64,000 nucleotides of DNA, taken from an uncultured Thermoplasmata archaeon (GTDB taxonomy: Archaea > Thermoplasmatota > Thermoplasmata > UBA10834). Under the pieces are notes generated by a model. The model had not been told where the DNA came from. It saw only the letters and a program-made list of their open reading frames with translations, and did not search any database. Shown here in pieces: positions 1 to 64,000 of the stretch (position 1 is its first letter; each line of letters starts with the position of its first letter). The stretch spans positions 686,818 through 750,817 of the forward strand of contig OY970070.1 of the NCBI GenBank assembly GCA_963705355.1. The letters are read 5' to 3'. The position numbers and the translations under genes were made by a program.

Positions 1-1
1 C

Positions 2-1663
2 AGGAAATCGTCCGAGGCATCTTCCGAGGTGACGAAGACCCGCATATGGGACACCCTTGAGAAGTTCAAGGGAAGACTGGAGAAGTCCGCGGCCGAGGGT
101 CTCAATTTCGGGATGGCCGAATCATGCGTCGCGGATGGCATCAGGGCATTCAAAGAGGGAAGGTATCAGGATTCACTTAAGCTCGCCATGAAATGCGAGA
201 TAGAGATGGAAAGGGCTGAGCTTCAGCGGGATATCAGCGCGAGGTCCGTGGAACTCGCCCGAAAGAAGCTGATGGATGCTTCTGCAGAGGGCATCAAGAG
301 CCAGCGGGTAAGCGACCTCGTCGAGAAGGCGGAAGCACTCCTCAGGCATGGCAGGTACGTGGACGCGATGACCTCGGCCATAGAGAGCGGGGACGAGCTC
401 TATCTCATAAGGGAGAAACTTGACAGCGGCAGAATCGAGTTGAGCGCGAGCAGAGAGCGCGTCGAGAGACTCAAGAAAATAGGAATAGACACTTCCGAGT
501 GCGACGAGATTCTGGACATCGCGCAGGAACACCTGTCGGCACACGAGTTCGCCAAATCAAGTGACGCATTGAGAAGGGCCTCCTCGAGGGCTGAATCGCT
601 CTTCGAGAACTCGCTCAAGGACGTGATGGACCAGAACCGCCAGGTGATTGCCAAAGCCAAGGCAATGGGCATCAACACGAAGTCCTCAGAGGACTTGCTC
701 GATGTGGCGAACACTTCGTTCCAGGAGAAACTGTGGGACTTCGCGTTCCAGCAAGCGATGGCGTGCAGGGACAGCTGCCTGCAGCTGATTTCCAAGAAGC
801 TTTCGAGCTTGATCGAAGAGATACAGACGAAGACGGACAGCTTGAGGCGCTTCGGGGCTGCCGTCAAACCCATAGAGGACATGGTCGACATCGCGCAGGC
901 TGCTGAAGGAAAGGGAGACATTGCGAAGGCGTTCCAGACGCTCATGGATGCCGACCAGAAGATCAGCAGCCTTGAGGACGCACACAAGAAGTACCTGGAC
1001 ATATCGATAGCAGCTGAGAGCGCCATGGAGAACCTCGGAAGGTATGGGTTCTCCAAGAGAGAACCGGAAAGACTGATAGCGATGGCGGAGATTGAGAAGG
1101 AGAAGGATTACGACTCCGCAATCGAGCTCGTCGCAGAGGCGCTTGACACCGCGAAGGAACTCATGGAAACGTATTCGCCTGAGATCGCCGGCTCGATATC
1201 CGGCGTCGGACTCCAGGAAGGCGCCCAGAGCGAGCTGACGGTCAAGCTCACGAACACCGGCAAGGCGCTGGCGAAGGATGTGTCACTCGAAGTCCAGGGA
1301 GACTTCGATGTCAAGACCGCGCAAGGTGTCGCGTCATTGAAGCCCAATGCAGAAGCCACAGTGATAATCAACCTCGTTCCAAGGCGCAGCGGAAGCGTCC
1401 CCGTCCGGGTCAAGATCACCAGCAAGAGGCAGCTCGACGGGAGGATGCAGACATTCGAAACAGAGGACATGGTCAACGTCTTCGCCGCGGGGCCTCCGTT
1501 CAAGCTCGGCAGGGCCACAGACACCACGAGGTGCATCTCCTGCCAGGGTAGGATCAAGCCCGGCTTCGACATAGTCACATGCAGGTGCGGAGGCCAGATG
1601 CACTTTTCGTGCGCCAAGAGGACCAACCAGTGCCCGGTTTGCGGTCAGAAGTACCAGTTCTAG
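2..1663 (+). CDS. helical-repeat protein with beta-rich (CARDB-like) segment and C-terminal Cys-rich zinc ribbon; probably 5'-truncated by the window edge
   Basis: Frame is open from base 2 with no upstream stop; first in-window start is GTG at 29. Repeated alpha-helical units, a beta-rich segment (ELTVKLTNTGKALAKDVSLEVQGDFDV), and C-terminal CISCQG...CRCGG...CPVCG motif. Confidence 0.45.
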   Translation, partial: RKSSEASSEVTKTRIWDTLEKFKGRLEKSAAEGLNFGMAESCVADGIRAFKEGRYQDSLKLAMKCEIEMERAELQRDISARSVELARKKLMDASAEGIKSQRVSDLVEKAEALLRHGRYVDAMTSAIESGDELYLIREKLDSGRIELSASRERVERLKKIGIDTSECDEILDIAQEHLSAHEFAKSSDALRRASSRAESLFENSLKDVMDQNRQVIAKAKAMGINTKSSEDLLDVANTSFQEKLWDFAFQQAMACRDSCLQLISKKLSSLIEEIQTKTDSLRRFGAAVKPIEDMVDIAQAAEGKGDIAKAFQTLMDADQKISSLEDAHKKYLDISIAAESAMENLGRYGFSKREPERLIAMAEIEKEKDYDSAIELVAEALDTAKELMETYSPEIAGSISGVGLQEGAQSELTVKLTNTGKALAKDVSLEVQGDFDVKTAQGVASLKPNAEATVIINLVPRRSGSVPVRVKITSKRQLDGRMQTFETEDMVNVFAAGPPFKLGRATDTTRCISCQGRIKPGFDIVTCRCGGQMHFSCAKRTNQCPVCGQKYQF

Positions 1664-3012
1664 CTTGATCCGCCTATCTTGGCTTTCGAGATCCTCAAAG
1701 CAGGTGTGATCACCCCGAATGCTTCCCGTGGCTCCTTACCGGTCATATCGACTCGCTTGAGGAGATCGATCAAACCGATGCCCATGGTGGCTTGCCGAAC
1801 AGATGGGCCCAAGCCTCCGCGATCGATCTTGTAGCTTTCCATCATCAGACCCGAGAACTCGCCCGTCGCGAGGTTGGGGTAATCGTACGTGAGCCTGAGA
1901 TAGACGCCGCCCTTCGTTTCTCTGATCATCTCATCCAGCGAGGAGTCACCTTTCTTGACGACCAGATTGGAGCTGGAGATGGATGGCGGTCGCCTATAGC
2001 TCCAGATGGTCCCCCCTCGAGAGGAGTTCCCCGTGCTGGACACCGAGTCCTTCCCCGCGGTGTAGCTGTCATGGAGGTACGATTTCAGAACCCCATTCTC
2101 GACTATCGGAGTGAGCCGCGACGGCGTTCCCTCTCCGTCGAAGGAATAGCTACCAGTCGCCCATTCTATTCTGGGGTCATCGGAGACGGTGAGAGAACGA
2201 GCAGCCACCTCCGACCCCAGCTTCCCTGCCAGATAGCTTCTCTTGCGCTGAATGCTTTCGGCGTTCACTCCTCCACCTATTGCCATCGAGAAAATGAATC
2301 CGACCGCAAGTGGGTCGATCACCACTGGGTAGTCTCCAGTCAGTATCTTTGTCTGAGTGAGCCCCATGATCGCGTGATCAGCGGAGCTTCGACCGACCTT
2401 CGCAATCATAGCCCTGTCGAGTCTCCTGCTCGACCCGGCGTCGAAGCCCGAGAACATCGCAGATCCTGATTTCGCGACAGACTCGACGCTCATCTCGCAG
2501 AATGTCAGCCTCTGGGAGGAGTTGAGGCCATTGCTGTTGGCGAGCACGAACTTGCATTCACCCACAGCGATGCTTGCGTTCACCGAAGTGATCTTCTTTT
2601 CGCCTCCAGCAGTCTCTGAGAGCTCTATGGCCATCTCGACTATGTCATCAGGCTCGAGCTTCGCAATGCGCGCATCGAAGAGACCATTGACTTTCGATGG
2701 CCTGGCGGACTCGGGAAGGCTCTTGAAGTCTGGATCGGGAGTTCCCGCCTTGGCGAGAGAGACCGCAAGCTTCGCCGCCTTCTTGATCGCGGAAGGATCG
2801 TAGCCGGTGCAGGACGAGAAACCCGAACATCCCGCCCTGAACACTCTGATTGCCACTCCCGGATCGAGGACATTGCTCGATTGTTTCATGGACCCTTTCT
2901 CGATTTCGGCGGAGGAGTACCACGAGTCCGTGATGAGCACATCACAGCAAGACGGACCGAGCTTCATCACATGCTCGACCGTTCTCTCCGCGAGCTTGTT
3001 CATATCCACCAT
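1660..3012 (-). CDS. pmbA: PmbA/TldE-type metallopeptidase (peptidase U62 family)
   Basis: 450-aa ORF with PmbA/TldD-family layout; directly adjacent to a TldD-like gene, the usual pairing. Confidence 0.75.
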   Translation of the reverse strand: MVDMNKLAERTVEHVMKLGPSCCDVLITDSWYSSAEIEKGSMKQSSNVLDPGVAIRVFRAGCSGFSSCTGYDPSAIKKAAKLAVSLAKAGTPDPDFKSLPESARPSKVNGLFDARIAKLEPDDIVEMAIELSETAGGEKKITSVNASIAVGECKFVLANSNGLNSSQRLTFCEMSVESVAKSGSAMFSGFDAGSSRRLDRAMIAKVGRSSADHAIMGLTQTKILTGDYPVVIDPLAVGFIFSMAIGGGVNAESIQRKRSYLAGKLGSEVAARSLTVSDDPRIEWATGSYSFDGEGTPSRLTPIVENGVLKSYLHDSYTAGKDSVSSTGNSSRGGTIWSYRRPPSISSSNLVVKKGDSSLDEMIRETKGGVYLRLTYDYPNLATGEFSGLMMESYKIDRGGLGPSVRQATMGIGLIDLLKRVDMTGKEPREAFGVITPALRISKAKIGGSS

Positions 3013-3024
3013 GCCCCGTCCCTC

Positions 3025-4440
3025 CTATGCGAGTCCTCCGACGACCATGTCGGCCACGCACATGTGCGGCCCGCCGTCTGTCGTCCTGGCCGACTGGCCG
3101 CCCTTGCCGCAGTAGCCGGGATCTCCCAGGCTGAAGTCGTCGCCGATACCTTGCACCTTGTTGAGGACCTCCAGTATTAATCCTGAGAGAGATGCGTCCC
3201 TGTACCTTTGCCCTATCTCACCGTTCCTGATCTCGTGGGCCTCGTCGCATTTGAACATGAATTGGCCCTTCGAAGGCTCGACATAGCCGTACTGATTGCC
3301 CTGGATCAGGAGGCCGTGCTTCAGCTCTTCGATTAGTTCGTCTCTTTTCCAGTCGCCTGGACCGATGTACGTGTTGCTCATACGTATGATCGGCGGGCTG
3401 TTGAACGCCTGGGATCTTGACGAACCGTTTGGCCGAACGCCCATCCGGCTGCTCGACTCGAGGCTGTGCAGGTACTCATTCAGCACGCCCTTCTTAATGA
3501 GAACATGCTTCTTCGCAGTAACTCCCTCCCAATCCAGCGAGAAGTAACCGAACGTGCTCTTGATCGTGGGATCGTCGATGAGGCTGACCCTCTCGTCGGC
3601 AACTTTCTTGCCGAGCCGTCCCTCGAGCACTGATGCGCCAGCCAGGATCGCGTCCGCCTCGCACGCATGTCCGAAAGCCTCGTGAGCCAGCATGCCGGTC
3701 ATCTTGTTGTCCAGTACGACAGTGAATTTGCCAGCAGGTGCGGGCTTCGACTCAAGAAGACGCAACGCCTGGGAAGTCGCATCGTTCCCGAGACGTGCGG
3801 CCTCCTCGGTGTTCATCAACTCGTAGCCGCCCACGCTGCCCACGGCTGCATGACCACGTTGAAGGACGCCTTCTGATGTCGCGTATGCGGAGCACGCTGC
3901 CAAGACCCATCTCTCCTTTGTCTTCGCCAGGGTCCCGAACGAATTCGCAACTATCCGGTCGACCTCGAGATCGTCATATCTTGAATTCGTGCTCGTGATC
4001 CTCTGGTCGAACTCGCGCATGGCCTTGTCCTGTCCGAGTGCAAACCTCAGCTTCTCTTCGACGGGAACGTCGGTCGGCTTCTGCCTGCATTTGTACTCCT
4101 CTGACCTTCCGACTGCAGCAGAGTCGGCAATTTCGAACGAATGCTTCGCCTTTGACTTGGCGACCTTGGCCATCTTGACAGCAGAGGACGCCGCAGACTT
4201 CGTGGAGGAGGCTGAGAGAACGTTAGTGGATGCGAATCCCCACGCCCCCCCAATGAACGCTCGGACACCACAGCCAGAGTCATGCTGCGCGATGAGAATC
4301 CTAGTCTTTCCATCCATTATCACGACGTTCGTGCCTGTGGAATGCTCAAGCCTGAGATCGGCAAACTCTGCTCCGAGCTTGAGCATCTGATTGATGGTCT
4401 TCCTAGCGATATCTTCCAAGGATAACCCTCCTGATGTCAT
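3025..4440 (-). CDS. tldD: TldD-type metallopeptidase
   Basis: 471-aa ORF containing HEAFGHACEAD (HExxxH zinc-binding motif typical of TldD). Confidence 0.8.
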   Translation of the reverse strand: MTSGGLSLEDIARKTINQMLKLGAEFADLRLEHSTGTNVVIMDGKTRILIAQHDSGCGVRAFIGGAWGFASTNVLSASSTKSAASSAVKMAKVAKSKAKHSFEIADSAAVGRSEEYKCRQKPTDVPVEEKLRFALGQDKAMREFDQRITSTNSRYDDLEVDRIVANSFGTLAKTKERWVLAACSAYATSEGVLQRGHAAVGSVGGYELMNTEEAARLGNDATSQALRLLESKPAPAGKFTVVLDNKMTGMLAHEAFGHACEADAILAGASVLEGRLGKKVADERVSLIDDPTIKSTFGYFSLDWEGVTAKKHVLIKKGVLNEYLHSLESSSRMGVRPNGSSRSQAFNSPPIIRMSNTYIGPGDWKRDELIEELKHGLLIQGNQYGYVEPSKGQFMFKCDEAHEIRNGEIGQRYRDASLSGLILEVLNKVQGIGDDFSLGDPGYCGKGGQSARTTDGGPHMCVADMVVGGLA

Positions 4441-4476
4441 TCCAGATTGCAGTGCACTGGTTCAAACCATCTCCTT

Positions 4477-6024
4477 TCAGGTTCGCTGGAATCCGCAGGC
4501 GCCTTCCGCGGCATCAACAAAAACCCCAGCGGAAATCATCAGCGCGACCTTCTCGATCTCCGCTCCAAGGGATCTGTCCTCCTCGAGCGCAGGGACCTCC
4601 TTCCGAAGCACGGCTTTGACTTTCTCGATCCCTGGACTCGAGCTCAGGTGGATGAAGTCAAGGCCCTGCGCGGCGGCAATCATCTCGATGGCGACCACTC
4701 GCCCGCAATTCTCGACTATCTGACGGGCTTTCCAGGCCGCAATCGTGCCCATGCTGTTGTGATCCTCCTGGTTTGCGCTTGTCGGGATCGAATCGGCAGA
4801 TGCAGGATGCACGAGCACCTTGTTCTCAGACACGATGGAAGCCGCAACATACTGGGGCACCATGAGCCCTGACCCGACTCCTCCATGCCTTGTCAGGAAC
4901 GCTGGGAGACCGCTGAGCTTCTCGTCGACAAGGCGTGCGGTTCTTCTTTCGGAGAAACTGCCCAGACCGTGAGCCGCCAGGCCCAGGAAATCCATGGCCA
5001 GAGCCACAGGCTGCCCGTGGAAATTGCCTCCTGAGATGACCATTCGATCCTCTGGGAAGAACAGAGGATTGTCAGTCGCTGAGTTCATCTCGACATCCAG
5101 AACGTCCTCCGCGTACCAGATGGCCTCCAAGCTCGCTCCGATGACCTGGGGGATGCACCGAAGGGTGTAGGCGTCCTGGATCTTGGGGCAGTCATGGTGA
5201 GAGACCATGATCTCACTCCCTTGGAGAAGCGAGAGCATGTTCCGAGAAACACGCAGCTGACCCTTGTGGGGCCTGACTTTGGAGATCCTCATGTCAAAGG
5301 CTGACGATGTTCCCTTGAGCGCTTCCAAAGACATAGCCGCAGCCAGCTGAGCGTTGTCAGCGAGTGTGGCTGCATCATTGACCGAAAGGACCCCTATCGC
5401 TCCCATGGCCTGCGTCCCGTTGATTATCGAAATGGCCTCTTTAGGCTCCAGAGAGAGCGGGGAGATCTTCTTCCTCCTGAGCGCCCGACCTCCTGGCTCT
5501 AAGCCATTTCCAGCATCAGCCTCCCCTTCGCCGATCATCACAAGACCGAGGTGAGCGAGCATCACGAGATCCCCGCTGGCGCCAACCGAGCCCTGGCGGG
5601 GGACGCTCGGGTGGACGCCCTTGTTAAGCATTTTGATCAGCATTTCGACGAGCTCTGGCCTCACTCCTGAATAGCCCTTGGCAAGCGCGTTCGCCCTCAG
5701 AAGCATCATCGCCCTGACTATCTCGGCAGGATAGCGCTCGCCGACCCCGCATGCGTGGCTTCTGAGAAGGTTCACCTGAAGATGCTTGAGTTCCTCAGGT
5801 GGAATCCTGACATCGACCAGCTCCCCGACGCCGGTGTTGACGGCATATATGGTCCTGCCGTCCTCGACAAGCTTCTCCAGTTCCTTGCGCGAGGTCTGCA
5901 TCCGATCGCCGGCGTTCGTGGCCAACTCGACCTTGGCACGTTCCCGGGCTACGCGAACGACCTGCTCGATGGTGAGGCTGTTGCCGTCGATTCTGACACG
6001 TTCTAGGAGTATGTCTTCTGTCAT
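4477..6024 (-). CDS. hutH: histidine ammonia-lyase-like MIO-dependent lyase
   Basis: 515-aa ORF with GSVGASGDL (Ala-Ser-Gly MIO-forming triad) and overall HAL/PAL family layout. Confidence 0.75.
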   Translation of the reverse strand: MTEDILLERVRIDGNSLTIEQVVRVARERAKVELATNAGDRMQTSRKELEKLVEDGRTIYAVNTGVGELVDVRIPPEELKHLQVNLLRSHACGVGERYPAEIVRAMMLLRANALAKGYSGVRPELVEMLIKMLNKGVHPSVPRQGSVGASGDLVMLAHLGLVMIGEGEADAGNGLEPGGRALRRKKISPLSLEPKEAISIINGTQAMGAIGVLSVNDAATLADNAQLAAAMSLEALKGTSSAFDMRISKVRPHKGQLRVSRNMLSLLQGSEIMVSHHDCPKIQDAYTLRCIPQVIGASLEAIWYAEDVLDVEMNSATDNPLFFPEDRMVISGGNFHGQPVALAMDFLGLAAHGLGSFSERRTARLVDEKLSGLPAFLTRHGGVGSGLMVPQYVAASIVSENKVLVHPASADSIPTSANQEDHNSMGTIAAWKARQIVENCGRVVAIEMIAAAQGLDFIHLSSSPGIEKVKAVLRKEVPALEEDRSLGAEIEKVALMISAGVFVDAAEGACGFQRT

Positions 6025-6087
6025 CGCAGGACCGTCAATGCCTAAGAAGCGTATGAGCCTGACGATATCTCAAACTACTGGGAACAC

Positions 6088-6504
6088 TCAGGGGCCTTTC
6101 TCTTTCACTGGGACGAACTTGTAGCCGTAGTGAATGATTCCTGATGGCCCCTCCTCGCTCAGCTTCCGCAGCGTGACCCTCACGGGAGTCCCGATCTGGA
6201 GATCACACGCGTCGCAGTCGATCACCTGGCCGGTCACCTTGACGCCATCGTCCAGCTCCACCATGGCGATGACATACGGCTTCTGCATGGGAAGCTCCTC
6301 GAGCCCCTCCTGCACTTCGGTCAGTGAGAATATCTTGCCCTCGCCCTTCAGTTTGACCGTTTCGATCTTGCCGACGCTCTTCCTGTGGCAGACCGGACAG
6401 ATGGCCCTTGGCGGGAAGAAATGGCGTCCGCAGCTATTGCACTTCATTCCCACCAGGTTGTACCTGCTCGGGTTCTCTCTCCAGAATCTCGGTGCGGTGG
6501 CCAT
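6088..6504 (-). CDS. DUF35-type Zn-ribbon/OB-fold protein (thiolase/HMG-CoA synthase partner)
   Basis: CxxC...CxxC zinc ribbon (CNSCGRHFFPPRAICPVCH) followed by OB-like region; internal ATG (MATAPRFW) sits right after the thiolase stop. Confidence 0.7.
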   Translation of the reverse strand: MATAPRFWRENPSRYNLVGMKCNSCGRHFFPPRAICPVCHRKSVGKIETVKLKGEGKIFSLTEVQEGLEELPMQKPYVIAMVELDDGVKVTGQVIDCDACDLQIGTPVRVTLRKLSEEGPSGIIHYGYKFVPVKEKGP

Positions 6505-6505
6505 C

Positions 6506-7678
6506 TCAAGCCCTCCTAAACAAGTGCACGACGACCGTCGCACCAGTTCCGCCCACGTTGTGCGTCAGCCCTACAACCGCATCCTTGACCTGCCTCTTGT
6601 CCGCCTTGCCCCTCAGCTGGGCGACTATCTCGACCGCCTGCGCCAGGCCCGTCGCGCCAATCGGATCCCCGCGGGCCTTGAGCCCACCGGAGGTGTTCAC
6701 CGCGATCTCAGCGCTCAGAGCTGTCAGGCCTGCCTCTGTCGCCTTTCCGCCCTCGCCTTTCTTGAAGAACCCGAGGTCCTCGATCGCGAGTATCTCGCTT
6801 ATGGTGAAGTTGTCATGCACTTCCGCGACGTCGACATCCTTCTGGGTCAGCTTGGCCATTTCAAACGCGCGCCTGGCCGCAACCTTCGTCGCTTCCATCG
6901 TGCATATGTCCTTCCTGTCATGCAACGAGAGAGAATCGCTCGCTTGGCCAGAGCCCACGATCTCGATCGGGATTTCGGTGTACTTCTTCGCGCTGTCCAA
7001 CGGACAGAGGACAACCGCAGCCGCACCATCCGAGCTTGGAGCGCAGTCGAAGACCCTCAGTGGCGATGACACGAGCGGAGATGACATGACCGTCTCCCTG
7101 GTTATCTCCCTCTGGAACTGGGCCTTCGGGTTCAGAGAACCGTTCTTGTGGTTCTTCACCGCGACATCTGCCAGCTGCTCCCGCGTGGTCCCATATTCGT
7201 GCATGTGCCGTTTTGCAATCAGCGCGTGAAGGGCAGGAAAGGTGGCTCCCAGGACGGTCTCCCACTCCTGATCCACTGCAGACGATTGTATGACCGCAGA
7301 CTCGACATCGCTGACGTCGGTCATCTTCTCTGCGCCTCCGACCACGACGATGTCGTGAAGGCCAGATGCGACCGCAAGGAACCCTTGCCTAAGGGCAAGG
7401 CCGCCAGAAGCGCCCGCGGCCTCGACCCTGGTCGCGGGGATGTGATCTCGGGCAAGACCCGAGTAGTCCGCAATCAGGGCACCAATATGCTCCTGCTCGA
7501 TGAAGCGACCAGCGGACATGTTGCCCACATAAAGGGCGTCGATCTTGTCCGCCGTGATGTTCGCATCAGCGACCGCCGTGAGTCCGGCTTGGATCCCTAG
7601 ATCCCTGAAAGAGTAATCCCACAGCTCGCCAAACTCAGTATCGCCCACGCCTATTATCGCCACGCGCCTCATGGTCAC
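6506..7678 (-). CDS. acetyl-CoA C-acetyltransferase (archaeal thiolase)
   Basis: 390-aa thiolase-like ORF (N-terminus [15 protein letters not shown]); 4-nt overlap with the HMG-CoA synthase gene. Confidence 0.85.
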
Positions 7679-8745
7679 TCACTCCCCAGGGTGATCTTGC
7701 CCCTGAACTTCGCGTATGTGGCATAGTCCAGGAACTTGAGGTTCGAGTTCAACTCGATGACTGTAGGGGCTTTGTGCTTGGGGTATCGTTCGATTTCATC
7801 CGTAACGCTTATGTCAAATGCGTCCGACCCAGCTCCCGAACCATAAGCGACAGCGAATATCCTGTCCCCCGCCTTCGCCTCATCGAGGATCGCAGCCAGT
7901 CCAAGCGGAACTGAGGCAGAGTAAGTGTTGCCGATGATTGGCGCGAGCAGGCCCGTCTTTATCTGCGGATCCGTGAAGCCAAGCTGCTTGGCCACCCTTG
8001 TAGGGAACTTGCCGTTCGGCTGGTGGAACACCGCATAAGTGTAGTCCTTCGCTGTCGACCCTGTTCGCTCCATCAGACCCTTTGCGCCGCTGACGATGTG
8101 ATGGAAATAAGCTGGCTCTCCGGTGAACCTTCCGCCGTGCCGAGGATACATCTGTCCTTCTCTCCTCCAGAAATCAGGCGTGTCAGTCGTGTACGAATAA
8201 GTGCGGTCAATCGTCGCGATCATCTTCTCGGAACCAATCAGAAACGCTGCCCCGCCCGCCGATGCCGAGTACTCAAGAGCGTCGCCGGGCGCACCCTGCG
8301 ATGTGTCCGCTCCGATCGCGACGCCGTACTTCACCATGCCCGAACCGACGAGTCCCATGCATGTCTGGATCGCAGCCGTGCCCGCCTTGCAGGCAAATTC
8401 GTAATCGGCAACGGTCAGATGTGGAGATGCCTCGATGGCCTCAGCGACGATCGTTCCTGATGGTTTGACGGCGTACGGGTGAGATTCCGAGCCTACATAG
8501 AGAGCTCCGATGTCCTGGGGGTTCACGTCACATCGCTTCATCATGTTCCTGGCGGCCTCGACAGCGATAGTGATGGTATCCTCATCGGGCGACGGCACGG
8601 ACTTGCAGTTGATCATCAGTCCCTTGCTCATGGACTTGCCGTCGACTCCCCAGACTTTCCCGATCTCCTCTGGCGTAATCCTGTAGCGTGGCACATAGGC
8701 TCCGTAGCTGACGATTCCGACTTTCATACAGACATCACCTACCAC
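7675..8745 (-). CDS. hydroxymethylglutaryl-CoA synthase (archaeal type)
   Basis: 356-aa ORF with archaeal HMGS-like N-terminus ([16 protein letters not shown]) in operon with thiolase and DUF35. Start may be GTG at 8745 or ATG at 8727. Confidence 0.85.
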
Positions 8746-9429
8746 TCATCCAAGCGATTGGAGTTCCTCGACCAGATCGCCGATTGCGAGCTGGGTTCGC
8801 ACGAGCGGAATGCCTTCGAGCTCCGCCAGGCGGATTGCGAGCTCGTCGACCTGCTCTGGTTTCTGATAGACGACCATGGCGGGCTTCAGCGGATGGGCCC
8901 TGATAGCTATCATCGGCGATCTCCCGAACCTGACTCCCGTGAAGACGAGAGCTCTCTGGCTGCTCCACCCGTATATCTTGAGATAATCGAAGGAACTCAA
9001 CGAGGTTATGGCCCTCACGCTGTCGAGCACGGTGTACCCACAGATGTGTTTATCAAGCGATATGGCAGGCGTCAGATTCTCCCCTTCAATCTTGTCAACG
9101 AGGTCGGACGCCAAGATCTCGACCGCAAATTCCTTGATCGAGATGATCGAGTCGGTCTTTGCTGCGAGGGAGTATTGCTTGAGGATGGTTCCCCCTGTCT
9201 TCTCATCGATGTCGAGGAACGCGTCGACGATCTTCCTGACAGTCACAATCCCCGGAGACTTCCTTCGGCCCGCTTCGTAGTCGCTGATGACAGAAGGCGA
9301 GACGCCGAGGTGCTTTGAGAGCTCCTGCTGAGAGATGTCGAACTGCTCTCTCCACTTCCTGATCGTCTTGCCGGGCTCCTCCGAGAGACATATCTCTCCC
9401 GCGATCTTCTCTCTTACTTGGTCCCGCAT
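8746..9429 (-). CDS. XRE-type HTH transcriptional regulator with C-terminal domain of unknown function
   Basis: N-terminal HTH (ISQQELSKHLGVSPSVISDYEAGRRKSP); its stop abuts the HMGS start, making it first gene of the operon. Confidence 0.6.
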   Translation of the reverse strand: MRDQVREKIAGEICLSEEPGKTIRKWREQFDISQQELSKHLGVSPSVISDYEAGRRKSPGIVTVRKIVDAFLDIDEKTGGTILKQYSLAAKTDSIISIKEFAVEILASDLVDKIEGENLTPAISLDKHICGYTVLDSVRAITSLSSFDYLKIYGWSSQRALVFTGVRFGRSPMIAIRAHPLKPAMVVYQKPEQVDELAIRLAELEGIPLVRTQLAIGDLVEELQSLG

Positions 9430-9451
9430 GAGGAAAGGAGAAGAATGTCGA

Positions 9452-9459
9452 TATTTATA
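9452..9459 (-). promoter_or_regulatory. TATA box (TATAAATA on minus strand) for the HTH-HMGS-thiolase-DUF35 operon; implies a leaderless mRNA
   Basis: AT-rich octamer centred about 27 nt upstream of the ATG at 9429 in an otherwise GC-rich region. Confidence 0.45.
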
Positions 9460-9674
9460 GTTTGCCGTATCTGATTATCGGCAAAAGACGATTGCATCTG
9501 GCTTGAGGAATTGGCGCTCGGTTCGATATGAAATGGCAGAGGCGACACGAGCAGCCCAACGACCTCTTTACACTTCAAACCTAACGGCATGAGCATCGAC
9601 TCTGACAACACACATTGGGCTACATCAGGAATAAATAACACAGCCCTTCTATCCCTGAATCGCCCGAGCACGAT

Positions 9675-9748
9675 GGGGTAGTGGTCTAGCTTGGTATGAT
9701 CCGTGGTTCGGGACCACGTGACCGTCGGTTCAAATCCGACCTACCCCA
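9675..9748 (+). tRNA. tRNA-Pro (anticodon CGG)
   Basis: Hand-folded cloverleaf: acceptor GGGGTAG/CTACCCC, anticodon stem CGTGG/CCACG with loop TTCGGGA, T-arm GTCGG-TTCAAAT-CCGAC, discriminator A; CCA not encoded. Confidence 0.8.
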
Positions 9749-9791
9749 CTGATTCTTCTTCCGAATGATGTCGGTCGCTTTGACAAACACG

Positions 9792-9798
9792 TATTTAT
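9792..9798 (+). promoter_or_regulatory. TATA-like box (TATTTAT) upstream of tRNA-Gly
   Basis: AT-rich heptamer centred about 29 nt upstream of the tRNA 5' end. Confidence 0.35.
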
Positions 9799-9823
9799 CA
9801 AGGAAGGTGATTCCCAACATCGA

Positions 9824-9934
9824 GCAGGTGTAATCTAGCTGGTTAGGATTTTGGCCTTCCAACTCTTCAAGAAATATGATAAAATTGGAGAGGGACGAAA
9901 GCCAACGGCCCGGGTTCAAATCCCGGCACCTGCA
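9824..9934 (+). tRNA. tRNA-Gly (anticodon TCC) with an approx. 38-nt anticodon-loop intron
   Basis: Acceptor GCAGGTG/CACCTGC, D-arm ATCT...GGAT, anticodon stem TTGGC (9851-9855) pairing with GCCAA (9901-9905) across a 38-nt insert after loop position 37; T-arm CCGGG-TTCAAAT-CCCGG. Confidence 0.7.
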
Positions 9935-9986
9935 CTTTCGTTCCGTTGAGTTTCAGTTCAGCCCCGCTCGCAATTCTGCAATCGGT

Positions 9987-10187
9987 CTAAGCCTCGTCCT
10001 CGTTCTCTCCGAGCACAGGGTGGTGCGCCAAGGCGTACATCTCGTCGAACTGCTTCGACTCCGCCAGTGCAAGTTGCTGGACGAAGCAGTGCGGGTGGAA
10101 ACCAACAACCTTCTCTCTCGAGCAGCTGTTGGTGTATTCCTCGTCTTCCGTCATTCTCTGTGGCTTCAGTCTCCTCAGTCGAAACAT
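9987..10187 (-). CDS. hypothetical small protein
   Basis: ATG at 10187 preceded by GGTG (Shine-Dalgarno-like) about 6 nt upstream; follows the TAG stop of the upstream small ORF in the same frame. Confidence 0.25.
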   Translation of the reverse strand: MFRLRRLKPQRMTEDEEYTNSCSREKVVGFHPHCFVQQLALAESKQFDEMYALAHHPVLGENEDEA

Positions 10188-10196
10188 TTCAAACAC

Positions 10197-10529
10197 CTAT
10201 CCTGCAATCTCTGCGATCTCACTTGCCTCGGGCTCAGGAACGACGTCCATGTCGGTCTGCAGGCTCCGATCTATCTCAGACAGATCAGTCAGGAGCTGCG
10301 AGATGTCCGTGACATCTTCTCCAAGGCCCGACATCTCGTTCACGAGATCCTCGAGGTCCTGAAGCGTGTGAGTCTTCGCCCACTGTATGGCTTGGACGTT
10401 TCGGACTGTTGCCTTCAAGGCGTCCCTGTGCTTCATTGCATCCCATCCTAAACGGTTTGTCTGACGATTTGTCAGCTGTTTCACCGTATGACGCTCACAT
10501 CTATTTATACATTGCTTGAATGACGCCAT
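10197..10529 (-). CDS. hypothetical small acidic protein
   Basis: 110-aa ORF with no recognisable motif; sits between the tRNA pair and the TPR gene; start uncertain. Confidence 0.25.
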   Translation of the reverse strand: MASFKQCINRCERHTVKQLTNRQTNRLGWDAMKHRDALKATVRNVQAIQWAKTHTLQDLEDLVNEMSGLGEDVTDISQLLTDLSEIDRSLQTDMDVVPEPEASEIAEIAG

Positions 10530-10757
10530 CTTTGAGCCAGATTCGTCAGACTGCCATCCTGACCCCGTCTGAGAAATCTCTGCGAGATTTCCGAGCTGGA
10601 TTCTGGAGAAATCAGGTCGTCCAACTCAGCCGCAATAGATTCCCGTCAGACATAGAATGGCCGCTCCTGGACTCGTAAAAGAATCAGTCAGAAAGAATGC
10701 TGGAAACTCTTTTATCAAGCCACGCGCATTAAGTCGCAATCAGCCAGGTGGACTGCT

Positions 10758-13700
10758 TTGGGCCTGCTTGACACGCTCTGGAACAAGGAGAAGAAGCTTC
10801 TGGAGAGATCCAGAAAAGAGCTGGCAAGAGCCGATTCCCTCGAAAAGAGCGGCAGAACGGAGGACGCTCTTGCGGAGCTCGAGAAGACAAGGGCACTGCT
10901 GAAAGAGAACATGCTTTTCATCGGGAAGATGAGGCTGGACTTCTCGCAGGTGTTCACTCAGCTGGGCGATGGCTACCTCGCTCACGAGAGGGCGCAGATT
11001 GCGCAGGATGCTGCGAAGAGGGCTCTCGAGCTGGATCCAAAGAACCCGCTCGCCATGGGCGTTGAAGGGCGCTCAGCGCTGAAGCTCGGCATGACCGAAC
11101 AGGCACTCGCATCGCTCAGAAATGCCGTGGCACTGGCACCTGACTCTGAGAATCTGTGGTCGGCCTTGGGTGAGGCCCAGGATGCGATAGGGGATTTTGT
11201 CGGGGCGATCGAGAGCTACAAGCGCGCTCTGGCCATCAACCCTCTTGGCATTCGTCACTTCGACAAGATACTCGCGCACACGCCCAACGATCTGGATATG
11301 ATCAAGAAGAAAGGAACCACATTGAGCAAGCTGCAGAGGTACGATGAGGCCGTCAGCACATTCCAGGCCGGAATCGACATCGAGCCCAAGGACAAGGATC
11401 TCTGGATAGGAAGGGCGGCCGCGCTCAACCTCGCGGGCAAGAGCGAGCAGGCAATCGAGGCACTCAACTCGGCCCTGAAGATAGATCCGAACGATGTGTA
11501 CTGCCTCGACAACCTCGGAAGGATCCTGCACAAGCAGGGCATGCGCGAAGAGGCCCTGACGAGTTTCACCAGAGCCTCAGAAATCGATCGAGGGAACAAG
11601 GTTGTCTGGAACGAGCTCGGGGTCGTGCAAGAGGAGCTCGACCTGCACGATAAGGCGCTCGAATCTTTCGACCAGGCGCTGAGGATTGATCCGAACGATA
11701 TCAACGTTCTGAGCAATAAGAAGAAGACCCTGCTGAAGGTCGCGCGCTACGCAGAGCTCATAGGGGTCTGTGACAAGATACTTCTGATCAGCCCGCATGA
11801 TCACGAATCTCTGCTGGACAAGGCTAAGGCCCTGTACGAATTGAAGAGATACGACGAGGCGCTGACCTTCATCGACGCAACGCTCAACCTGGCGCCAAGG
11901 CTGAAGGAGGCGATGAACCTCAAGAAGGAGTGTCTGATTCGGCTGGAAAGGCACGGCGATGTGATTGCGTGGTGCACCAAGATTCTCGAGGGCGACCCCG
12001 ACGACTATGCTGCGATGCACGACAAAGGTGTCGCACAGCTGAAGTCCGACCGACCGCAGGAAGCCATAAAGACTTTCGAGAAGGCATTGAAGATAGCTCC
12101 CGACCCGCTGCCGATGCTCGAGAGCCTGAAGGACGCCTACAAAAGGCTGCAGAAAGACGGTCAGGTCGTACAGACCTGCGACCGGATAATCGCCATCGAC
12201 GCGAACAACAAGACCGCGCACCTCGACAAGGCCGTCGCGTTGGACAGAGCTGACCAGTTCGACGAGAGCCAGGCGGCGTACAGGCTGGCGCTCAAGTACG
12301 ATCCTAAGAACCCGGAGATCTTCTTCAACATGGCCGCTCTGTTCCTCAGGTCCGGCAAGCCCAAGGAGGCTGTGGACTACTCCAAACAGGGGATTCAGAT
12401 CGCGCCGACAAACCACGCGTTGTGGAAGATCAATGGCGACGCGAGTCTCAATTCCAAGGACTACGAGGCAGCAGTCGCAGCCTACTCGAAGGCTGTCGAG
12501 CTCGATCCGAAAGATCAGGCGAGCTTCGCGAAGCTCGGCCGGTCGTTCATAGAACTCAAGCGGTTCGAACAGGGTCTGATGGCGTACGAACATGCGCTAC
12601 AGCTTGACGCGAAAGACGCCGAAGTGTGGTTCCAGAGGGCTGAGGCACTCGAATGGCTCGACAGAGACCAGGATGCGCTCTCTTCGGTTCAAGAGGCCAT
12701 GAGGCTCAAAGCCACGACGCCAGAGTACAGAGTGAAGGAAGGCATGCTCCTCAGGAACCTTGGCAAGCCAGAGGACGCTCTGAGGGCATACGACGAGGCT
12801 CTCAGGCTGTCCCCGAGAAACGTGGCCGTGCTGAACTCGAAGAAGGATCTGTTGAAATCTCTGAAGAGGAACGATGATGTAATAGCCGTCTGCAACGAGA
12901 TACTTCAGTTGGCCCCCAAGGACCGAGATGCCCTGATAGACAAGGGCAGCGCGGCGCTCTTTCAGAAGCGGCCCAACGAGGCTCTAGTGTGCTTCAACAA
13001 GGCTCTCGAGCACGATGCGGACAACCTCGACACACTGGAGCTCAAGAAGATGGCGCTCATCTCCCTCGACGACTCGGAGAGTGTCGTGGCGGTGACCGAT
13101 CACATTCTGCGCCTGAGCCCGAAGAACAAGAATGCATTGGCGGACAGGGCGAGCGCGCTCGAGAAGCTAGGGAGAGCCGACGAGGCCATCAGGAGCTACG
13201 AGACCGCACTGACACTCGACCCGAAAGATATCTTCCTCTGGAACAGGAAGGGGCTTCTGCTTCTAGGGGCAGGAAACCCCGCGCAGGCGGCGGAGGCGTT
13301 CGATTACGCAATCAAGCTAGACTCCAACCAACCGTTCGTCCTGAACAATAGGGGAAAAGCGTATCTCGAGCTCCGAAGGTTCGAGGAGTCTCTCGCTGAT
13401 TTCAAAAAGGCCATAAAGATCCTGCCGAATGTGGCGGAGTTCCACACAAACGAGGGCAGGGCACTTGCGAGCCTCGGCAGATTCGACGACAGCATTGGGT
13501 CGTTCAACGAGGCACGCAGACAGGCGCCCAAAGACTCATCCACATTCAAGTACATGGGCATGGCCCTCCTCAAATTGAACAGGGTGTCGGAAGCACTCGG
13601 GGCGTTCGACGAGGCGATCAAGCTAGGCTCCAACGACCAGGATATGTGGAAGAGCAGAGCGAAAGGCTTCGAGGCGATGGGAGACAAGGAGGAAGCTGTG

Positions 13701-15215
13701 AGATCCTACATGAAGGCGCTCGAGATCGACCCCGAGGACCAAGCAGCTTGGTACAGGCTCGGCCTGCTGCACCTGGAGATCGGCAGGTTCTCGGACGCGA
13801 ACGCATGCTTCGACAAAGCGCTGGACCTCGACAGCGCCAACCCCAAGATATGGATGAGCAAAGGCTTCGCGATGGAGAAGCAGAACCTCTACGAGGAAGC
13901 GGTGAGTTCCTACGACAGGGCGATCGGGCTCGACTCCAACGACAAGGAGGCGTGGAAGAGCAAGGGGCAGGTGCTGCTCGCGCTCGGACGCGCGGAACCA
14001 GCGCTGCGGTGCTTCGACCACGCGCTCAGCATCGACCCCTACTTCGAGGCTGCCTCAGAGGGCAGGAAGCAGGCGGAGGACGATATCCGAAAGAACAAGA
14101 TCGAGGACTACTCCAGGGCGGTGCTCGAGTTCGAGTACGCCCACGGCCGCCCGGTGACCAAGGAGGAAGCATTCAAAGTGTGTGGGATTCCCTATGCATT
14201 CCTTGGAGACGTGCTGGAATTCCTGAGCGGAAAGGAGAACGTCGGCCTCACGGGCATGGTCAGGGAGGAGTCCGACAGATACGAGAGGATGTCACGAGAG
14301 GTCCTCGTGAACACGATGGAGAAGCGAGACCTCGCGGCACATGGTCTCCGACTCTGCGACATCACAGTCAACTTCCCAGATCTCAGAATCTCGAGCGCGA
14401 AGAAGATACTCAGCTACATACAGGCGGTCGAGGAGCATGAGTTCAGCACGAAGTCATCGGACCCCCAGACTGAGGCACTGCTGCGACAGGCGCTCGAACT
14501 GCCCAACGACCAGAAGAACGTCCTGGGACTGATCAGGAACCTCGGCATCGGGGCATACTGGGCCCGACAAATTGTGACGATCCTTCACACCTTCCAGGGC
14601 GCTGGATTCGCGACGCCGGCAGTGGCGCTGAAGTCCATCGTCAGCGAGAGCTACGGGCACTACTCCCCTTACGACGAGCGTGCAGCTTGGCGGGAGAGGC
14701 CTTCGCCTGAAGAGCCTTCATTTCCGTCCGAGAGGAGAGGACGCCGTCGAGAAGCGCCCCGGCCCGAAGAGATGCATAAAGAGGAGCGAGAGCCCAGAGC
14801 GGCCGAAAGGTACAGTCATGAGGTCGAAGCCCTCAGACAAAAACCGCGGCCGAAGCCTCAGAGGGAGCGGCCAGGAAGGGAGACCGAGCGCGCTCCTCAG
14901 GAAATTCCTTCTGATTTGGTCGGGCGCAGATGCCTGTTCCACGGAGGCATCGCGGTCGCGAGATGCGCGAAATGCAAGGCGGTGCTCTGCAGGGAATGCA
15001 TCAGAGGGTCTGACAGATGCCCCAGATGCAACACCCCGCTGAGGGCGGTGGAAGAGACCGAAGAAGGGAGACGGCCGAGAGAGGTCGAAGCCGAGGAAGA
15101 GCCTGAAGAGGAGGCCGAGCAGGAGCCGGAGGAAAGGCCTCGGAAGAGACCCAGGGAAAGGCAGAAACCTCCCCGAAAGAAGACCGAAGAGGATGAGGAT
15201 CTGAATCGCCTTTGA
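10758..15215 (+). CDS. very large tetratricopeptide-repeat (TPR) protein with C-terminal Cys-rich zinc ribbon and charged tail
   Basis: 1485 aa; dozens of 34-residue TPR-like units over about 1,100 aa; C-terminal CLFHGG...CAKCKAVLCRECIRGSDRCPRCN followed by E/K/R/P-rich tail. First in-frame start is TTG; first ATG is 51 codons downstream. Confidence 0.7.
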   Translation: MGLLDTLWNKEKKLLERSRKELARADSLEKSGRTEDALAELEKTRALLKENMLFIGKMRLDFSQVFTQLGDGYLAHERAQIAQDAAKRALELDPKNPLAMGVEGRSALKLGMTEQALASLRNAVALAPDSENLWSALGEAQDAIGDFVGAIESYKRALAINPLGIRHFDKILAHTPNDLDMIKKKGTTLSKLQRYDEAVSTFQAGIDIEPKDKDLWIGRAAALNLAGKSEQAIEALNSALKIDPNDVYCLDNLGRILHKQGMREEALTSFTRASEIDRGNKVVWNELGVVQEELDLHDKALESFDQALRIDPNDINVLSNKKKTLLKVARYAELIGVCDKILLISPHDHESLLDKAKALYELKRYDEALTFIDATLNLAPRLKEAMNLKKECLIRLERHGDVIAWCTKILEGDPDDYAAMHDKGVAQLKSDRPQEAIKTFEKALKIAPDPLPMLESLKDAYKRLQKDGQVVQTCDRIIAIDANNKTAHLDKAVALDRADQFDESQAAYRLALKYDPKNPEIFFNMAALFLRSGKPKEAVDYSKQGIQIAPTNHALWKINGDASLNSKDYEAAVAAYSKAVELDPKDQASFAKLGRSFIELKRFEQGLMAYEHALQLDAKDAEVWFQRAEALEWLDRDQDALSSVQEAMRLKATTPEYRVKEGMLLRNLGKPEDALRAYDEALRLSPRNVAVLNSKKDLLKSLKRNDDVIAVCNEILQLAPKDRDALIDKGSAALFQKRPNEALVCFNKALEHDADNLDTLELKKMALISLDDSESVVAVTDHILRLSPKNKNALADRASALEKLGRADEAIRSYETALTLDPKDIFLWNRKGLLLLGAGNPAQAAEAFDYAIKLDSNQPFVLNNRGKAYLELRRFEESLADFKKAIKILPNVAEFHTNEGRALASLGRFDDSIGSFNEARRQAPKDSSTFKYMGMALLKLNRVSEALGAFDEAIKLGSNDQDMWKSRAKGFEAMGDKEEAVRSYMKALEIDPEDQAAWYRLGLLHLEIGRFSDANACFDKALDLDSANPKIWMSKGFAMEKQNLYEEAVSSYDRAIGLDSNDKEAWKSKGQVLLALGRAEPALRCFDHALSIDPYFEAASEGRKQAEDDIRKNKIEDYSRAVLEFEYAHGRPVTKEEAFKVCGIPYAFLGDVLEFLSGKENVGLTGMVREESDRYERMSREVLVNTMEKRDLAAHGLRLCDITVNFPDLRISSAKKILSYIQAVEEHEFSTKSSDPQTEALLRQALELPNDQKNVLGLIRNLGIGAYWARQIVTILHTFQGAGFATPAVALKSIVSESYGHYSPYDERAAWRERPSPEEPSFPSERRGRRREAPRPEEMHKEEREPRAAERYSHEVEALRQKPRPKPQRERPGRETERAPQEIPSDLVGRRCLFHGGIAVARCAKCKAVLCRECIRGSDRCPRCNTPLRAVEETEEGRRPREVEAEEEPEEEAEQEPEERPRKRPRERQKPPRKKTEEDEDLNRL

Positions 15216-15314
15216 CCGGAATTCGATTCTGTAGGCACGCATGAGCTAGCTCTCCTCAGGCCATTTCATATACGGGCACTGTAATCCAAATCTGCAATTG
15301 TTGGAGCTGGGATT

Positions 15315-16151
15315 GTGGGACGCATAGGACGTGGCTGGCAATTGGCCAAGATGAGCTTGAGAGTCCTGCGAAAGGACAAGGAGATCCTGATATTCCCGTT
15401 CTTGTCGGGTTTGATCACCCTGCTTATCCTCGCTAGTTTCTTCGTCGGGGCGCTTTTCACATGGGGATTCGACGGCATCTCCGACAACGCGAACCAGTGG
15501 GTATTCATCGTGTTCTTCGCTGTCTTCTACTTCGTCGCCTTCTTCCTCTCGATATTCTTCAATGCTGCAGTGATAGGTTGGGCGACGATCAGGATGAACG
15601 GCGGGGACCCGACGGTCGCGGACGGCTTCAGGATCGCTCGGCAGAACATCAAGCACATAGTGCTCTGGGCCCTGTTCGCAGCCACCGTCGGCTTGATTTT
15701 GCGGGCTATCCAGGAGAGGGTAGGATTCATCGGGAAGCTGTTGGTGGGGGCGCTTGGCGCCGCTTTCACGATCGCGACCTACTTCGTGGTGCCAGTATTC
15801 ATCTGCGAGAAGTTGGGTCCATGGGCCTCGCTGAAGAGAAGCGTCTCGATCTTGAAGAACACCTGGGGAGAGGCGCTTGTGGGCAACCTCGGGTTGGGGG
15901 CGATCTTTGTTCTTCTGGGTCTTGTCGGACTCATACCGATCCTCATAGGGGTCGCCTTTATGACCATGTGGTCGGTAGTGGTCGGCATCGTGGTCGCCAT
16001 AGTCTACTGGCTGATTCTGGGGCTGATCGCGGCTGCGGCCCAATCAGTGCTCGTCGCGGCCCTCTACAGATACGCCACGACTGGAAAAGTGTCCGAGGAG
16101 TTCGAGGGGCTCTCGTTCCAGAACCCGTGGAGCGTACCGAAGCGAATCTGA
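15315..16151 (+). CDS. polytopic integral membrane protein, function unknown
   Basis: 278 aa with several long hydrophobic segments; the overlapping long minus-strand ORF is rejected as a shadow ORF. Confidence 0.55.
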   Translation: MGRIGRGWQLAKMSLRVLRKDKEILIFPFLSGLITLLILASFFVGALFTWGFDGISDNANQWVFIVFFAVFYFVAFFLSIFFNAAVIGWATIRMNGGDPTVADGFRIARQNIKHIVLWALFAATVGLILRAIQERVGFIGKLLVGALGAAFTIATYFVVPVFICEKLGPWASLKRSVSILKNTWGEALVGNLGLGAIFVLLGLVGLIPILIGVAFMTMWSVVVGIVVAIVYWLILGLIAAAAQSVLVAALYRYATTGKVSEEFEGLSFQNPWSVPKRI

Positions 16152-16423
16152 GACTAACCGTGCAACTTCTTGGTCAGCTTCGCAACGCGCCTTCCGTACC
16201 TCCCCTCGAACGCAGGAGGTGCGATGCACTGATAATCGGCTCGCCGTTGAATGTGATCTCAAAGGAATTCCTGCAGGAGATATCGGCCATTCTCCCGTGC
16301 CCGCCCACATGAGGGCGAATTGCATCTGGCCATTGATACGTGTCGTCGTCCTTCGCCATGACCATTCAATACGAACTTTGATGAGCGAGTACTGGATTCA
16401 CCAAAACGATAGGGGGTGTTGGC

Positions 16424-16912
16424 TTGCGAGTTTGTCACAGATGCAGAAAAGAAACAGAAGAGATGTTCTGTCCGAACTGTCATGTCTTGACCTATCCCCC
16501 CAGGGCAGCGGGCACGACGCCAGCATCACTCGCAGGTGAATCCTTTGATTGCACCATTTGGCAGGGTCCGAACCGGTCCAGAGGCATTGAGGTCCCGCAA
16601 AGTGAACGCGACAAGTACTTCTCCAAGAATCACGACATGGTCGTTCTACACATCGAAGGTAAGAGGACCGTCGCGACCTTGGGACCTCCGTTTTGGAAGA
16701 AACCAGCGGTGATCAAGAAGGCGGTCGACGACACCGGAAGGGACCAGCTGATCAAGTTCTTCGAGAAGCACCACCTGCTTCCCCCTCAGCAATCCATGAA
16801 AGAGAAGGGCATAGTGGACACCGTGATCTTCGAAGTGATCACTCCGATGGAGGAGTTCAAGATCGGGGTGACAGAAAGACATGAAGAGGAAGGCAGGCGC
16901 GAGCGGGACTAG
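16424..16912 (+). CDS. hypothetical protein with N-terminal CxxC-x9-CxxC zinc ribbon
   Basis: N-terminus CHRCRKETEEMFCPNC; TTG start in the ORF track, start uncertain. Confidence 0.35.
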   Translation: MRVCHRCRKETEEMFCPNCHVLTYPPRAAGTTPASLAGESFDCTIWQGPNRSRGIEVPQSERDKYFSKNHDMVVLHIEGKRTVATLGPPFWKKPAVIKKAVDDTGRDQLIKFFEKHHLLPPQQSMKEKGIVDTVIFEVITPMEEFKIGVTERHEEEGRRERD

Positions 16913-18108
16913 ATAAGCTTCAATTCTCTGCCAATCGTCTCGAATGCGCCCAGGGCTTCGTCCAAATCACTTTTGGTCAAGGCCGCGTTCATGATGGTCC
17001 TGATCCTCGCTTTGTCCTTGGCCACCATCGGGAACACGATCGGGAGAGCGAAGACTCCGAGCTCGAACAGCCGCGAGCTGAACATCTTCGCGGCTCCGCT
17101 TTCGCCGATCATGACGGGGATGATGGGCGTCTGACTCTTGCCCGTGTCGAATCCAAGATCGCGGACGCCTTTCCTGAAGTAATCAGTGTTTGCCCAGAGA
17201 TTCCTAACATGCTTCGGCTCTGTTTCCAGAACATCAATCGCCGCGATGCACGCGGCAGCCACTGCTGGAGGATGTGAACCGCTGAGAAGCCAAGTTCTCG
17301 ATTTGTTGTACGCGAAATCGACTAGGTCGCGGGTGCCGGAGACATGGCCGCCGACCACGCCGAAAGCTTTCGAGAAGGTGCCCATCTCGACGTGGACATC
17401 ATCCCTGTGGAGCTTGAAGTGAGACACAATGCCTCTTCCGCCCTCACCGAGCACACCCTCTCCGTGCGCGTCGTCCACATAGACCATGGCACCGTGATCA
17501 TGGGCGATTGGCGCTATCTTGTCGACAGGCGCGATGTCTCCGTCCATGCTGAAGACGCCGTCGGTGATTATCAGAACCCTTCTGTAGGCGGGGCTGTGCT
17601 CTTCGGCCTTCTCGAGAACCTTCCTCAAATCATCGACATTGCAGTGCCCGTACACTGCACGGTCTGCCCTCGACAGCCTGACGCCGTCGATGATGCTTCC
17701 GTGATTCAACTCATCGCTGACGATCAGATCGCCTGCATCTGCGAGCTGCGGAATCAGGCCAGCATTTGCAGCAAAACCCGTCTGATAGACCAGCGACGCC
17801 TCTGCATCCTTGAACTTCGCTAGGCGCCTCTCGAGCTCCATGTGCAGGTCCATGTTCCCTGCAATCGGGCGCACTGAGCCCGATCCAGCGCCGTAGGTTC
17901 TCACCGCTTCGATGGCGGCCTTCTTCAACTTCGGGTGAGTGCTCAGGCTGAGGTAGTTGTTCGAACACAGCATGAGGACCTTCCGGCCGTCCACGACGCA
18001 ACGAGGCATGCTGGGTCCTTCGAGAACTCGCAACTTCCAGTCGAGCTCGTTGCCGACCAGCTGTTGGTACTCATCTCTCAGAAACCCTACGGGATCTCTC
18101 CGAGCCAT
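16909..18108 (-). CDS. kbl: 2-amino-3-ketobutyrate CoA ligase (glycine C-acetyltransferase)
   Basis: 399-aa PLP alpha-oxoamine synthase family ORF; adjacent and co-directional with a threonine dehydrogenase-like gene. Confidence 0.8.
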   Translation of the reverse strand: MARRDPVGFLRDEYQQLVGNELDWKLRVLEGPSMPRCVVDGRKVLMLCSNNYLSLSTHPKLKKAAIEAVRTYGAGSGSVRPIAGNMDLHMELERRLAKFKDAEASLVYQTGFAANAGLIPQLADAGDLIVSDELNHGSIIDGVRLSRADRAVYGHCNVDDLRKVLEKAEEHSPAYRRVLIITDGVFSMDGDIAPVDKIAPIAHDHGAMVYVDDAHGEGVLGEGGRGIVSHFKLHRDDVHVEMGTFSKAFGVVGGHVSGTRDLVDFAYNKSRTWLLSGSHPPAVAAACIAAIDVLETEPKHVRNLWANTDYFRKGVRDLGFDTGKSQTPIIPVMIGESGAAKMFSSRLFELGVFALPIVFPMVAKDKARIRTIMNAALTKSDLDEALGAFETIGRELKLI

Positions 18109-18112
18109 CTCC

Positions 18113-19180
18113 TCACCACTCGGGTTTGAGCGAGACTTTCGCCGCCTGCTTCGTGCGAATGAGTTCCATGCCTTTCTCGATGTCCCTTATCGGTAAGGTG
18201 TGGGTGACGATCGACGAGAGCTTTGACCTAAACGCTGGGTTCTTCAGAACCTTGAACATCGTGTCCCATGTCTGGAACATCTTCCTGCCTGTGATTCCGA
18301 AGACCGTCGCAGACTTGAACGTTATCGCGTTGTTGACATCAATAGCCACAGGGTCGTTGTAGAGCCCCAGGATTGACACCCTCCCGCCGGGCGTCAGCAT
18401 CTCGAACACCTGTTTCAGGGCGGGTGCCGCGCCAGACATCTCGAGGCACACATCAGCTCCGTTGCCGTCGGTGAGCTCTTTGACTTCCCTGACGAGCGCG
18501 CCGTTGCCCATGGCGGCGTCGAGCACGACATCTGAGCCCATCCTTTTCGCCAGGTCGGATCTCACCTTCTCGCTCGCGAGCTCCGTCGCAATGATCTGCT
18601 TCGCCCCGACGGTTTTCAGGAGAGCGATGGCCATGAGCCCGATAGGCCCGCAGCCGGCAACGACAACGTTCTTCCCCTTGATGTCGTGGAAGCAGTCGTT
18701 CGGGAAGACCGTGAAAGTGGCGTTGCCGAGCGGCTCCAGGAGCGACCCCAGCTTCGGATCCAATCCCTTCGGAAGCTTCATCGCGTTCCTCTCGGGCAGC
18801 TTGACGTACTCTGCGAACACGCCGTCCGTGTCAACTCCCAGGATCTTCATGTTCCGGCAGATGTGCATCCTGCCGGTCTTGCACTGGTAGCAGGTTCCGT
18901 CGACTATGTGAGTCTCAGCGGAAACCATGTCACCGACATCGACCCTCCTGACGCCCTTGCCGACCTCAACGACCTCGCCGCAGAACTCGTGTCCGAACAC
19001 GATAGGCAGGGTCTTGACGCGCTTCTGCGCCCAGTGGTTCCAGTCCCAGATGTGGACGTCGGTGCCGCAAATCGACGTCATCTTCGCCTTGACGAGGACC
19101 TCGCCCTTGCCTATCACAGGCAACGGCACATCCTCGACCTGCGCTCCCGGCTCCCTTTCTCTCTTGACGACCGCGTGCAT
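18113..19180 (-). CDS. tdh: L-threonine 3-dehydrogenase (zinc-dependent)
   Basis: Zinc-ADH family motifs (CGTDVH, GHEFCGEV, GCGPIG Rossmann). Start set at internal ATG (MHAVVKRE), not the ORF-track start. Confidence 0.75.
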   Translation of the reverse strand: MHAVVKREREPGAQVEDVPLPVIGKGEVLVKAKMTSICGTDVHIWDWNHWAQKRVKTLPIVFGHEFCGEVVEVGKGVRRVDVGDMVSAETHIVDGTCYQCKTGRMHICRNMKILGVDTDGVFAEYVKLPERNAMKLPKGLDPKLGSLLEPLGNATFTVFPNDCFHDIKGKNVVVAGCGPIGLMAIALLKTVGAKQIIATELASEKVRSDLAKRMGSDVVLDAAMGNGALVREVKELTDGNGADVCLEMSGAAPALKQVFEMLTPGGRVSILGLYNDPVAIDVNNAITFKSATVFGITGRKMFQTWDTMFKVLKNPAFRSKLSSIVTHTLPIRDIEKGMELIRTKQAAKVSLKPEW

Positions 19181-19290
19181 CCGAAGGTCACAGCTCCTAT
19201 TGTCCAAGAGTGGACATTGGTACTGCCTTTTAAGCGATTTGGGACTACTAAGAAGTTCGACGTATGTCCCTGGTGGAAGCAGGTGCAAGC

Positions 19291-20706
19291 TCAGAAAAGT
19301 ACCTTCTTTCCCAGCTTCGCCCTCTCAACGTTCCCGTGCAATTCGGAGAACACCTTCGCGTGCTTGGTGTGTATCGGGACGAGCCTGTCCGGGTCAGCGT
19401 TCCCGATGAACGCTTCCAACTCCTCCCTGCAAGCATGGCCGGAGGCGTGATGGTGGTGTTTGCTCAGCTTCAGAAGTTTCAGCCAGTTTCTCAAACGCCT
19501 CTCGTCGATCAGCTGCTCCTCATTGTGCGCCTCTGAGGTCGAGTGGATGTAGATGCTGCCAGGAGGCATCTCGAAATCCAGGAGGTTGGTCATGTCATAG
19601 AACCCTGAGTGGAGTATCCGCTTTTCCCCGCCCTTTGCGACATCAGGGCCGCGGATCACATTGCCACAGCTGAGGAACTGGCGCTCCCAGGTTTTGTAGT
19701 CACTGTCGTCGAAGTTGCCCTTGCCCTTCTTCTCCATGAGCAGTTCGATGGATGGTTCGGTTCGAGGGTCTGGAAGTGTTAGGCCTTTCGACCTCATCGT
19801 GGACAGGATCAACGCGTCTCTGAAGGTCAGAACTAATGTGCGCCCGCTCTCCTTGGCAGCCTCCAGGAATGTCTCGAGCCGCTGCAGGTCCTTGTAGGCG
19901 AAGTCAGCGACGACCAACCCCTTCGCCTGCTTGGCCAGGTCAACAACGGCCGTCCTGACTTCCTTCTCAGACGGCTTGCCACGCTCATGCACGCGAGTCC
20001 CCTCGCACAGCATGATGTCAATCTCGTTCCCCGATATCCGCCGCATCGTCTCCGCGGTCGTGTTGCCGAACCCTTCCACCCGCAGGTCCCCGGAATACAG
20101 TAGCGAGCCCTCAGATGTGTGGACCAAATAACTCATCGCGCCGGGGACCGAGTGATCGACAGGCAAGCCCTCGACCACGATGCCGTCCACTGCCACTTTC
20201 TTGTTCGGCTCAACAACGACCCACTTCCTTCTCACGACATCATCAGACCTACTGGATGGCCTTCGTTTGTACTCGAATATCTCGCTCTCGAAGTCGTGGA
20301 CGTTGCAGATGCTGAGCGCTTCAGCCATGGCGGACGATTGCAGCGAGGCGTAAACTGGCACGTTCTCGTTCAGGAAGGCGATGTATGAGGAGTGGTCCAT
20401 GTGTATGTGAGTGAGGAAGACCGCCTGGACGGGGCAGGCATCCGATGTCCCCATGCCGAGCATCTTGAGGTAGTCCGACCGGTAGACGCCGCAGAAGTCA
20501 GGATGCATCGCATCGGGCAGCAGGCCAGTGCGAATGAGGTCGGTCAGGCCTGCGGACGCGCGGGGTCTCAGGTACTCCTCGAAGTACTTACCCTTCTGAT
20601 TGTAGCTGAGGCCGAGGTCGAGGAAGATCCGACTCCCGCGGTCTTCCAGAAGGATCTTGTTCCCTCCGATCTCGTTGACCCCACCGTGGAGCGTTATGCT
20701 TGTCAT
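19291..20706 (-). CDS. beta-CASP family metallo-beta-lactamase ribonuclease (aCPSF2 / RNase J-like)
   Basis: 471 aa; MBL motif THIHMDH near N-terminus and a C-terminal His-rich region consistent with beta-CASP nucleases. Confidence 0.5.
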   Translation of the reverse strand: MTSITLHGGVNEIGGNKILLEDRGSRIFLDLGLSYNQKGKYFEEYLRPRASAGLTDLIRTGLLPDAMHPDFCGVYRSDYLKMLGMGTSDACPVQAVFLTHIHMDHSSYIAFLNENVPVYASLQSSAMAEALSICNVHDFESEIFEYKRRPSSRSDDVVRRKWVVVEPNKKVAVDGIVVEGLPVDHSVPGAMSYLVHTSEGSLLYSGDLRVEGFGNTTAETMRRISGNEIDIMLCEGTRVHERGKPSEKEVRTAVVDLAKQAKGLVVADFAYKDLQRLETFLEAAKESGRTLVLTFRDALILSTMRSKGLTLPDPRTEPSIELLMEKKGKGNFDDSDYKTWERQFLSCGNVIRGPDVAKGGEKRILHSGFYDMTNLLDFEMPPGSIYIHSTSEAHNEEQLIDERRLRNWLKLLKLSKHHHHASGHACREELEAFIGNADPDRLVPIHTKHAKVFSELHGNVERAKLGKKVLF

Positions 20707-20715
20707 GCGTCTCCC

Positions 20716-21414
20716 TCATGAGTTCGACATCGCCATCAAGCTTTTGGTTTGCGCGCTGCGAACACGGGGCAGTATATCCCTCAGAACATCAGCAGTGTGG
20801 AAGTCGTCCAATGATGCGATGTGCGGCCTGCGCTGACCCATCTCCTCGGCCAAGTCCGCGATTTTCAGCCACGATGGCAATTCAGAGATACCCTTGATCC
20901 TCTCCGCTCTGGCCCAGCTGTTGTACGGTCTGTCCACTAGGATGGCCTCCACGCCAATCCTCCTGACAGGGTACAGGTCGAGAACCGGCATGTCGCCCAC
21001 CATGACGGCCTCCTCCCGCTTGAATCCCTTTCTATAGAGATACTTGGCAATCAGCTTGCCCTTGTTGTCGTTCAGCATGATCTCGTCGAAGAGATGGCGG
21101 ATGCCGAACTTGTCGAGCAAGGCGGTCAGTATCTCCTTCGGGTTCTTCGAAACGATGCACAAGGTCTCGACTTGTCCTCTTAGTGCCTCGAGCGATTCTC
21201 TGACGCCCTTGTCCAGCTCGAAGAACTCGACTGCGGCATCAGGTGAAGGGTCCGCCCAGAACTCCCAGCGAGACTTGCCGTTCTTGGGCACATAGAGTGT
21301 GCCCTCCGCATCAAGGAACACGTGTCTGAATTTCCGCACCTTCTGTGCATCCCATTGGCTCATGATTGGTGAAGTCGCAGGCCCGGTATTGATGGAGATC
21401 AGATATCGTATCAT
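20716..21414 (-). CDS. HAD-superfamily hydrolase-like protein
   Basis: Motif-I-like VFLDAEGTL (second Asp replaced by Glu) and downstream GDMPVLD; start uncertain. Confidence 0.4.
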   Translation of the reverse strand: MIRYLISINTGPATSPIMSQWDAQKVRKFRHVFLDAEGTLYVPKNGKSRWEFWADPSPDAAVEFFELDKGVRESLEALRGQVETLCIVSKNPKEILTALLDKFGIRHLFDEIMLNDNKGKLIAKYLYRKGFKREEAVMVGDMPVLDLYPVRRIGVEAILVDRPYNSWARAERIKGISELPSWLKIADLAEEMGQRRPHIASLDDFHTADVLRDILPRVRSAQTKSLMAMSNS

Positions 21415-21511
21415 ATCGGCTGATACGAAGAGGCATGGCTCTGGAGGAATTGTGTCAGCACCGGATTTAATATTAGTATGATAATTATTATTACGGTATC
21501 ACAAGAAGTAA

Positions 21512-22216
21512 ATGGAACCGACGACATACACTATCTCGGCGAGAAGAATGGTAGTTGTCTTCGGTACCCTTGGCTTTCGTCCAAAGTCCCTGGTTCCAAC
21601 AATAAGATCCACGCCAAATGTGGACAAGGTCGTGTTCTACTGCGGTGCGGACAAGTCCGACACAGAGGCGACGAGGAGGGTCGGGGAGGCGAGGAAGGCT
21701 GTCCTGGAGTATTGCCGAAGCATGAAGCTTGCAGTCGAGGCGGTTGACTTGGACGATCCATTCGACTTCAAGAACATCGCAGTGAGGATCAGGGGCGACA
21801 TTCGCAAGCACAAGCGCGAGGGCAGAGAGATTGCGATTTTCAACATAGCCGGGGGAACGAAACCCACCTCTGCTGCGGCCTTGCTGGTTTGCATCCTGGA
21901 GGGAATACCGACGGTGTACGTCCACGACCTGACCTACGAAGAGATCCCGCTGCCGCTGCTGAAGATGGAATATAGCCAGGTGCTATCGGGCGAGGAGCGA
22001 GAGATACTCAAGACGTTGTCGAAAAACAAGTCGAGGAAGCTAACAGAGGTCGAGCTGGCATCGCTGATTGGAAAGCACAAGGCAACCGTCAACCACCACC
22101 TCCGCAACCTCGTCGCCAAAGGCGCGGTGAGGCTGGAGAGACACCCGGACGACTCGAGGAAGAAGGTCGTGGTCGTCGAGGAGTCGACGGAGCTCCTGCT
22201 TGGTGATGACGAGTGA
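21512..22216 (+). CDS. Csa3/CARF-like regulator with C-terminal winged HTH (paralog A)
   Basis: N-terminal strand VVVFGTLGF, glycine-rich NIAGGTKP about 100 aa later, C-terminal wHTH-like segment; AT-rich promoter-like stretch upstream. Confidence 0.5.
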   Translation: MEPTTYTISARRMVVVFGTLGFRPKSLVPTIRSTPNVDKVVFYCGADKSDTEATRRVGEARKAVLEYCRSMKLAVEAVDLDDPFDFKNIAVRIRGDIRKHKREGREIAIFNIAGGTKPTSAAALLVCILEGIPTVYVHDLTYEEIPLPLLKMEYSQVLSGEEREILKTLSKNKSRKLTEVELASLIGKHKATVNHHLRNLVAKGAVRLERHPDDSRKKVVVVEESTELLLGDDE

Positions 22217-22863
22217 GAATCCTTGTTTCCACCTTCGGTCCTGAGGACGCTGAAAGGGTCCTGCAGGCCATGAGGCAGCTTCCATATGACAAGCTGGTCC
22301 TCATCGGCCAGGAAGGCATCCAAGGATGCGAAGCGTTTCAGAGGATCAAGAACCTCGAAGATATGGCTGGCCATGCGGTCGACGCCGAGACTGTTGATGA
22401 AGATGATTTCATGGCGCTCGTCGACGGAGTATCGGAGATACTCCTGAGACATGCAAACGGCGGAAGGAATCCCGTGACACTGAACATCAGCGGCGGATCG
22501 AAGTTGCTGGGTGATGCCGCGCTGCTTGCGGCATTCCGCTTCGGATTGGAGGCGTTCCATTTCGACGGCAGGATCACCAAACTGCCGGTTCTCCAAGGGG
22601 CGACCGCGAAGGACAGATTCACGACTTCTCAGACGAGACTGATCAACGTGATTGGGGAAAAGAATCTGGTCTTGGACGATCTGATCGTCAAGATGAAACC
22701 GGCGAGCAAGCAATCAACCGAGAGAGTGATTCGAGAACTTAGGAAGCAGAACCTGCTCAGACCCGAGGTGCGCAGAAGGAAGGTCCGCTTGTCACTGTCA
22801 CCCTCGGGGTTGGAGGTCTTCCGCGCTATCCGCCTGACCGCAACGAACAAGAGACCAGATTAG
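22213..22863 (+). CDS. Csa3/CARF-like regulator with C-terminal winged HTH (paralog B)
   Basis: Same architecture as paralog A (ILVSTFGPE, NISGGSKL, basic C-terminal HTH-like region); GTG start overlapping the upstream stop (GTGA). Confidence 0.5.
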   Translation: MRILVSTFGPEDAERVLQAMRQLPYDKLVLIGQEGIQGCEAFQRIKNLEDMAGHAVDAETVDEDDFMALVDGVSEILLRHANGGRNPVTLNISGGSKLLGDAALLAAFRFGLEAFHFDGRITKLPVLQGATAKDRFTTSQTRLINVIGEKNLVLDDLIVKMKPASKQSTERVIRELRKQNLLRPEVRRRKVRLSLSPSGLEVFRAIRLTATNKRPD

Positions 22864-23633
22864 TCGTGCTTCTCTAGGTCCTCTCCGCCCTCGAATACCT
22901 GCTGGGCGAGACTGTAGATGTCCTCGAGTCCATCTCCCGAGTCCGCGCTCACGGGCATTAGCGTTCTCCCGACGCCCACGCTCTCCAGTGCCTGAAGGAA
23001 CTCTGCATTCAGCTGGGTCTGACTGTCGACAGACTCGTCGAGGAGGGCGTTGAAAAGGGCGTAGTAGTCTCCACTCCATTCTTCGATCTTCATCTTCTCC
23101 ATGTCGGACAGAACATCGGCTTTTGCGAGCACGGAGATCATTGGCAACGGGAGCCTGAAGTGTACAGACGCCGCCAGCATCAGCGAGGACACGAAACCGT
23201 TCGGGGTCTTGGCCAGAGCAGGGTCGAACAGATACACGAGCATAGCGGCCTGCCCGCTCAACTCTTCGAGCACCAGCCTGCTGCTCTGCCTGAACGAAAA
23301 CAGCTCCAACTGGCCTGAGGTATCGATGAGAACGAAATCGGTGTTATATCCCGCCACAACCTGGGCGATCTCTTGGATATTCACCGCGAGCATGTCGGCC
23401 GCGGCGATCTGCGCCCCGTTCGGTCCGAGGCCGTACTCCTGCATCACCTCCGACAGCTTGATCCAGTCACGGACGTCGACGTCAGGCGCATAGAGCAGTG
23501 TATCCGCGCCAGGGTCCAGGTTGACGGTGATCGCATCATAGCCCTGGTTCTGCAGCCACAGGAGAAAGGCGTTTGTCAGAGTGCTCTTGCCGCAGCCAGC
23601 AGTCCCGACAAAATACAGATGTTTTGCAGCCAT
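22860..23633 (-). CDS. GPN-loop GTPase
   Basis: P-loop GTAGCGKST and GPN motif (GLGPNGA). Confidence 0.8.
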   Translation of the reverse strand: MAAKHLYFVGTAGCGKSTLTNAFLLWLQNQGYDAITVNLDPGADTLLYAPDVDVRDWIKLSEVMQEYGLGPNGAQIAAADMLAVNIQEIAQVVAGYNTDFVLIDTSGQLELFSFRQSSRLVLEELSGQAAMLVYLFDPALAKTPNGFVSSLMLAASVHFRLPLPMISVLAKADVLSDMEKMKIEEWSGDYYALFNALLDESVDSQTQLNAEFLQALESVGVGRTLMPVSADSGDGLEDIYSLAQQVFEGGEDLEKHD

Positions 23634-23657
23634 TTCCCGCTCCGCGTGAATGTCAGA

Positions 23658-23763
23658 TGGCGGGCTTGAAGGGATTCGAACCCTTGGCCAACCGGTGTCT
23701 CCTTCCGTTCCTTTCAGAACCGAAGTAAGAGCCGGTTGCTCTACCTAGCTGAGCTACAAGCCC
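23658..23763 (-). tRNA. tRNA-Lys (anticodon CTT) with approx. 29-nt anticodon-loop intron and genomically encoded CCA
   Basis: Minus-strand fold: acceptor GGGCTTG/CAAGCCC, D-arm GCTC-AGCTAGGTA-GAGC, anticodon stem ACCGG/CCGGT split by insert after position 37, T-arm AAGGG-TTCGAAT-CCCTT, discriminator G then CCA. Confidence 0.75.
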
Positions 23764-23788
23764 GCAGACTCGCAGAATATGTCGACCA

Positions 23789-23796
23789 TTTATAAA
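23789..23796 (-). promoter_or_regulatory. palindromic TATA box (TTTATAAA) for tRNA-Lys
   Basis: Centred about 29 nt upstream of the tRNA 5' end. Confidence 0.5.
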
Positions 23797-23926
23797 CCTA
23801 TCGTGTTTGACAAGAAAGGTTGGGACGACTGGCCTCCTTGGTCCCAGGCTTGAGATATGATTATTCCAACAATTATATATTTAGAATTCAAAATGAAATG
23901 AGTGAAAGAGGTTTGTGTGAAAGGGC

Positions 23927-25423
23927 TCAGCTTTTGCCGAACTCGTTCACTATCGCACTGAGCCCCTTAGACTTGTCAGCGTCCAGCGGGACCGGCTTGT
24001 GCTCCTTCAAGATCTGCTCGATGCGCGCGTTCGCCGCCTCGAGCGAGTCCATGCCGCCTTTGTTCACGGCCTGCTCGAAGGTCTCCGTCCTCCACATTAG
24101 CTGCATGTAGTAGTCGCGCATGTGCGAGAGCGTGTGCTTCTGACCCAGATAGTTCCCGCCTATGCCGACCTTCTTGATCAGGTCCACTGCTAGCGTCTCA
24201 TCGCTGACCTCGAACCCGCTCATGGTCTTCAGGGTCATACCAGCTATCTCATGGTCGAACAGCAGCTGCTCGTACGACAGAAGTGTGGAGCCGTCCGGAA
24301 CCCCCAGGCCATTGATGACCTCTCCGCCGACAAGGATGCTCGCGGCGGTGGAGAGCTGGTTCTCTATCGATGCCTGCACGCCAGGGACCTTCGCGCTCGA
24401 GCCCATGCCTCCTGTGGAGTTCGGTATCTTGCAGAACTTGGCCATCTCGACCGCGGCAGCGCAAAGGATGGTGCTCTCGGGCGAGCCGCCTATGTACGCG
24501 CCCGACATCGGGTCCATGGCGGAAAGGACGGAGCCGTACATGACGGGCGAACCGGGTTCGTGAGCTTGCATCGCGCATGCGAGCGCGAGCGTCTCCGCGT
24601 GATTGACCACGAGGTCGCCAGCGATCGTTGCGGGACCGTTCATGCCCGCCTGGGCCATGCCGGTGATGTGCACTGGAACATGGTTCTCCGCCCAGACCAT
24701 CGCCGCCTCAGTGGTCGGACCTTCGAGCACGAGCGGCGAGACTGTGCAGACCATGGCGGAGATGTAGTGTCTATTCCTCAGCTCCTCGATGTCGCCCATG
24801 ATCTCGGCGGCCATCTTGACCTGGGCCCTGGCCTCGTCCGGGTTCGAAGTCGACTCGGTCAGAATGTGCTTCTGAGTGTTCTCCATCGCGACCCTAACGC
24901 CCTCGATCACGTGCATCTTTTCCGGCACATCGTGCGCGACAACCATCGGCTCATAGATGCTTACGTACGGAAGCCAATCGGATATGATCGCCGTCCTGCG
25001 AATGTCCTCCAGGACAGACCTTCTTTTGGTCCGCGTCTTGGCCTCCCACACAGCGACTCCGCAACCGTCGGTTGTGAAGTAGCTGTGGTTGCCGTCAAGG
25101 GGGAGATCGAACTCCTTGGTTCGACCCGCAAGGGTGTACGTCTTTGGGATCTTCTTCGAGAGCGAGTTCACGACACTTATAGGGAACTTGACGACCTCGG
25201 TCTTCTCGTCCACGATGGCCCCCGAGCCCTTCAGGGCGCTCCTGGCCGTCTTGCTGTGGACCTTGAGGCCGACGTCCTCCATCACCTCGAGGGTGGCCTC
25301 GTGGATCATCTTCTTGTCCGTCGTGCTCATCAGCTCGCACTTTGTCTTGACCTTGAAATTGTCTGCGAAGTTCTGGTTTGCCATTTTGTTCACTTCCTCC
25401 TGACACGCAGTCAGATATTGCAT
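23927..25423 (-). CDS. MttB-superfamily (trimethylamine/quaternary-amine:corrinoid) methyltransferase, no in-frame amber codon
   Basis: About 490-aa uninterrupted ORF of MttB-family length and layout (N-terminal IHEATLEVMEDVGLKV); probable ATG start at MANQ. Confidence 0.7.
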   Translation of the reverse strand: MQYLTACQEEVNKMANQNFADNFKVKTKCELMSTTDKKMIHEATLEVMEDVGLKVHSKTARSALKGSGAIVDEKTEVVKFPISVVNSLSKKIPKTYTLAGRTKEFDLPLDGNHSYFTTDGCGVAVWEAKTRTKRRSVLEDIRRTAIISDWLPYVSIYEPMVVAHDVPEKMHVIEGVRVAMENTQKHILTESTSNPDEARAQVKMAAEIMGDIEELRNRHYISAMVCTVSPLVLEGPTTEAAMVWAENHVPVHITGMAQAGMNGPATIAGDLVVNHAETLALACAMQAHEPGSPVMYGSVLSAMDPMSGAYIGGSPESTILCAAAVEMAKFCKIPNSTGGMGSSAKVPGVQASIENQLSTAASILVGGEVINGLGVPDGSTLLSYEQLLFDHEIAGMTLKTMSGFEVSDETLAVDLIKKVGIGGNYLGQKHTLSHMRDYYMQLMWRTETFEQAVNKGGMDSLEAANARIEQILKEHKPVPLDADKSKGLSAIVNEFGKS

Positions 25424-25486
25424 CTCGTCGGGATTAACGATTGGCTAGGGTTTGGCCCGATCAGCTGCGGGTGGTTATAGAAAGAC

Positions 25487-26953
25487 TCAGAAGCTACGTT
25501 TCTCCAGGGCATCAGCGCCGATGCTCTTCGAGTACTCCCGAATGATGCTGTCGATGCTCTTTCTGACCTCGGTCTCGAGAGGTTCGGGATGATGCGAACC
25601 AAGAAGCTCGACCATGCGCTCCTTGGCGCGCTTCTTCGCGTCCTTGGAGCCGGCCTCCATCCACCTTGTCCTGCTGGCCCTGTCCGAGATCCTGGGCGCC
25701 AAATGCTCCTTCCTGAAACGCAGCAAGGTGTCCTTCTGCTTCAAGTAGCTGCCCATCGGGCCTACCTTGTTGATGAGTTCGACTGAAAGTGTCTGATCGT
25801 TCACTTCGATGCCCTCGGAGAACCTGAGGGCATTGGCTGCGATCTCCTCGTCAATTACAAGCTGAACCGGCGAGAACGTGCTGAAAGCTTCAGTCGCGCC
25901 GATGAACAGGTCCGAGAAGTCGGCGCCCGCAGCGGCGGCTGCAAGAGCTGAGAAGGCCTTCTCATATGCGGCTTGCTCATCCACCGCCTTTGAGTCGCTC
26001 TGAACCCCCATGTTGCTGGGCAGGCCGTAGTACTTGGCGAGTTGCACCGCGCCCACGCCAATGAGAGAGAACTCGGGGGCACCAGTGGCGGACATCCCGC
26101 TCCTCATGTCGAGCGGGCAGGATACTGAGCCGTAGACGATCTTCGGGGATCTAGTGACCGTGCTCGCAATCACGATGGAACTGAGCACCTCGGCGTTTTG
26201 CTGCACGAGGGTCCCCGCGATGGAGGCTGGAGCGGTGCCGCCAGCAAGGGCCATGACTGTGACGAACACTGGCATATCCATTCGGCAATAGCCGAGCAGG
26301 GCCTCCAACATCGTATAATCGTGCCCAAGAGGGCTGATGGGGTCGACGTACCCGCAGAAAAGGGGCTTCTTGCGCAGGATCTCCCGGTCCCCATAGATGG
26401 CCTCTCCCAGCCTCATGGCCATCTCGACATCGTCCTTGCCCGTGCTCCCGCCGTATGTGCACTTTGACGAGTTGATCAGGCCAGCAGCCATCACCACGAT
26501 GCTCCTCTCGTAATCGCCGATGTCGCTGGCGTATGTCGGGACATAAGCGATCTGGACATTCTCAAGCGCATCCAAAAGCCTGCAGCAGAGAATGCCGTCG
26601 GCCAATTTAGGAACCCGCGCCTGGTCGGTTTCCGGATCGATGTAGTGAACGCACTCTGCGCCTGGCCCAATCTTAGTCCTGCCGTCGACGGCCTCGATCG
26701 AGTTCTTCTCGCTTCTGGCGTACCACTTGAAATTCTTCTTACAGCTCTTGACGGCCTCCATCACGACCGACTCGGGCATTTTGACGATCTTGGTCTTCCG
26801 GTCGACCTTGAGGCCTTTTCTCACTAGCAGGTCCAGCGTCTCCGAGGAGTTCACGAGCACTCCAGTCTTGCTGAGGACCTCGAGGGAAGCGCCATGGATG
26901 GCGTCCAATCCATCCTTCTCTATCACCTTCAGCATCTGTTTCCCAGAGACCAT
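25487..26953 (-). CDS. MttB-superfamily methyltransferase paralog, no in-frame amber codon
   Basis: 488-aa uninterrupted ORF with the same family layout (N-terminal IHGASLEVLSKTGVLV); tandem to the first paralog. Confidence 0.7.
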   Translation of the reverse strand: MVSGKQMLKVIEKDGLDAIHGASLEVLSKTGVLVNSSETLDLLVRKGLKVDRKTKIVKMPESVVMEAVKSCKKNFKWYARSEKNSIEAVDGRTKIGPGAECVHYIDPETDQARVPKLADGILCCRLLDALENVQIAYVPTYASDIGDYERSIVVMAAGLINSSKCTYGGSTGKDDVEMAMRLGEAIYGDREILRKKPLFCGYVDPISPLGHDYTMLEALLGYCRMDMPVFVTVMALAGGTAPASIAGTLVQQNAEVLSSIVIASTVTRSPKIVYGSVSCPLDMRSGMSATGAPEFSLIGVGAVQLAKYYGLPSNMGVQSDSKAVDEQAAYEKAFSALAAAAAGADFSDLFIGATEAFSTFSPVQLVIDEEIAANALRFSEGIEVNDQTLSVELINKVGPMGSYLKQKDTLLRFRKEHLAPRISDRASRTRWMEAGSKDAKKRAKERMVELLGSHHPEPLETEVRKSIDSIIREYSKSIGADALEKRSF

Positions 26954-27187
26954 ACGCCCCTCACTCCATTGCCGGAAGAGACTTCACTGCTGGTCGATAT
27001 CAGATGTGCTGGATTCCAGTGAATGGCTCTCACCAGACTTCCCGGCGGCGGGACAATAGACTTCATTCAGATAAAGAAATGCCAAACGACTTAAGAAAAG
27101 CTGCGCGAAGTGATGCATTCAGATTTCATCCGAGCCACACTGCAGGTGCAAAGAGTTTATCATGGGGCCCCGCATTGGCTGTTCTGG

Positions 27188-27961
27188 ATGCACGACGCTT
27201 TTATCGCAGTTCTGAGCAGTGGAAGCATTGGTAACTCGTTCCTCGTGATGTCTGATGGCCGCGGCATCCTCATCGATGCCGGGATCTCGTGCAAAGAACT
27301 CGAGCGCCGAATGTCGTCATTCGGTGTAGAGGCGTCGCAAATCGAGGCCTTGGTGCTGACACACGAACACACTGATCACGTGCGATCAGCGCGGCGATTC
27401 GCCGAAGAGAACGGCGTCCAGGTTTTCGGGACAAGAGGGACTCTTGCGCTCACACAGTTGGATGGAACGAAGACCGTGACCATCGCCTCTGCAAAGGACT
27501 TCGCAGTAGGTGATTTGCATTTCAGACCTTTCAAAGTCAGACATCTTGCCGCTGAACCCGTAGCATTTGCCATCACCATTGGCACGAAGAAGGTGAGCAT
27601 CGCATCCGATCTTGGATGCGTAACGCCCAATGCCGTTAGCGAGATGGCCGACTCCGACCTTCTGTTGATTGAGGCGAACTATGACGAGGGGATGCTGCTT
27701 GCAGGAGACTACCCAGACTTTCTCAAGCGAGCCATCAAGGGCGACCATGGTCACCTCTCAAACGATGACGCAGGCGTCCTGTCCATGAGGACCGCGACAG
27801 ACAAGACGCGCAAAATCGTGCTCGTCCATCTCAGCAAGGACAACAACACTCCCGAGATAGCCCTCGATACGGTCGAGCGGAGTCTGAAGCGGGCAAAGTT
27901 GAATTCCGAGCTCGAAGTCTCAGAGCACGGGCTTCCGAGCGGGCCTTTCGCTCTAGGCTGA
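27188..27961 (+). CDS. metallo-beta-lactamase fold hydrolase
   Basis: HxHxDH motif (LTHEHTDH) and N-terminal LSSGSIGNSFLV typical of MBL-fold proteins. Start set at internal ATG. Confidence 0.6.
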   Translation: MHDAFIAVLSSGSIGNSFLVMSDGRGILIDAGISCKELERRMSSFGVEASQIEALVLTHEHTDHVRSARRFAEENGVQVFGTRGTLALTQLDGTKTVTIASAKDFAVGDLHFRPFKVRHLAAEPVAFAITIGTKKVSIASDLGCVTPNAVSEMADSDLLLIEANYDEGMLLAGDYPDFLKRAIKGDHGHLSNDDAGVLSMRTATDKTRKIVLVHLSKDNNTPEIALDTVERSLKRAKLNSELEVSEHGLPSGPFALG

Positions 27962-28621
27962 CGCGATCAGCTTGACCTTCCCGTGCGACACGAGAGTGCT
28001 GGCAATCCCCTTCGGCAGAGAGATGACCTCTTCCTTGCGCAATCTGTAATCCTTGTCGACTCCGGCGAATGTCGGGATGTCTTCGAGGACTCTGACGAGG
28101 ACGAGTTCCTCTGGCTGTTGTTTCTCGGATATTGACTCCTTCTTCTCGCACGTCTTCGCACTCGGAACATCTGGCAACTCCACGACATCTGATGGTTGAG
28201 TGAAGCGCGGCCCAAGCTCCTCGAAGTCTGCTCTCGAATCCTTGTGGGCGCCCAACACGGAAGTCAGGCTGGCGAACAGCACGAGCTCGTCAGGAGTCAG
28301 GTTGCCGGTGTCGGGATTGTCTCCTGCGACCTTCCTGAGAGCGAGAAGGGATATCTTCCTCTGCCTCAACTCGTAGACCCGTTTTGACTTGTCGATGGCC
28401 TTCTTGAGCTGGTCGTTGATCATCATGCTTGCCTGGGACATGGGATTCATGGCGAGCTCGCGTTCGCTCTCTTTCCTCAATGTCTTAATGTATGCCCCGA
28501 TCTTCTCGTAGAGTGAGGAATCTACCTTTGTGAGCTGCGAGGATTTGTTCTCCTCACGAAAAAGACCCATGATTTCCTCATAGCTCATGTCCCCCCTCTC
28601 GGCAGCCATCAAATCAAGCAT
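27953..28621 (-). CDS. GINS-like DNA replication complex subunit (Gins51-like)
   Basis: 222 aa with alpha-helical N-terminal half and beta-rich C-terminal half; assignment by architecture only. Confidence 0.4.
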   Translation of the reverse strand: MLDLMAAERGDMSYEEIMGLFREENKSSQLTKVDSSLYEKIGAYIKTLRKESERELAMNPMSQASMMINDQLKKAIDKSKRVYELRQRKISLLALRKVAGDNPDTGNLTPDELVLFASLTSVLGAHKDSRADFEELGPRFTQPSDVVELPDVPSAKTCEKKESISEKQQPEELVLVRVLEDIPTFAGVDKDYRLRKEEVISLPKGIASTLVSHGKVKLIASA

Positions 28622-28740
28622 GCATCATTAATGTATTTGATGCTTGTGCGTTGCAGATTCTGCAGCAAATCAGGTGGCAAAGGCACTGGATAGCATCGAT
28701 GCCAACTTCCAAGTGCTACACGTAGTCAGAGAAGCATAAT

Positions 28741-29979
28741 ATGCTAGCCATCGTCAAGGACGAGATGCTGGTGAAGGGAGTCGCCTTCCGTCTGGACTCG
28801 GGCCTTCCGGCGGATGCGAAGTTCCTGCTCGAAGACTTCAGATTGGCAGTCAACAACGCGATCAGGGCAGGTCTTCAAGCGCGGGTGACTTCGAGAAATG
28901 CCCTGGTTAGGATCGCGTACAAGGACTTTCGCCACCAACATCCAAGGATGTATTCCCAACATCTGGTATCGGCCTTCGAAGTGGCCGGGAGCGTGCTCAA
29001 GAACTATCGCAGGCGGGTTCGAAAAGGGGGCAGCTGCAGAATCCCCTTCGTCAAGCGCCTGATTATGAAAGCAGAGAATCAGGCGTACAAGCTCGATCGG
29101 AAGTCCGGAGTCATCGACCTTCCGATCAGGGCTGGCTGTCATGTCAAGTTGAAGCTCGTCGTCAGCAAGTATCATCGGAAGTATCTGGACGATTTGGCCC
29201 TTTCTCTCGGTTCCCTGACAATTCTCCCCGACCGAGTCATAGTCGCATTCAGGAAGGATGCTCCCAGACAGTATACACCCGCATCAGTGTTGTCGCTCGA
29301 CACCAACGAGCGCAGTCTGGACGGCGTGCTCATCGAGGGTGATGCCGCCAAGGCTGTCAAAGCGGAGTTCCCAGAAGTCGCAATCATCCAGCAGCAGCAT
29401 CACGATAGGCGCAAGAGGTTTCAGAAGAAGAAAGCGCATGACAGGCGTACTTCGAGAAACCTTTGCAGGAGAGAAGGGGCGAGGGAGCACCACCGGATAG
29501 ACTACAGGATGCACCAAGTGGCAGATGCTGTCATTTCGTTCGCTGAGAGACAAAAGTCCGCAGTCGTTCTCGAGGATCTGAAAGGCATCAAATCGAAAAG
29601 GAGCAAGGAACTGAATCGGCGACTCAGCATGTGGCCCAGGCGAAAGCTTCACCAGATCATCGAGTACAAGGCACAATGGAAGGGCATCCCAGTAGTCAAG
29701 GTCGATCCAAGATACAGCAGCAGAACGTGCCCGATATGTGGGAGGATACAGGATTCCCGAATGGGCGCGGAGTTCAAATGTGATTGTGGCTGGCACCTCG
29801 ACAGGCACATCAACGCCAGCATCAACCTGCTGCAGACAGCCATCTCGAAGGGGATGGCAGGGGGTTTACGGTTCAACCCCGGCGCGTTCCAGCATGACGT
29901 GATGATGATCCCATACGAGCCAGCGATGGCCGCACGGTCGGAGCCGAATGGAACGAGTGGCATTTGCGAAGTGACCTGA
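28741..29979 (+). CDS. tnpB: TnpB/OrfB (IS200/IS605-family, IS1341-like) RuvC-type RNA-guided nuclease homolog
   Basis: RuvC-I-like SLDTNE, C-terminal zinc finger CPICG...CDCG and DRHINASINLL motif; no tnpA nearby. Confidence 0.8.
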   Translation: MLAIVKDEMLVKGVAFRLDSGLPADAKFLLEDFRLAVNNAIRAGLQARVTSRNALVRIAYKDFRHQHPRMYSQHLVSAFEVAGSVLKNYRRRVRKGGSCRIPFVKRLIMKAENQAYKLDRKSGVIDLPIRAGCHVKLKLVVSKYHRKYLDDLALSLGSLTILPDRVIVAFRKDAPRQYTPASVLSLDTNERSLDGVLIEGDAAKAVKAEFPEVAIIQQQHHDRRKRFQKKKAHDRRTSRNLCRREGAREHHRIDYRMHQVADAVISFAERQKSAVVLEDLKGIKSKRSKELNRRLSMWPRRKLHQIIEYKAQWKGIPVVKVDPRYSSRTCPICGRIQDSRMGAEFKCDCGWHLDRHINASINLLQTAISKGMAGGLRFNPGAFQHDVMMIPYEPAMAARSEPNGTSGICEVT

Positions 29980-30017
29980 TGGTCACCACCCGACAATGCA
30001 ACAGAACCTGCGTTGCA
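28741..30017 (+). mobile_element. solo IS200/IS605-type tnpB element including 3' hairpin region (boundaries approximate)
   Basis: tnpB ORF plus hairpins at 29971-29986 (GTGACC-tgat-GGTCAC across the stop codon) and 29997-30017 (TGCAAC/GTTGCA stem). Confidence 0.4.
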
Positions 30018-30043
30018 CTTAGCCGATACGGGAGACTAATATT

Positions 30044-30379
30044 ATGGCTGGACGTTACCTCACCAGGAAGAAGTCGATGACCCCTAAGACGTCGGTTAAG
30101 CCTCATGGTACGGGATGCGTCGTGACGATAGACGTGTCGATCGGAGCAGCGAAGAGCCAGATTGTAGGCGTGAACCGCTGGAGAGGAACGCTTCATGTGC
30201 GGATATCCGCGGAACCAAGGGACGGCGCGGCGAACGAGGAGCTATTGAGATTCCTTTCCGAGAAGCTGGGTGTCCCTAGAGGTGACATCGTCATCATGAG
30301 AGGAGAGAAGTCCTCCCGGAAGGTCGTCCATCTGCCTATTCCTTCGGACCGAGCGACCTCCGCTCTGGAGGACAAGTGA
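30044..30379 (+). CDS. DUF167/YggU-family protein
   Basis: Motif GTLHVRISAEPRDGAANEELLRFLSEKLGVPRGDIVIMRGEKSSRKVV. Confidence 0.65.
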   Translation: MAGRYLTRKKSMTPKTSVKPHGTGCVVTIDVSIGAAKSQIVGVNRWRGTLHVRISAEPRDGAANEELLRFLSEKLGVPRGDIVIMRGEKSSRKVVHLPIPSDRATSALEDK

Positions 30380-30820
30380 ATGCTTTCACCGGAGGAGCGG
30401 CTCGAGCAGCTTGAGAAGGTCTTTGAGGAGCTGGTGGACCTCAGCGCAGACGCGCCGATAATCGTCGAAGGCATCAGGGACGCAGACGCGTTGAGCCGCC
30501 TCGGGATTGAGAAGAACGTCGTCACGCTGAACAGAGGAGTGTCGATATTCGCGTTCTGCGAACAGATCTCCAGGCAGAGCAAGAAGGCGATTGTCCTGAC
30601 GGACTGGGACAGAAGGGGAGGGCAGCTCGCGAGGATGCTCAAAGAGTCGCTGATGGCAAACGGCGTCGAGGTCATAGACAGCATTCGCACGCAGATCGTG
30701 ATACTTTCAAAGAAGGAGGTCAAGGACGTCGAGAGCATGCCGACATTCATCGAGAGGCTGAGAGCCAGGGATGCATCACAGAGGATGCGCGCTCGCATTG
30801 TTAGGGCAAAAAGGATTTAG
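30380..30820 (+). CDS. Toprim-domain protein (small primase-like)
   Basis: 146 aa; PIIVEGIRDADAL ... IVLTDWDRRG layout resembles Toprim acidic motifs. Confidence 0.45.
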   Translation: MLSPEERLEQLEKVFEELVDLSADAPIIVEGIRDADALSRLGIEKNVVTLNRGVSIFAFCEQISRQSKKAIVLTDWDRRGGQLARMLKESLMANGVEVIDSIRTQIVILSKKEVKDVESMPTFIERLRARDASQRMRARIVRAKRI

Positions 30821-30844
30821 TATAGCAACCCAATCAAACGCGCC

Positions 30845-32176
30845 ATGGCACTCTCCGAATGTTCTCTGGAGATGCTTCGATACCTCAATCTGAAATCTGT
30901 GGACGATCTCTTCGTTGACATTCCGGAGGAGGTCAGGGTTGACGGACTGAATTTGCCCGACGGACTTTCGGAGATCGAGCTGAGGCGAGAGCTCGAGGCG
31001 CTGTTCTCGTCCAACAAACCGGCATCATCTCAGCCGTCGTTCTTGGGCGCTGGAGTCTATCATCATTTCATTCCGGCAGCGGTCAGGACCATCATTTCCC
31101 GTTCGGAGTTCCTGACGTCTTACACGCCATATCAACCCGAGATAAGCCAGGGCATGCTGCAGGCGCTCTTTGAGTACCAGTCATTCATGGCTGAACTCAC
31201 GGGCATGGACGTCGTAAACTCGAGCATGTACGATGCCTCGACCGCGCTGGGCGAGGCAGTCCTAATGAGCCGCAGGATCTCCGGTGGAGACACATTCCTG
31301 ATCAGCAGAGCTGTCAGCCCTGAGAAGAAGCAGGTGGCCGCGACATATGCAAGAGGCGCGAACATAAGGATCGATGAAGTCGCGTACGACAGAGTGACGG
31401 GGCTCGTGGATCTGACAGATCTCAAATCGAAGATGAAGGACAACATCCTGGGATTCTACTTCGAGACTCCGAATTTCTTCGGCCCAATCGAGACCGAGGC
31501 TGACGAGATCAGGGCAGTTGTCGGCAACAAGACCCTCGTGACCGGCGTCAATCCGATGTCGCTGGCTCTCCTCAGACCGCCAGGTGAGATGGGCGCAGAC
31601 ATCGTTGTGGGAGATGCGCAGGTTTTCGGCAACCCGATGAACCTTGGCGGGCCGATGATTGGCGTCTTCGGATGCAAGGAAGAGCATGTCCGGAAGATGC
31701 CCGGAAGACTGATAGGCATGACCAATGACATTGAGGGGAAGAGAGCCTACTGCATGACCCTTCAGACAAGGGAGCAGCATATCCGAAGGAGCAAGGCGAC
31801 CTCAAACATATGCACGAATGAGGCCCTCCTTGCTATAGCTGCGGCGTCATACTTGGCTTTGGTCGGCCGCAACGGACTGAGGGAAATCGCAGCGAAGAAC
31901 GTGGAGAACATGCATTCTCTTTCGGCCCGGATGAACCAGCTCGATGGCCTTGGGTCACCGCACTTCAAGTCCGCGCACTTCAACGAGTTCGTCGTAGGAT
32001 CTGACATCGACTCCGAGAAGATCCACAAAGGACTTCTGTCCAAAGGAGTACACGGAGGGCTTGTCCTCGACAAGATGTTCCCTGAGCTGAAGCACGCAGC
32101 CCTATACGCGACCACCGAGATGCACACCAGACAGGATCACGACAAGCTCATCAAGGCGTTGGAGGCGGTCCTTTGA
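30845..32176 (+). CDS. gcvPA: glycine dehydrogenase (decarboxylating) subunit 1
   Basis: 443-aa ORF with P-protein N-terminal-subunit layout; 4-nt overlap with subunit 2. Confidence 0.9.
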   Translation: MALSECSLEMLRYLNLKSVDDLFVDIPEEVRVDGLNLPDGLSEIELRRELEALFSSNKPASSQPSFLGAGVYHHFIPAAVRTIISRSEFLTSYTPYQPEISQGMLQALFEYQSFMAELTGMDVVNSSMYDASTALGEAVLMSRRISGGDTFLISRAVSPEKKQVAATYARGANIRIDEVAYDRVTGLVDLTDLKSKMKDNILGFYFETPNFFGPIETEADEIRAVVGNKTLVTGVNPMSLALLRPPGEMGADIVVGDAQVFGNPMNLGGPMIGVFGCKEEHVRKMPGRLIGMTNDIEGKRAYCMTLQTREQHIRRSKATSNICTNEALLAIAAASYLALVGRNGLREIAAKNVENMHSLSARMNQLDGLGSPHFKSAHFNEFVVGSDIDSEKIHKGLLSKGVHGGLVLDKMFPELKHAALYATTEMHTRQDHDKLIKALEAVL

Positions 32177-33639
32177 GGTATCATCAGGCCGTCCACGAAG
32201 TCCCGACTTTGTTCGAGAACTGCGAGAAGCCCTCCGAGCAAACGAACCTCGACCAAACTGTGCGTGGCCTCCTTCCGGAGAAGATCCTGAGGAAGGACCT
32301 CAACATTCCCGACCTCCCGGAGAGGGATGTCGTCAAGCACTTCATCAACCTGTCACAGATGAACTTCGGCGTCGACAATGGCCTCTATCCGCTGGGCTCA
32401 TGCACAATGAAGTACAACCCGAAGGTTTGTGACGAGGTGGCCTCCTGGAGTTCGGTCACGGACCTGCACCCGTTGCAGGATCCGTCGACGATACAGGGCG
32501 CACTGAAGCTAATGCACGAGCTCGAGAGGATGCTGTGCGAGATCGGCGGCGTCGATGCCGTGACTCTGCAGCCAGCTGCGGGCGCACACGGCGAGTTCAC
32601 GGGGATCCAGCTCGTAAAGGCATATCACGAGGCCAACGGGGAGAAGAGGAACGAGGTGATTCTGCCAGACACCGCTCACGGGACGAATCCTGCGAGCGCG
32701 GCAATGGTTGGCTACGATGTCCTCGATCTGCCCTCCAAGGAAGGCTGCGTCGATGTTGAGGCATTGAAGTCGGCGATATCGAAGGACACTGCTGCTTTCA
32801 TGCTGACCAACCCGAACACACTGGGTCTCTTCGAAAAGAACGTCAAGGAGATCGCGGGGATTCTGCACGATGCTGGCGCGTTGCTCTACTACGACGGAGC
32901 GAACCTGAACGCCATCATGGGCAAGACGTCTCCCGGGAAGATGGACTTCGACATCGTTCACTTCAACCTCCACAAGACTTTCGCGACCCCACATGGCGGA
33001 GGCGGCCCAGGGGCAGGGCCAGTCGGCGTGAAGAAGATGCTTGAGGAGTTTCTTCCAGTGCCTCGTATCGTTGAAAGCAATGGGACTTATTCCCTGGACT
33101 ACGAAAAGCCCAAAAGCATCGGGAAGGTCAGGGCGTTCTTCGGCAACTATGCGGTTCTCGTCAGGGCGTACGCGTACATCAGGATGCACGGCGGCAAAGG
33201 CCTGGCGCAAATCTCGGAGAACGCGGTCCTGAACTCGAATTACCTCAAGGAGAAGCTGAAATCCGACTTTGAGCTGCCGTATGGAGACCTGAGAAAGCAC
33301 GAGTTCGTCCTGAGCGGAAGACCGTTGAAGAAGAACGGCCTCAGGACGCTGGATTTCGCCAAAAGGCTGCTTGACTATGGCTTCCATGCCCCGACGATAT
33401 ACTTCCCGTTGATAGTCGACGAGGCAATAATGATCGAGCCGACGGAGACTGAATCACGAGAATCCCTCGACGCGTTCGTGGACGCGTGCAAGGCCATCCT
33501 GAAGGAAGACCCGGAGCTGCTCCGTTCCGCGCCTCACAATACAGCTAGGAGGAGACTCGACGAGGCAAAGGCTGCGAGGGATATGATTTTCAGCTGGCGC
33601 GCTTACGAGAGAAAAATGCGGATGGCTAATCGCGCTTGA
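32173..33639 (+). CDS. gcvPB: glycine dehydrogenase (decarboxylating) subunit 2
   Basis: 488-aa PLP-dependent ORF with P-protein C-terminal-subunit layout. Confidence 0.9.
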   Translation: MRYHQAVHEVPTLFENCEKPSEQTNLDQTVRGLLPEKILRKDLNIPDLPERDVVKHFINLSQMNFGVDNGLYPLGSCTMKYNPKVCDEVASWSSVTDLHPLQDPSTIQGALKLMHELERMLCEIGGVDAVTLQPAAGAHGEFTGIQLVKAYHEANGEKRNEVILPDTAHGTNPASAAMVGYDVLDLPSKEGCVDVEALKSAISKDTAAFMLTNPNTLGLFEKNVKEIAGILHDAGALLYYDGANLNAIMGKTSPGKMDFDIVHFNLHKTFATPHGGGGPGAGPVGVKKMLEEFLPVPRIVESNGTYSLDYEKPKSIGKVRAFFGNYAVLVRAYAYIRMHGGKGLAQISENAVLNSNYLKEKLKSDFELPYGDLRKHEFVLSGRPLKKNGLRTLDFAKRLLDYGFHAPTIYFPLIVDEAIMIEPTETESRESLDAFVDACKAILKEDPELLRSAPHNTARRRLDEAKAARDMIFSWRAYERKMRMANRA

Positions 33640-33877
33640 ACCTGGCGCAGATCAGCGTCCTGGTCCCCGTGACTCCAGGGATGGTCCGTATCTTTCCAAG
33701 GACCTCATCGCACAGGACATCGTAGTCCTTCGTCTCCATCCTCGCAATCATGTCGAACTGCCCGAAAAGCTGGTGCACCTCTGAGAGGCCCGGGAGCTTT
33801 CGCATCTGTTCGAGCACGAAGCCCTCCTTGCCAGTTGCCGTGGTTATGAGCACGTAAGCGACCGCCAGAGGCATCAC
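33626..33877 (-). CDS. stand-alone Lrp/AsnC-type ligand-binding (RAM) domain protein
   Basis: 83 aa resembling the C-terminal effector domain of Lrp/AsnC regulators, no HTH; convergent overlap with the gcvPB 3' end. Confidence 0.45.
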   Translation of the reverse strand: MMPLAVAYVLITTATGKEGFVLEQMRKLPGLSEVHQLFGQFDMIARMETKDYDVLCDEVLGKIRTIPGVTGTRTLICARFKRD

Positions 33878-33988
33878 CTGAATTGGCCTGTAAAGTGCTT
33901 GTGCGTACTTATAGTCTATCGGTAGGGCCAGGTTAAAATCCGATGCAAATGATTATCTATGCTCATCGAGCAATCCAAGGCGGACACA

Positions 33989-34582
33989 ATGGGCGGATTC
34001 GTGGTCATAGAAGGCATAGACGGATGCGGGAAGTCCTCGGTCGCAAGGCTGCTAGTCAAGAGGCTGGGGAGCAGTGCCGTTCTGACAAGGGAGCCCACGG
34101 AATCATGGATCGGCCAAGCCGTGAGGAGGGGCGACAGGCACAAGATCAGCCCTTACGCTGACGCTCTCCTGTTCATGGCAGATCGCGCACAGCACACGGA
34201 GCAGGTAGCTGAATGGCTGGCTCGGAGGAAGACGGTCGTGTGCGACCGATACTATCACTCGACGGTGGCATATCAGACTGCGTGCCTTGAGGGCATTTTC
34301 GAGGGAGACGCCTTCAAATGGCTGCTGGAGGCAAATCTCAAGATATCGATCCACCCAGACCTGACGGTGTTCCTGACGATCCCGCCAGAGCTGGGGCTCC
34401 AGCGGATACGGACCAGGTCCGAGCTCTCCCGCTTTGAACGGCTGAACTTCCTCAGAAAGGTGCAGAAGAACTACATTCGTTTGGCGAAGCTCGACAAGAC
34501 AATAGTCAAGGTGGATGGCGCGAAGGACCTTCAGTCAGTCACAGATGAGGTACTGAGCCTCGTCAAGGAGAGGAAGATTTAA
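33989..34582 (+). CDS. tmk: thymidylate kinase
   Basis: P-loop GIDGCGKSS and DRYYHSTVAYQ motif. Start set at internal ATG (MGGFVVIEG). Confidence 0.8.
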   Translation: MGGFVVIEGIDGCGKSSVARLLVKRLGSSAVLTREPTESWIGQAVRRGDRHKISPYADALLFMADRAQHTEQVAEWLARRKTVVCDRYYHSTVAYQTACLEGIFEGDAFKWLLEANLKISIHPDLTVFLTIPPELGLQRIRTRSELSRFERLNFLRKVQKNYIRLAKLDKTIVKVDGAKDLQSVTDEVLSLVKERKI

Positions 34583-34610
34583 GGGGTCGCGGAGACTCAC
34601 AAGTGGTGTT

Positions 34611-35801
34611 ATGCATCCAGCGGATCATCTGAGGGGTTCCAAGAGCGAGAAATTGAATGGCCGCAAGATCGTCCTTGGCGTGACGGGCAGCATAGCAGCC
34701 GTCGAGACTGTGAAGTTATGCAGAGAGCTCATCAGGAATGGCGCCGACGTGCATGTGGTCATGTCGAGGGACGCGCAAACGATCGTGCACCCATGGGCGC
34801 TCCAGTTCGCCTCGGGCAGAGAGGTCATCACAGCCATCGACGGGAACGTCCAGCATGTGTCCCTCTGCGGCGATGTTCCCGACAGGGCCGATCTTCTTCT
34901 AATCGCGCCCGCGACAGCGAACACGATATCCAAGATGGCATGCGGGATTGACGACACGTCCGTGACGACGATGGCCACAACTGCAATGGGGACTGGAATT
35001 CCTGTGATTGTTGTCCCTGCAATGCACTACTCAATGATGGAACACAAGATAGTTCTGGAGAACATCAAGAAACTTGAGAGGATAGGGGTGACCTTCCTCG
35101 AGCCGAAGATACAAGAGTCGAAGGCCAAGATGCCCTCGATCGACTACATCGTTTCCTCAGTTATCGCCGCGATCGGCAAGAGGGACTTGGTCGGGCGCAA
35201 GGTCCTCGTCATCGCCGGAGCGACAGAGGAGCCGATCGACGACATAAGGGTCGTGACCAGCAGGAGTTCGGGCGAAACAGGGATCGAGCTTGCCAGAGCC
35301 GCGCAAGAGAGGGGAGCGAGCGTCGAGCTTTGGATGGGCAGAGCAGAGGCCGACCTGCCAGAACACATCACCACCAGAAGATACCGTTCGTTCAAGGATC
35401 TGTCGAGGATGATCCAAGGGAGGAGGTTCGATATCGTTATGTTCCCAGCAGCGGTATCGGACTACTCACCTCGGAAGGTCCAGGGGAAGATACCATCAGA
35501 TAGCGCGAAGGTCAGCCTTGAGCTGAGGAGGAATCCGAAGCTCATCGACCGCCTCAAGGCAAGGCTGGTCGTCGGGTTCAAGGCACAGACGAAGATAGGA
35601 GACACCGAGCTGATTCAGGAATCTCTCAAGCTGATCAAGAGATCGAAGTGCTGCATGGTTGTCGCAAACAAGATGGAGCATGTGAAGCCGGGAAGAACTC
35701 GCGTCCTGCTCGTTCAGAAGAACGGCGACACGGAAGAGCTGGAGGGCACGAAATCCCATGTCGCTGACCAGATCATCGACAAGGTCGTAAGGATGATGTG
35801 A
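34611..35801 (+). CDS. coaBC: bifunctional phosphopantothenoylcysteine decarboxylase / phosphopantothenate-cysteine ligase
   Basis: N-terminal flavoprotein motif (KIVLGVTGSIAA ... PATANTISKMA) and C-terminal CoaB-like half. Confidence 0.85.
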   Translation: MHPADHLRGSKSEKLNGRKIVLGVTGSIAAVETVKLCRELIRNGADVHVVMSRDAQTIVHPWALQFASGREVITAIDGNVQHVSLCGDVPDRADLLLIAPATANTISKMACGIDDTSVTTMATTAMGTGIPVIVVPAMHYSMMEHKIVLENIKKLERIGVTFLEPKIQESKAKMPSIDYIVSSVIAAIGKRDLVGRKVLVIAGATEEPIDDIRVVTSRSSGETGIELARAAQERGASVELWMGRAEADLPEHITTRRYRSFKDLSRMIQGRRFDIVMFPAAVSDYSPRKVQGKIPSDSAKVSLELRRNPKLIDRLKARLVVGFKAQTKIGDTELIQESLKLIKRSKCCMVVANKMEHVKPGRTRVLLVQKNGDTEELEGTKSHVADQIIDKVVRMM

Positions 35802-36661
35802 TGAACGCGAAGGCGTTCTGTCCTGGGCACGTCACCGGCTTTTTCCAGATTTGTGAGGGCGCAGACCCTCTTTCGACCGGGTCGAGGGGAGCTGGTCTCT
35901 GCCTGACGCGCGGGGCGACCTCCGAGGTGAAGGTCGAGGCTGCGCAAAGTCAGGGAGTATTGATCCACATCGACGGAAAGAGGGCGAGATCGGATACCAC
36001 GCGAGCTGCGATCGCGCAAATCATCGGCAACGAGAAGCTAAGGGTCACAGTCGACACTACCCTCGACCTTCCGCACAGCCAGGGATTCGGCATGAGCGCG
36101 GCCGGCGCGCTCTCTGCTGCGATTGCCCTTGCCGACACGCTGGGAAGAACCAGACAAGAGGCCTTTGAGGCGGCTCACATCGCCGAGATACAGTGCTCAA
36201 CGGGCCTCGGAGACGTCTCCGCCGTGTGGAAAGGCGGGATTACGATAAGGAAGAGGGCGGGGCTTCCTCCGGCAGGGGAGGTTCTCAGGATCGATGGAAC
36301 GCCAGAGGTCGCGCTTACTGTAGTTGGTTCAAAACTCCTCACGAAAGAAGTGCTAGCAGATCCGGTCAGGCGGTTGGCAATAAACAAGAGCGGCGCAAGA
36401 AAGGTGGACGAGCTGCTGAGAGACGCAACACTAGATAGACTGATGAAGCTGTCATCCTCTTTTGCAGTTGAATCAGGTCTCGCATCCAAGGCGATCATAC
36501 AGGCGATGGTTGCCGCGGGGAAGTTGGGACTGGCTAGCATGGCGATGCTGGGTAACTCTGTCTTCGCAGTGGGAGACACAAGAGGCCAGTCTGAAATCCT
36601 CAGAGAATTCGGCGATGTCTGGACCTGCAGAGTCTCCGCCGATGGCCCGACAGTGCTTTGA
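35798..36661 (+). CDS. pantoate kinase (archaeal CoA pathway, GHMP-kinase fold)
   Basis: GHMP-kinase-like motifs (FCPGHVTGFF, GFGMSAAGALSAA); 4-nt overlap with coaBC supports a CoA operon. Confidence 0.6.
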   Translation: MMNAKAFCPGHVTGFFQICEGADPLSTGSRGAGLCLTRGATSEVKVEAAQSQGVLIHIDGKRARSDTTRAAIAQIIGNEKLRVTVDTTLDLPHSQGFGMSAAGALSAAIALADTLGRTRQEAFEAAHIAEIQCSTGLGDVSAVWKGGITIRKRAGLPPAGEVLRIDGTPEVALTVVGSKLLTKEVLADPVRRLAINKSGARKVDELLRDATLDRLMKLSSSFAVESGLASKAIIQAMVAAGKLGLASMAMLGNSVFAVGDTRGQSEILREFGDVWTCRVSADGPTVL

Positions 36662-36730
36662 AAAACAATTATCGACAAAGTGTCATATATACGTAGAGTG
36701 TTGGTGATTTGAGCTAAGGAGGGCAGGTCG

Positions 36731-37186
36731 ATGGAGGAAGCGTCGGCGTCGGGTATTTGGGATCCCAAAGTAGATGGCTGGAAGCAGCTGAGAGAGTTGA
36801 ACGCCATGGAGCGCAGCCAGGATTCGAACTACTGGCTATCGAGCGCGATTCTTGTTGCCGCGAATGCGGTCCTCGTGGCTGAGTTCTTCAGGCAGGAGAG
36901 CCACTATCTTGCCAGGTTCTGCATTTCCGTGATTGGTCTCGTGATCGCAATCGTGATGGTTCTGCTCGTCTCCCGCGCGAGAGTGTACAAAAGCAGGTGG
37001 CTTGACAAGGCCAAAGCCATCGAGAAGGAATTGAGCGTTCCAGCGGAGTATTCCGTCTGGGAGGATAAAGGGCTTCCTGGATTTCCAGCGTCACAGGCAT
37101 TGATGCTGGCAATGTACGGCTTCGTGATCATGTGGGTCGCGGGGGCTGTATTCGCTGCCTCGAACCTGCTGCTGGAGAACCTTTGA
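36731..37186 (+). CDS. hypothetical membrane protein
   Basis: 151 aa with at least three hydrophobic helices. Confidence 0.45.
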   Translation: MEEASASGIWDPKVDGWKQLRELNAMERSQDSNYWLSSAILVAANAVLVAEFFRQESHYLARFCISVIGLVIAIVMVLLVSRARVYKSRWLDKAKAIEKELSVPAEYSVWEDKGLPGFPASQALMLAMYGFVIMWVAGAVFAASNLLLENL

Positions 37187-37190
37187 ACGG

Positions 37191-37496
37191 TCACTCAAAA
37201 AGCGTGAAGAGCCTATCGTCGCCGCCCACATCGAAAAGGCCAATCCTTGCTCCGCTGTCCAGCCATCCATGAGCATAGTTGATGCACGCGAAGGCGTTCA
37301 CAAGATCGCCCTTCGCTGCGAAGTCCCTAGCATCCTGGAAATACGATCTTGCCATCCTCATGAAGTCGTCGGCCAGCTTCCGGTTGAAGGATCTTTCGGG
37401 AGCAGCTGTCTTTGCCTTGTCCAGAGCCTTTGAGGTCAGCTGTATGTAGCGCTCAACCCTCTCTTCGGTTATCGTTGCCATTTTGGCTGGCATCAT
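37191..37496 (-). CDS. conserved archaeal hypothetical protein (possibly DUF357-like)
   Basis: 101-aa ORF immediately downstream of and co-directional with the HerA-like ATPase; family assignment from memory only. Confidence 0.35.
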   Translation of the reverse strand: MMPAKMATITEERVERYIQLTSKALDKAKTAAPERSFNRKLADDFMRMARSYFQDARDFAAKGDLVNAFACINYAHGWLDSGARIGLFDVGGDDRLFTLFE

Positions 37497-37497
37497 C

Positions 37498-39087
37498 TTA
37501 CCCTTTCGACGGAATGACCTCGACGCTCTCTCCGCCGTGTTTCGACTCTCTCGGCCTTATCTCCACCAACAGCGGCATGGAAACGCCCCCGCCGGTGATT
37601 ATGGCACTTCCGATGGGAAGTCTCTGGATCTCGTCCTCCATGCCTTCCGTGAGACCTTCAATCGATGCGGCTATCGCGGTCAGGTCGTTCGGGTTTGTCA
37701 CTTTGAGTATGATCTCGGTGTTGCACTGGCTCAGGACGTTCTTGTCGATCTTGGCGGCCCTTTGCGTGATGACCATGAGACCCAGCCCGAACTTCCTCCC
37801 TTCGGAGGCGATGGTCCTGAATACCTTGGAACACGCAACTTGGCCTTGCTGTGGGCAGAAGTTGTGGGCCTCCTCGACCACAAGCATCATAGGTGGTATC
37901 TTCTCCACCTTCCTTAGCTCGAACAAGGCGTTGCCGATTCTGTTCACGATCAGCTGTTGGATGTCCGGAGGAGTGCCCCTCAAGTTGATTATCGTGCACT
38001 TTCCCTTCTGAAGCAGCTCGTCGATCTTAGTGCCCTGCTCAGCGAAGATGTCAATCTCGTTGAGATACTCCAGCTCTGTGATGAGTGCTCCGCTCGAAGC
38101 CTCTCCTCCCTGCTCCAGTACTGCGATGATATCGTTTATCGTGTAGGTGCCCTTGGTCTCTTTCAGGATGTCGATGGCCTTTCTAAGCATCGTCAGGAAA
38201 TTCCGAACGTTCTTTATGTTGGTGAGCCCGAGAATCTCCCTCGCGTCCAGATTGTGGAGGGTGAACTTGAGCGGCTTTGCGCCCCTGTTGATTGATGGGT
38301 CCGTCGCGAACTCGAGGATCTTGTCGTCGTAGCCCTTAGGTGTCACGCCGAAGTCCCTAGTTGTCTTCTTGATGGACCCCTTGTGTTTCATGCTCGAGTA
38401 CTCACCGTGAGGGTCGACGACGCATACGGTCACATTGTGCTTCATCAGCTCTTCGATTATCGCCCCTGAGCAGTAGGACTTGCCTCCACCAGTCTTGCTC
38501 AGGATGCAGACGTGCTTCTGCACCATGACGTTGATATCAAGCTCGATTCTGACATTATGGCTTGCGAGGAGCCCGATGTACGCCCCGGCTTCGTTGTTCT
38601 CCTTTATCCCCACGACGCTCTTGATGAGCTCCTCCTTGGCCCTGTAAACGACAGACCCTGCCTTCAAGGGCGTCCGTGGAACCTGCAAAAGGTTCCTATC
38701 ATCTCTGTAGCCAATGATTGAGATTGCAGCCGACTGCTTCTCTTCAATAGAGACCGGCGTGCCATCCCCCATTCCCACGGCCCCGTCAATCGTCAGGTTG
38801 GTCTTGTTCTCGACCTCGGACACTTGGCAAAGAACCCAACCGTCGAGGTCGTGCTTAACCTGAACGTACTCCATCTTCTCCAGCGGGGCCGTCACCCCGC
38901 AATTGAAGTTGAGAGTACCCACGTTGCCGTATATGATCGCTACAGGTTCCATGCCGTCAGGCTGCCTTCTCAGAATCAGCCCCCGGCGCTTTGCCTCCGG
39001 AGACCTGTGAACGCCTGCTTGCGCAGGAGGTGCAGATGGCACCTGCTGAGAGGGGTACGGCTGGCCAATGCTCTCATTCAACTGCAT
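37498..39087 (-). CDS. HerA/FtsK-like (DUF87) P-loop ATPase
   Basis: Walker A (LSKTGGGKSY) and downstream Walker-B-like MMLVVEEAHNF; low-complexity N-terminus, alternative ATG about 45 codons in. Confidence 0.6.
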   Translation of the reverse strand: MQLNESIGQPYPSQQVPSAPPAQAGVHRSPEAKRRGLILRRQPDGMEPVAIIYGNVGTLNFNCGVTAPLEKMEYVQVKHDLDGWVLCQVSEVENKTNLTIDGAVGMGDGTPVSIEEKQSAAISIIGYRDDRNLLQVPRTPLKAGSVVYRAKEELIKSVVGIKENNEAGAYIGLLASHNVRIELDINVMVQKHVCILSKTGGGKSYCSGAIIEELMKHNVTVCVVDPHGEYSSMKHKGSIKKTTRDFGVTPKGYDDKILEFATDPSINRGAKPLKFTLHNLDAREILGLTNIKNVRNFLTMLRKAIDILKETKGTYTINDIIAVLEQGGEASSGALITELEYLNEIDIFAEQGTKIDELLQKGKCTIINLRGTPPDIQQLIVNRIGNALFELRKVEKIPPMMLVVEEAHNFCPQQGQVACSKVFRTIASEGRKFGLGLMVITQRAAKIDKNVLSQCNTEIILKVTNPNDLTAIAASIEGLTEGMEDEIQRLPIGSAIITGGGVSMPLLVEIRPRESKHGGESVEVIPSKG

Positions 39088-39199
39088 CCCATCCGACTGC
39101 TTAATATAACACAGTAGATTCTATTAATGGTTTCGCCAGGCGGAACACGACCGCGCTCAAGTTATAAGAGAAGGTACTCCATTCCCCGCTCAGGATACC

Positions 39200-40054
39200 A
39201 TGTTCGTCGTCGGGGGGTCAGCTTCTCAGCTCCTGTCGAAGGAGCTGGCAAAGAGCCTCAGAGCGAAGCAGGCAAAAGTGGAGACATATCGTTTTCCTGA
39301 CGACGAATGCTATGTAAGGATAGACGACGACCTTGACGATCAGGAGGTGTTCCTCGTACAGACCTCCTGGCCTGACAGAAACATCGTTGAGCTGTTCCTG
39401 CTCCAGGATGCGATAAAGGAATTCGATGTCGATTCGCTCACTACAGTCGTGCCCTACTTCGGCTATGCCCGCCAAGACAAACAGTTCAAGCCCGGCGAAC
39501 CGATAAGCGCGCGTGCGCTCGCGAGGTTGATGCAGGTGAACACGGACGCGTTCATGACAGTGGACGTTCATTCCCCTAATGTCGTGGACTGGTTCGGTTA
39601 CGTGCGCGCGAAGAACGTCGCAGCTTATCCGGAGATCGGCAAGTACCTCAAGGGCAAGGGAATAGAACTCATTCTCTCGCCGGACGAGGGGAGGGCGGAC
39701 AACGCGAAGCGAGTCGCTGACGTCGTCAACTGCGAAGCCGACTTCCTAGTCAAGGAGCGGCTCAACGGAGAGACCGTCAAGATGGCACCAAAGAGGCTGG
39801 ATGTCAAGGGGAAGAAGGTCGCGATCGTGGACGACATAATATCGACTGGTGGGACCATCGTAAAGGCGGCCGAGCAGCTGCGAAAGCAGGGGGCTGCGAG
39901 GATCTTCGCCGTGTGCACCCACGGAGTGTTCGCCGGCAATGCGATCCCGAAGCTCGAGGCGGTCTGCGACGAGATATGCACGACGGACACAATTGAAAAC
40001 CCGAAGACCTGCATAAGCGTGGCCTCGCAGATAGCCAAGATAGCCAGGGACTGA
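39200..40054 (+). CDS. prs: ribose-phosphate pyrophosphokinase
   Basis: PRPP-binding motif VAIVDDIISTGGT and Prs-like layout. Confidence 0.85.
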   Translation: MFVVGGSASQLLSKELAKSLRAKQAKVETYRFPDDECYVRIDDDLDDQEVFLVQTSWPDRNIVELFLLQDAIKEFDVDSLTTVVPYFGYARQDKQFKPGEPISARALARLMQVNTDAFMTVDVHSPNVVDWFGYVRAKNVAAYPEIGKYLKGKGIELILSPDEGRADNAKRVADVVNCEADFLVKERLNGETVKMAPKRLDVKGKKVAIVDDIISTGGTIVKAAEQLRKQGAARIFAVCTHGVFAGNAIPKLEAVCDEICTTDTIENPKTCISVASQIAKIARD

Positions 40055-40106
40055 TTCTGGCGCCACCAAAAGCTACATATGGCTGGCTTCGTTTTCAGAC
40101 CACGCA

Positions 40107-41504
40107 ATGAAGAAGGCAGAAGACTTCAGCGAGTGGTACAACGAGATAGTCGAGAAGGCCAACCTGACGGACAAGCGCTACCCGATAAAAGGGATGAACG
40201 TCTGGACTCCGTACGGCTGGAAGATCATGCAGGCGATCGACGGCCACATAAGGCAGGCGTTCGACGGGACGAATCACCAGGAAGTTTATTTTCCCCTGCT
40301 CATCCCCGAGGACCAGTTCGCCAAGGAGAAGGAGCACATCAAGGGCTTCGACACCGAGGTCTTCTGGGTCACGCATGCCGGCCTGAATCCGTTGGACGTC
40401 AAGCTGCTGCTCAGACCGACGAGTGAGACTGCGATGTACCCGATCTTCTCCCTGTGGGTGAGGTCACACGCGGACCTCCCCCTCAAGACGTATCAGATAG
40501 TGAACACCTTCAGATACGAGACGAAACAGACCAGGGCGTTCATCAGGGTCAGGGAGATACACTTCTTCGAGTCGCACACGTGCCACGCAGATTTCCAGGA
40601 CGCCGAGAGACAGGTAAAGGAGGATTTCGAAATCCTGTCGGTCCTTGCGAGGAAGTGGTGTCTGCCGTTCAAGCTCCTAAAGAGAACCGACTGGGACAAG
40701 TTCCCGGGCGCTTCCTACACTGTCGGGATAGATACCTTACTCCCTTCCGGCAGAAGCCTACAGCTGGGCTCCATCCACCAGTACATGGAGAACTTCTCGA
40801 AGCCCTACGACATCAAGTACGAGGACGAGAAGGGCGAGCACAAGTACGTCCACCAGACGACTTTCGGCATGAGCGAAAGGCTGGTGGGGGCCGTCGTTGC
40901 GGTCCACGGGGACGACAAGGGCCTCGTGCTCCCGCCAGACATCGCGACGAACCAGGTGGTCGTCGTGCCGGTCCTTGCGAAGGGCGAGACGAAGAAGGTG
41001 TCTAAGGAAGCCAAAGACCTGTACGAGGAGCTTAAGGCAGGCGGCATCAGGGTGCACATCGACGAGAGGGATGTCAGACCTGGCGTGAAGTACTACGACT
41101 GGGAGTTGAAGGGCGTTCCGCTGAGGCTCGAGCTGGGCAAGAGGGACATCGAGAAGGCCAAGGTGACCTTCGTCAGGAGGGATACGGGTGAGAAGTCCCT
41201 CCGCGACCGGAAGCATGTCGTGAAGGAGGCCAGGGACATGCTCGCTCTGATCGCCAAGGACATGCTCGCGAGAGCGACAAAGGAGATGGAGAACGGAATC
41301 GTCACCGTCAAGTCACTGGACAACCTGCCCGAGAAGATGATCCGCGCTGGTTGGTGCGGAGACGAGGCCTGCGGTCACGACATCGAGACGAAGTCCCGCA
41401 GAGACATCCTCGGCGTACCGGTCGACGGTGAGACGTACTCAGGCCAATGCGTCATCTGCGGCAAGGCGACGAAGACACCGATCTACCTGGCAAGGGCGAT
41501 GTGA
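40107..41504 (+). CDS. proS: proline--tRNA ligase (archaeal/eukaryotic type)
   Basis: 465 aa class-II aaRS with archaeal ProRS-like N-terminus (FSEWYNEIVEKANL) and C-terminal zinc-binding Cys cluster. Confidence 0.9.
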   Translation: MKKAEDFSEWYNEIVEKANLTDKRYPIKGMNVWTPYGWKIMQAIDGHIRQAFDGTNHQEVYFPLLIPEDQFAKEKEHIKGFDTEVFWVTHAGLNPLDVKLLLRPTSETAMYPIFSLWVRSHADLPLKTYQIVNTFRYETKQTRAFIRVREIHFFESHTCHADFQDAERQVKEDFEILSVLARKWCLPFKLLKRTDWDKFPGASYTVGIDTLLPSGRSLQLGSIHQYMENFSKPYDIKYEDEKGEHKYVHQTTFGMSERLVGAVVAVHGDDKGLVLPPDIATNQVVVVPVLAKGETKKVSKEAKDLYEELKAGGIRVHIDERDVRPGVKYYDWELKGVPLRLELGKRDIEKAKVTFVRRDTGEKSLRDRKHVVKEARDMLALIAKDMLARATKEMENGIVTVKSLDNLPEKMIRAGWCGDEACGHDIETKSRRDILGVPVDGETYSGQCVICGKATKTPIYLARAM

Positions 41505-41510
41505 GCGATC

Positions 41511-41759
41511 TCAGGCGCCGACTGGCTTCTTCTTGTAGAGAAGTATCCCGATGAGGCCGAAGGCTATCAAGGGGATGTAGACTGCATATATCCCGATGTT
41601 TCCTCTCGTGAAAGGGTACCACGTGCCGTAGATGAGACCCCAGACCCAGTAAATGAGCACTCCAGCAACCAGCAACAGGCTGTAGAATGCGAGTATGATC
41701 TTCCTCTGGACCTCAGGTCCCTCAGCCTCAGCCATCATCGCGGCCAATGAATTGGCCAT
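41511..41759 (-). CDS. small hypothetical membrane protein
   Basis: Two hydrophobic helices; start uncertain. Confidence 0.35.
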   Translation of the reverse strand: MANSLAAMMAEAEGPEVQRKIILAFYSLLLVAGVLIYWVWGLIYGTWYPFTRGNIGIYAVYIPLIAFGLIGILLYKKKPVGA

Positions 41760-41917
41760 ATAAATGGGTTTCTCAAGGGCATAGAGAAAAGAGTTATCAA
41801 GGCGGCGACCATTACTCTTCCAGCTTAGGAGACAACCGGCCATATAGACCTACCTCGGGGGAAAGTGGGAGACTGCACGAACAAGAGCACTCTGAAGGAT
41901 CACGAGCTTGCAGAAGA

Positions 41918-43819
41918 ATGTCTGAGCTTCATCTTCTACGCCGGCACGGCAGAGGTCTCGTCGCCATGATGTTGACCTCCTTGTTGCTTTTCACCGGCCT
42001 GCCCGCCTCTGCCATTGGACACGCTGAGGCGGCCAGCAAGACGACGCTCATAATAGGGATTATCGAACCGATCGACAGCCTCAACCCGTTCCTAGGCGTA
42101 AACGACAATGCATACATTTTCTACGGCCTCGTCTACGACTATCTGATGTCCGTCGACCAGAACAAGAGCATCAAGCCCAATCTGGCGACGAGCTGGTACA
42201 TCGTGCCTGATCAGCTACCCTACGGTTCTGTCTGGCAGTACAACTTGACCCGGAACGCGACTTGGCACGATGGTGTGCCGTTCGACGCGGACGACGTTGT
42301 TTTCACAATCAACTACCAAATAGGGGATAACTACGACAGCATGTGGGCCTACCAGCCGTACACAAGGTTCATCGACAGTGTTGAGAAGATCGACCAGTAT
42401 ACTGTGAGGATATACTTCAAGGACTTGGAAGATAACCCTGCGCCCTGCCCGTTCGGCGACGCACTTATGATGCCGATTGTTCCGGAGCACATATGGACCG
42501 ACATCTCGCCCGAAGATGCTGGGTTCTCATACGACAACTACCTCCCGATAGGCACTGGCCCGTTCATGTGCACCAAGAGGACGAAGGGCGAGTTCATCGC
42601 TGGCGACCAGCTAATACTCCTGCGGAATCCGAACTATCACGGAGAGGCAGACTACAGCAAGAAGGTCCAATTCGACAGGCTAATCATCAAGACCTATCTG
42701 GAGCCCGCGGCGATGCTCATCGACATGGAGAAGGGAAGCATCGACCTTGCAGCCTTCAACGCCCCGAACTACCGGAACCTGATGGACTGGCTCGAGAGGA
42801 ACCCGACGGACAACATTGGGCACTACGCTGGCCTGAGCACGACGGCCTATTCGAACGACATACTTGTCTCCATGTACAACGACACCTCCGGTGAGACCAA
42901 CTCTCTGAGGTTTGATCCTGCGGTCAGGCAGGCCATGGCTCACGCGATCAACAGGGAATTCATCAAGGATAGCATATTCGCGGGCTATGCCGATGTCGGC
43001 TCGACGATAATTGCACCGACATATGGTGACTACTACTGGCAACCCGGTCCAAGTGAGATATATGACTACAACATCGCCAAGGCCAATCAGATTCTTGATG
43101 CAGCCGGATACGTCTGGAACGCGGACCACACGAAAAGGTATTCTGGACCCGGAAACGCATATGGCGTGGAGGGCATGCAGCTGAGGTTCAGGTTCACAGC
43201 CGAACAGGAACTTGTCGAGGACAGGGATACCGTCAACTACCTCACGGAGGAGTGGGCGAAGATAGGAATAGAGATCGTTCCGGACTTCGTCAACACAGCA
43301 CAGTGGAACACCGTCGTCTATGGTGGTACGTACGACCTGGCCACCACATATTGGAGCGGGGATTATGACCCGAACTACCTGCTCTTCATCCAGTCCGAAT
43401 GGGCAATTGGCGGATGGTCAGAGAACAACTATTCCAACCCCGACTATGACGCGAATTTCTCCGCCTCCGAGCAGGCTATCAACCACGCCGAAAGGATAGG
43501 CTACATATTCAACTGCTCCAAGATAATGTACCGGGATGCCGCGTTCATCACGACCGTCTACGGATACGGTTGCTATGCCTGGAGGAACGACACCTTCAGC
43601 GGATGGGGTGACTGGGGAGCTCATCCTGCAAGGAGTCTGTCGAGCTACTGGTCTGCGAATGACCTCTACTTCGACCTCGTGCCGTTGGAGCGGCAAGGAG
43701 GGGGGATCAGCATGAACTACGTGCTGATAGGACTGGGAGTCGCTGTTGCAGTTGCGGTCATCGTCGTGTTGATGATGCGGAAGCGCGGAGAGAAGGAAGA
43801 GGAAGTGAGACTGCCCTAG
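41918..43819 (+). CDS. ABC transporter substrate-binding protein (peptide/nickel family 5) with C-terminal membrane anchor
   Basis: N-terminal signal-like hydrophobic segment, large SBP body, C-terminal hydrophobic helix and basic tail. Start set at internal ATG (MSELH). Confidence 0.7.
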   Translation: MSELHLLRRHGRGLVAMMLTSLLLFTGLPASAIGHAEAASKTTLIIGIIEPIDSLNPFLGVNDNAYIFYGLVYDYLMSVDQNKSIKPNLATSWYIVPDQLPYGSVWQYNLTRNATWHDGVPFDADDVVFTINYQIGDNYDSMWAYQPYTRFIDSVEKIDQYTVRIYFKDLEDNPAPCPFGDALMMPIVPEHIWTDISPEDAGFSYDNYLPIGTGPFMCTKRTKGEFIAGDQLILLRNPNYHGEADYSKKVQFDRLIIKTYLEPAAMLIDMEKGSIDLAAFNAPNYRNLMDWLERNPTDNIGHYAGLSTTAYSNDILVSMYNDTSGETNSLRFDPAVRQAMAHAINREFIKDSIFAGYADVGSTIIAPTYGDYYWQPGPSEIYDYNIAKANQILDAAGYVWNADHTKRYSGPGNAYGVEGMQLRFRFTAEQELVEDRDTVNYLTEEWAKIGIEIVPDFVNTAQWNTVVYGGTYDLATTYWSGDYDPNYLLFIQSEWAIGGWSENNYSNPDYDANFSASEQAINHAERIGYIFNCSKIMYRDAAFITTVYGYGCYAWRNDTFSGWGDWGAHPARSLSSYWSANDLYFDLVPLERQGGGISMNYVLIGLGVAVAVAVIVVLMMRKRGEKEEEVRLP

Positions 43820-43887
43820 ACGAGTGAATCACCCAGACACAGTCTGACCAGAGAATGCAGTGGACTCAGGGCGCAGGGTGGGGAGAA

Positions 43888-44868
43888 ATGGCACAGGACT
43901 TCCGGAGGTATTTCCTCGTCAAGGTTGTATATGCAGTCCTGACAGTCTTCCTGATACTGACCTTCAATTTCCTTCTGTTCAGGGCCATGCCTGGCGACAT
44001 GGACCGCATACTCATACCCAGGGGGGCGTCACCCGAGACCCGCACTCTCCTGCGGGAGTACTACGGTCTGGACAAGCCGAGGCTAGAGCAGTACGTGATA
44101 TACCTCGAGCATCTCTTCAAAGGTCAGCTCGGACAGAGCACCGATTTCCGAAGAGGAGTGGATGTGGTTTCCATCCTGGGCCCGTTCCTGCTGAACACAC
44201 TAATCCTGGTCGGCATCGGGACCGTGATATCCGTATACGTGGGCATAATGCTCGGGAGGCTGACCGCATGGAAGCGGGGGAAGGCAGCGGACCGGATTGG
44301 CAGCGCCTTCTTCCTTGTCTTCTACTGCATGCCGACCTTTCTGTTCGCTCTCGTCATGGTCACTGTTGTGGGGAGATACGTTCCCGAGTGGCCCATAAGC
44401 GGAGCCTACAGCTATGACTACGCATCCTACGACATCTTGGGCAAAATCGGAGACAGAGCTCTCCACACTCTCTTACCGCTCGCGGCGCTTGTGGTCGAGA
44501 CGATTGCCACATTCTCCATAATCACGAGGAGCTCGCTGATAGATGTCATGACCGAGGAGTACATGGTGACCGCGATCGCAAAGGGGAACAGAAGCAAGGA
44601 CGTGCTCCACAAGCATGCGATGCCGAATGCGATGCTTCCAGTGGTGACCGTGGTCGCTATGAATGTTGGCTGGATCATGAGCGGCTCGATCATGATCGAG
44701 GTCATCTTCGGCTATCAAGGGCTGGGGTACATGACTTGGAAAGCTGTAAGAGGCTATGACTATCCGGTCCTTCAGGCGGTCTTCATGCTCGAAGCCGTCG
44801 CGGTCGTAGTTGCCAACTTCATTGCAGACATGGCCCTGTTCAGACTGGATCCGAGGGTGAAGATTTGA
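43888..44868 (+). CDS. ABC transporter permease (DppB/OppB-like)
   Basis: Multi-TM permease adjacent to the SBP; RBS-like GGTGGGGAG before the ATG. Confidence 0.8.
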   Translation: MAQDFRRYFLVKVVYAVLTVFLILTFNFLLFRAMPGDMDRILIPRGASPETRTLLREYYGLDKPRLEQYVIYLEHLFKGQLGQSTDFRRGVDVVSILGPFLLNTLILVGIGTVISVYVGIMLGRLTAWKRGKAADRIGSAFFLVFYCMPTFLFALVMVTVVGRYVPEWPISGAYSYDYASYDILGKIGDRALHTLLPLAALVVETIATFSIITRSSLIDVMTEEYMVTAIAKGNRSKDVLHKHAMPNAMLPVVTVVAMNVGWIMSGSIMIEVIFGYQGLGYMTWKAVRGYDYPVLQAVFMLEAVAVVVANFIADMALFRLDPRVKI

Positions 44869-45818
44869 ACGACTCCGGGGACATGTCAAGCGGAGAGGGC
44901 GCACGGAGGTTTTCACTCCTATCCGAAAGCCGCCAGGAGAAAATAGCGCTCCTGGCCAAACGGCTGAGGAGGATCAGAAGGCAGTACTCTCACAACATCG
45001 CTGGAATGGTCGGTCTCTCCGTTCTCATCTTCTTCGTGGTGATCGCAGTCCTCGCCCCCGTCCTGGTGACCCACCAGGACCCGAACTCCTCACTCAGATG
45101 GGCCAAGGACGTGAACAGGTATCATCCGCCGTCCAGGGAGTTCTTGTTCGGCGCCGACTACTTCGGAAAGGACGTCTACAGCCTGACGATATACGGCACG
45201 CGCGCAAGCCTGATAGTCGGGCTTGCAGCCTCGGTGATCTCAATAGTGCTCGGATCCGTGATTGGGCTATTCTCGGGTTACTACGGCAAGGTCCCCGACG
45301 AGATTCTGATGCGGTTCACGGATTTCTTCCTGGTCATCCCGTGGTTTCCCCTGATGATTGTCGTTGCCATGCTCCTAGGGAAGTCCTTCACGAACGTGAT
45401 CATAGTCATAGGCATAACCTCTTGGCCTTCCACGGCAAGAATCGTCAGGGCACAGGTGCTGTCAGTGAAGGAGAAGGCGTTCGTGGAGCGGGCGAGGGCG
45501 ATCGGTTCGAGGAGCAGGCACATAATATCGAGGCACATCCTGCCAAACGTGTTCCCCCTCATCTTCGCGAACACGATCTTGCTAATCGCGAACTCGATCT
45601 TCTCCGAATCGTTCCTGGACTTCTTTGGGCTCGGGGACCCGAACATCATCAGCTGGGGCACGATGCTCGAGAACGCCTACGACAAGGGGGCATTCAGCAG
45701 CTATGCGTGGTGGAACATCCTTGCGCCAGGGGCTTGCATCGTCATCCTGATAATGTCATTCTATCTGATAGGCGACGTGCTGGATGAGATCCTCAACCCG
45801 AAGCTGCGCAGAAGATAG
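44865..45818 (+). CDS. ABC transporter permease (DppC/OppC-like)
   Basis: Multi-TM permease with 4-nt overlap to the preceding permease gene. Confidence 0.8.
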   Translation: MNDSGDMSSGEGARRFSLLSESRQEKIALLAKRLRRIRRQYSHNIAGMVGLSVLIFFVVIAVLAPVLVTHQDPNSSLRWAKDVNRYHPPSREFLFGADYFGKDVYSLTIYGTRASLIVGLAASVISIVLGSVIGLFSGYYGKVPDEILMRFTDFFLVIPWFPLMIVVAMLLGKSFTNVIIVIGITSWPSTARIVRAQVLSVKEKAFVERARAIGSRSRHIISRHILPNVFPLIFANTILLIANSIFSESFLDFFGLGDPNIISWGTMLENAYDKGAFSSYAWWNILAPGACIVILIMSFYLIGDVLDEILNPKLRRR

Positions 45819-45865
45819 AGCACGTGCTGTTCATCGAAGTGATTCGAGAAAGAGGGTTTCAAAGG

Positions 45866-47374
45866 TCACGCATGACCGCCCAGCTGTCCAGGCGGAGCCG
45901 AGGTCCCGAGCTTCAGGAACTCCTCCTCGTCCTTCAGGGCCTGCTCGAATATCTCCATGCCCTTCTCGAGCAACTCCTTGGATATGCATAACGGAGGGGC
46001 GATCCGGAAGACGTTGCCGAAGAAGCCAGACGTGATTGTCATGAGACCAGCTCTCCAGCACTTGCCCTGGATGTTGGTCGCCTCATGCGGCTCCCTAGTG
46101 TACTGGTTCTTCACGAGCTCGACGCCGATCATCAGACCTCTGCCACGGACGTCGCCTATGATCTCTCTGCGCTGCTGCATCTCCTTGAGCAGCTTGACGG
46201 CGTAGTCACCGAGCTTCGCCGCCCTGTCCGCGAGGTTCTCGTCAATGATCGCCTGCACGTGAGCGAGTCCTGCAGCCATGGTTATGGCATTCCCGCCGAA
46301 TGTGGATGAGTGGGAACCCGGCCTCCACTTCCTCATGATGTCGTGCTTCGCGATGATCGCGCCCAGCGGAACACCGCCACCCAGAGCTTTGCCCATGACG
46401 AGGATGTCGGGTATGGTATCGAAATGCTCACACGCGAACATCTTGCCAGTCCTCGCGAAGCCTGTTTGGACCTCGTCAAAGACCAGCAATGCGCCCTGGT
46501 CGTCGCAGATCTTCCGCAACCTGGGCAGATACTCCTTGGGAGGAACGACGTAGCCGCCTTCTCCCTGGATCGGCTCGACAAACATGGATGCGATCTGCCC
46601 GGTCGGGCCACCCATCGACAAGACCTGCTTCTCGATGTAGTCCACGCACCACAGGCCGCACTCAGGGTATGTCTGCTTGAACGAGCACCTGTAACAGTAC
46701 GCGTATGGTGTGAATATGATACCTGGCGACATCGGGCCGTAGCTGTACCTGAGCTTCAGTTTGCTGGTGAGGGCCAAACCCGCTCCGATCCTGCCATGGT
46801 AGGACCCGAAGAATGCCAAGTGCTCGCTCCTCTTAGTGTAGTATCTTGACAGCTTGAGCGCGGCCTCGACCGCCTCCGCGCCGCTGTTCGAGAAGAAGGT
46901 CCCCCTCAAAGCCTTGCCAGGGGAAATCTCCGACAGCAGCTTCGCGAAGTACGCTTCCTTGTCGAAGTAGGCGTCGTTCGCCATGCTGTGTATTAGCTTC
47001 GCAGCCTGCTCCTGAATCGCCTTGGTGACCTTGTAGTGCGTCCAGCCCGCGTTCTGAACCGCGATGCCAGACGAGAAGTCGAGCAGGACATTGCCGTCCG
47101 CGTCCATGACAGCGGTGCCAGCGGCCTTCTCGATTGTGAATGTGAAGCATCTATCGTATGCGTACGAGACGTAGTCTCTGTCGATCTTGATGATCTCCTT
47201 GCTTTTCGGCCCCGGGGCTCTCACGACGATCTTGGGTGCCTCTCTGGCCCATTGAGGGACCCAGTCGGGCAACGGGAACTCTTCAGGTGCCGAGCTGACC
47301 TTGGTCTGCTCTTCGGTCGGTTTCGTCTGCTTCACTGGCTCCGAGACCGACTCGTTCTCTGTCATCTCACCCAT
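45866..47374 (-). CDS. class-III (omega) aminotransferase, PLP-dependent
   Basis: Motifs FDEVQTGFARTG and STFGGN typical of acetylornithine/GABA aminotransferase family. Confidence 0.8.
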   Translation of the reverse strand: MGEMTENESVSEPVKQTKPTEEQTKVSSAPEEFPLPDWVPQWAREAPKIVVRAPGPKSKEIIKIDRDYVSYAYDRCFTFTIEKAAGTAVMDADGNVLLDFSSGIAVQNAGWTHYKVTKAIQEQAAKLIHSMANDAYFDKEAYFAKLLSEISPGKALRGTFFSNSGAEAVEAALKLSRYYTKRSEHLAFFGSYHGRIGAGLALTSKLKLRYSYGPMSPGIIFTPYAYCYRCSFKQTYPECGLWCVDYIEKQVLSMGGPTGQIASMFVEPIQGEGGYVVPPKEYLPRLRKICDDQGALLVFDEVQTGFARTGKMFACEHFDTIPDILVMGKALGGGVPLGAIIAKHDIMRKWRPGSHSSTFGGNAITMAAGLAHVQAIIDENLADRAAKLGDYAVKLLKEMQQRREIIGDVRGRGLMIGVELVKNQYTREPHEATNIQGKCWRAGLMTITSGFFGNVFRIAPPLCISKELLEKGMEIFEQALKDEEEFLKLGTSAPPGQLGGHA

Positions 47375-47377
47375 CCC

Positions 47378-47890
47378 TTACTCCTCCCGAGACTTGTCGA
47401 GAGTCAACGCGCCAGGTTTGCAAACCTTGACGCAGGCGGGATCACTCGCACAGAGGTCGCATGTATATGCAGTCTCAACTCCGAAGGCACCTTCGAAAAA
47501 GACCCCGTCGTACGGGCACCTCGGAATGCATGCCATGCAGGCGAAGCACCTGTGTTCGTCAAGGGTCCAGTACTTTCCCTCATTGTGGAACTCGAGCAGC
47601 GCTGATGGACACAACTCGCTCGGGGGGCAGGTCTCGCAATGAAGACACATGACCGCCTTGTGCTCGCTCCCATCCTTCGTGACTTTGATCCGCGACCTTC
47701 CAGCGGCCACACTGGAGGGGTGCGCCTTTATGCAGGCATTCTCGCACTCCAGGCAACCATTACACTTGTCCGGGTGGAAGACCAACCCGAACTTTTTCTT
47801 GGCAGAGCTCATCAGTGCATCCTCCTGAGTTCGCACGCCTGCGCCATCCCGCGCCAATAGATACGGTGTGCATGAGTCAGGCCGACTCAC
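47378..47890 (-). CDS. multi-cluster 4Fe-4S ferredoxin-domain protein
   Basis: Several Cys-rich cluster motifs (CNGCLECENAC, CLHCETCP, CFACMACIPRCP, CDLCASDPACVKVC). Confidence 0.75.
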   Translation of the reverse strand: MSRPDSCTPYLLARDGAGVRTQEDALMSSAKKKFGLVFHPDKCNGCLECENACIKAHPSSVAAGRSRIKVTKDGSEHKAVMCLHCETCPPSELCPSALLEFHNEGKYWTLDEHRCFACMACIPRCPYDGVFFEGAFGVETAYTCDLCASDPACVKVCKPGALTLDKSREE

Positions 47891-48234
47891 TCCGGCAATT
47901 CAACAGTAAGATGCTCATTCCATTTATACCCTCGCCAGCTGGAGTATTTCTAAGTTGGCATTGTGCAATTTCCAGTCGAAGTTTACGAACATCTTTCATA
48001 AGAACGCGGCATAAAGTTGAAAACTTCTCAAATAACCTGGGCCTATCGTCAAACATTCGAAGGCAACAAAAACAGTAATGAAAAGGGCTCGAAAGAAGGG
48101 TTTTTTATGGCTAGAATACGATATTATCGAGAAGCGTCGCCTTCTTCTTTGGGTCTCGACATCGGGCATGCCTCGGCGATGTCACTGACCGGGCAGATTG
48201 TACATCGCTAGCCACATCTGGCCATCGGCAGACC

Positions 48235-50088
48235 TCATTTCAGGTTCGACAGTTTCTTGGCGATGTCACCCAACCCGACCTCTTCGAGCGCTTTCTTCGT
48301 GGGCCTGCCCTGATCGTCCCAGCCCCAGAGCCTGTAGTACTCGCTCAGCATCTTCTCGAATTCGGCCCGCGGAACCGCCTTGCCCTTGGTCTTGCCACTC
48401 GGCAACGGGTCCTTCTCCATGCGTTCGGGGAGATTGTCGTCCTTTCTCGAGAAGCCTTCCCTGGCATTGAATGCCTTCACGAGATTCCAGTTGCGTCTGC
48501 CGATCATGCGGAGGTACTGCTCATCTGCCTTGACGCCCGTGACGGCTGTGTAGTACTTCGCCATGTTCGGGAAGTTGACCGCGTAGAAGTCGCAGAAGAT
48601 GAAGCTCCACTTCACACTTGTCCTCGTCTGGTCCTCGACGCATATCGCGGCCTTGCCGTCAGTGCTCCAGGGATCGCCGCTGCCATACGCGTCGCTGGCC
48701 ACTGGCCAAGCCCTGTTATGGTCGGCACCGCGGTCTGATGTGGCATACGCAAGGGCCATTCCGATCGAGCCGCGTGGATCGTAGGCCGGGTACTCCGAAC
48801 CCTTGGATTCGACCACGAGCTTTTCAGCTCCCTTGCCTATCTTCTTCGCCGCCCGCTTGGAGCCGTCCGCGAGCACGTTGCCGATGTGCTGTCTGTGAGC
48901 GATCATCGCAGGCATCTTCACGTAGGCATCCTCGTTGCCGAACTTGAGGTCGAGACCGCCAGTGTCCTTCTTGGTCAGGATACCCTTCTCGTAAAGGTCC
49001 ATCGCCAGGGCAACGACGCTGCCGGCGGAGATCGTGTCCAGCCCGACCTTGTCACATTCCTCGGCGAACTTCACGATCGCCTCGATGTTCTTGATGCCGC
49101 AGTTCGAACCGCAGATGCCGATGGTCTCGTATTCAGGTCCTTCAGTCGCCGCTCCCTTCAACGCTCCCTTCGACACCCTGGTCCAGCTGCCGCACGCGAT
49201 GCCGCAGTCGAAACAGGCCTTCCTCCGCACGAGGACTCTGCTCTTCAGGGCGTCGGAGTTGATTCCCGCCGAACCTTCGAACTCTCCCGAGCTCCAGTTC
49301 CTCGTGGGCAGTATCGCGGCATTCTGGCTCATGTCGACGAGGATAGGTGTTCCATCGGTGATGGACCCGGCATGATCTGGGTTCTCGACCACATCCTTCA
49401 ACAGCATCTCCTTGGCCATTGGTATGAATCTATCGATGTCAGGCACTTCGAGGCCCATCGTTCCCCTGACAGCGACCGCTTTCAGGTTCTTGGAGCCGAA
49501 GACCGCACCGCCCCCGCCTCTACCAGCGTTCCTGGTGAGGTCGCTCGTCACGCACGCAATGAAGGACTGCCTCTCACCCGCGGGGCCGATGCATGCAACC
49601 CTTGCGTACTTCTCGCCTGTCTCCTTCCGGATCAGCGCTTCCGTCTCGTACGTGTCCTTGCCCCAGATGTTCTTCGCGTCCCGAATCTCCGCCTTGCCAT
49701 CTTTGATCCAGAGATAGACCGGCTTCTTCGCCTTGCCTTTGATGATGATTCCGTCGAAGCCCGCGTACTTGAGCTCAGGGCCGAAGTAGCCTCCCGCATA
49801 GCTGTCCAAGAACGTTCCTGTCAACGGCGACTTCGTGATGACGACATACCTACTGGTGACTGGGACCATGGTTCCCACGAAAGGCCCCGTCCAGATCATG
49901 AGTATGTTGTCAGGCGACAGCGGGTCCACGCCGGGCTTCAGCTCCTCGAAGAGATACCTCGCCCCGAGACCTTTCCCTCCAATGTGCAGCCTCGCCCATT
50001 CCCTGTTCAGTGGCTCAGTGGTTATCTTCTCGCTCGTCAGGTCGACTCTCAATACCTTGCCTGTGTAACCGTCCGCCATCTTGCTCAC
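48235..50088 (-). CDS. aor: aldehyde:ferredoxin oxidoreductase (tungsten/pterin AOR family)
   Basis: About 615-aa ORF with AOR-family N-terminus (GYTGKVLRVDLT); 4-nt overlap with an upstream ferredoxin gene. Confidence 0.85.
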   Translation of the reverse strand: MSKMADGYTGKVLRVDLTSEKITTEPLNREWARLHIGGKGLGARYLFEELKPGVDPLSPDNILMIWTGPFVGTMVPVTSRYVVITKSPLTGTFLDSYAGGYFGPELKYAGFDGIIIKGKAKKPVYLWIKDGKAEIRDAKNIWGKDTYETEALIRKETGEKYARVACIGPAGERQSFIACVTSDLTRNAGRGGGGAVFGSKNLKAVAVRGTMGLEVPDIDRFIPMAKEMLLKDVVENPDHAGSITDGTPILVDMSQNAAILPTRNWSSGEFEGSAGINSDALKSRVLVRRKACFDCGIACGSWTRVSKGALKGAATEGPEYETIGICGSNCGIKNIEAIVKFAEECDKVGLDTISAGSVVALAMDLYEKGILTKKDTGGLDLKFGNEDAYVKMPAMIAHRQHIGNVLADGSKRAAKKIGKGAEKLVVESKGSEYPAYDPRGSIGMALAYATSDRGADHNRAWPVASDAYGSGDPWSTDGKAAICVEDQTRTSVKWSFIFCDFYAVNFPNMAKYYTAVTGVKADEQYLRMIGRRNWNLVKAFNAREGFSRKDDNLPERMEKDPLPSGKTKGKAVPRAEFEKMLSEYYRLWGWDDQGRPTKKALEEVGLGDIAKKLSNLK

Positions 50089-50489
50089 CTCTTGATAACG
50101 TTTCTAGGGCACGCCTCAGCGCACTGAGGTGACCCCCCGCACAGGTCGCACTTGATCGAGTAGCTCCCGGAAGGGTCCATCCAGCATCCGTTGTAGGGAC
50201 AGGCCTCGACACAGGCACCACACGCAGTGCACAGCTCCTTGTCGACATAGTAGATCCCAAGGCCTTCGTTCAGCTTGATCGCATCGGCGGGGCACGCCTC
50301 AACGCACGGGTGCTCGTCGCATTGGATGCAATAGTTGAACCTGTACTCACCCGGCTCTGGATACACATCCTCGACGTTGATCCGGGACTCGCTGGGGTTG
50401 AACTTCCCGACATGGCTTCCCGAACAGACAAGCATGCATATCTGACAGCCGATGCACTTCTCCTTTTCCACTTTCAGACCCTTGCTCAA
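50085..50489 (-). CDS. 4Fe-4S dicluster ferredoxin (AOR-associated)
   Basis: 134 aa with multiple CxxCxxC(x)nCP motifs. Confidence 0.8.
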   Translation of the reverse strand: MSKGLKVEKEKCIGCQICMLVCSGSHVGKFNPSESRINVEDVYPEPGEYRFNYCIQCDEHPCVEACPADAIKLNEGLGIYYVDKELCTACGACVEACPYNGCWMDPSGSYSIKCDLCGGSPQCAEACPRNVIKR

Positions 50490-50912
50490 TTATGTTCCCT
50501 CCCTGACAGATGATCATCCATTGATTCGGCACGGCACGATGAGGACCGGTTCAGTCTATGATTCAAAAGGCGAGACGGAATCCCCTCTACCAAGCCCCCA
50601 TGGGACGGATAGCTTGATTGCGGACGGCGTATTTAGTTATTGTCGGCTCCCGTGTGTGCAGCCAGACTGCAGGATTCCTAACAGACGTTGAGCCAGAGGC
50701 TGCCATCGATATGCTCGAAAGGGCCTATCGATGGCCCGATTCGAAGAGGCCATTTAAATATACTCAAGACCATTAATTATCGCCGGAGGATGGGATGAGA
50801 ATGTCGATCGCTTTCGTTTTGACTCTGCTCCGGACTGCAATCATAAGCACGCCGTCTTCACTGCGGTCAGGCGCCGAATCAGGAAGATAGTTATAGAGAC
50901 AATGACTGCTAT

Positions 50913-51683
50913 TTGGCCTTGATGATCCCCGACGGCGCGAGAGTGCTCTTGGTCGACTCAAACGGCAGGAAGTTCGTGGTCAAAGCAGGGATGCAGATGA
51001 TCGAAGTCGGGGGACTCGGAGTAGTTGACGGGGTCAGGCTCCACGACTCCGACTTCGGGGACAAGCTCAAGATCGGGGGCCGCGAATTCGTCGTCCTGAA
51101 ACCGAGCGTCAAGGACCTGCTGAGCATCATCGAACGCAGAGCGCAGGTCATGATTCCAAAGGACAGCTTCTCAATTCCTCTTCACCTGGACCTTGGCTGC
51201 GGCAGCCGCGTGATAGAAGGCGGCGTGGGATCGGGCGCCCTCACGATGGTGCTTCTGAAGGCTGTCGCTCCTTCGGGAAGGGTCTACTCGTACGAGACGA
51301 GGGCGGACTACGCGGAGCTTGCTCGCCGCAACATCGCTCTCTCAGAGCACGAGGCGAACTGGGAACTCAGAATCGGCGACGTCTGCAGAGGGGAGTTGGA
51401 GCACAACGTCGATGCAGCCGTAATCGACATCCCTAACCCTTGGGATGCGGTTGAGAACGTGGCAAGGGCACTGAAGGCGGGCGGACACTTCTGTTGCTAC
51501 GTCCCTAACGCCAACCAGCTCGAAGACGCTGTCAAGAAAATGCGAGCGGTGAGGCTCGATGAAATCGTGGCGTTCGAGACCTTGCAGAGAGAGATGATCG
51601 TGCACGAGGGAGGCGTCAGGCCCAGCTTCGACATGCTCGGCCACACCGGATACTTGGCCTTCGGAAGGAAGATGCGGAGCTGA
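50913..51683 (+). CDS. trmI: tRNA (adenine-N1)-methyltransferase (TrmI/Gcd14 family)
   Basis: SAM-binding motif LDLGCGSRVIEGGVGSGALT and TrmI-like N-terminal domain. Confidence 0.6.
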   Translation: MALMIPDGARVLLVDSNGRKFVVKAGMQMIEVGGLGVVDGVRLHDSDFGDKLKIGGREFVVLKPSVKDLLSIIERRAQVMIPKDSFSIPLHLDLGCGSRVIEGGVGSGALTMVLLKAVAPSGRVYSYETRADYAELARRNIALSEHEANWELRIGDVCRGELEHNVDAAVIDIPNPWDAVENVARALKAGGHFCCYVPNANQLEDAVKKMRAVRLDEIVAFETLQREMIVHEGGVRPSFDMLGHTGYLAFGRKMRS

Positions 51684-51746
51684 AACCTGCAATCCCTCAA
51701 AAGCTAAGTATGCGCTTGCGCAATCTCCCAAACAGGTGATCAAGGG

Positions 51747-51986
51747 ATGGCTATCGCAGAGGTCAGGGTAGAGCTGAAGAAGGGGGTGGCTGACCCTGAG
51801 GGCAAGAACACGCTGAAGGCGCTCGAACTGCTGGGGTTCGGGGGGCTGAAGGATGTGAAGACCGTGAAGGTCTTCGATATCTACCTGGAAGGAAACGGGG
51901 GAGACGTGGAGAAGAAGATCGACGAGATGTGCAGGAGGCTTCTCGCCAACCCCGTGATACACAACTATTCGATCAAGATCAAGTGA
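51747..51986 (+). CDS. purS: phosphoribosylformylglycinamidine synthase subunit PurS
   Basis: 79-aa PurS-like ORF immediately upstream of purL. Confidence 0.85.
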   Translation: MAIAEVRVELKKGVADPEGKNTLKALELLGFGGLKDVKTVKVFDIYLEGNGGDVEKKIDEMCRRLLANPVIHNYSIKIK

Positions 51987-51995
51987 GGGACCCGG

Positions 51996-54329
51996 ATGTC
52001 GACCGACAAGTTGTACACTCGGCGGGAGGTTCCTTTCGAGCTTGCCGAGATCGACCTTGAATCCGCGAGCGACGAGCAGCTCAAGGAGCTGAGCAGTGAA
52101 AGCGGCACAGCGTTGTCGCTCGAGGAGATGCATCGCATTCGCGATTTCTTCGCAGCGAAGGGCAGATGGCCGACTGATGTCGAGTTTCAGTCGCTCGGCC
52201 AGGCCTGGAGCGAGCACTGCTGCTACAAGAGCTCGAAGATCTTTCTGAAGCAGTACGTTTTCGGCATCAACACACCGCAGGTGATCGACAGGGGCGACGC
52301 AGGCGTCATGGAGTTCGACAAGGATCATGCATACGCACTCAGAATCGAGAGTCACAACCACCCGAGCGCTGTCGAGCCGTACGGCGGAGCAGCGACTGGA
52401 ATCGGTGGCATAATCAGGGATGTGCTTTGCATGGGCGCTCAGCCAATCGCGCTCGTCGACCCGCTTTTCTTCGGTCCTCTGGACTACCCGTTCAAGAAAC
52501 TCCCTGCGGGGATCAAGCACCCGAAATACCTGTTTGGAGGGATAGTGGCTGGCATACGCGATTACGGCAACAGAGTCGGACTGCCAACCGTCTCAGGTGG
52601 AGTCTGGTTCGATGAGAGCTATGTCGGCAATTGCCTTGTTAACGTAGGCTGCGTAGGCATCGCCGAGAAGAAGCAGCTGAGGAAAAACGCAGTGAAGGGA
52701 CCCGGCGACGTGCTGGTGCTCGTTGGGGGGCGCACAGGAAGAGACGGAATTCACGGGGTCACGTTCGCGTCTGCGGTGCTGACGAAGAAGAGTGAGACCG
52801 AGTCCAGAGGAGCTGTCCAGCTCGGAGACCCTATCATGAAAGAGCCTGTCATCCACGCATTGCTCGAGGCCGATTACAGGGGCCTTGTGAACGGCATGAA
52901 GGACCTCGGCGGAGGTGGACTCTCGTGCGTCGTGGGTGAGATCGCTCTTGCGGGAGGGTGCGGAGCGGAGGTAGACCTGACCAAGGTACCGCTAAAGGAG
53001 GAAGGGCTGGCTCCCTGGGAGATATGGGTTTCCGAATCACAAGAGCGAATGATGCTCTCAGTGTCGGCAAAGAACGTTGACGAGGTATTGCACATATTCA
53101 AGCTCTGGGACGTGCCGGCGACTCCAATTGGCAAGGTCATCCCCGAGAAGTCCGTTCGACTGTACTTCCAAGGCGAGAAGGTCTTCGACCTGGAGCTCGA
53201 GTTCCTCACGGCAGGACCTGTCTACTGCAGACCGTGCAGTGCGAGGAGATCGAAGGGCAGCAGGACGGAAAAGACCCCGAGTGTAAAGGATAGATACGAC
53301 AAGGAGCTGCTCAGATTGCTGTCATCACCGAACATATGCAACAAGGAGTGGGTGATCCGGCAGTACGATCATGAAGTGCGAGGCAACACAGTCATCAAGC
53401 CGCTTCAAGGGAAGCTCGGCCATTGGAGCCACGGCGACGCGGCAGTGCTGAAACCGGTCGAGGATTCGTTCAAAGGCCTCGCGATTGCGACTGCGTCGAA
53501 CCCGTTTGCGGTCGGCATCGACCCGTACCGTGGGGGCAAGACTTGCGTCGACGAAATGTGCAGGAACCTCGTCGCAGTCGGTGCCAGGCCGCACTCGTTC
53601 ACGAACTGCCTCAACTTCGGCAACCCGGAGAAGCCTGACAGGCTGTGGCTTTTCAGGGAGGCTGTCAGAGGCATGGGGGAGGTGGCGAAGGCGCTGAACG
53701 TCCCCACACCGTCTGGTAACGTGAGCTTCTACAACGAGGCGCCATCTGGTGCCGTTCTGCCGACGCCCACGCTGCTCGGCTGTGGTATAGTCCGGGACAT
53801 CAGGAAGTGCGTAACGTCTGACCTGAAGCGAGAGGGGAACACGCTAGCTGTCATAGGCGCGACCAAGCCTGAGATGGGCGCATCTGAGTACTACAGGATG
53901 AAGAAGGGATACTCCAGAAAAGTCCCTGATGTGGACATTCAAGCGCTCCGAGCGGGAATGGAGGTCGTCATCGGAGGAATCGAACGAGCCGCCATTGTCG
54001 CGTGCCACGACATATCAGACGGAGGACTGGCAGTAACACTTTCCGAGATGTGCATAGGCGGGGATGTCGGGGCCGAGATCGACCTGACCAAGATGGAGAG
54101 GCTGCGATCTGATGTCCGCCTGTTCTCCGAGAGCAACAGCAGATGGGTCGTGGAGATCAGAAAGGGAAAGGAGAAGCAGCTGCCAAAGGACAGGAAGACG
54201 AAGGTGGCCAGGCTCGGAACGGTCGGTGGCGACTCCCTCATGATATCATCTGACAGGAGACTGCTTGACGTCGATGTCCCCAGACTCTCACAAAGCTTCA
54301 ACTCGACTCTCTGGAGGCTGGTAGGATGA
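51996..54329 (+). CDS. purL: phosphoribosylformylglycinamidine synthase subunit PurL
   Basis: 777-aa ORF with PurL/AIR-synthase-related repeat layout. Confidence 0.9.
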   Translation: MSTDKLYTRREVPFELAEIDLESASDEQLKELSSESGTALSLEEMHRIRDFFAAKGRWPTDVEFQSLGQAWSEHCCYKSSKIFLKQYVFGINTPQVIDRGDAGVMEFDKDHAYALRIESHNHPSAVEPYGGAATGIGGIIRDVLCMGAQPIALVDPLFFGPLDYPFKKLPAGIKHPKYLFGGIVAGIRDYGNRVGLPTVSGGVWFDESYVGNCLVNVGCVGIAEKKQLRKNAVKGPGDVLVLVGGRTGRDGIHGVTFASAVLTKKSETESRGAVQLGDPIMKEPVIHALLEADYRGLVNGMKDLGGGGLSCVVGEIALAGGCGAEVDLTKVPLKEEGLAPWEIWVSESQERMMLSVSAKNVDEVLHIFKLWDVPATPIGKVIPEKSVRLYFQGEKVFDLELEFLTAGPVYCRPCSARRSKGSRTEKTPSVKDRYDKELLRLLSSPNICNKEWVIRQYDHEVRGNTVIKPLQGKLGHWSHGDAAVLKPVEDSFKGLAIATASNPFAVGIDPYRGGKTCVDEMCRNLVAVGARPHSFTNCLNFGNPEKPDRLWLFREAVRGMGEVAKALNVPTPSGNVSFYNEAPSGAVLPTPTLLGCGIVRDIRKCVTSDLKREGNTLAVIGATKPEMGASEYYRMKKGYSRKVPDVDIQALRAGMEVVIGGIERAAIVACHDISDGGLAVTLSEMCIGGDVGAEIDLTKMERLRSDVRLFSESNSRWVVEIRKGKEKQLPKDRKTKVARLGTVGGDSLMISSDRRLLDVDVPRLSQSFNSTLWRLVG

Positions 54330-55156
54330 AGGCGAGCCAGGTCAAAGTGTGTGTGCTCAGGATAGAGGGCACCAACTGCGAGGAGGAGATGTATCTCTCG
54401 TTCCGGCGCCTGGGGGCGAGGCCGGAGAAGGTCCACCTCAAGCAGCTCACGGGGACGGACGTCTCCCACGAGGAGAAGAGGTCCCTCTCGGACTACCACA
54501 TACTCGCGCTCCCCGGAGGCTTCTCTGCAGGGGATTACGTCCGTGCGGGCGCCATATTCGCCGCAAGGATGAAGAGCAGGCTCTCGAAGGACCTAGTGGA
54601 TTTCATCAAGGCAGGCAAGCCCGTGCTGGGCGTGTGCAATGGGTTCCAGATACTCGTCGAAGCTGGCCTGCTCCCTGCAATGTCTGGCATAATGACGGAG
54701 TTCCCTGAGGCGGTCCTTGGCACGAACGACTCGGCTAGGTTCGAGTGCAGGCCTACGCTCCTGAAGAAGGTCAACAGGGGAAGCTGCGCATTCACCTCGA
54801 TGATCTCTCCTGACAAGATCTCCCTGATTCCATCCGCCCATGCAGAGGGCAAGCTGATGTTCCCGCTGGAAAGGACAGAAGAGATTATCAAGGAGCTCGA
54901 GGAGAACGACCAGATCGTGTTCAAGTACGTCGATCCCGAAGGCAACCTGGCAGGGTATCCATGGTGCCCGAACGGTGCGGTAGAGAACATCGCGGGCATC
55001 TGCAACAGGGAGGGCAACGTCTTCGGCCTCATGCCCCACCCCGAGAGGGTGTTCTTCAAGTTCACTCATCCTGACTGGACTAGGGAACCCGATGGCCCGG
55101 GGGACGGGAGGGCAGTGTTCGAATCCGTCCTGCACTACGTCACGAGAAAGATGTGA
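54326..55156 (+). CDS. purQ: phosphoribosylformylglycinamidine synthase subunit PurQ (glutaminase)
   Basis: Class-I amidotransferase catalytic Cys motif (GVCNGFQ); 4-nt overlap with purL. Confidence 0.85.
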   Translation: MKASQVKVCVLRIEGTNCEEEMYLSFRRLGARPEKVHLKQLTGTDVSHEEKRSLSDYHILALPGGFSAGDYVRAGAIFAARMKSRLSKDLVDFIKAGKPVLGVCNGFQILVEAGLLPAMSGIMTEFPEAVLGTNDSARFECRPTLLKKVNRGSCAFTSMISPDKISLIPSAHAEGKLMFPLERTEEIIKELEENDQIVFKYVDPEGNLAGYPWCPNGAVENIAGICNREGNVFGLMPHPERVFFKFTHPDWTREPDGPGDGRAVFESVLHYVTRKM

Positions 55157-55162
55157 AGGGGG

Positions 55163-55543
55163 ATGAGGAAGCCCTCTTCAAATGAACAAAGAACATCGGA
55201 AGTGCGCAAGAATCAAATTACTGGAATCGCAAGCGAGAGATTACGGTCGATCGAAAAAAAGATGAACAAGGTTGTCGAACTTGCGGTCGAGGAAGAGGCA
55301 TCAGTCATTGAGCTCGGCATTTCGCCACCTCGCATCAACCGTCCAAGCGCGGAGCCGGAAATGCGACTGCGCGAACTGCGGACTGAGCTGGCGAGGGTCA
55401 TCGAACGGTTTGAGTTCATGGTGCCAGAACTTCCAAGGAAACAGAAGAGAATGCACAGAAGACTCAAGTCCCTTCTCGATTCGTCAGAGACTCTCGAAAG
55501 GAAGTGGCTCGAATACCAGGCAATCGTCAGAGGGAGACTATGA
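55163..55543 (+). CDS. hypothetical coiled-coil protein
   Basis: Charged helical ORF with no motif; convergent overlap with ribK 3' end. Confidence 0.3.
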   Translation: MRKPSSNEQRTSEVRKNQITGIASERLRSIEKKMNKVVELAVEEEASVIELGISPPRINRPSAEPEMRLRELRTELARVIERFEFMVPELPRKQKRMHRRLKSLLDSSETLERKWLEYQAIVRGRL

Positions 55544-56183
55544 GCTCCACCTGGTCTCCGTCCTTCAACCCGAGCGAGCGTCTCAGGTGATACTTGCAGA
55601 TGACTTCGATGATGTCCGTGTGGTGAGACCTCACAGGAAGAACGACCGCGCACTCCATGTTGTGGATCGTCGCGAGAAAGCACTTCACATCCCCGAAGGT
55701 CCTGCCCTCTTTCTCGAAACCCTTGATCAGAATGCCCTCGGATTTCCTCAGGATGTCGAGCTTGGGCAACTCAGGGTCGGCGAGCCTAAGGTTCAACGTC
55801 CCCTCGAAAGGCTTGAACCACAGCTTCTTCTGGAATTGATCGGCGTAGGCCTCCTGGTTGACATAGTACTGACCCTCTCCGAGACCAGATGTGACTGTGC
55901 CTATGATGACGAGGTGGTCCTTCATCTCGAATATGCGCTGGTAGTCCGAGTACTCCTTTCTGAGAAGGTCAAAACCCTTATCGGTCAGCTTGATCCGCTG
56001 CCTCCTGGCACCCAGATCCCGCTCAATCAGAGCATCGCCGAGAAGCTCCAGTATTTTCTTGGAGGCGGACTGTTGGCTGATTTCGAGGACATTTCCGAGC
56101 TCCCTCGACGAAATCGCGATATAATCATGCACTCCACCCATGAGCGCTATGTGTTTGAGTGTCGCGATTTGCTTCTCATGCAT
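55527..56183 (-). CDS. ribK: CTP-dependent riboflavin kinase (archaeal type) with N-terminal HTH
   Basis: N-terminal wHTH-like segment followed by GTVTSGLGEG and EGTLN motifs. Confidence 0.7.
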   Translation of the reverse strand: MHEKQIATLKHIALMGGVHDYIAISSRELGNVLEISQQSASKKILELLGDALIERDLGARRQRIKLTDKGFDLLRKEYSDYQRIFEMKDHLVIIGTVTSGLGEGQYYVNQEAYADQFQKKLWFKPFEGTLNLRLADPELPKLDILRKSEGILIKGFEKEGRTFGDVKCFLATIHNMECAVVLPVRSHHTDIIEVICKYHLRRSLGLKDGDQVELIVSL

Positions 56184-56232
56184 GGTACGGCTCGGATGAG
56201 CTAGCCATCATAATAGCTTTTCGTCGTCGAGA

Positions 56233-56595
56233 TTACTCGTAATCGTCGGCCACTAGATAACGCTCGGCACGCAACCTAACAACTGGAACTCGCCTTTCCT
56301 TGAGTCGGCCTATTAGCTCTCTGTCGTTGGTCACGACGGCAGCAGACCTTTGCACGGCCAAATCGATAACCGCGTCATCGCCAGCGAGCTCGGTCTCCAC
56401 TATGTGATACTTGCGCGCCAATGCGAGAGCGGCTTTTCCGTTCCTGTCCGTCGTGTTCGCCAGCTCGCCAAGGACAGAGCTGGGCACGAAGACCGGAATG
56501 TCGCCAAACAGGCGCCTGAGCTCATGGTCCAGATTGAGTTTGAATTGAAAGGGCATCAGAAGAGCGTTCGCATCGAGCACAATTGCCAGAGGCAA
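56233..56595 (-). CDS. PIN-domain protein
   Basis: 120 aa with N-terminal IVLDANAL and conserved acidic residues in PIN-like spacing. Confidence 0.5.
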   Translation of the reverse strand: MPLAIVLDANALLMPFQFKLNLDHELRRLFGDIPVFVPSSVLGELANTTDRNGKAALALARKYHIVETELAGDDAVIDLAVQRSAAVVTNDRELIGRLKERRVPVVRLRAERYLVADDYE

Positions 56596-56607
56596 GGCAT
56601 CACACGC

Positions 56608-57840
56608 CTACTGAACGACGCCGTAGCCGATCAGGCGCCATTTGCCGGCTATGCGTCTCGATATGGCTATCCTCTGGCTCTTCTCCACACAGACTGGTAT
56701 CTTTAGGTCGACCTCCGCAGAATCGGATCGGCCGCTCGTGACCACCCCAACGGTGGTTGCAGTGCCAACGCTCAGCATCAAGGGCTCATTCGTCTTGAGG
56801 TTGTCCACGGCAAGCTCAGATGAGATTCCGACGACCCGTTTCATGAGTTCGGTCTTGAACGTCAGTTCACTGAGCACGGGTGGGAGAGTCCCAGGAACTC
56901 CGGCTATCCTGCCGACCAGTGAATCCGACTTGGTGGATGACGGGTCAAGGCCGGTTCCGATGGCAATCAATCCGCCAGGACCAGCGACTTCGAGCGAGAG
57001 TGCGCCAGCGTAGAGCGACCTCACCTTGGTCACGATGCTCTCCCAGCTCGACTTACTTCCGACCTCGACTTTCCTGCCGGGCAGGATCTCCACCTCGTCA
57101 CCGATCTTAAGCTTCCCCTGGGTCATCGAGCCGCCAATGACCCCGCCTTTGAGATTCTCGAGCTTCGTGCCGGGGACATTGACATCGAAAGACCTCGCGA
57201 TGTACATCCTCGCTGGCTTCGACCTGTCCCACTTTGGTGTCGGGATATTCTTCTCGATAGCCTCGATGAGCATGTCTATGTTGACATCGTGGTGGGCCGA
57301 TATTGGTATGATCGGGGCCTTCTCTGCGATCGTCCCCTTGATGAAGTCCTGGATCTCGGCGTAGTTCTCCCTGGCCTCCTCCTTGGTGACGATGTCGATC
57401 TTGTTCTGAACGACAATTATCTTGTCCACTCCGATGATGGACAAGGCCATCAAATGCTCCCTCGTCTGCGGCTGCGGACATTTCTCGTTCGCTGCGACGA
57501 GTAGGAGAGAGCCGTTCATTATCGCCGCGCCCGAGAGCATCGTGGCCATCAGAGTCTCGTGGCCTGGAGCATCGACGAATGAGACTGATCTGAGGAGCTC
57601 GCACTCGCCCTTGCAGTTGGGGCACGTTGGCTGGTTCGTGTAGCATTCTGGCGCTTCGCAGTTCTTGCACTTGTAGAACGCGACATCCGCGTACCCGAGG
57701 CGGATCGAGATGCCTCTCTTGACTTCCTCAGAGTGCCTGTCGGTCCATTCGCCCGTCAGAGCTTTCGTCAGCATGGTCTTGCCATGGTCCACGTGGCCGA
57801 TCATACCGATGTTTGTCTCTGGCTGGCTCGGAACCTTCAT
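56608..57840 (-). CDS. eif2g: translation initiation factor 2 subunit gamma
   Basis: G-domain motifs [12 protein letters not shown] and zinc-ribbon Cys cluster ([19 protein letters not shown]). Confidence 0.9.
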
Positions 57841-58259
57841 TACTGCTTCTTCTCCTCTTTCTTCAAAAGCTCAGAAGCCGGCTTCATCCCGTGCTGCGTG
57901 ATCTTCATGTTGATCTGCAGTGTGTCGGGCGCGATCGTGTTGCCCCTGACATTCTTCCTTCGCCTCAGCCCGCTCTTCTTGGAGTTGAAGCCGATGCTCT
58001 TGGAGATCAGAAGCTTCTTCCTTCTCGGGCCGGGCAGATCCTTCCTCATGGGGAACCCATCCTTGTCGCTCCCACCAGTGATTTCCAGTTTGAAACCAGG
58101 CAGGCCGACGAATATGCCGTCCACGACGTCGCCTATCTTCTTGCCGATGAGCGAGTTGGCGTGATGACCTGAGACTGGCGTCTGATACGACTTCCCATCT
58201 TTTGGATCGCCTATCACGGCCCTGAACTCTGCCAAACAATCCACTCCGGTGTGTGGCAC
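57840..58259 (-). CDS. rps6e: 30S ribosomal protein S6e
   Basis: S6e-like sequence ([10 protein letters not shown]... [17 protein letters not shown]); exact start uncertain. Confidence 0.85.
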
Positions 58260-58395
58260 GCCCTAATGCGAAAGGAGTTATATAGGTTTCGGACCTGGAA
58301 TGGGAATGCTGGTATACCGTTTTGGAGCGGTGCGAATAGCGTACGTCGACATGAATATTACCGGCCAAACTATTACAAATAGCTCGAGGTCAAAG

Positions 58396-58716
58396 ATGAA
58401 GAAGATCACGAGAGAAGTACTGAAGAACATGATGGACACCAACGTCGATTTCGTCCTCATAGATGCGCGCGGGCATGAGGCCTATGACAAGGAGCACTTG
58501 CCCGGTGCGGTGTCAATCCCGTCGGATCATCTGGGGGAGCATCTGCTCAAGAACTACAAGAAGGACATAACTATCGTCACATACTGTTCTAGCTTTGAAT
58601 GCACCGCAAGCACGATAGCAGCAGAGAAGCTCGAGAAGTACGGATTCAAGAAGATTCTCGAGTTCAAAGGCGGTCTAGCAGACTGGAAAGTCGCGGGGTA
58701 CCCGACTGAGAAGTGA
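58396..58716 (+). CDS. rhodanese-domain protein
   Basis: Rhodanese active-site loop context (IVTYCSSFECTAS); ATG at 58396 preceded by GAGGT. Confidence 0.6.
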   Translation: MKKITREVLKNMMDTNVDFVLIDARGHEAYDKEHLPGAVSIPSDHLGEHLLKNYKKDITIVTYCSSFECTASTIAAEKLEKYGFKKILEFKGGLADWKVAGYPTEK

Positions 58717-58717
58717 C

Positions 58718-60484
58718 TCATCTTCCCCAGAACGGTTTCTCCTTTCGCTTGATTGCCGCGAGCTGCTCAAAGGCCTCAATCTCATCCTGTTTCAAAGTGT
58801 AGCTCGCAAGCTCGTGCGCGTGTCTTTCGGGAATATCGACCAGCAGCACGTCCTCCACATCGATCTGCCTTCCCACGGTCGCATCATCGATTGAAATCGC
58901 GACCTCGGCTCCTGCGATGGCCTCCTTGAGCGACTCCTCCCCACTGCGTATGCTTTTAATCCTGCCGACTTCCTTTCCGTCTTCTCTGACCAGACCTTGG
59001 CCAGGGCGGATCCTGCCGGCCAGAACTCTGACGCCCACAATCGCAGGTTTGCTGACTCGGAAGACGTGGTCTCTCATTATCACGATCTTGCCTGGGAAGA
59101 CTATCTCCAGCCTCTGCTCCACCTCGACCTCCTTCTTGCGCTCCTCGCACCAGGTCCGGTAGTCTTCGAGCAACCGATACATGACATCGTTCTCGAAGAT
59201 CTTGATGCCAGATGAGAGGGCCTCGGACTTCGCATCTTCGTTTATCCCGACATTGAACGCGAAGATGGCTCTGTGCATGGGATCCGCAAAATGAGAGGCC
59301 TCGACGATGTCCTTGCGGATCACGTTGCCGATGTCTATCTTCCTGATGGGAAGATTGCTCTGCTTTGCCTCGAAGGCGAATGCCTCCAGTGACCCGATCG
59401 CATCTCCCCGGACAATGATTCCTTCCTCGGCGAGCTCGACCTTGATCTGGCTCTCCTTGCGAACCTCGTCCTTCAGCTCGTCGAGATCTCCACTGACCAC
59501 CCTGATGGTGCCCCCGGCCATGGCGTTCTCGAGGTTCTGAGCGACTACCCGAATCCCTGCAGCCGCGGAAACCTCCTTGACCCGATCGAACCTCAGGGTT
59601 GGATCGCGAATCTCATCCAAGGGCCTCGGCCTCTGCAATCCCTTTATCTTGGTCACAATCGGTTCGTCCTTGACCGATGAGACCACTATCTGGTCTCCTA
59701 CCTTCACAGTTCCGCGGTAGATGATCGAGTCGATTGCAGTGCCTATCCCCCTCTCTTCCTTTACTTCCAGGACCGTGCCCTCGCCCGGCCCTTCCTCCGT
59801 CCGGAGTTCTTCTCCAAGAAATCTCTGTGCCAACCCGACGAGCATGAGGAGCAAGTCTGGCAGTCCCTCACCATACTTCCCGCTTATCGGAACGATAGCG
59901 ACCGTTTTTGTGAAGTCGGTAATCTTGTCAAAGCGGTCTGCGCTAAGACCGCTCTTGTCGAATATTCTGCCCGAGAGACTGTATATCTTCTCCTCCAGCT
60001 CCGCAGCGACCCGCGGGTCCTGTGCCGCAATAGCATCGCCGAAGGTCTTCCATTCTTCGCGCCTCCAGCCAGGTATGAGATCTATCTTGTTGGCCGCGAT
60101 CAAGAACGGCGTGCGGAACTTCTTCAGTATGTTTATCGACTCGATGGTCTGCGGCTTCAGACCCTCGTTTATGTCAATGACGAGTACTGCGAGGTCTGCA
60201 AGAGCGCCGCCCCTGGTCCTCAGAGTGACGAACGAATAGTGCCCCGGCGTATCTATGAAGAGCAGCCCCGGAACGGAGAACTTGCGGTCGCCTATCAGAG
60301 GCCCGCATAGCTTGTATATCGTCTCGATTGGCACATCGGTGGCGCCGATGTGCTGAGTGATTCCTCCCGCCTCCCGGCTGACGACCTCAGTGCCCCTGAT
60401 CTTGTCTAGAATAGTCGACTTCCCGTGGTCGACGTGCCCCATGACCGAGACTATAGGGTGCCGGATGGCCATGGAAATCACCAA
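58718..60484 (-). CDS. infB: translation initiation factor aIF5B (IF-2 homolog)
   Basis: G-domain motifs (VMGHVDHGKST, DTPGH, NKID) and 588-aa length. Confidence 0.9.
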   Translation of the reverse strand: MVISMAIRHPIVSVMGHVDHGKSTILDKIRGTEVVSREAGGITQHIGATDVPIETIYKLCGPLIGDRKFSVPGLLFIDTPGHYSFVTLRTRGGALADLAVLVIDINEGLKPQTIESINILKKFRTPFLIAANKIDLIPGWRREEWKTFGDAIAAQDPRVAAELEEKIYSLSGRIFDKSGLSADRFDKITDFTKTVAIVPISGKYGEGLPDLLLMLVGLAQRFLGEELRTEEGPGEGTVLEVKEERGIGTAIDSIIYRGTVKVGDQIVVSSVKDEPIVTKIKGLQRPRPLDEIRDPTLRFDRVKEVSAAAGIRVVAQNLENAMAGGTIRVVSGDLDELKDEVRKESQIKVELAEEGIIVRGDAIGSLEAFAFEAKQSNLPIRKIDIGNVIRKDIVEASHFADPMHRAIFAFNVGINEDAKSEALSSGIKIFENDVMYRLLEDYRTWCEERKKEVEVEQRLEIVFPGKIVIMRDHVFRVSKPAIVGVRVLAGRIRPGQGLVREDGKEVGRIKSIRSGEESLKEAIAGAEVAISIDDATVGRQIDVEDVLLVDIPERHAHELASYTLKQDEIEAFEQLAAIKRKEKPFWGR

Positions 60485-60722
60485 CGGACACGCTTTATAT
60501 CAAGTTAACTGGCATGGACAGACACATGGTCTTTGCGATGAACAAACTCGCCTGGACCGGATGAGGCCTTCGTTCACAACCGCTTCCAGCGCAAGCGACA
60601 CCTTGCCGCGAAGCCGAGGATGATGGCCTTTCCAAGAGAAGCTCGCTCTCCAATCGAGCGACTGGCAAACCGTCACGAAATCCCCCAGAAGTGGGAAGCC
60701 GGATGAAGGGGTCTCGTGGAGA

Positions 60723-61178
60723 TTACTTCTCGAAGAGAGAGGCCTCGTCTATCTTCTCGTACTTCTGAATCTCGTAGTCGTTGAAGAACAACTTGATCTC
60801 GCGCTTGGCGCTCTCGGAGGAGTCGGACCCGTGCACGATGTTCCTGCCCGTGACCTGAGATAAATCGCCTCGGATGGTCCCCGGAGCGGCGTCCTGGGGG
60901 TTTGTCTTGCCCATCATCGCCCTCAGGGCGGCGATGGCGTTCTCGCCCTCGAGCACCATGCAAACGACAGGCCCGGAGGTTATGTAGGTCAGCAGGGGGT
61001 CGTAGAACTCCTTCCCCTTGTGCTCCTCATAGTGCCTTTCTGCCAACTCCCTCGGTATCTTCATCATCTTCATCGCGCAGACCTTGAGGCCTCTGTCCTC
61101 GAACCTCTGGACGATCCTGCCGACGAGCCCCCTCTGGACTCCATCGGGCTTCACCATCGCGAAGGTCTTCTCGATCAT
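60723..61178 (-). CDS. ndk: nucleoside diphosphate kinase
   Basis: NDK motifs ([20 protein letters not shown] catalytic His). Confidence 0.9.
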
Positions 61179-61654
61179 GCTTTGCCACCATCCGACTGCT
61201 TTTCCTTGTGTTCGGTCTTTGGCTTCGGCTTCTCCGCTTTGGCTTCCTCAGTCTTCTTTGCCGGCTCGGCCTTCTTCGCAGGGACCTCCTTGGCGGGTTC
61301 CTTCGGAGCCGGCTTCTTCTCTTCTGCCTTCGGCTTACCCTCCTTGGGAGCTCGCTTGGCCTCCTCCTTCTTTGGCTCCGCTTTCTTCTCCGCCATCGCC
61401 TCTTCTTTCTTGACCTTGCGGGCCTTCGTGGGCTCAGGTGCGACCTCTGGCGCCCCCCTCATCCTAATCTGTTTCTCGCGCGCATAGTACTGAGTCCAGG
61501 TAGTCCTCCTCGGGACGCGCCCGAGCACGATCATGTTCTTGAAGCACTTGGAAGTGCAGAAGTTGTAGACTACCCCATCCTTCTTGATGTACATCCTGCC
61601 CGTCCCCGGCTCGATCTCGTCACCGCAGAACGTGCACACTCTTCGCTCGACCAT
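61175..61654 (-). CDS. rpl24e: 50S ribosomal protein L24e with long Lys/Ala/Glu/Pro-rich C-terminal extension
   Basis: N-terminal L24e zinc-binding core ([13 protein letters not shown]...CTSKC) followed by about 95 aa of low-complexity K/A/E/P repeats. Confidence 0.85.
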
Positions 61655-61680
61655 TGAACATCACCTCTGATGCAGGAGGC

Positions 61681-61893
61681 TCAGCGCACGCTGAGCTTCC
61701 TCGCCTCTCTCGAGGTCTCCTTCAGCATCAGCACATCTCCGACCCTGATGGGACCCATGACGTTGCGGGTGATGATACGGCCCTTGTCCCGGCCGTCCAT
61801 GACCCTCACCTTCACCTGAGTCGCCTCTCCGGTCATGCCGGTCCTGCCGATGACCTCGACGACGGTTGATGGTATGCTCTCATCTTCTGGCAT
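61681..61893 (-). CDS. rps28e: 30S ribosomal protein S28e
   Basis: 70-aa ORF with S28e-like core ([21 protein letters not shown]...[11 protein letters not shown]). Confidence 0.9.
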
Positions 61894-61902
61894 TCAGGCC
61901 AC

Positions 61903-62316
61903 CTACTTCTTCAGCGCCTTCAGCTTGTCGGCTAGCTCGTCGAGAGCCGGCTTGCCCTTCGCGGCATCGAGTATGGCGACCGCAGCGGTCGGCTTCTCGA
62001 GCCCACAGGCGTTGCCAAGCTCGGCCTTGCTCGGGACATAGGCGTAAGGCACGTTCCGCTCCTCGCACAGAGAGGGCATGTGCATCAGTATCTCGGGCGG
62101 TGAGACGTCCTCTGCCATGACGACCATCAGAGTCTCGCCCCTTTCGACGAGCTTTGTCACCTCGTTCGTACCCTTGCGTATCTTTCCGCCGTCTCTTGCG
62201 AGCTCGACTAGCTCGTAGGTCTTGTCAGCTAGGTCCTTCGGCATCTCGAACTTCACATACACTGGCTTCGCCAAGTTGATACCTCCTTCAGGTGCGTTAG
62301 CACCGTCATCATTCAT
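61903..62316 (-). CDS. rpl7ae: 50S ribosomal protein L7Ae (kink-turn RNA-binding protein)
   Basis: L7Ae family sequence (KIRKGTNEVTKLVERGE...YVPSKAELG); start may be downstream of the annotated ATG. Confidence 0.9.
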   Translation of the reverse strand: MNDDGANAPEGGINLAKPVYVKFEMPKDLADKTYELVELARDGGKIRKGTNEVTKLVERGETLMVVMAEDVSPPEILMHMPSLCEERNVPYAYVPSKAELGNACGLEKPTAAVAILDAAKGKPALDELADKLKALKK

Positions 62317-62359
62317 CGGCCCTTTTGATGAAAAGAGCAGAATGAGTAAATGGTCTTGG

Positions 62360-62366
62360 TATAAAA
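62360..62366. promoter_or_regulatory. TATA box (TATAAAA), strand assignment ambiguous
   Basis: Isolated AT-rich heptamer in GC-rich spacer about 47 nt upstream of the rpl7ae ATG (minus) and also oriented for a plus-strand transcript toward 62855. Confidence 0.35.
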
Positions 62367-62854
62367 TGGTTGCCGGAGTTACACTGTGCGATGCGGATTC
62401 TCACGACGTACAAATACGTGGAAGAGCGCTCGACGGCTGATCCAAATGCCAGGGAATGCAGGTTCCCGCATTACAGCCGAGCCCCCGTACGCTCCTTCGC
62501 TACAGGGGCTCAACTTTCGAAGGTTCGAAAACGAGGGCGATCACGAAGGGATAGCTGGGGTCATGAATCGCAGTTGGGAGGCGGACCGCGTTGATGCCAC
62601 AGTTGCTGCAACCGACATAGGAAGAACATACGCCCCCTAGGAGACCTTCAATCCCAAATAGGAAGGACAATCCGTCAGGCGCGCTCGTGCTCTACCAGAG
62701 CTTGGGATTTAGGAAAGATAGGGAGTTCATCTTCTACAGGAAACCGCTCTAATGCATCATCGAAGGACCCATTCCCGAGCATTCAGTCCGATGGAAAAGT
62801 CAATCGTGCGAGAAGCTATATCGCCATTCATCATCAGGTCACTGGGTGATTGCC

Positions 62855-64000
62855 ATGTCTGGGCCGCTGGTGCACTTCCAGCCGATTGGAAGCAAGGTCG
62901 AAGCAAGGGAGGACAGCAGTCTTCTGGATCTTGCAAGGGATGCAGGAGTGGCGATCGAGTCCATCTGCAGTTCCCTTGGCAAATGTGGCAAATGCCGCGT
63001 CGTCGTGAGATCCGGGGGGAAAGCGCTATCGGGCTTGACGGAAAGCGAGAGGCGTCTGCTCGACAGGCGAGAATTGAGAGATGGTGTGAGACTGGCATGT
63101 CAGGCGAAGTTGGCCTTCCCCGCCAACATCACGGTTGAGGTGCCCGAGGAGAGCAGGAGAGGACATCACAGGCTCTTGTCCTCGGGCGTTGAGAGGAAGG
63201 TCGAGCTCAGACCAGCGGTGCAGAAATTCGTATTGAAAATCCCCCCGGCAACACTGAGAGACCTTCGCGCGGATGATGAGAGGCTCCTGCAAGAGCTGAA
63301 GAAGAAGGTCAAGAGGCAGTTTCTGGTGTCTCCTGGCGTGCATAGGCACCTACCAGAAGCGCTCAGGAAAAGCTCGTGGGTCACCACTGTAACACTCTTC
63401 AGGAACGAGGAGGTCATTCGCGCGGAACCGGGCGATACCTCCTCCCGACTGTTCGGCATCGCGGCGGACATTGGCACCACGAAGGTTGTCGCATATCTTC
63501 TAGATCTGAACACTGGCGAGTTGCTCGGGACGGAGAGTATGCCCAACCCGCAGATATCCTATGGTGAGGACCTGATGTCAAGGATCGCCTACACCAACAA
63601 GAATCCCAAAGGGTTGGATGAGCTTCAGCAATCAATCGCTCACGGGCTCAACACCCTCATCTTCAAGTTGTGCACGGACAAGGGACTCACACCAGGGGAC
63701 ATCCTTGAGGTCATGGTCGTCGGAAACACCGCAATGCACCACATCTTCTTCGGCATACCCACGACCCATCTGGCAGCCGCACCATACGCCCCGGTTGTCA
63801 AGACCTCCCTGTCGGTGAATCCTCCTCATGTCGGACTCAACACGTATCCGTTCGGGAAGGTCTCGTCGCTTCCTAACATAGCAGGGTTCGTTGGCGCAGA
63901 TGCGGTCTCCGATCTCCTGTCCAGCGGACTGTACGACGACAATGATGTCGGCATGATGATAGACATCGGGACGAACACCGAGATAATCGCGGGCAATAAG
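62855..64000 (+). CDS. RACo/RamA-like corrinoid-protein reductive activase (2Fe-2S ferredoxin domain + ASKHA/DUF4445 ATPase domain), 3'-truncated by window edge
   Basis: Hand-translated from ATG at 62855; open to the window end. N-terminal CSSLGKCGKC...C ferredoxin-like Cys pattern, then ASKHA-type start GIAADIGTTKVVAYLLDL. Not in the ORF track because no stop lies in the window. Confidence 0.65.
   Translation, partial: MSGPLVHFQPIGSKVEAREDSSLLDLARDAGVAIESICSSLGKCGKCRVVVRSGGKALSGLTESERRLLDRRELRDGVRLACQAKLAFPANITVEVPEESRRGHHRLLSSGVERKVELRPAVQKFVLKIPPATLRDLRADDERLLQELKKKVKRQFLVSPGVHRHLPEALRKSSWVTTVTLFRNEEVIRAEPGDTSSRLFGIAADIGTTKVVAYLLDLNTGELLGTESMPNPQISYGEDLMSRIAYTNKNPKGLDELQQSIAHGLNTLIFKLCTDKGLTPGDILEVMVVGNTAMHHIFFGIPTTHLAAAPYAPVVKTSLSVNPPHVGLNTYPFGKVSSLPNIAGFVGADAVSDLLSSGLYDDNDVGMMIDIGTNTEIIAGNK

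Follow-up and report, generated by a model that had tools for sequence, protein, structure and literature searches.

Nearly all that is known of CARF domains concerns their role as receptors of cyclic oligoadenylates made by Cas10. A divergent CARF domain outside CRISPR is found in RtcR, where it serves to sense an RNA or nucleotide signal of endogenous origin and to control a housekeeping operon; RtcR is bacterial, joins this domain to an NtrC-type AAA+ domain and works through sigma-54, in all of which it differs from the gene pair described here, A and B. In the Sulfolobales, Csa3a and Csa3b (Sso1445; PDB 2WTE, 6W11, 6WXQ) are CARF and winged-HTH (wHTH) proteins of ~210-220 aa, occur as two paralogues per genome, lie within type I-A/III CRISPR-cas loci and regulate cas and repair genes. 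The site of Csa3a, CAPPa (TCCC-N8-GGGA), is located 12 bp upstream of BRE/TATA (PMC8699464). Csa3 binds cA4 through two motifs, Phi8-G9-F10-(N/D)11-x-zeta13-F14 (motif 1) and small-small-G-Phi-R (motif 2), and the F10A and F14A mutations abolish this binding (PMC8844856).

Sso1393 and Sis0811 (PDB 3QYF, 7PQ2) are CARF + wHTH homodimers of ~270 aa with Lys at the pocket base, which cleave cA4 and occur in type III loci; the catalytic pair of Sis0811 is S12 and K169. MM_0565 of Methanosarcina mazei also combines CARF and wHTH; it is a dimeric regulator whose influence on transcription is global and not limited to cas genes (PMC7465815). Its gene belongs to a type I-B CRISPR locus, it binds CRISPR leaders, and its abstract mentions no paired paralogue. 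Each CARF family has members unlinked to CRISPR-Cas (Makarova et al. 2014, PMC4012209). The only experimentally studied orphan Csa3-like regulator that we found in the literature is HFX_2341 of Haloferax mediterranei, a single 308-aa protein with no paired paralogue reported. It is a vertically inherited global repressor of metabolic and transport genes, is highly conserved within its class and is present in CRISPR-negative haloarchaea too (PMC11434293).

Here we analysed A and B in a 64 kb window, that is, the whole stretch of DNA studied, from an uncultured Thermoplasmata archaeon. The pair resembles Csa3a and Csa3b in architecture, in size and in the presence of two paralogues per genome, and its pocket loops lie at the same residue numbers (motif 1 at ~7-14, motif 2 at ~94-105). 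However, the similarity to Csa3 is remote (15-18% identity), A and B are not near cas genes, and they overlap, whereas we found no literature description of Csa3a and Csa3b as overlapping, translationally coupled genes. MM_0565 likewise differs in its CRISPR location, and Sso1393 and Sis0811 are longer proteins of cas-bearing loci; an equivalent of the catalytic Ser12 of Sis0811 is not evident in the sequence of A or B. HFX_2341 is, like A and B, an orphan Csa3-like CARF and DNA-binding regulator, but it belongs to a different archaeal class and has no defined operator, whereas A and B have a candidate one. This precedent, together with the statement on unlinked CARF family members, makes the present finding less novel than the initial annotation had implied.

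Gene structure and conservation of the pair

The pair has the following features.

21548-22216, + strand: gene A, 222 aa, CARF + wHTH regulator (ORF extensible to ATG 21512)
21548-21952, within A: CARF domain, ~residues 1-135
21971-22177, within A: wHTH, ~residues 142-210
22213-22216, + strand: A/B stop/start overlap GTGA (B start GTG, A stop TGA)
22213-22863, + strand: gene B, 216 aa, CARF + wHTH, paralogue of A
22213-22587, within B: CARF domain, ~residues 1-125, pI 4.8
22606-22797, within B: wHTH, ~residues 132-195 (C-terminal part pI 11.5)

Two ORFs overlapping by GTGA had been proposed, and both were found, on the plus strand. A had been started at 21512; its start is most likely 21548 (M13 of the longer ORF), because homologues are mostly 222 aa long (~105 of 120 among the matches listed) and, of the two ATG codons, only that at 21548 is kept in orthologous loci. 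A longer antisense ORF (21934-22713, 259 aa) was rejected as a non-coding, GC-rich artefact, since homologues and domain matches all lie on the plus strand. A six-frame search of the 64 kb window revealed no additional CARF3-like ORF.

We then compared related loci. Of 19 loci from Thermoplasmata metagenome-assembled genomes, 18 have A and B side by side with an NTGA overlap, two distant lineages with different neighbours among them, and B starts in all 18 with GTG or TTG. Adjacency was also seen in all 17 related genome loci that reach past A, and in a distant lineage of different context. Across syntenic loci A is 71-97% identical, a conservation close to that of its neighbours Kbl and GPN GTPase. 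A belongs to a narrow family, with 113 clusters at 50% identity among 1.84 billion, and no A-B fusion of ~430 aa occurs among 113 representative matches, so Rosetta-stone support for a heteromer is absent. From these comparisons A and B are a conserved, vertically inherited module, although shared descent rather than selection may lie behind part of the synteny among close relatives.

A and B are remote paralogues with a CARF domain and a winged HTH

BLASTP aligned A and B with 26% identity over 91 aa (E = 0.001), and profile-profile alignment with hhalign gave a probability of 96.2% (E = 2.5e-9, 168 columns). By sequence comparison the proposed paralogy is thus real but remote. PADLOC CARF3 models gave full-length matches to both proteins: PDLC01853 matched A at 3.2e-90, with residues 13-231 of the 234-aa form aligned to positions 1-209 of the 209-position model, and PDLC01856 matched B at 2.9e-37 (residues 12-198); there were matches to the PADLOC Csa3 and CasR models as well. 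Pfam PF09651 (Cas_APE2256) matched A above its threshold (46.4 bits, GA 24.8, residues 39-149) and did not match B, and Pfam MarR/HTH matches lay at residues 160-217 of A. The Csa3 models proper stayed below their cut-offs for both proteins, with 43.1 (A) and 16.8 (B) bits for NCBIfam TIGR01884 cas_HTH (Csa3; cut-off 60.2) and 18.8 (A) and 24.8 (B) bits for PF22662 Csa3_N (GA 27). For PF19810 HFX_2341_N (DUF6293; GA 30 bits), B reached 29.7 and A 24.1 bits, and about half of the B homologues among the matches listed carry a precomputed match; the relation of B to HFX_2341 is one of family border, not of orthology. The cluster of A bears the JGI name 'CRISPR locus-related DNA-binding protein', while NCBI annotates relatives as MarR family regulators.

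AlphaFold (AF2) single-chain models had pLDDT values of 90.5 (A) and 91.2 (B). In Foldseek searches of the PDB, Csa3 came first for both models and all top matches were CARF proteins; for A, Sis0811 and Sso1393 followed, with the highest TM scores of the list (TMq up to 0.64). Both models have the CARF superfamily fold, with a Rossmann-like core, the beta1-alpha1 loop motif and the Gly-rich beta4-alpha4 loop, and an unrelated Rossmann fold was not seen. A and B are both CARF + winged-HTH proteins. The Csa3-type reading of the initial annotation holds for the fold and the CARF3 profiles and fails at the TIGR01884 and Csa3_N cut-offs; on these matches the pair belongs to the Csa3-like (CARF3) clade, yet is not Csa3 sensu stricto.

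Ligand pocket motifs

PDB sequence searches with A, B and a joint profile matched Cami1 marginally (0.006/0.0016) and Csa3 through the HTH alone (0.15-0.21). Because these matches are only marginal, residues were mapped onto Csa3 by motif position and predicted secondary structure, with no structural superposition. The pocket motifs are as follows.

21563-21589, + strand: A motif 1 (beta1-alpha1 loop), G6-T7-L8-G9-F10-R11-P12-K13-S14
21842-21865, + strand: A motif 2 (beta4-alpha4 loop), N99-I-A-G102-G103-T-K105-P
22228-22254, + strand: B motif 1, S6-T7-F8-G9-P10-E11-D12
22483-22506, + strand: B motif 2, N91-I-S-G94-G95-S-K97-L

In orthologues, A motif 1 reads GTLG(Y/F)RPKSL, and position 105 is R in most and K in the window's A. 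B motif 2 is kept as NISGG(S/T)K(L/I), while in B motif 1 position 9 is variable (G/K/R/A/T) and position 10 (P/Q) has no aromatic residue. T7, N99, G102 and G103 (A numbering) are invariant in both families, and motif 1 is degenerate in B. Compared with Csa3, motif 2 agrees in both (A-G-G-T-(R/K) in A; S-G-G-(S/T)-K in B). Motif 1 of A keeps G9 and the aromatic residue at 10 but has R for N/D11 and S for F14, and that of B, F8-(G/K/R/A)9-(P/Q)10, departs further. The adenine-stacking residues of Csa3 are therefore partly kept in A and absent in B, which leaves the sensing of cyclic oligoadenylate a candidate function only. The CARF domain of B is acidic, with a net charge of -4 to -11.

Housekeeping neighbours and candidate operators

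The pair had been described as lying among housekeeping genes with no cas genes or CRISPR array nearby, and this description was borne out. No tandem or CRISPR-like repeats, and no array, were found in the 64 kb window, and a PADLOC scan of its 62 ORFs detected no cas gene. Besides a HerA-like match, the scan returned a TnpB/Cas12f-like IS protein (28741-29979); the 'Csx1 found elsewhere' and Cas12f matches all came from one TnpB-like ORF and were discarded as cas genes. No cas proteins occurred among the neighbours that were identified for the pair in related loci, three contexts unlike that of the window included, so that the association with cas genes or arrays typical of Csa3 was seen neither in the window nor in related loci. 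The neighbours are a HAD-IA hydrolase, a weakly RNase-J-like beta-CASP protein, a GPN GTPase and an intron-containing tRNA-Lys(CTT). The HAD-IA hydrolase gene is divergent from A, and its linkage to the pair is restricted to one clade, in which it is a probable co-regulated target. The features relevant to DNA binding are listed below.

20716-21363, - strand: HAD-IA hydrolase gene, 215 aa
21406-21428, no strand: distal candidate operator, perfect inverted repeat TCGTATCA-N7-TGATACGA; duplex sequence GTATCATATCGGCTGATAC
21476-21501, no strand: proximal candidate operator, GTATGA-N14-GTATCA, at -72 and -52 from the A start
22073-22111, + strand: predicted recognition helix of A, KHKATVNHHLRNL, with a KHKATVNHH core almost unchanged among orthologues

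The distal site has the core GTATCA-N7-TGATAC at 21408-21426 and lies ~45-65 nt upstream of the HAD start codon, a distance fixed across loci. The corresponding symmetric 19-bp palindrome, GTATSA-N7-TSATAC, which in the window stands between A and the divergent HAD gene, occurs in 18/18 loci when the 200 bp upstream of A are searched with at most two mismatches, where 0.0086 would be expected by chance per 200 bp; its half-sites are equally conserved and its spacer is not. In the 64 kb window the only exact match is at the pair's own promoter, with 8 matches at up to two mismatches (3.7 expected), and a regulon search of the window added no target sites beyond the promoter site. At the proximal site, 21476-21494 is also a degenerate palindrome, GTATGA-N7-TATTAC, whose AT-rich spacer resembles the TATA region of the A-B operon. 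The direct-repeat pattern was not enriched in the window (7 matches, 7.9 expected), and the proximal 'direct repeat' thus rests on its positional conservation across loci.

The palindrome is present at every locus whose A retains the KHKATVNHH core. One A that is only 46% identical (locus L019) has the same core, and its palindrome is kept; where the recognition helix is different (locus L021), the palindrome is absent. The site of Csa3a, upstream of BRE/TATA, is likewise palindromic with a spacer that is not conserved. DNA binding by A, the roles of both sites and the promoter elements are predictions from this conservation, and the symmetry of the palindrome points to a homodimeric DNA-reading unit.

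Discussion

A and B are probably ligand-sensing, autoregulating housekeeping regulators, a translationally coupled one-component pair outside any CRISPR-Cas locus. A would read the palindrome as a two-fold symmetric dimer joined through its CARF domains. The HAD hydrolase gene would be controlled from the distal site, which lies directly upstream of that gene's likely TATA region, and the A-B operon would be autorepressed from the proximal AT-rich site, which overlaps the operon's own likely TATA region. By analogy with the proposal made for Csa3, a small ligand containing phosphate and adenine may bind at the CARF dimer interface and change both the geometry of the wHTH and its binding to DNA. 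Termination-reinitiation would yield B in a fixed ratio to A, and B may join A in a CARF-CARF heteromer or act beside it as a second homodimeric sensor. The role would be in housekeeping or stress signalling, like that of Haloferax HFX_2341, not in CRISPR control. Of the earlier proposal of orphan nucleotide-signal-responsive regulators, the orphan pair with its kept pocket residues stands, while the cA4 motifs of Csa3 are kept only in part.

The pair might instead consist of Csa3-type receptors acting in trans. A type III (Cas10) system at another place in the genome would then make the cyclic oligoadenylate that they bind, and they would link infection with the transcription of host genes. 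The best structural match of both proteins is Csa3 with bound cA4, motif 2 (small-small-G-x-R/K) is kept in both, A has G9 and an aromatic residue at 10, and the JGI cluster name links A to CRISPR. We nevertheless consider this unlikely: 64 kb of DNA are free of cas genes and arrays, the neighbours identified in related loci include no cas proteins, conservation and synteny are core-like, unlike those of patchy defence genes, and the window's only candidate operator stands in the promoter of the pair itself. Moreover, F14 and N/D11 of Csa3 are replaced in A, motif 1 of B is degenerate and its CARF domain is acidic, and both proteins stay below the Csa3 cut-offs. That one or both are Crn1-type ring nucleases degrading a cyclic oligonucleotide is highly improbable, although they share the CARF + wHTH architecture of Sis0811 and Sso1393, the next-best and highest-TM matches of A, have Lys at motif 2 (invariant in B, and in the window's A), and A carries a conserved Ser14 in the beta1-alpha1 loop that could be a catalytic Ser. 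Most A orthologues have Arg instead of Lys at motif 2, the loop of B has no Ser/Thr beyond T7, which Csa3 shares without ring nuclease activity, and nothing in the vicinity is an obvious source of substrate. The Sis0811 authors state that cleaving and non-cleaving CARFs are indistinguishable by structure comparison, and the near-invariant recognition helix and conserved candidate operator argue for DNA-binding regulators rather than such enzymes.

Two further readings concern what the CARF domains do. A and B could be ligand-independent MarR-like regulators in which CARF is only a dimerisation scaffold, with control by protein level or by A/B competition; this would suit the partial retention of Csa3 motif 1, the NCBI naming of relatives as MarR family regulators and the finding that DNA binding by Csa3a in vitro is unchanged by cA4 (PMC8699464). 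It is very unlikely, because T7, N99, G102, G103 and R/K105, which line the pocket, are the most conserved shared positions of paralogues otherwise ~20% identical, as would be expected of a functional pocket but not of a scaffold. A and B could also form an obligate asymmetric CARF-CARF heteromer sensing a non-symmetric endogenous nucleotide signal not made by Cas10, in which the basic CARF of A would give an aromatic, adenine-stacking half-pocket and the acidic CARF of B has a degenerate motif 1. This is quite doubtful; the symmetric palindrome sits uneasily with an A-B heterodimer, and the characterised CARF proteins that we found in the literature are all homodimers. If true, Thermoplasmata would have a housekeeping second-messenger pathway with the pair at its core, and no heteromeric CARF receptor would precede this one.

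The reading of A and B as housekeeping regulators addresses the question of what CARF proteins outside CRISPR loci sense. The locus is a compact, testable case in an archaeal class other than that of HFX_2341, with co-translated paralogues of differing pocket chemistry, a candidate target gene, and a 19-bp candidate operator whose presence tracks the recognition helix. If the ligand were cA4 from a distant type III system, A and B would simply be another Csa3. Overall, they are a fairly ordinary, well-defined example of a "CRISPR-associated" sensor as a housekeeping regulator, and the locus bears on the housekeeping role of CARF sensing and on the existence of CARF heteromers.

Gene models and paralogy of A and B

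The two overlapping regulator genes, A upstream and B downstream, were read as follows:
21512-22216, +, ORF A in its longest form, 234 aa, ATG start
22213-22863, +, ORF B, 216 aa, GTG start

The four bases GTGA are common to the end of A and the beginning of B, as the initial annotation described, and the motifs it quoted were also found (GTLGF and NIAGGTKP in A; STFGPE and NISGGSKL in B). About 105 of 120 A homologues among the matches listed are 222 aa long, and an upstream alignment of 18 orthologous loci revealed that the ATG at 21548 is conserved and the one at 21512 is not. On these two grounds, the true extent of A is most likely 21548-22216. A 259-aa antisense ORF across the A/B junction (21934-22713, -) was rejected as a 57% GC artefact, with homologues and domain matches all on the plus strand. 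This ORF exceeds both real genes in length and would mislead a longest-ORF gene caller.

BLASTP aligned A and B at 26% identity over 91 residues (E = 0.001), and profile-profile comparison of their orthologue sets gave 96.2% probability and E = 2.5e-9 over 168 columns across both domains. These results confirm that A and B are paralogues, though remote ones.

Protein family, fold and candidate ligand pocket

We then compared A and B with known families. In Pfam, A matched Cas_APE2256 (46.4 bits, gathering score 24.8) and, at residues 160-217, MarR-type HTH families, and B scored just below the gathering score for HFX_2341_N (29.7 vs 30 bits) and below that for Csa3_N (24.8 vs 27 bits). Both were under the cut-off of 60.2 bits for the NCBIfam Csa3 model TIGR01884 (A, 43.1; B, 16.8). 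PADLOC models named CARF3--CARF matched both proteins at full length (A, 3.2e-90; B, 2.9e-37), and there were matches to its Csa3 and CasR models too; the A value implies that close relatives are already among the sequences behind that CARF3 model. AlphaFold produced confident models (A, pLDDT 90.5 and pTM 0.81; B, pLDDT 91.2 and pTM 0.80), for which Foldseek ranked Csa3 (6WXQ, 2WTE, 6W11) top in the PDB with E of about 3-5e-9, ahead of the CARF + wHTH ring nucleases Sis0811 and Sso1393 and then Cam1, Cami1, Csm6, Can2 and Card1. All 50 of the 50 PDB matches listed were CARF proteins, and none pointed to an unrelated Rossmann fold. A and B are members of the CARF superfamily and of the CARF3 profile clade, and their working principle is that of a Csa3-like one-component regulator. 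The proposed Csa3-type identity holds for the CARF3 profiles and the fold, but A and B depart from Csa3 in the curated thresholds, in cas association and in motif 1 of the pocket.

In Csa3, cA4 is contacted by motif 1 in the beta1-alpha1 loop (Phi8-G9-F10-(N/D)11-x-zeta13-F14) and motif 2 in the Gly-rich beta4-alpha4 loop (small-small-G96-Phi-R98), and the mutations F10A, F14A, G96A and R98A abolish cA4 binding (PMC8844856). Motif 2 is retained in A (A-G-G-T-(R/K)) and in B (S-G-G-(S/T)-K). Motif 1 of A, L8-G9-(F/Y)10-R11-P12-K13-S14, retains the first aromatic but not Csa3 positions 11 and 14, and that of B, F8-(G/K/R/A)9-(P/Q)10...D12, is degenerate. T7, N99, G102, G103 and the helix after them are common to both families, which suggests a functional phosphate-binding pocket. 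The CARF net charge in the main clade is slightly basic in A (0 to +3) and acidic in B (-4 to -11). Judged from these residues, a nucleotide-type ligand fits both proteins, and a symmetric Csa3-like cA4 complex in a B homodimer appears unlikely.

Genomic surroundings

Neither CRISPR-type tandem or spaced repeats across the window nor cas proteins among its 62 ORFs (PADLOC scan) were found, so the initial statement that no cas genes or CRISPR array lie nearby holds within the window. A six-frame search detected no other CARF3-like ORFs there. Kbl, Tdh, an MBL hydrolase, a GINS-like protein and two methyltransferases of the MttB superfamily are encoded near A and B; in addition, the gene for an HAD-IA hydrolase diverges from A and that for a GPN GTPase converges on B. 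Of the neighbours named initially, the HAD hydrolase, GPN GTPase and tRNA-Lys were recovered, and the beta-CASP RNase only as a weak RNase-J-like match (72 bits vs a cut-off of 400). Further features of the window are:
9824-9935, +, tRNA-Gly(TCC) with a 38-nt intron
10758-15215, +, 1485-aa protein, mostly TPR repeats (Pfam TPR_1, 5.9e-129)
19291-20706, -, beta-CASP/MBL gene adjoining the HAD gene
23658-23763, -, tRNA-Lys(CTT) with a 29-nt intron
23927-25423, -, and 25487-26953, -, tandem MttB-superfamily paralogues
28741-29979, +, 412-aa TnpB-family RNA-guided endonuclease homologue (NCBIfam guided_TnpB, 105 bits)

The TnpB-like ORF was the sole "cas-like" match within the window. Matches to the Cas12f/Cas14 models of PADLOC and to one that it labels "Csx1 found elsewhere" all fell on this one IS protein and were rejected as cas genes; since no CRISPR array lies near it, it is probably an IS200/IS605-type element. 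Default ARAGORN overlooked both tRNAs, which were detected by Rfam and, once its intron option was set, by ARAGORN. The MttB paralogues share about 30% identity, and because their ORFs are uninterrupted and score under the TIGR02369 cut-off (412 and 419 vs 525 bits), they probably belong to the non-pyrrolysine members and use a different methylated amine as substrate. The beta-CASP/MBL gene is 96-100% identical to the same-slot gene in related loci L001/L002, about 55% in L014/L017 and 31-35% in L003-L013 and L015-L016, and the slot seems to hold different paralogues in different genomes. Strong PADLOC HerA matches to another ORF of the window (best 2.2e-51) probably reflect a housekeeping archaeal HerA helicase, not a defence gene; mad2/mad8 models also gave matches.

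Conservation of the A/B pair

A genome scan yielded 19 loci, all in uncultured Thermoplasmata/Thermoplasmatota MAGs. A B orthologue directly follows A in 17/17 related loci that extend past A, and the order Kbl-Tdh-MBL/beta-CASP-HAD, A-B, GPN is kept in 16 of 17, the exception being the distant locus L019. Across syntenic loci A is 71-97% identical, like the flanking core genes, and B 44-92%. Two distant lineages carry the pair among unrelated neighbours and no cas genes: L019, whose A is 46% identical, and L021-L023, where the B homologue is 38% identical and the pair is surrounded by NAC, glutaredoxin, PadR and a copper ATPase. An NTGA stop/start overlap in which B begins with GTG or TTG occurs in 18/19 loci; this is the classic termination-reinitiation arrangement, and production of B probably depends on A being translated. 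A belongs to a narrow family (113 clusters at 50% identity among 1.84 billion, 16 at E <= 1e-30), whose closest members with a name come from Methanomassiliicoccales MAGs and carry the annotation "MarR family transcriptional regulator".

Candidate operator

A perfect inverted repeat lies in the 184 bp that separate the start of HAD (21363) from that of A:
21406-21428, distal palindrome, TCGTATCA-N7-TGATACGA

The GTATCA hexamer has 18 copies on both strands of the whole 64 kb, and three exact copies plus one G variant fall inside the 184 bp. GTATSA-N7-TSATAC has one exact match in the whole window; allowing up to two mismatches, it lies within 200 bp upstream of A in 18/18 related loci, against a background in the same loci of 11 sites in 254 kb (0.0086 per 200 bp). 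Conservation is equal in its two half-sites, where T2 and T4 never vary on either side, and does not extend to the seven spacer positions. The aligned upstream regions form two blocks with a variable spacer between them: the distal palindrome keeps a constant distance from the HAD start codon, and the proximal block (GTATGA at -72 and GTATCA at -52, inside an AT-rich stretch) from the A start.

KHKATVNHH, the core of the A recognition helix, is nearly invariant among orthologues. L019 keeps both this core and the palindrome, whereas L021 has a different helix (TKATMNYH) and no GTATCA palindrome. Of all the evidence, this co-variation makes the strongest case for GTATCA being read by the A wHTH. 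L021 (7335-7353), L022 and L023 have a perfect inverted repeat of their own, AATATCC-N5-GGATATT, ending right at the A-like start codon, and this repeat may serve as their cognate operator. The layout at A is similar to that of CAPPa, the site of Csa3a, in which TCCC-N8-GGGA lies 12 bp upstream of BRE/TATA (PMC8699464).

Proposed mechanism and alternatives

Both proteins combine CARF and wHTH domains, and they form a conserved overlapping pair with no cas context and a conserved symmetric palindrome at its own promoter. The symmetry of the operator speaks for DNA reading by an A homodimer; a symmetric dimer of A would bind the palindrome. The distal site, just upstream of the likely HAD TATA region, would regulate the divergent HAD gene, the proximal AT-rich site would autoregulate the A-B operon, and a ligand at the CARF interface would alter DNA binding. 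B would be present in a fixed ratio with A as a heteromeric partner or second sensor. Coupling, strict co-inheritance, complementary CARF charge and the degenerate motif 1 of B favour physical interaction of A with B, and an A-B heteromer is possible, though somewhat less likely than not. We found no report of CARF heterodimers or paired, co-translated CARF regulators in the literature, the 2020 CARF census left aside.

A role for A and B as receptors that serve a distant type III system in trans would agree with the retained motif 2, but the altered motif 1 and the cas-free surroundings in separate lineages make it unlikely. Ligand-independent regulation would suit the partial loss of motif 1; with the positions that both families share, it is improbable. 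The high Foldseek rank of Sis0811 and Sso1393 raises Crn1-like ring nuclease activity, and the Sis0811 authors reported that cleaving and non-cleaving CARFs are not distinguishable by structure (PMC8643638); beside a conserved operator, we consider this activity very improbable. The reading of A and B as orphan nucleotide-responsive regulators is supported by the CARF + wHTH fold and the lack of cas genes in the window, with the Csa3 cut-offs and motif 1 as caveats.

Members unlinked to CRISPR-Cas occur in each CARF family (Makarova et al. 2014; PMC4012209). In biological terms the nearest precedent is Haloferax HFX_2341, a Csa3-like global repressor that has no CRISPR linkage, is vertically inherited and is also present in CRISPR-negative species (PMC11434293). 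A and B belong among the orphan Csa3-like CARF regulators, already a known group, and the co-translated conserved pair and its defined palindromic candidate operator appear to be new details. The locus would be no great surprise to a specialist, and it provides a clean setting in which to ask what CARF domains detect beyond CRISPR.

Follow-up and report, generated by a model that had tools for sequence, protein, structure and literature searches.

Two adjacent pyrrolysine-free MttB-superfamily methyltransferase genes form a conserved pair in uncultured Thermoplasmata

Introduction

The MttB superfamily of methyltransferases is very large, and six of its substrates are known. In an uncultured sediment archaeon of the Thermoplasmata order UBA10834 / Ca. 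Gimiplasmatales, two mttB-like genes lie one behind the other, and the locus raises the question of which reactions such a pair serves. MttB-superfamily ORFs have already been reported in UBA10834 and RBG-16-68-12 (Zinke et al. 2020/21; Rasmussen et al. 2024). These reports describe ORFs that lack pyrrolysine (Pyl), are distinct from methanogen MttB and occur with some corrinoid proteins and without a second methyltransferase (MT2); their role is given there as unclear or as possible support for methylotrophic acetogenesis. For the same order, published studies list MttB-superfamily genes, mttC/mtbC, mtmB, an H4F methyl branch, acsA-E and rGlyP, with MT2 missing, and propose methylotrophic acetogenesis. 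The genes are therefore of a kind already known in the lineage, and the locus alone adds little beyond these MAG surveys.

[quoted passage not shown] Here we confirm that the genes are real and conserved, and we find that this interpretation is partly supported.

Results

Both genes encode full-length MttB-superfamily proteins

The window, that is, the whole 64,000-nucleotide stretch that was analysed, is archaeal, with relatives that include RBG_19FT_COMBO_56_21 and UBA9653 (order UBA10834), and the exact A and B proteins are encoded on a 1,975,906-bp contig. The features referred to below are the following.

1660-3012: PmbA-like protein
16909-18108: kbl
18113-19288: tdh
23927..25384, minus strand: mttB-like gene A, 485 aa, downstream member of the pair, PF06253 match
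25385..25486, minus strand: B-A spacer, 102 nt
25487..26953, minus strand: mttB-like gene B, 488 aa, upstream member of the pair, PF06253 match
30845-33639: gcvPA/gcvPB
62855..64000, plus strand: 5' part of a RACo-type activase gene, 382 codons, running off the window

The longest frames of the two tandem minus-strand ORFs span 23927-25423 (498 aa) and 25487-26953 (488 aa), and neither contains an internal stop codon. Orthologs of gene A are mostly 483 aa long and cover 96-97% of the 498-aa ORF; moreover, the Shine-Dalgarno sequence AGGAGG lies upstream of the ATG at 25384, while the ATG at 25423 lacks one. On the basis of ortholog lengths and Shine-Dalgarno placement, we place gene A at 23927-25384 (485 aa), and the earlier start at 25423 probably lies 13 codons 5' of the true one. 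The initial annotation had described two adjacent, full-length and uninterrupted ORFs, and both are present with near-complete PF06253 coverage; the extent given for B was borne out and the upstream end of A was corrected.

Against PF06253 (MTTB, COG5598; cut-off 25 bits), gene A scored 277 bits (E 2e-82, profile positions 27-492 of 500) and gene B 278.5 bits (E 8e-83, positions 29-495 of 500). Together with sequence matches to MtgB and MttB at E 1e-55 to 1e-70, these full-length matches place both proteins inside the MttB superfamily, as had been claimed, and the possibility that they fall outside it came out negative. Both scored below the 525-bit cut-off of TIGR02369, the model for Pyl-type trimethylamine methyltransferase (A, 412 bits; B, 418 bits). 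The best PDB matches of gene B were MtgB (9yce; E 6e-70, 239 bits) and MttB (7xcm; E 6e-68, 233 bits), and those of gene A were MttB (7xcl; 231 bits) and MtgB (191 bits, E 2e-55). A and B are 31% identical to each other and are old paralogs, with A in a different deep subfamily from B. In a neighbour-joining tree with MtgB, MttB and 4yyc as the only references, B grouped loosely with MtgB. Orthologs of gene B (57-85% identity) came from Thermoplasmata or Euryarchaeota wherever the source was named; they include genes of RBG_19FT_COMBO_56_21, RBG_13_57_23 and UBA9653, and the MAG names at two further loci (L012 and L018; 80% and 75% identical to B) bear the OBJ site labels of the Slate River study.

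AF2 modelling (pTM 0.78 for B and 0.80 for A) predicts for both proteins a TIM barrel with N- and C-terminal extensions, as in the MttB and MtgB structures. In Foldseek searches the two models aligned with 9yce, 2qne, 7xcl and 4yyc at TM 0.74-0.80 over ~480 columns, the B model reaching 0.74-0.76 to MtgB and MttB and the A model 0.79 to MttB, its rank-1 match. Since pLDDT was below 50 in exactly the active-site loops of both models, they were dropped as a source of pocket geometry.

The pyrrolysine position holds conserved sense codons, and the glycine betaine residues are largely missing

As the initial annotation had stated, neither gene has an in-frame TAG. At the codon aligned with Pyl334 of MttB, A has GGC (Gly328) and B has CAG (Gln318), so that the check proposed for this position yielded conserved sense codons: the residue is invariant in 18 orthologs each, and the Gln318 codon is CAG in 58/59 motif matches. 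TAG does serve as a terminator in the window, where it ends 12 of the 56 long ORFs. The tRNA search of the window returned only Pro(CGG) and an intron-containing Lys(CUU), no pylTSBCD genes were found in the window, and order UBA10834 is reported to have no pyl genes. With no TAG at all in A or B, the genes cannot be read-through artefacts, an alternative that had been raised at the outset.

Residues were mapped onto characterised members from alignments at ~30% identity. The active-site positions of gene A (485-aa numbering) are G107-C108-G109, M243, S323, G328, N358 and S366, all invariant in 18/18 orthologs except S323 (17/18). Those of gene B (488-aa numbering) are G96-P97-G98, M234, N314, Q318, L349 and F357; for its GxG motif MAFFT and HMMER differ by two columns, and we used the register that keeps G-x-G common to all five sequences. 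Each protein has an invariant pocket signature of its own: A combines Gly-Cys-Gly with Gly328 and Asn358, and B combines Gly-Pro-Gly with Gln318 and Phe357. Because the pocket-lining residues are so strongly conserved, a specific small-molecule substrate can be argued for each enzyme.

In MtgB, glycine betaine is bound by Y97, R312, H348 and F356 (PMC13080624), of which Y97 and F356 provide cation-pi contacts and R312 and H348 hold the carboxylate. Loss of R312 abolishes the activity of MtgB, and this residue is reported to be conserved in MtcB, MtpB, MthB and MtyB. The equivalents of Y97, R312, H348 and F356 are C108, S323, a gap after N358, and S366 in A (0/4 kept) and P97, N314, L349 and F357 in B (1/4, the Phe only). 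At the R312 position, orthologs of A have Ser and those of B Asn or Asp. As the Arg and His with which MtgB holds the carboxylate are missing, together with its aromatic pair, the substrates of A and B are probably neither glycine betaine nor another of the known acidic quaternary amines, and the initial steer towards glycine betaine is not supported.

Compared with Pyl-type MttB, both proteins retain the equivalents of G110 and M249. The MttB Tyr364 position, at which the Y364F mutation lowers Vmax ~28-fold, is Asn358 in A and either Asp348 (MAFFT) or Leu349 (HMMER) in B. Since pyrrolysine is absent, the substrate of each enzyme is probably one that donates methyl groups well by itself, for example a quaternary amine or an amine activated in some other way. 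Moreover, their 31% identity and differing pocket residues suggest that A and B probably take different substrates.

The B-A pair is conserved, and its neighbours are a housekeeping block

The B-then-A arrangement was found in 41 distinct contigs at 60-100% identity, and all named sources are uncultured Thermoplasmata. Of the 24 B-centred genome loci that could be determined, 11 carry the tandem, as do at least 28 of the 80 A-centred metagenome loci. B stands without A in the other 13 of the 24 genome loci, including the syntenic site of RBG_19FT_COMBO_56_21; A stands alone in 22 metagenome loci; in 8 others, with 9 A-type genes between them, it lies 3' of another MttB paralog.

The spacer of the 41 distinct pairs is 68-107 nt long (median 90). 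Its alignment contains a conserved [G/C]AAACCC motif, usually just 3' of a short GC-rich hairpin, and the 3' arm of a hairpin CCUGA..UCAGG overlaps the Shine-Dalgarno sequence of gene A, which is at least partly paired in 24 of the 41 spacers (minimum-energy fold of the last 45 nt). These conserved motifs suggest that expression of B and A may be coupled, with an internal promoter or translational control as candidate roles of the spacer. As a candidate RNA element the spacer was rejected and is kept as an observation only: it had no Rfam match, RNAalifold found no consensus structure in the MAFFT alignment, and the first hairpin folded no better than shuffled sequences (median z ~0).

The gcvPAB genes lie 4 kb and tdh-kbl 5 kb from the pair, and both are present as first described. 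They belong to a long syntenic block, with Gins23, a toprim protein, a GPN-loop GTPase, an RNase J-like nuclease and a tRNA, which is conserved in relatives down to ~70% protein identity and persists where A is missing (L010). ORF clustering over 117 loci showed that recurrent neighbours come almost entirely from the window's own housekeeping synteny block, and no transporter or substrate-preparing enzyme recurred near A or B among these loci. Where B-type genes lie outside the block, they adjoin unrelated genes (for an ABC-2 exporter, a class-III aminotransferase, DUF2284, an MscS channel and a cobalt ECF transporter). Because gcvP and tdh-kbl are part of a conserved housekeeping block, their proximity carries no functional signal, and the glycine-centred metabolism that had been proposed from these neighbours is not supported. 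By analogy with mthK-mthB, the MBL-fold hydrolase gene divergent from B was considered as a substrate-preparing partner; it is adjacent to B only inside the block, which leaves it without independent support, and it was rejected.

No corrinoid partner gene was found near the pair, and a RACo-type activase gene lies in the window

The initial annotation had noted no corrinoid protein or second methyltransferase beside the genes, and our searches agree. A Pfam scan of selected window ORFs of at least 90 aa found no B12-binding, pterin-binding/MtrH or MtaA/URO-D domain, and a corrinoid-protein HMM run against window ORFs of at least 60 aa returned nothing even at E<=10. The JGI annotation of two stretches that are 99% identical to the window and span part of it includes no corrinoid protein or second methyltransferase, and no corrinoid protein, MT2 or cobamide gene was present in the 64-kb window or ~11 kb past its 3' end. 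The same three kinds of gene were absent within 10 kb of 26 B-type genome loci, and none of the pair-bearing loci had partner genes near the B-to-A pair.

In three distant relatives (L008/L096, L097 and L081), an A-type ortholog of ~58% identity adjoins a 215-aa B12-binding protein (PF02607+PF02310) and a non-Pyl MtmB homolog. This corrinoid protein is MttC-like, is named 'trimethylamine corrinoid protein' by JGI and contains a DIHEIG stretch that we read as a putative DxHxxG cobalamin-binding motif. Its family has thousands of close homologs, many of them named corrinoid proteins of Thermoplasmata by their sources; the contig that bears A and B was absent among the best 120 of 7661 corrinoid homologs.

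The RACo-type activase at 62855, ~36 kb from the pair, is real: the gene is complete in a 99%-identical strain, where it encodes 630 aa with Fer2, RACo_linker, RACo_middle and RACo_C_ter domains (PF00111, PF17650, PF17651, PF14574). It sits amid ribosomal protein genes, and in that strain it is followed on its 3' side by two saccharopine-dehydrogenase-like genes, an MFS transporter and PEP synthase, with no corrinoid protein. The order is reported to have CODH/ACS. RACo is a candidate reactivator for the corrinoid partner of A and B. Because of its ribosomal-gene setting, and because the corrinoid protein of CODH/ACS also needs an activase, it is not tied specifically to the pair and may equally, or even exclusively, serve the corrinoid protein of acetyl-CoA synthase.

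Discussion

A and B are most likely corrinoid-dependent methylamine methyltransferases, and their substrates are probably not betaine. The reading we favour, with somewhat better than even confidence, is that they are two separate substrate-specific MT1 components of corrinoid-dependent methyl transfer in a non-methanogenic UBA10834 host. The working model follows the MT1/corrinoid/MT2/RamQ scheme of Eubacterium limosum. Each TIM-barrel enzyme would take a methylated amine into its central cavity and would offer an N-methyl group to the cobamide, in its Co(I) state, of a small corrinoid protein similar to MttC or MtbC. The gene for this protein would lie elsewhere in the ~2-Mb genome. A second methyltransferase would then demethylate the methyl-Co(III) protein and pass the methyl group to the tetrahydrofolate branch of the Wood-Ljungdahl or reductive-glycine pathways, and a RACo-type activase would regenerate Co(I) after accidental oxidation.

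MtgB of Desulfitobacterium hafniense (PDB 2QNE/9YCE) has the same Pfam family and fold, is likewise non-Pyl and of similar length, and aligns end to end with A and B. However, it is only 27-30% identical to them, of its betaine residues B keeps only the F356 equivalent and A none, and its likely cognate corrinoid protein is DSY3155, whereas the window pair has no corrinoid gene nearby. MttB of Methanosarcina barkeri (PDB 7XCL-7XCN) also has family and fold in common with them, and A is slightly nearer to it than to MtgB. MttB differs in its UAG-encoded Pyl334, which is Gly in A and Gln in B, in the mttC gene that A and B lack beside them, and in its methanogen source, whereas the host of A and B is reported to be without mcr. 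MtcB, MtpB, MtyB and MthB of E. limosum, for which carnitine, proline betaine, gamma-butyrobetaine and phosphocholine are listed as substrates, are non-Pyl MttB-superfamily MT1s that pass methyl groups to a corrinoid protein, from there to MT2 and on to THF, with reactivation by RamQ. Compared by their published description, they all act on acidic quaternary amines and reportedly keep the R312 equivalent, whereas A and B lack this Arg.

Several other readings were weighed against this one. That A and B form one unit, either as a heteromeric enzyme or in successive demethylations of one polymethylated amine, would fit the gene order, strand and ~90-nt spacer conserved in the 41 pairs and the coupled expression that the spacer motifs suggest. 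Dimers are documented, with the C-terminal loop of each MttB or MtgB subunit completing the active site of its partner, and at L008 a single corrinoid protein shares an operon with three different MT1-type genes. The frequent occurrence of each gene without the other (B alone at 13/24 loci, A alone at 22) nevertheless makes such a unit quite unlikely. It is very unlikely that the two, A especially, are pyrrolysine-independent trimethylamine (or di-/monomethylamine) methyltransferases with another activation route. A is nearer to M. barkeri MttB than to MtgB in both bit score and Foldseek rank, keeps the G110 and M249 equivalents and adjoins the MttC-like protein in relatives, and published MAG papers interpret such genes as trimethylamine use. 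Against this, A has Gly for Pyl334 and Asn for Tyr364, neither protein reaches the TIGR02369 cut-off, and 0/6 substrate-identified members of the superfamily demethylate a tertiary amine without pyrrolysine.

A similarly slight probability attaches to A and B not being catabolic corrinoid-protein methyltransferases at all and instead using free cobamide, running in the reverse, methyl-accepting direction or having an unrelated role. The lack of partner genes at every pair locus, the housekeeping genes around the pair and the MT2 that is missing from the whole order, according to published surveys, would agree with such roles. However, A-type orthologs adjoin corrinoid proteins at three loci, every substrate-identified member of the superfamily methylates a corrinoid protein, and the conserved pockets argue for a specific small-molecule substrate. 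Least probable, and very improbable in our judgement, is that A, B or both are MtgB-like glycine betaine demethylases, perhaps acting stepwise to glycine for gcv and tdh-kbl. MtgB is the top PDB sequence match of B and its loose partner in the tree, B keeps F357, gcvPAB and tdh-kbl are close by, related MAGs carry an 'mtgB' label in KEGG-style annotation, and the genus is reported to have an rGlyP. Yet the binding tetrad is missing, with R312 replaced in both proteins, and B matches Pyl-MttB (233 bits) almost as well as MtgB (239 bits), with ~30% identity to the latter. Moreover, the neighbours are a housekeeping block that is present without A and contains unrelated genes, and B-type genes outside it have neighbours of other kinds.

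A bolder reading is also possible, though doubtful: A and B could be founders of two Thermoplasmata-specific MttB subfamilies with chemistry unlike any characterised, possibly including a new pyrrolysine-free activation route on a non-acidic or non-quaternary methylated compound. They might then be a co-expressed pair under a conserved structured spacer, in a non-methanogenic archaeal methylotrophy for which the surveys list no second methyltransferase. The available parts of Zinke et al. and Rasmussen et al. neither split the A and B subfamilies nor describe how B and A recur in tandem, which residues line the pockets or how these depart from the betaine signature.

Methylated amines rank among the major sources of methane in anoxic sediments, and non-methanogenic archaeal consumers would divert this carbon from methane. 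Sediment and subsurface Thermoplasmata conserve the A/B pair, and its pocket residues differ from those of every characterised member, which makes the pair a defined target for a seventh and an eighth specificity in the superfamily. It would also help to test whether Ca. Gimiplasmatales are methylotrophic acetogens.

A and B are old paralogs of the MttB superfamily

An ORF scan of the window revealed two tandem minus-strand ORFs, which align end to end with Pfam PF06253 (MTTB; E ~1e-82) and contain no internal stop codon. The initial annotation's description of two adjacent MttB-superfamily ORFs without an amber codon therefore holds.

25487-26953, minus strand: gene B, upstream, 488 aa
23927-25423, minus strand: gene A, downstream

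The start of A is most likely ATG 25384, which is preceded by an AGGAGG motif; ATG 25423 has none ahead of it. This motif, together with the length of A orthologs (483 aa in most), indicates a predicted product of 485 aa. The two ORFs scored 412 and 418 bits against TIGR02369, the pyrrolysine (Pyl)-type equivalog, whose cut-off is 525 bits. A and B share only 31% identity, indicating that they are old paralogs and excluding a recent duplication.

AF2 models (pTM 0.78 and 0.80; active-site loops of low confidence) superposed at TM 0.74-0.80 on MtgB, the glycine betaine methyltransferase of D. hafniense, on MttB, the Pyl-type trimethylamine (TMA) methyltransferase of M. barkeri, and on the PDB reference 4yyc. 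A, B, MtgB and MttB are 27-33% identical to one another. A neighbour-joining tree with MtgB, MttB and 4yyc as references placed A, B and a further "C-type" clade on separate deep branches, with B loosely grouped with MtgB and A nearest to neither reference.

Active-site residues of A and B

MtgB contacts betaine through cation-pi interactions of Y97 and F356 and binds the carboxylate with R312 and H348 (PMC13080624); R312L is inactive, and R312 is reported to be conserved in MtcB, MtpB, MthB and MtyB. The key residues of MttB are Pyl334, the Gly110-Thr111 cis peptide, Met249 and Tyr364. Positions were mapped with a HMMER alignment and a MAFFT alignment of 39 sequences, with B set to the shared G-x-G register.

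Residues of A and B at mapped active-site positions
MttB / MtgB; A; B
G110 / G; G107; G96
T111 / Y97; C108; P97
M249 / L; M243; M234
Y329 / R312; S323; N314 (orthologs: Asn 13, Asp 5)
Pyl334 / L; G328; Q318
Y364 / H348 region; N358; D348-L349
G / F356; S366; F357

These positions are invariant in 18 orthologs, except for A S323 (17/18), B N314 and B D348 (Asp 10, Glu 8). A retains none of the four betaine-binding residues of MtgB and B retains one, and both the R312-equivalent arginine and Pyl are missing from both proteins. The residue at the Pyl position, which the initial annotation had singled out for checking, is glycine in A and glutamine in B. Of the 59 motif matches in the retrieved loci, 58 encode Q318 by CAG; a single transition separates CAG from UAG, a curiosity without probative value.

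Conservation of the B-A pair and its spacer

B is followed by A at 11 of 24 determinable loci in the genome collection and stands alone at the other 13. In the metagenome collection, B precedes A in at least 28 of 80 loci, A occurs alone in 22, and A lies behind a different MttB paralog in 8 (9 A-type genes). After de-duplication, 41 distinct B-to-A pairs remained (A identity 60-100%), with spacers of 68-107 nt (median 90).

25385-25486, minus strand: B-A spacer, its length kept across the 41 loci (e.g. L037, L005 and L076)

In the spacer, a [G/C]AAACCC motif is conserved; it usually lies 1-3 nt past a short GC-rich hairpin whose sequence differs from lineage to lineage, and a CCUGA-N-UCAGG hairpin overlaps the Shine-Dalgarno sequence of A. 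The spacer had no Rfam match, and its first hairpin was not significant against shuffled sequences. The spacer may serve as an internal BRE/TATA-like promoter or in the control of translation.

Two loci of related uncultured archaea, L073 (OMKS01000596.1, 3778-20385) and L091 (8454-21431), contain 11 and 9 consecutive same-strand MttB-superfamily paralogs, comprising one or two A-type genes and many C-type genes ~28% identical to A and B. Such a large local expansion of the family is unusual.

Genomic neighbourhood and lineage

Pfam scans of picked long ORFs in the window yielded no B12-binding, pterin-binding, MtrH or MtaA-type protein, and an HMM of corrinoid proteins, constructed from 120 homologs of Thermoplasmata, had no match in the window even at E<=10, in agreement with the initial annotation that neither a corrinoid protein nor a second methyltransferase (MT2) accompanies the pair. 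The RACo-like activator gene noted there is also real: 382 codons lie within the window, and the full-length product of a 99%-identical strain has 630 aa and comprises Fer2 plus three RACo domains. It is flanked by ribosomal protein genes on one side and by saccharopine-dehydrogenase-like genes, an MFS transporter and PEP synthase on the other, and no corrinoid protein was found among its neighbours in that strain.

The pair lies in a block with the order gcvPAB, toprim, Gins23, MBL hydrolase, B, A, (tRNA), GPN GTPase, regulators, HAD, RNase J-like, tdh and kbl, which is syntenic among relatives down to ~70% protein identity. Clustering of every neighbour across 117 loci showed that essentially this block and nothing else recurs. 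The proximity of gcvP and tdh-kbl thus reflects inherited gene order and is no evidence of a shared pathway, so that these genes lend no support to the glycine-centred methyl metabolism that the initial annotation considered plausible.

27188-27961, plus strand: MBL-fold hydrolase, divergent from B across a 234-bp gap

This hydrolase has a weak Anti-Pycsar Apyc1-like Pfam match (JGI annotation). The divergent layout is kept in all syntenic relatives, including those lacking A, and the hydrolase was not found adjoining B-type genes outside the block.

The window is archaeal, encoding Gins23, GPN-loop GTPase, aIF2-gamma, aIF5B and an RNase J-like nuclease. Thermoplasmata MAGs with B orthologs (60-99% identity) include RBG_19FT_COMBO_56_21, RBG_13_57_23 and UBA9653, which are assigned to order UBA10834 (Ca. 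Gimiplasmatales). The MAG JBASRQ01 is a species-level relative (95% DNA identity), a 129-kb JGI contig is 99% identical to the window and a Logan contig 100%.

Other features of the window are as follows.

23661-23763, minus strand: intron-containing tRNA-Lys(CUU) (RF00005, 60 bits), directly downstream of A
28651-30008: TnpB-only IS200/IS605-type element (TnpB ORF 28741-29979, plus strand; NF040570, 105 bits), between Gins23 and the toprim/gcvP genes
21512-22863, plus strand: overlapping genes for a CARF/Csa3-like regulator (PF09651 Cas_APE2256, weak MarR match) and an HFX_2341_N protein
10758-15215, plus strand: 1485-aa protein, almost wholly TPR (many overlapping TPR Pfam families)

The tRNA, identified by its anticodon loop CUCUUA, carries a ~30-nt insert past position 37 and a TTTATAAA box ~35 nt upstream; it was not reported by ARAGORN. 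A recent insertion of the 1.36-kb TnpB segment is suggested by its absence from L003 and from MAG contig L011, which is 95% identical; the 99%-identical JGI strain has it. The regulator pair is kept in the synteny block of relatives, and no CRISPR array or cas gene was found among the window ORFs scanned; greedy ORF picking in this region yields spurious antisense ORFs.

An A-type ortholog adjoins a corrinoid protein in distant relatives

Each of the 26 B-type genome loci lacks a corrinoid gene within 10 kb. At three distant loci (L081, L096, which is the same as L008, and L097), an A-type ortholog (~58% identity) adjoins a B12-binding protein and an MtmB homolog. The operon, at 8411-13652 of L008, comprises a C-type MttB, the A-type MttB, an MttC-like corrinoid protein (11618-12265) and an MtmB-family protein. 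The B12-binding protein (215 aa, PF02607+PF02310) contains a DIHEIG stretch that can be read as the DxHxxG cobalamin-binding motif, and its family is abundant and highly conserved among Thermoplasmata. The MtmB-family protein was called as a single uninterrupted 460-aa product and thus apparently lacks a Pyl codon; among non-Pyl MtmB proteins, a function is known for MtqB alone, whose substrates are tetramethylammonium and choline (PMC13044021).

Discussion

We consider it reasonably likely that A and B are independent corrinoid-dependent, substrate-specific methyltransferases (MT1s), each acting on methylated amines that are probably neither betaine nor a known acidic quaternary amine. Betaine demethylation by either protein appears very improbable: B groups loosely with MtgB in the tree, but the binding residues of MtgB are absent from A and all but one from B. 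With glycine or glutamine in place of Pyl, a Pyl-free TMA methyltransferase is a rather improbable reading, and we give similarly little credence to a non-catabolic role. The recurrence of B before A raises the possibility of a heteromer or a sequential pair, which we regard as unlikely; because each type also occurs singly, an obligate heteromer is disfavoured.

As independent MT1s, A and B would methylate an MttC-like corrinoid protein whose gene lies elsewhere and for which RACo-type reactivation would be available; a putative MT2 may then pass the methyl groups on to H4F-dependent C1 metabolism. In this reading the partners within the genome, the substrates and the catalysis are inferred, whereas family, fold, lack of Pyl, pocket residues, conservation of the pair and the adjacency to a corrinoid gene in relatives were observed directly. 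Surveys of order UBA10834 report Pyl-free MttB-superfamily ORFs, some MttC/MtbC and CODH/ACS, and the absence of MT2, mcr and pyl genes. For genus COMBO-56-21, a published study reports mttB, mttC, mtmB, 'mtgB', an H4F branch, acsA-E and rGlyP, and proposes methylotrophic acetogenesis; the MAG names of two of our loci (L012 and L018) bear OBJ site labels of that study.

Pyl-free MttB homologs and the missing partners of this order are thus already in the literature. In the sections consulted we found neither the A/B subfamily split, nor the B-to-A cassette with its conserved ~90-nt spacer, nor an explicit statement that the proteins depart from the betaine signature and lack the arginine common to characterised non-Pyl members. 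The A-B pair will not surprise a specialist, and it offers a sound lead for enzymology.

Follow-up and report, generated by a model that had tools for sequence, protein, structure and literature searches.

The tnpB gene and its product

The window (the whole 64,000-nucleotide stretch of DNA that was analysed) carries a tnpB open reading frame between a GINS-like gene and DUF167/Toprim genes. The ORF lies within a transposon bounded by terminal inverted repeats and a target-site duplication (Table 1). The preliminary description of this locus had reported a 412-aa TnpB ORF, and this was confirmed by matches to NCBIfam NF040570 (TnpB RNA-guided endonuclease family; 105.4 bits, cutoff 100) and Pfam TNB / PF07282 (78 bits, cutoff 26.3; 5e-22) and by a full-length fold match. 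The AF2 model (pLDDT 86.9) resembled Cas12f and TnpB (ternary) complexes in Foldseek over its full length, with a TM of about 0.7, and model and search together showed a WED/REC/RuvC/zinc-finger architecture. The best whole-protein matches, in sequence as well as in fold, were Cas12f (AsCas12f, OsCas12f) and the TnpB of 9nzp. Judged by sequence and model, the ORF is a full-length TnpB/Cas12f-like RNA-guided nuclease gene with predicted nuclease activity.

Table 1. Features of the element and its flanks, in window coordinates
Feature	Position	Strand	Remarks
Transposon	28656-30008		1,353 bp; homology among copies stops at both limits
TTG, candidate TAM (consensus TTK)	28644-28646	+	directly 5' of left target duplication
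Left target-site duplication, 9 bp, TGCGTTGCA	28647-28655	+	identical 9-mer at 30009-30017
Upstream palindrome TGCAGATTCTGCA	28652-28664		not in other copies
Left terminal inverted repeat GATTCTGCAGCAAATCAGGTGGCA	28656-28679	+	left ends of >40 copies aligned
Conserved left-end non-coding segment	28715-28742	+	palindrome GCTACA(C/T)GTAGTC, then TAATATA-like box (28736-42); in all close copies
tnpB ORF	28741-29979	+	412 aa; HMM matches, fold, motifs, purifying selection on protein body
RuvC-I D187 (SLDTNE)	29299-29301	+	
RuvC-II E278	29572-29574	+	
Zinc finger C330/C333/C347/C349 (CPICG...CDCG)		+	cysteines conserved
His356 at RuvC-III Asp position	29806-29808	+	
Predicted omega-RNA scaffold	29716-30008	+	overlaps last ~88 tnpB codons, runs to last element base
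Hairpin 1, GTGACC-TGAT-GGTCAC	29971-29986	+	terminal stem-loop of scaffold, TGA stop in loop
Right terminal inverted repeat CACCACCCGACAATGCAACAGAACC	29984-30008	+	also scaffold 3' end; homology of all copies stops right after ...CAGAACC
Hairpin 2, TGCAAC-N9-GTTGCA	29997-30017		not in other copies
Predicted guide TGCGTTGCACTTAGCCGATA	30009-30028	+	right target duplication (30009-30017) plus ~11 nt of flank; length assumed

Many copies of the element have no upstream ATG at 28741, and the true start of tnpB is likely to be the ATG at 28765, giving a protein of 404 aa. The upstream ATG falls within the conserved TAATATA box, whose centre lies 26 nt 5' of 28765 and which may serve a leaderless tnpB mRNA as its archaeal TATA box. 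The idea that the flank must provide a promoter was discarded, as the element has this conserved TATA-like box of its own.

The motifs SLDTNE, CPICG...CDCG and DRHINASINLL were all present in the sequence where they had been reported. Of the RuvC residues, D187 and E278 are present, whereas DRHINASINLL is noncanonical: the canonical motif is DRDxNAAxN, and its catalytic Asp is replaced by His356, so that the third position of the D-E-D triad differs. Throughout the clade this residue is His; sister clades have Gln or His, and distant clades have Asp. The preliminary description had named inactivating substitutions in the catalytic residues as evidence against its reading, and the replacement of Asp by His partly counts as such; the change is clade-wide, and TnpB branches with a D-to-H replacement are described as presumed or probably active in the account of PMC10691335.

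Ends of the element, target duplication and empty site

Some 60 copies in genomes of Thermoplasmata served to set the boundaries, together with a close relative in which the site is empty. Alignment of the copies, proposed in the preliminary description, fixed the left end at 28656 and the right end at 30008. The terminal inverted repeats are 24-25 bp long, and the left repeat of the window copy is a degenerate form of the consensus GGTTCTGGAACAATTCGGGTGGTG, deviating at 6-7 of 24 positions, with the terminal GG changed to GA. The empty site was located through a 97%-identical GINS protein in L193-L195 and has one copy of the 9-mer (TGCGCTGCA); exact look-ups of the GINS and DUF167 proteins of the window returned no record. 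Duplications matching at 9/9 or 8/9 positions were observed in roughly 25 other copies, mini elements included. About one third of the copies had no matching duplications, which we tentatively put down to copies having recombined with one another or to chimeric assembly. The original assignment to the IS200/IS605 type, which has subterminal hairpins at both ends, was not upheld: the 24-25-bp inverted repeats and the 9-bp duplication, which the empty site confirms, are typical of DDE transposons and by definition missing from IS200/IS605 and IS607 elements.

The position between the GINS-like and DUF167/Toprim genes had been described correctly and simply reflects insertion into the GINS/DUF167 intergenic spacer. 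Comparison with the empty site showed that the insertion parts DUF167 from its former upstream region. A copy at the same site was present in a 96%-identical relative, and copies of about 83% identity sat in unrelated contexts, with several copies per genome. Copies within one genome were 83-92% identical with intact ORFs, and we read the intact ORFs in copies so diverged as a sign of long retention. No tnpA partner was present in the window, in agreement with the preliminary description, and self-comparison of the window revealed no second copy of the element or related repeat. Additional inverted-repeat-like matches in the loci were due to chance.

The 3' end as a predicted guide-RNA scaffold

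Nucleotide conservation in the scaffold region was at least 95%, third codon positions included. Divergence at third positions was about 35% in the gene body versus 4-15% in 29836-29976, where codon-position bias was absent; the C-terminal ~28 residues encoded by this segment were predicted to be disordered in the AF2 model. RNAalifold yielded 52 pairs for the scaffold, 16 of them with compensatory changes, and mini elements of 397-460 bp kept exactly the scaffold region, the rest of tnpB being lost. Comparison of the copies showed that the last ~290 nt are constrained as structured RNA ending at the element boundary, which fits an omega-RNA scaffold. The expectation that a guide RNA derives from the 3' end of the gene and the right end was thus borne out at the level of a conserved structured RNA, by the conservation, the compensatory pairs and the codon-independent constraint. 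A covariance-model search, likewise proposed at the outset, was run against Rfam with gathering and E-value thresholds and matched no omega-RNA family.

Hairpin 1, hairpin 2 and the upstream palindrome all exist in the sequence as reported; as structures of an omega-RNA or right end they fared differently. Hairpin 1 is a covarying part of the scaffold, its stem being kept in nearly all of about 50 copies through compensatory changes (GUGACC/GGUCAC, GGUCAU/AUGACC, GUGAUCU/AGAUCAC and others). Hairpin 2 and the palindrome are coincidental, as they are missing in other copies; each has one arm in a terminal inverted repeat and the other in the locus-specific 9-bp duplication. Nine perfect 6-bp stems were counted in 28622-30043, compared with 3.8 +/- 2.3 in dinucleotide shuffles, 2.7% of which reached nine. 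A lone perfect 6-bp stem is not unusual, and signal was told from noise by conservation only.

The sequence 3' of the scaffold differed in every copy, and in the empty site TTG precedes the matching sequence.

A TT(K) motif beside the insertions

In a logo of 43 independent left flanks, T occupied position -12 in 41/43 and position -11 in 43/43, and G or T occupied position -10 in 35/43 (P ~1e-22 for the TT motif). An AT-rich tract at -21..-16 accompanied TT, and the right flank carried no information (flat logo). With TT(K) lying 5' of the left duplication, an empty site reads TTK followed by the guide match, which is how a site for TnpB homing or retention should be arranged. Guide-directed transposition was also considered and rejected, as the flanks of different copies are unrelated.

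IS6-type ends and the search for a transposase

The reverse complement of the right repeat, GGTTCTGTTGCA..., equals the first 12 nt of a published IS6-family inverted repeat (PMC2920175). The consensus ends, GGTTCTG..., correspond to IS6-type repeats beginning with GG, while the left end of the window copy itself begins with GA. IS6 elements usually duplicate 8 bp, as was seen in the IS240-type element L163, whereas the TnpB elements had target duplications of 9 bp. In L163 and L189-192, DDE_Tnp_IS240 genes have near-identical repeats on either side. These two IS240-type elements with related ends (n=2) showed no TT at the corresponding left-end position, and L189-192 had TTT at its other end, so that the two sites do not discriminate between readings of the TT.

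No ORF for an IS240-type DDE transposase was found in the element or the window, and none in about 130 Thermoplasmata loci, so the element can only be a non-autonomous IS6 derivative. A search of all loci and of the window, translated in six frames, with an HMM of IS240-type transposases matched nothing beyond L163 and L188-192. Scanning metagenome contigs with the repeat pattern yielded 120 stretches, of which 20 were TnpB-like and one (L163) IS240-type, the rest looking like chance matches of a 16-base pattern; the same scan of viral contigs gave nothing relevant. A weak tblastn match at window positions 35478-35534 belonged to a CoaBC-like gene and was discarded as a transposase.

The P0150 loci, which amount to a single truncated IS6 fragment at one site, were of no use for target statistics.

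Relation to known systems

DDE-associated TnpBs have been described (Altae-Tran et al. 2023, PMC10691335), with ISL2, IS630 and IS1031 types (PMC13565253). The present element resembles them, as portrayed there, in having inverted terminal repeats and a TnpB no more than about 250 bp from an end of the transposon, and the solo TnpBs with such ends, which are thought to be mobilised in trans, are its counterpart. It differs from them in its IS6/IS240-type ends, its 9-bp duplication and the lack of any linked DDE gene found. IS6/IS240-type ends do not appear among the DDE-TnpB types in the main text of PMC10691335 or PMC13565253. The geometry of TAM, duplication and guide, as well as the mini elements, were worked out in the present analysis.

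The lone tnpB, the omega-RNA over its 3' end and the guide in the right flank are shared with IS1341-type solo TnpBs (ISDra2, IS608 relatives, haloarchaeal IS1341), as is the presence of many diverged and few near-identical copies per archaeal genome (PMC3119063). IS1341-type elements have no inverted repeats and no duplication, and their TAM abuts directly; the present element is the opposite in all three. With the IS6 family (IS26, IS257/IS431, IS1216, ISS1 and archaeal IS240-type elements) it shares the start of the repeat and a short target duplication without a sequence of its own. Unlike IS6, it has no transposase gene, carries TnpB and a guide RNA as cargo, duplicates 9 rather than 8 bp and has a one-sided TT.

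Fanzor1 in eukaryotic TIR transposons is similar in being a TnpB homologue within a DDE-type transposon with inverted repeats and target duplications. PMC13565253 assigns its 5' duplication to the TAM and its 3' duplication to the RNA scaffold. The duplication of the present element is variable and must therefore make up the first 9 nucleotides of the guide; the TAM then lies outside it, unlike in Fanzor1. Cas12f has a T-rich PAM (NTTR), and a T-rich 5' motif is common to both systems. The differences from Cas12f are the lack of a CRISPR array, the derivation of the guide from the transposon flank and the replacement of the RuvC-III Asp by His.

Proposed mechanism and alternatives

The element at 28656-30008 is probably a non-autonomous IS6-like insertion sequence whose sole cargo is TnpB with its omega-RNA scaffold, serving homing or retention via TTK. 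It would be moved by an IS6-like DDE transposase acting in trans on the inverted repeats, and the IS6/IS240 partner would be expected to have GGTTCTG-N8/9-CGGGTGGTG ends. The RNA would be transcribed through the right end, so that its 3' tail, the guide, would comprise the duplicated 9 bp and the adjacent flank. TnpB with this RNA could then recognise element-free copies of the chromosome, in which TTK, the 9-mer and the flank would follow one another as TAM and contiguous guide match. Such empty copies would be cut or bound, and recombinational repair from the occupied copy would restore or spread the insertion. Copies not beside a TAM would be unprotected and lost over time, and for this reason the surviving old copies would carry TT.

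A point against this explanation is the lack of an IS6-type transposase in the window and the Thermoplasmata loci. Further points against it are the duplication of 9 instead of 8 bp, the third of the copies without matching duplications, and His356, with which the protein may not cut. The near-invariant TT (41/43 and 43/43) would also have to result from a very strong retention filter. IS6-family transposition is replicative, by cointegrate and without excision, and so there would be no excision for 'restorative' homing to follow. A 2026 review argues, in the terms of PMC13565253, that TnpB benefits mainly excising elements.

It is rather unlikely that TT(K) is a target preference of the transposase, with the TAM of TnpB co-evolved or unrelated and TnpB having no role in the survival of copies. 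For IS605 and IS607, PMC13565253 describes a transposase that itself picks a TAM-like target, and the AT-rich tract at the left flank would fit the many transposases that favour AT-rich or bent DNA. Relative to the orientation of the element, however, the motif is found strictly on one side, which a DDE transposase would not usually produce from near-symmetrical ends.

We give little credence to a part of TnpB in integration itself, whether as a transposase, with an RNase-H-fold D-E-H site acting on the inverted repeats, or by reading TTK and placing or catalysing integration 0-9 bp downstream, so that target choice would be physically coupled to TnpB. The altered catalytic site and the absence of a transposase near any copy would agree with such a role, and the TT frequency is above what a simple drive advantage predicts. 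On the other hand, the ends are typical of IS6 and elsewhere flank IS240 DDE genes, the unrelated flanks exclude insertion directed by the guide, and TnpB has repeatedly been dispensable for transposition in other families, as reported in PMC8612924. If integration were coupled to TnpB, each new copy would be born with a working pair of TAM and guide, and this would be TAM-directed, guide-independent transposition, distinct from CRISPR-associated transposons.

Still less probable is that the window copy is a domesticated or decaying relic that no longer moves or cuts and may bind DNA under RNA guidance as a regulator of the neighbouring DUF167/Toprim operon. His356, the departures of the left repeat from the consensus including its terminal GA, the fixation of the copy at the same site in the 96%-identical relative and the separation of DUF167 from its former upstream region could all be taken in this sense. 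Against it, the His is clade-wide in a family with many transpositions and under purifying selection, the guide matches its own flank only, and the empty site in a close relative indicates that the gene is not a conserved host function. In contrast to TldR-type proteins, recognised by a fixed context, lost ends and lost catalytic residues, the contexts vary, both ends and the duplications are intact, a close relative has the empty site and one catalytic position only is altered.

A classical solo-TnpB IS200/IS605 element (IS1341-type), mobilised in trans as single-stranded DNA by a Y1 TnpA that recognises the terminal hairpins, is very improbable: a TnpB with a 3' omega-RNA-like region, an absent transposase and a T-rich motif 5' of the left end resembling the IS605 target preference would suit it, but the proposed end hairpins are not conserved, TT lies 9 duplicated bases away from the left end instead of abutting it, and the 24-25-bp repeats and 9-bp duplication rule out a peel-and-paste element, a kind that lacks both according to PMC13565253 and PMC3119063.

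Implications

TnpB has been understood mainly from IS605 and IS607, scarless elements that excise and that it re-installs afterwards. Here, TnpB and a predicted guide RNA were found within IS6-type ends, and IS6 elements, by current understanding, make a target duplication and multiply by copying, with no excision step. The guide system appears adapted to this, with the variable duplication opening the guide as its first 9 nt and TT(K) just outside, so that the uninterrupted allele would be the only target. As a resource, the element offers a defined scaffold, a predicted TAM, natural mini elements that carry the guide RNA only, and a compact Cas12f-like enzyme (404 aa) in whose active site His naturally replaces Asp. 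It also provides a concrete case in which to ask what TnpB does for DDE transposons: it may act as a drive from one chromosome copy to another, filter against the loss of copies, or assist in the choice of targets.

Results

More than 1,000 homologues of the TnpB protein were found, nearly all in Thermoplasmata metagenomes, and one scan of species-representative genomes yielded 64 loci, many of which lie at the end of a contig; genomes carried several copies each. Copies of about 83% identity were placed between unrelated genes, and one copy of 96% identity was syntenic with the window. Alignment of TnpB copies, proposed in the preliminary description as a means of defining the ends, revealed shared boundaries: homology starts at G(G/A)TTCTG (28656) and stops sharply after ...CAACAGAACC (30008). 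The ends are inverted repeats of 24-25 bp, with the left consensus GGTTCTGGAACAATTCGGGTGGTG and the right end, reverse-complemented, GGTTCTGTTGCATTATCGGGTGGTG. Immediately outside, the window copy carries an identical 9-bp direct repeat, and the outer 9-mers agree at nine or eight of nine positions in roughly 25 additional independent copies. In relatives with a 97%-identical GINS protein, GINS abuts DUF167, and the spacer ...GATGCTTG TGCGCTGCA CTTGATCG... contains the 9-mer only once. Flank alignments and matching 9-mers, with this empty site as the decisive control, thus define the element and its insertion with a 9-bp target-site duplication.

Matching 9-bp repeats were absent in about one third of the full-length copies (L002, L004, L008, L009, L010, L051, L053, L157, L164 and L177), which nevertheless have the left TT(K); this suggests that copies have exchanged flanks by recombination, or that metagenome assemblies are chimeric at the repeat. 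The left repeat of the window copy departs from the consensus at 6-7 of its 24 positions, among them the terminal GG, which is GA, as does that of the 96% relative; the copy may no longer be mobile, and its tnpB and scaffold look intact. The insertion also splits DUF167/Toprim from the former upstream spacer. The ATG at 30044, the listed DUF167 start, is AGG in empty-site relatives, where the gene is called with 100 aa, and translation probably starts instead at an ATG 11 codons further 3' (about 30077).

Coordinates of features in the window and in compared loci (L-numbers)
Feature	Position	Remark
Element	28656-30008	
9-bp direct repeats	28647-28655; 30009-30017	TGCGTTGCA
Predicted TAM	28644-28646	TTG; from flank motif
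Palindrome	28652-28664	TGCAGATTCTGCA
Near-palindrome	28715-28727	GCTACA(C/T)GTAGTC
tnpB ORF	28741-29979	412 aa
Predicted scaffold	29716-30008	
Codons of C-terminal tail	29893-29976	residues ~385-412
Stop-codon hairpin	29971-29986	perfect 6-bp stem; TGA stop in 4-nt loop
Second hairpin	29997-30017	6-bp stem
Predicted guide	from 30009	opens TGCGTTGCACTTAGCC; directly 3' of scaffold
Listed DUF167 start	30044-30079	
tRNA genes	9675-9748 (+); 9824-9934 (+); 23661-23763 (-)	
Mini elements	L063:2343-2802; L064:2362-2805; L065:2363-2807; L066:2394-2802; L067:2107-2503	
Mini elements	L061; L090; L095; L156	
IS6/IS240-type elements with passenger genes	L163:1561-3077; L189:262-1956	

IS200/IS605 and IS607 elements have neither inverted repeats nor target duplication (PMC13565253, PMC3119063), so that membership in either group is ruled out by the repeats and the duplication. 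The IS200/IS605 type originally assigned is likewise contradicted by the empty site, and the TnpB sits in a different kind of transposon; the reported lack of a tnpA partner was confirmed, the window containing neither tnpA nor a second copy. The right-end repeat opens with GGTTCTGTTGCA, the same 12 nt with which the IS6-family inverted repeat quoted in PMC2920175 begins. Scanning metagenome contigs with the repeat pattern revealed a locus (L163) with near-identical repeats, an 8-bp duplication and a truncated DDE_Tnp_IS240/rve_3 gene, lacking TnpB. A homologue of this DDE gene lies in four further loci (L189-192) within a 1.7-kb element with repeats GGTTCTGyAAACTTATCGAGTGGTA. The GGTTCTGTTGCA identity and these related repeats assign the ends, as judged by sequence, to an archaeal IS6/IS240-type family, and the TnpB element would accordingly be a non-autonomous IS6/IS240 relative moved in trans. 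An HMM of the L163/L189-192-type DDE proteins gave no match to an IS6/IS240-like transposase in the window or the Thermoplasmata loci. The IS6/IS240-type elements of L163 and L189 also carry passenger genes: that of L163 encodes a 226-aa protein predicted to be membrane-bound or secreted, and that of L189 is methyltransferase-like. At 104-147 aa the DDE genes of both are short, and they may be truncated or split.

Flank statistics were obtained from 43 independent insertions. Directly 5' of the duplicated 9-mer, T was found at -12 in 41 of 43 and at -11 in all, followed by G or T at -10 in 35; a logo of the 30-nt right flank held no information. Since the left TT(K) precedes the duplication, the 9-mer of an uninterrupted allele has TTK directly 5' and the right flank directly 3'. 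A tract rich in AT and resembling a TATA box (ATAA/TATA) was also seen at -21 to -16 in the left flanks of the 43 copies, at a fixed distance 5' of the TT motif; it may belong to a longer recognition motif, or reflect either a promoter-DNA preference or a bias of intergenic sites.

Conservation in the 3'-terminal ~290 nt of the element far exceeds that of the remainder. Between 29860 and 29958 almost all columns are at least 95% identical in 53 copies, third codon positions included, and 29836-29976 shows few changes and no codon-position bias, a constraint at the RNA level. The C-terminal ~28 residues are predicted to be disordered (pLDDT below 50) and their codons are the element's most conserved nucleotides; this tail has the look of guide-RNA scaffold that is translated, not of a peptide with a function of its own. 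RNAalifold analysis of 50 copies predicted 52 pairs, 16 with compensatory double changes. In the long hairpin, for example, the apical stem has CG replaced by GC in 21 sequences and AU replaced by GC, CG or UA in 19; in the GGGGGU/ACCCC stem, 11-13 sequences have CG in place of UA. The proposed covariance-model check for omega-RNA structure gave no match of the 3' region to Rfam families. Nine mini elements of 397-460 bp contain both repeats, a short left segment and exactly the 3' region (of tnpB, the final ~270 nt); perfect 9-bp duplications and the TT motif occur in most of them, and the mini elements look like guide-RNA-only non-autonomous derivatives. Because the scaffold runs to the last base of the element and the following sequence differs in every copy, the latter would be the expected guide.

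Three small inverted repeats had been noted and are present as described. The region contains nine 6-bp stems, versus 3.8 +/- 2.3 in shuffles; single stems are at chance level, and only comparison among copies tells which matter. The stop-codon hairpin, blurred in the alignment by an indel-rich stretch, was found nearly everywhere when folded copy by copy, its arms differing yet complementary; together with the compensatory pairs and the well-defined right end, this upholds its placement in a candidate omega-RNA region. The second hairpin pairs TGCAAC of the right repeat with GTTGCA of the duplicated target, and the palindrome spans the junction between the target's end (TGCA) and the first bases of the left repeat. 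As each takes one part from the duplicated target and neither recurred in the other copies compared, both are accidents of the target sequence of this copy.

The ORF was verified as TnpB by the NCBIfam TnpB model (105 bits, cutoff 100), by the Pfam Cas12f1-like TNB domain and by its fold; the nearest solved structures by sequence are TnpB 9nzp and Cas12f enzymes. An AlphaFold2 model from 55 homologues (pLDDT 86.9, pTM 0.80) superposed over its full length with AsCas12f and OsCas12f (TM ~0.7), and also with the ISFba1 and ISDra2 TnpBs. RuvC-I D187, one of the hallmarks first listed, and RuvC-II E278 are canonical, but DRHINAS, also listed, departs from canonical DRDxNAA: His356 replaces the catalytic aspartate, one of the RuvC residues at which inactivating substitutions had been named as refuting. 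In the clade of this TnpB the His is fixed; the position is Gln or His in sister clades and Asp further away. Asp-to-His branches, several archaeal, have been argued from conservation to remain active (Altae-Tran et al. 2023, PMC10691335). The active site is non-canonical, and the His356 enzyme might be active. Third-position differences in the gene body exceed those at first and second positions 3-4 fold, indicating purifying selection on the protein.

Roughly half of the homologues are 404 aa long, and in these the upstream ATG reads ATA. In the window the upstream ATG falls within a conserved TAATATA-like box centred 26 nt 5' of the second ATG (28765); as archaeal TATA boxes usually lie at such a distance from the start, this points to a leaderless mRNA beginning at 28765. 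The near-palindrome just 5' of the box is conserved in almost all copies and could be an operator or factor-binding site for tnpB control.

Of the three tRNA genes in the window, two measure ~103-111 nt, as would fit archaeal tRNAs with introns.

Discussion

TnpBs have been described inside inverted-ended DDE elements, among them solo copies that bear the same ends (PMC10691335), and a 2026 review (PMC13565253) classes such elements as ISL2, IS630 and IS1031 types; IS6 is not named in the accessible text of either.

For TnpB and Cas12f, the guide match must be contiguous and directly preceded by a T-rich motif, and the empty allele shows this arrangement for the predicted guide. In Fanzor1 the duplication is part of the TAM; here it is variable, so that it cannot belong to the TAM and must form the guide start.

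The data demonstrate the insertion with its duplication, the IS6-type ends, the constraint on the RNA and the TT on one side only. Beyond this, the element would be mobilised in trans by an IS6-like transposase and its scaffold transcribed through the right end, and TnpB with this RNA could recognise empty alleles, leading to homing or retention. Insertions next to no TAM would be unprotected and disappear, leaving the one-sided TT. Same-genome copies are only 83-92% identical with intact ORFs, which fits long-term retention of rare insertions and recalls a long-standing puzzle, the diverged IS1341-type copies of haloarchaea. Alternatively, the TT could be a preference of the transposase itself, or TnpB could assist in placing the insertion. 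Guide-directed transposition is excluded by the unrelated flanks among copies.

IS6 elements are generally held to be replicative, without excision. Any benefit of TnpB here would then be drive between copies of a chromosome or replicon, or protection from deletion, rather than post-excision repair, so that this IS6-ended TnpB family offers a useful test case.
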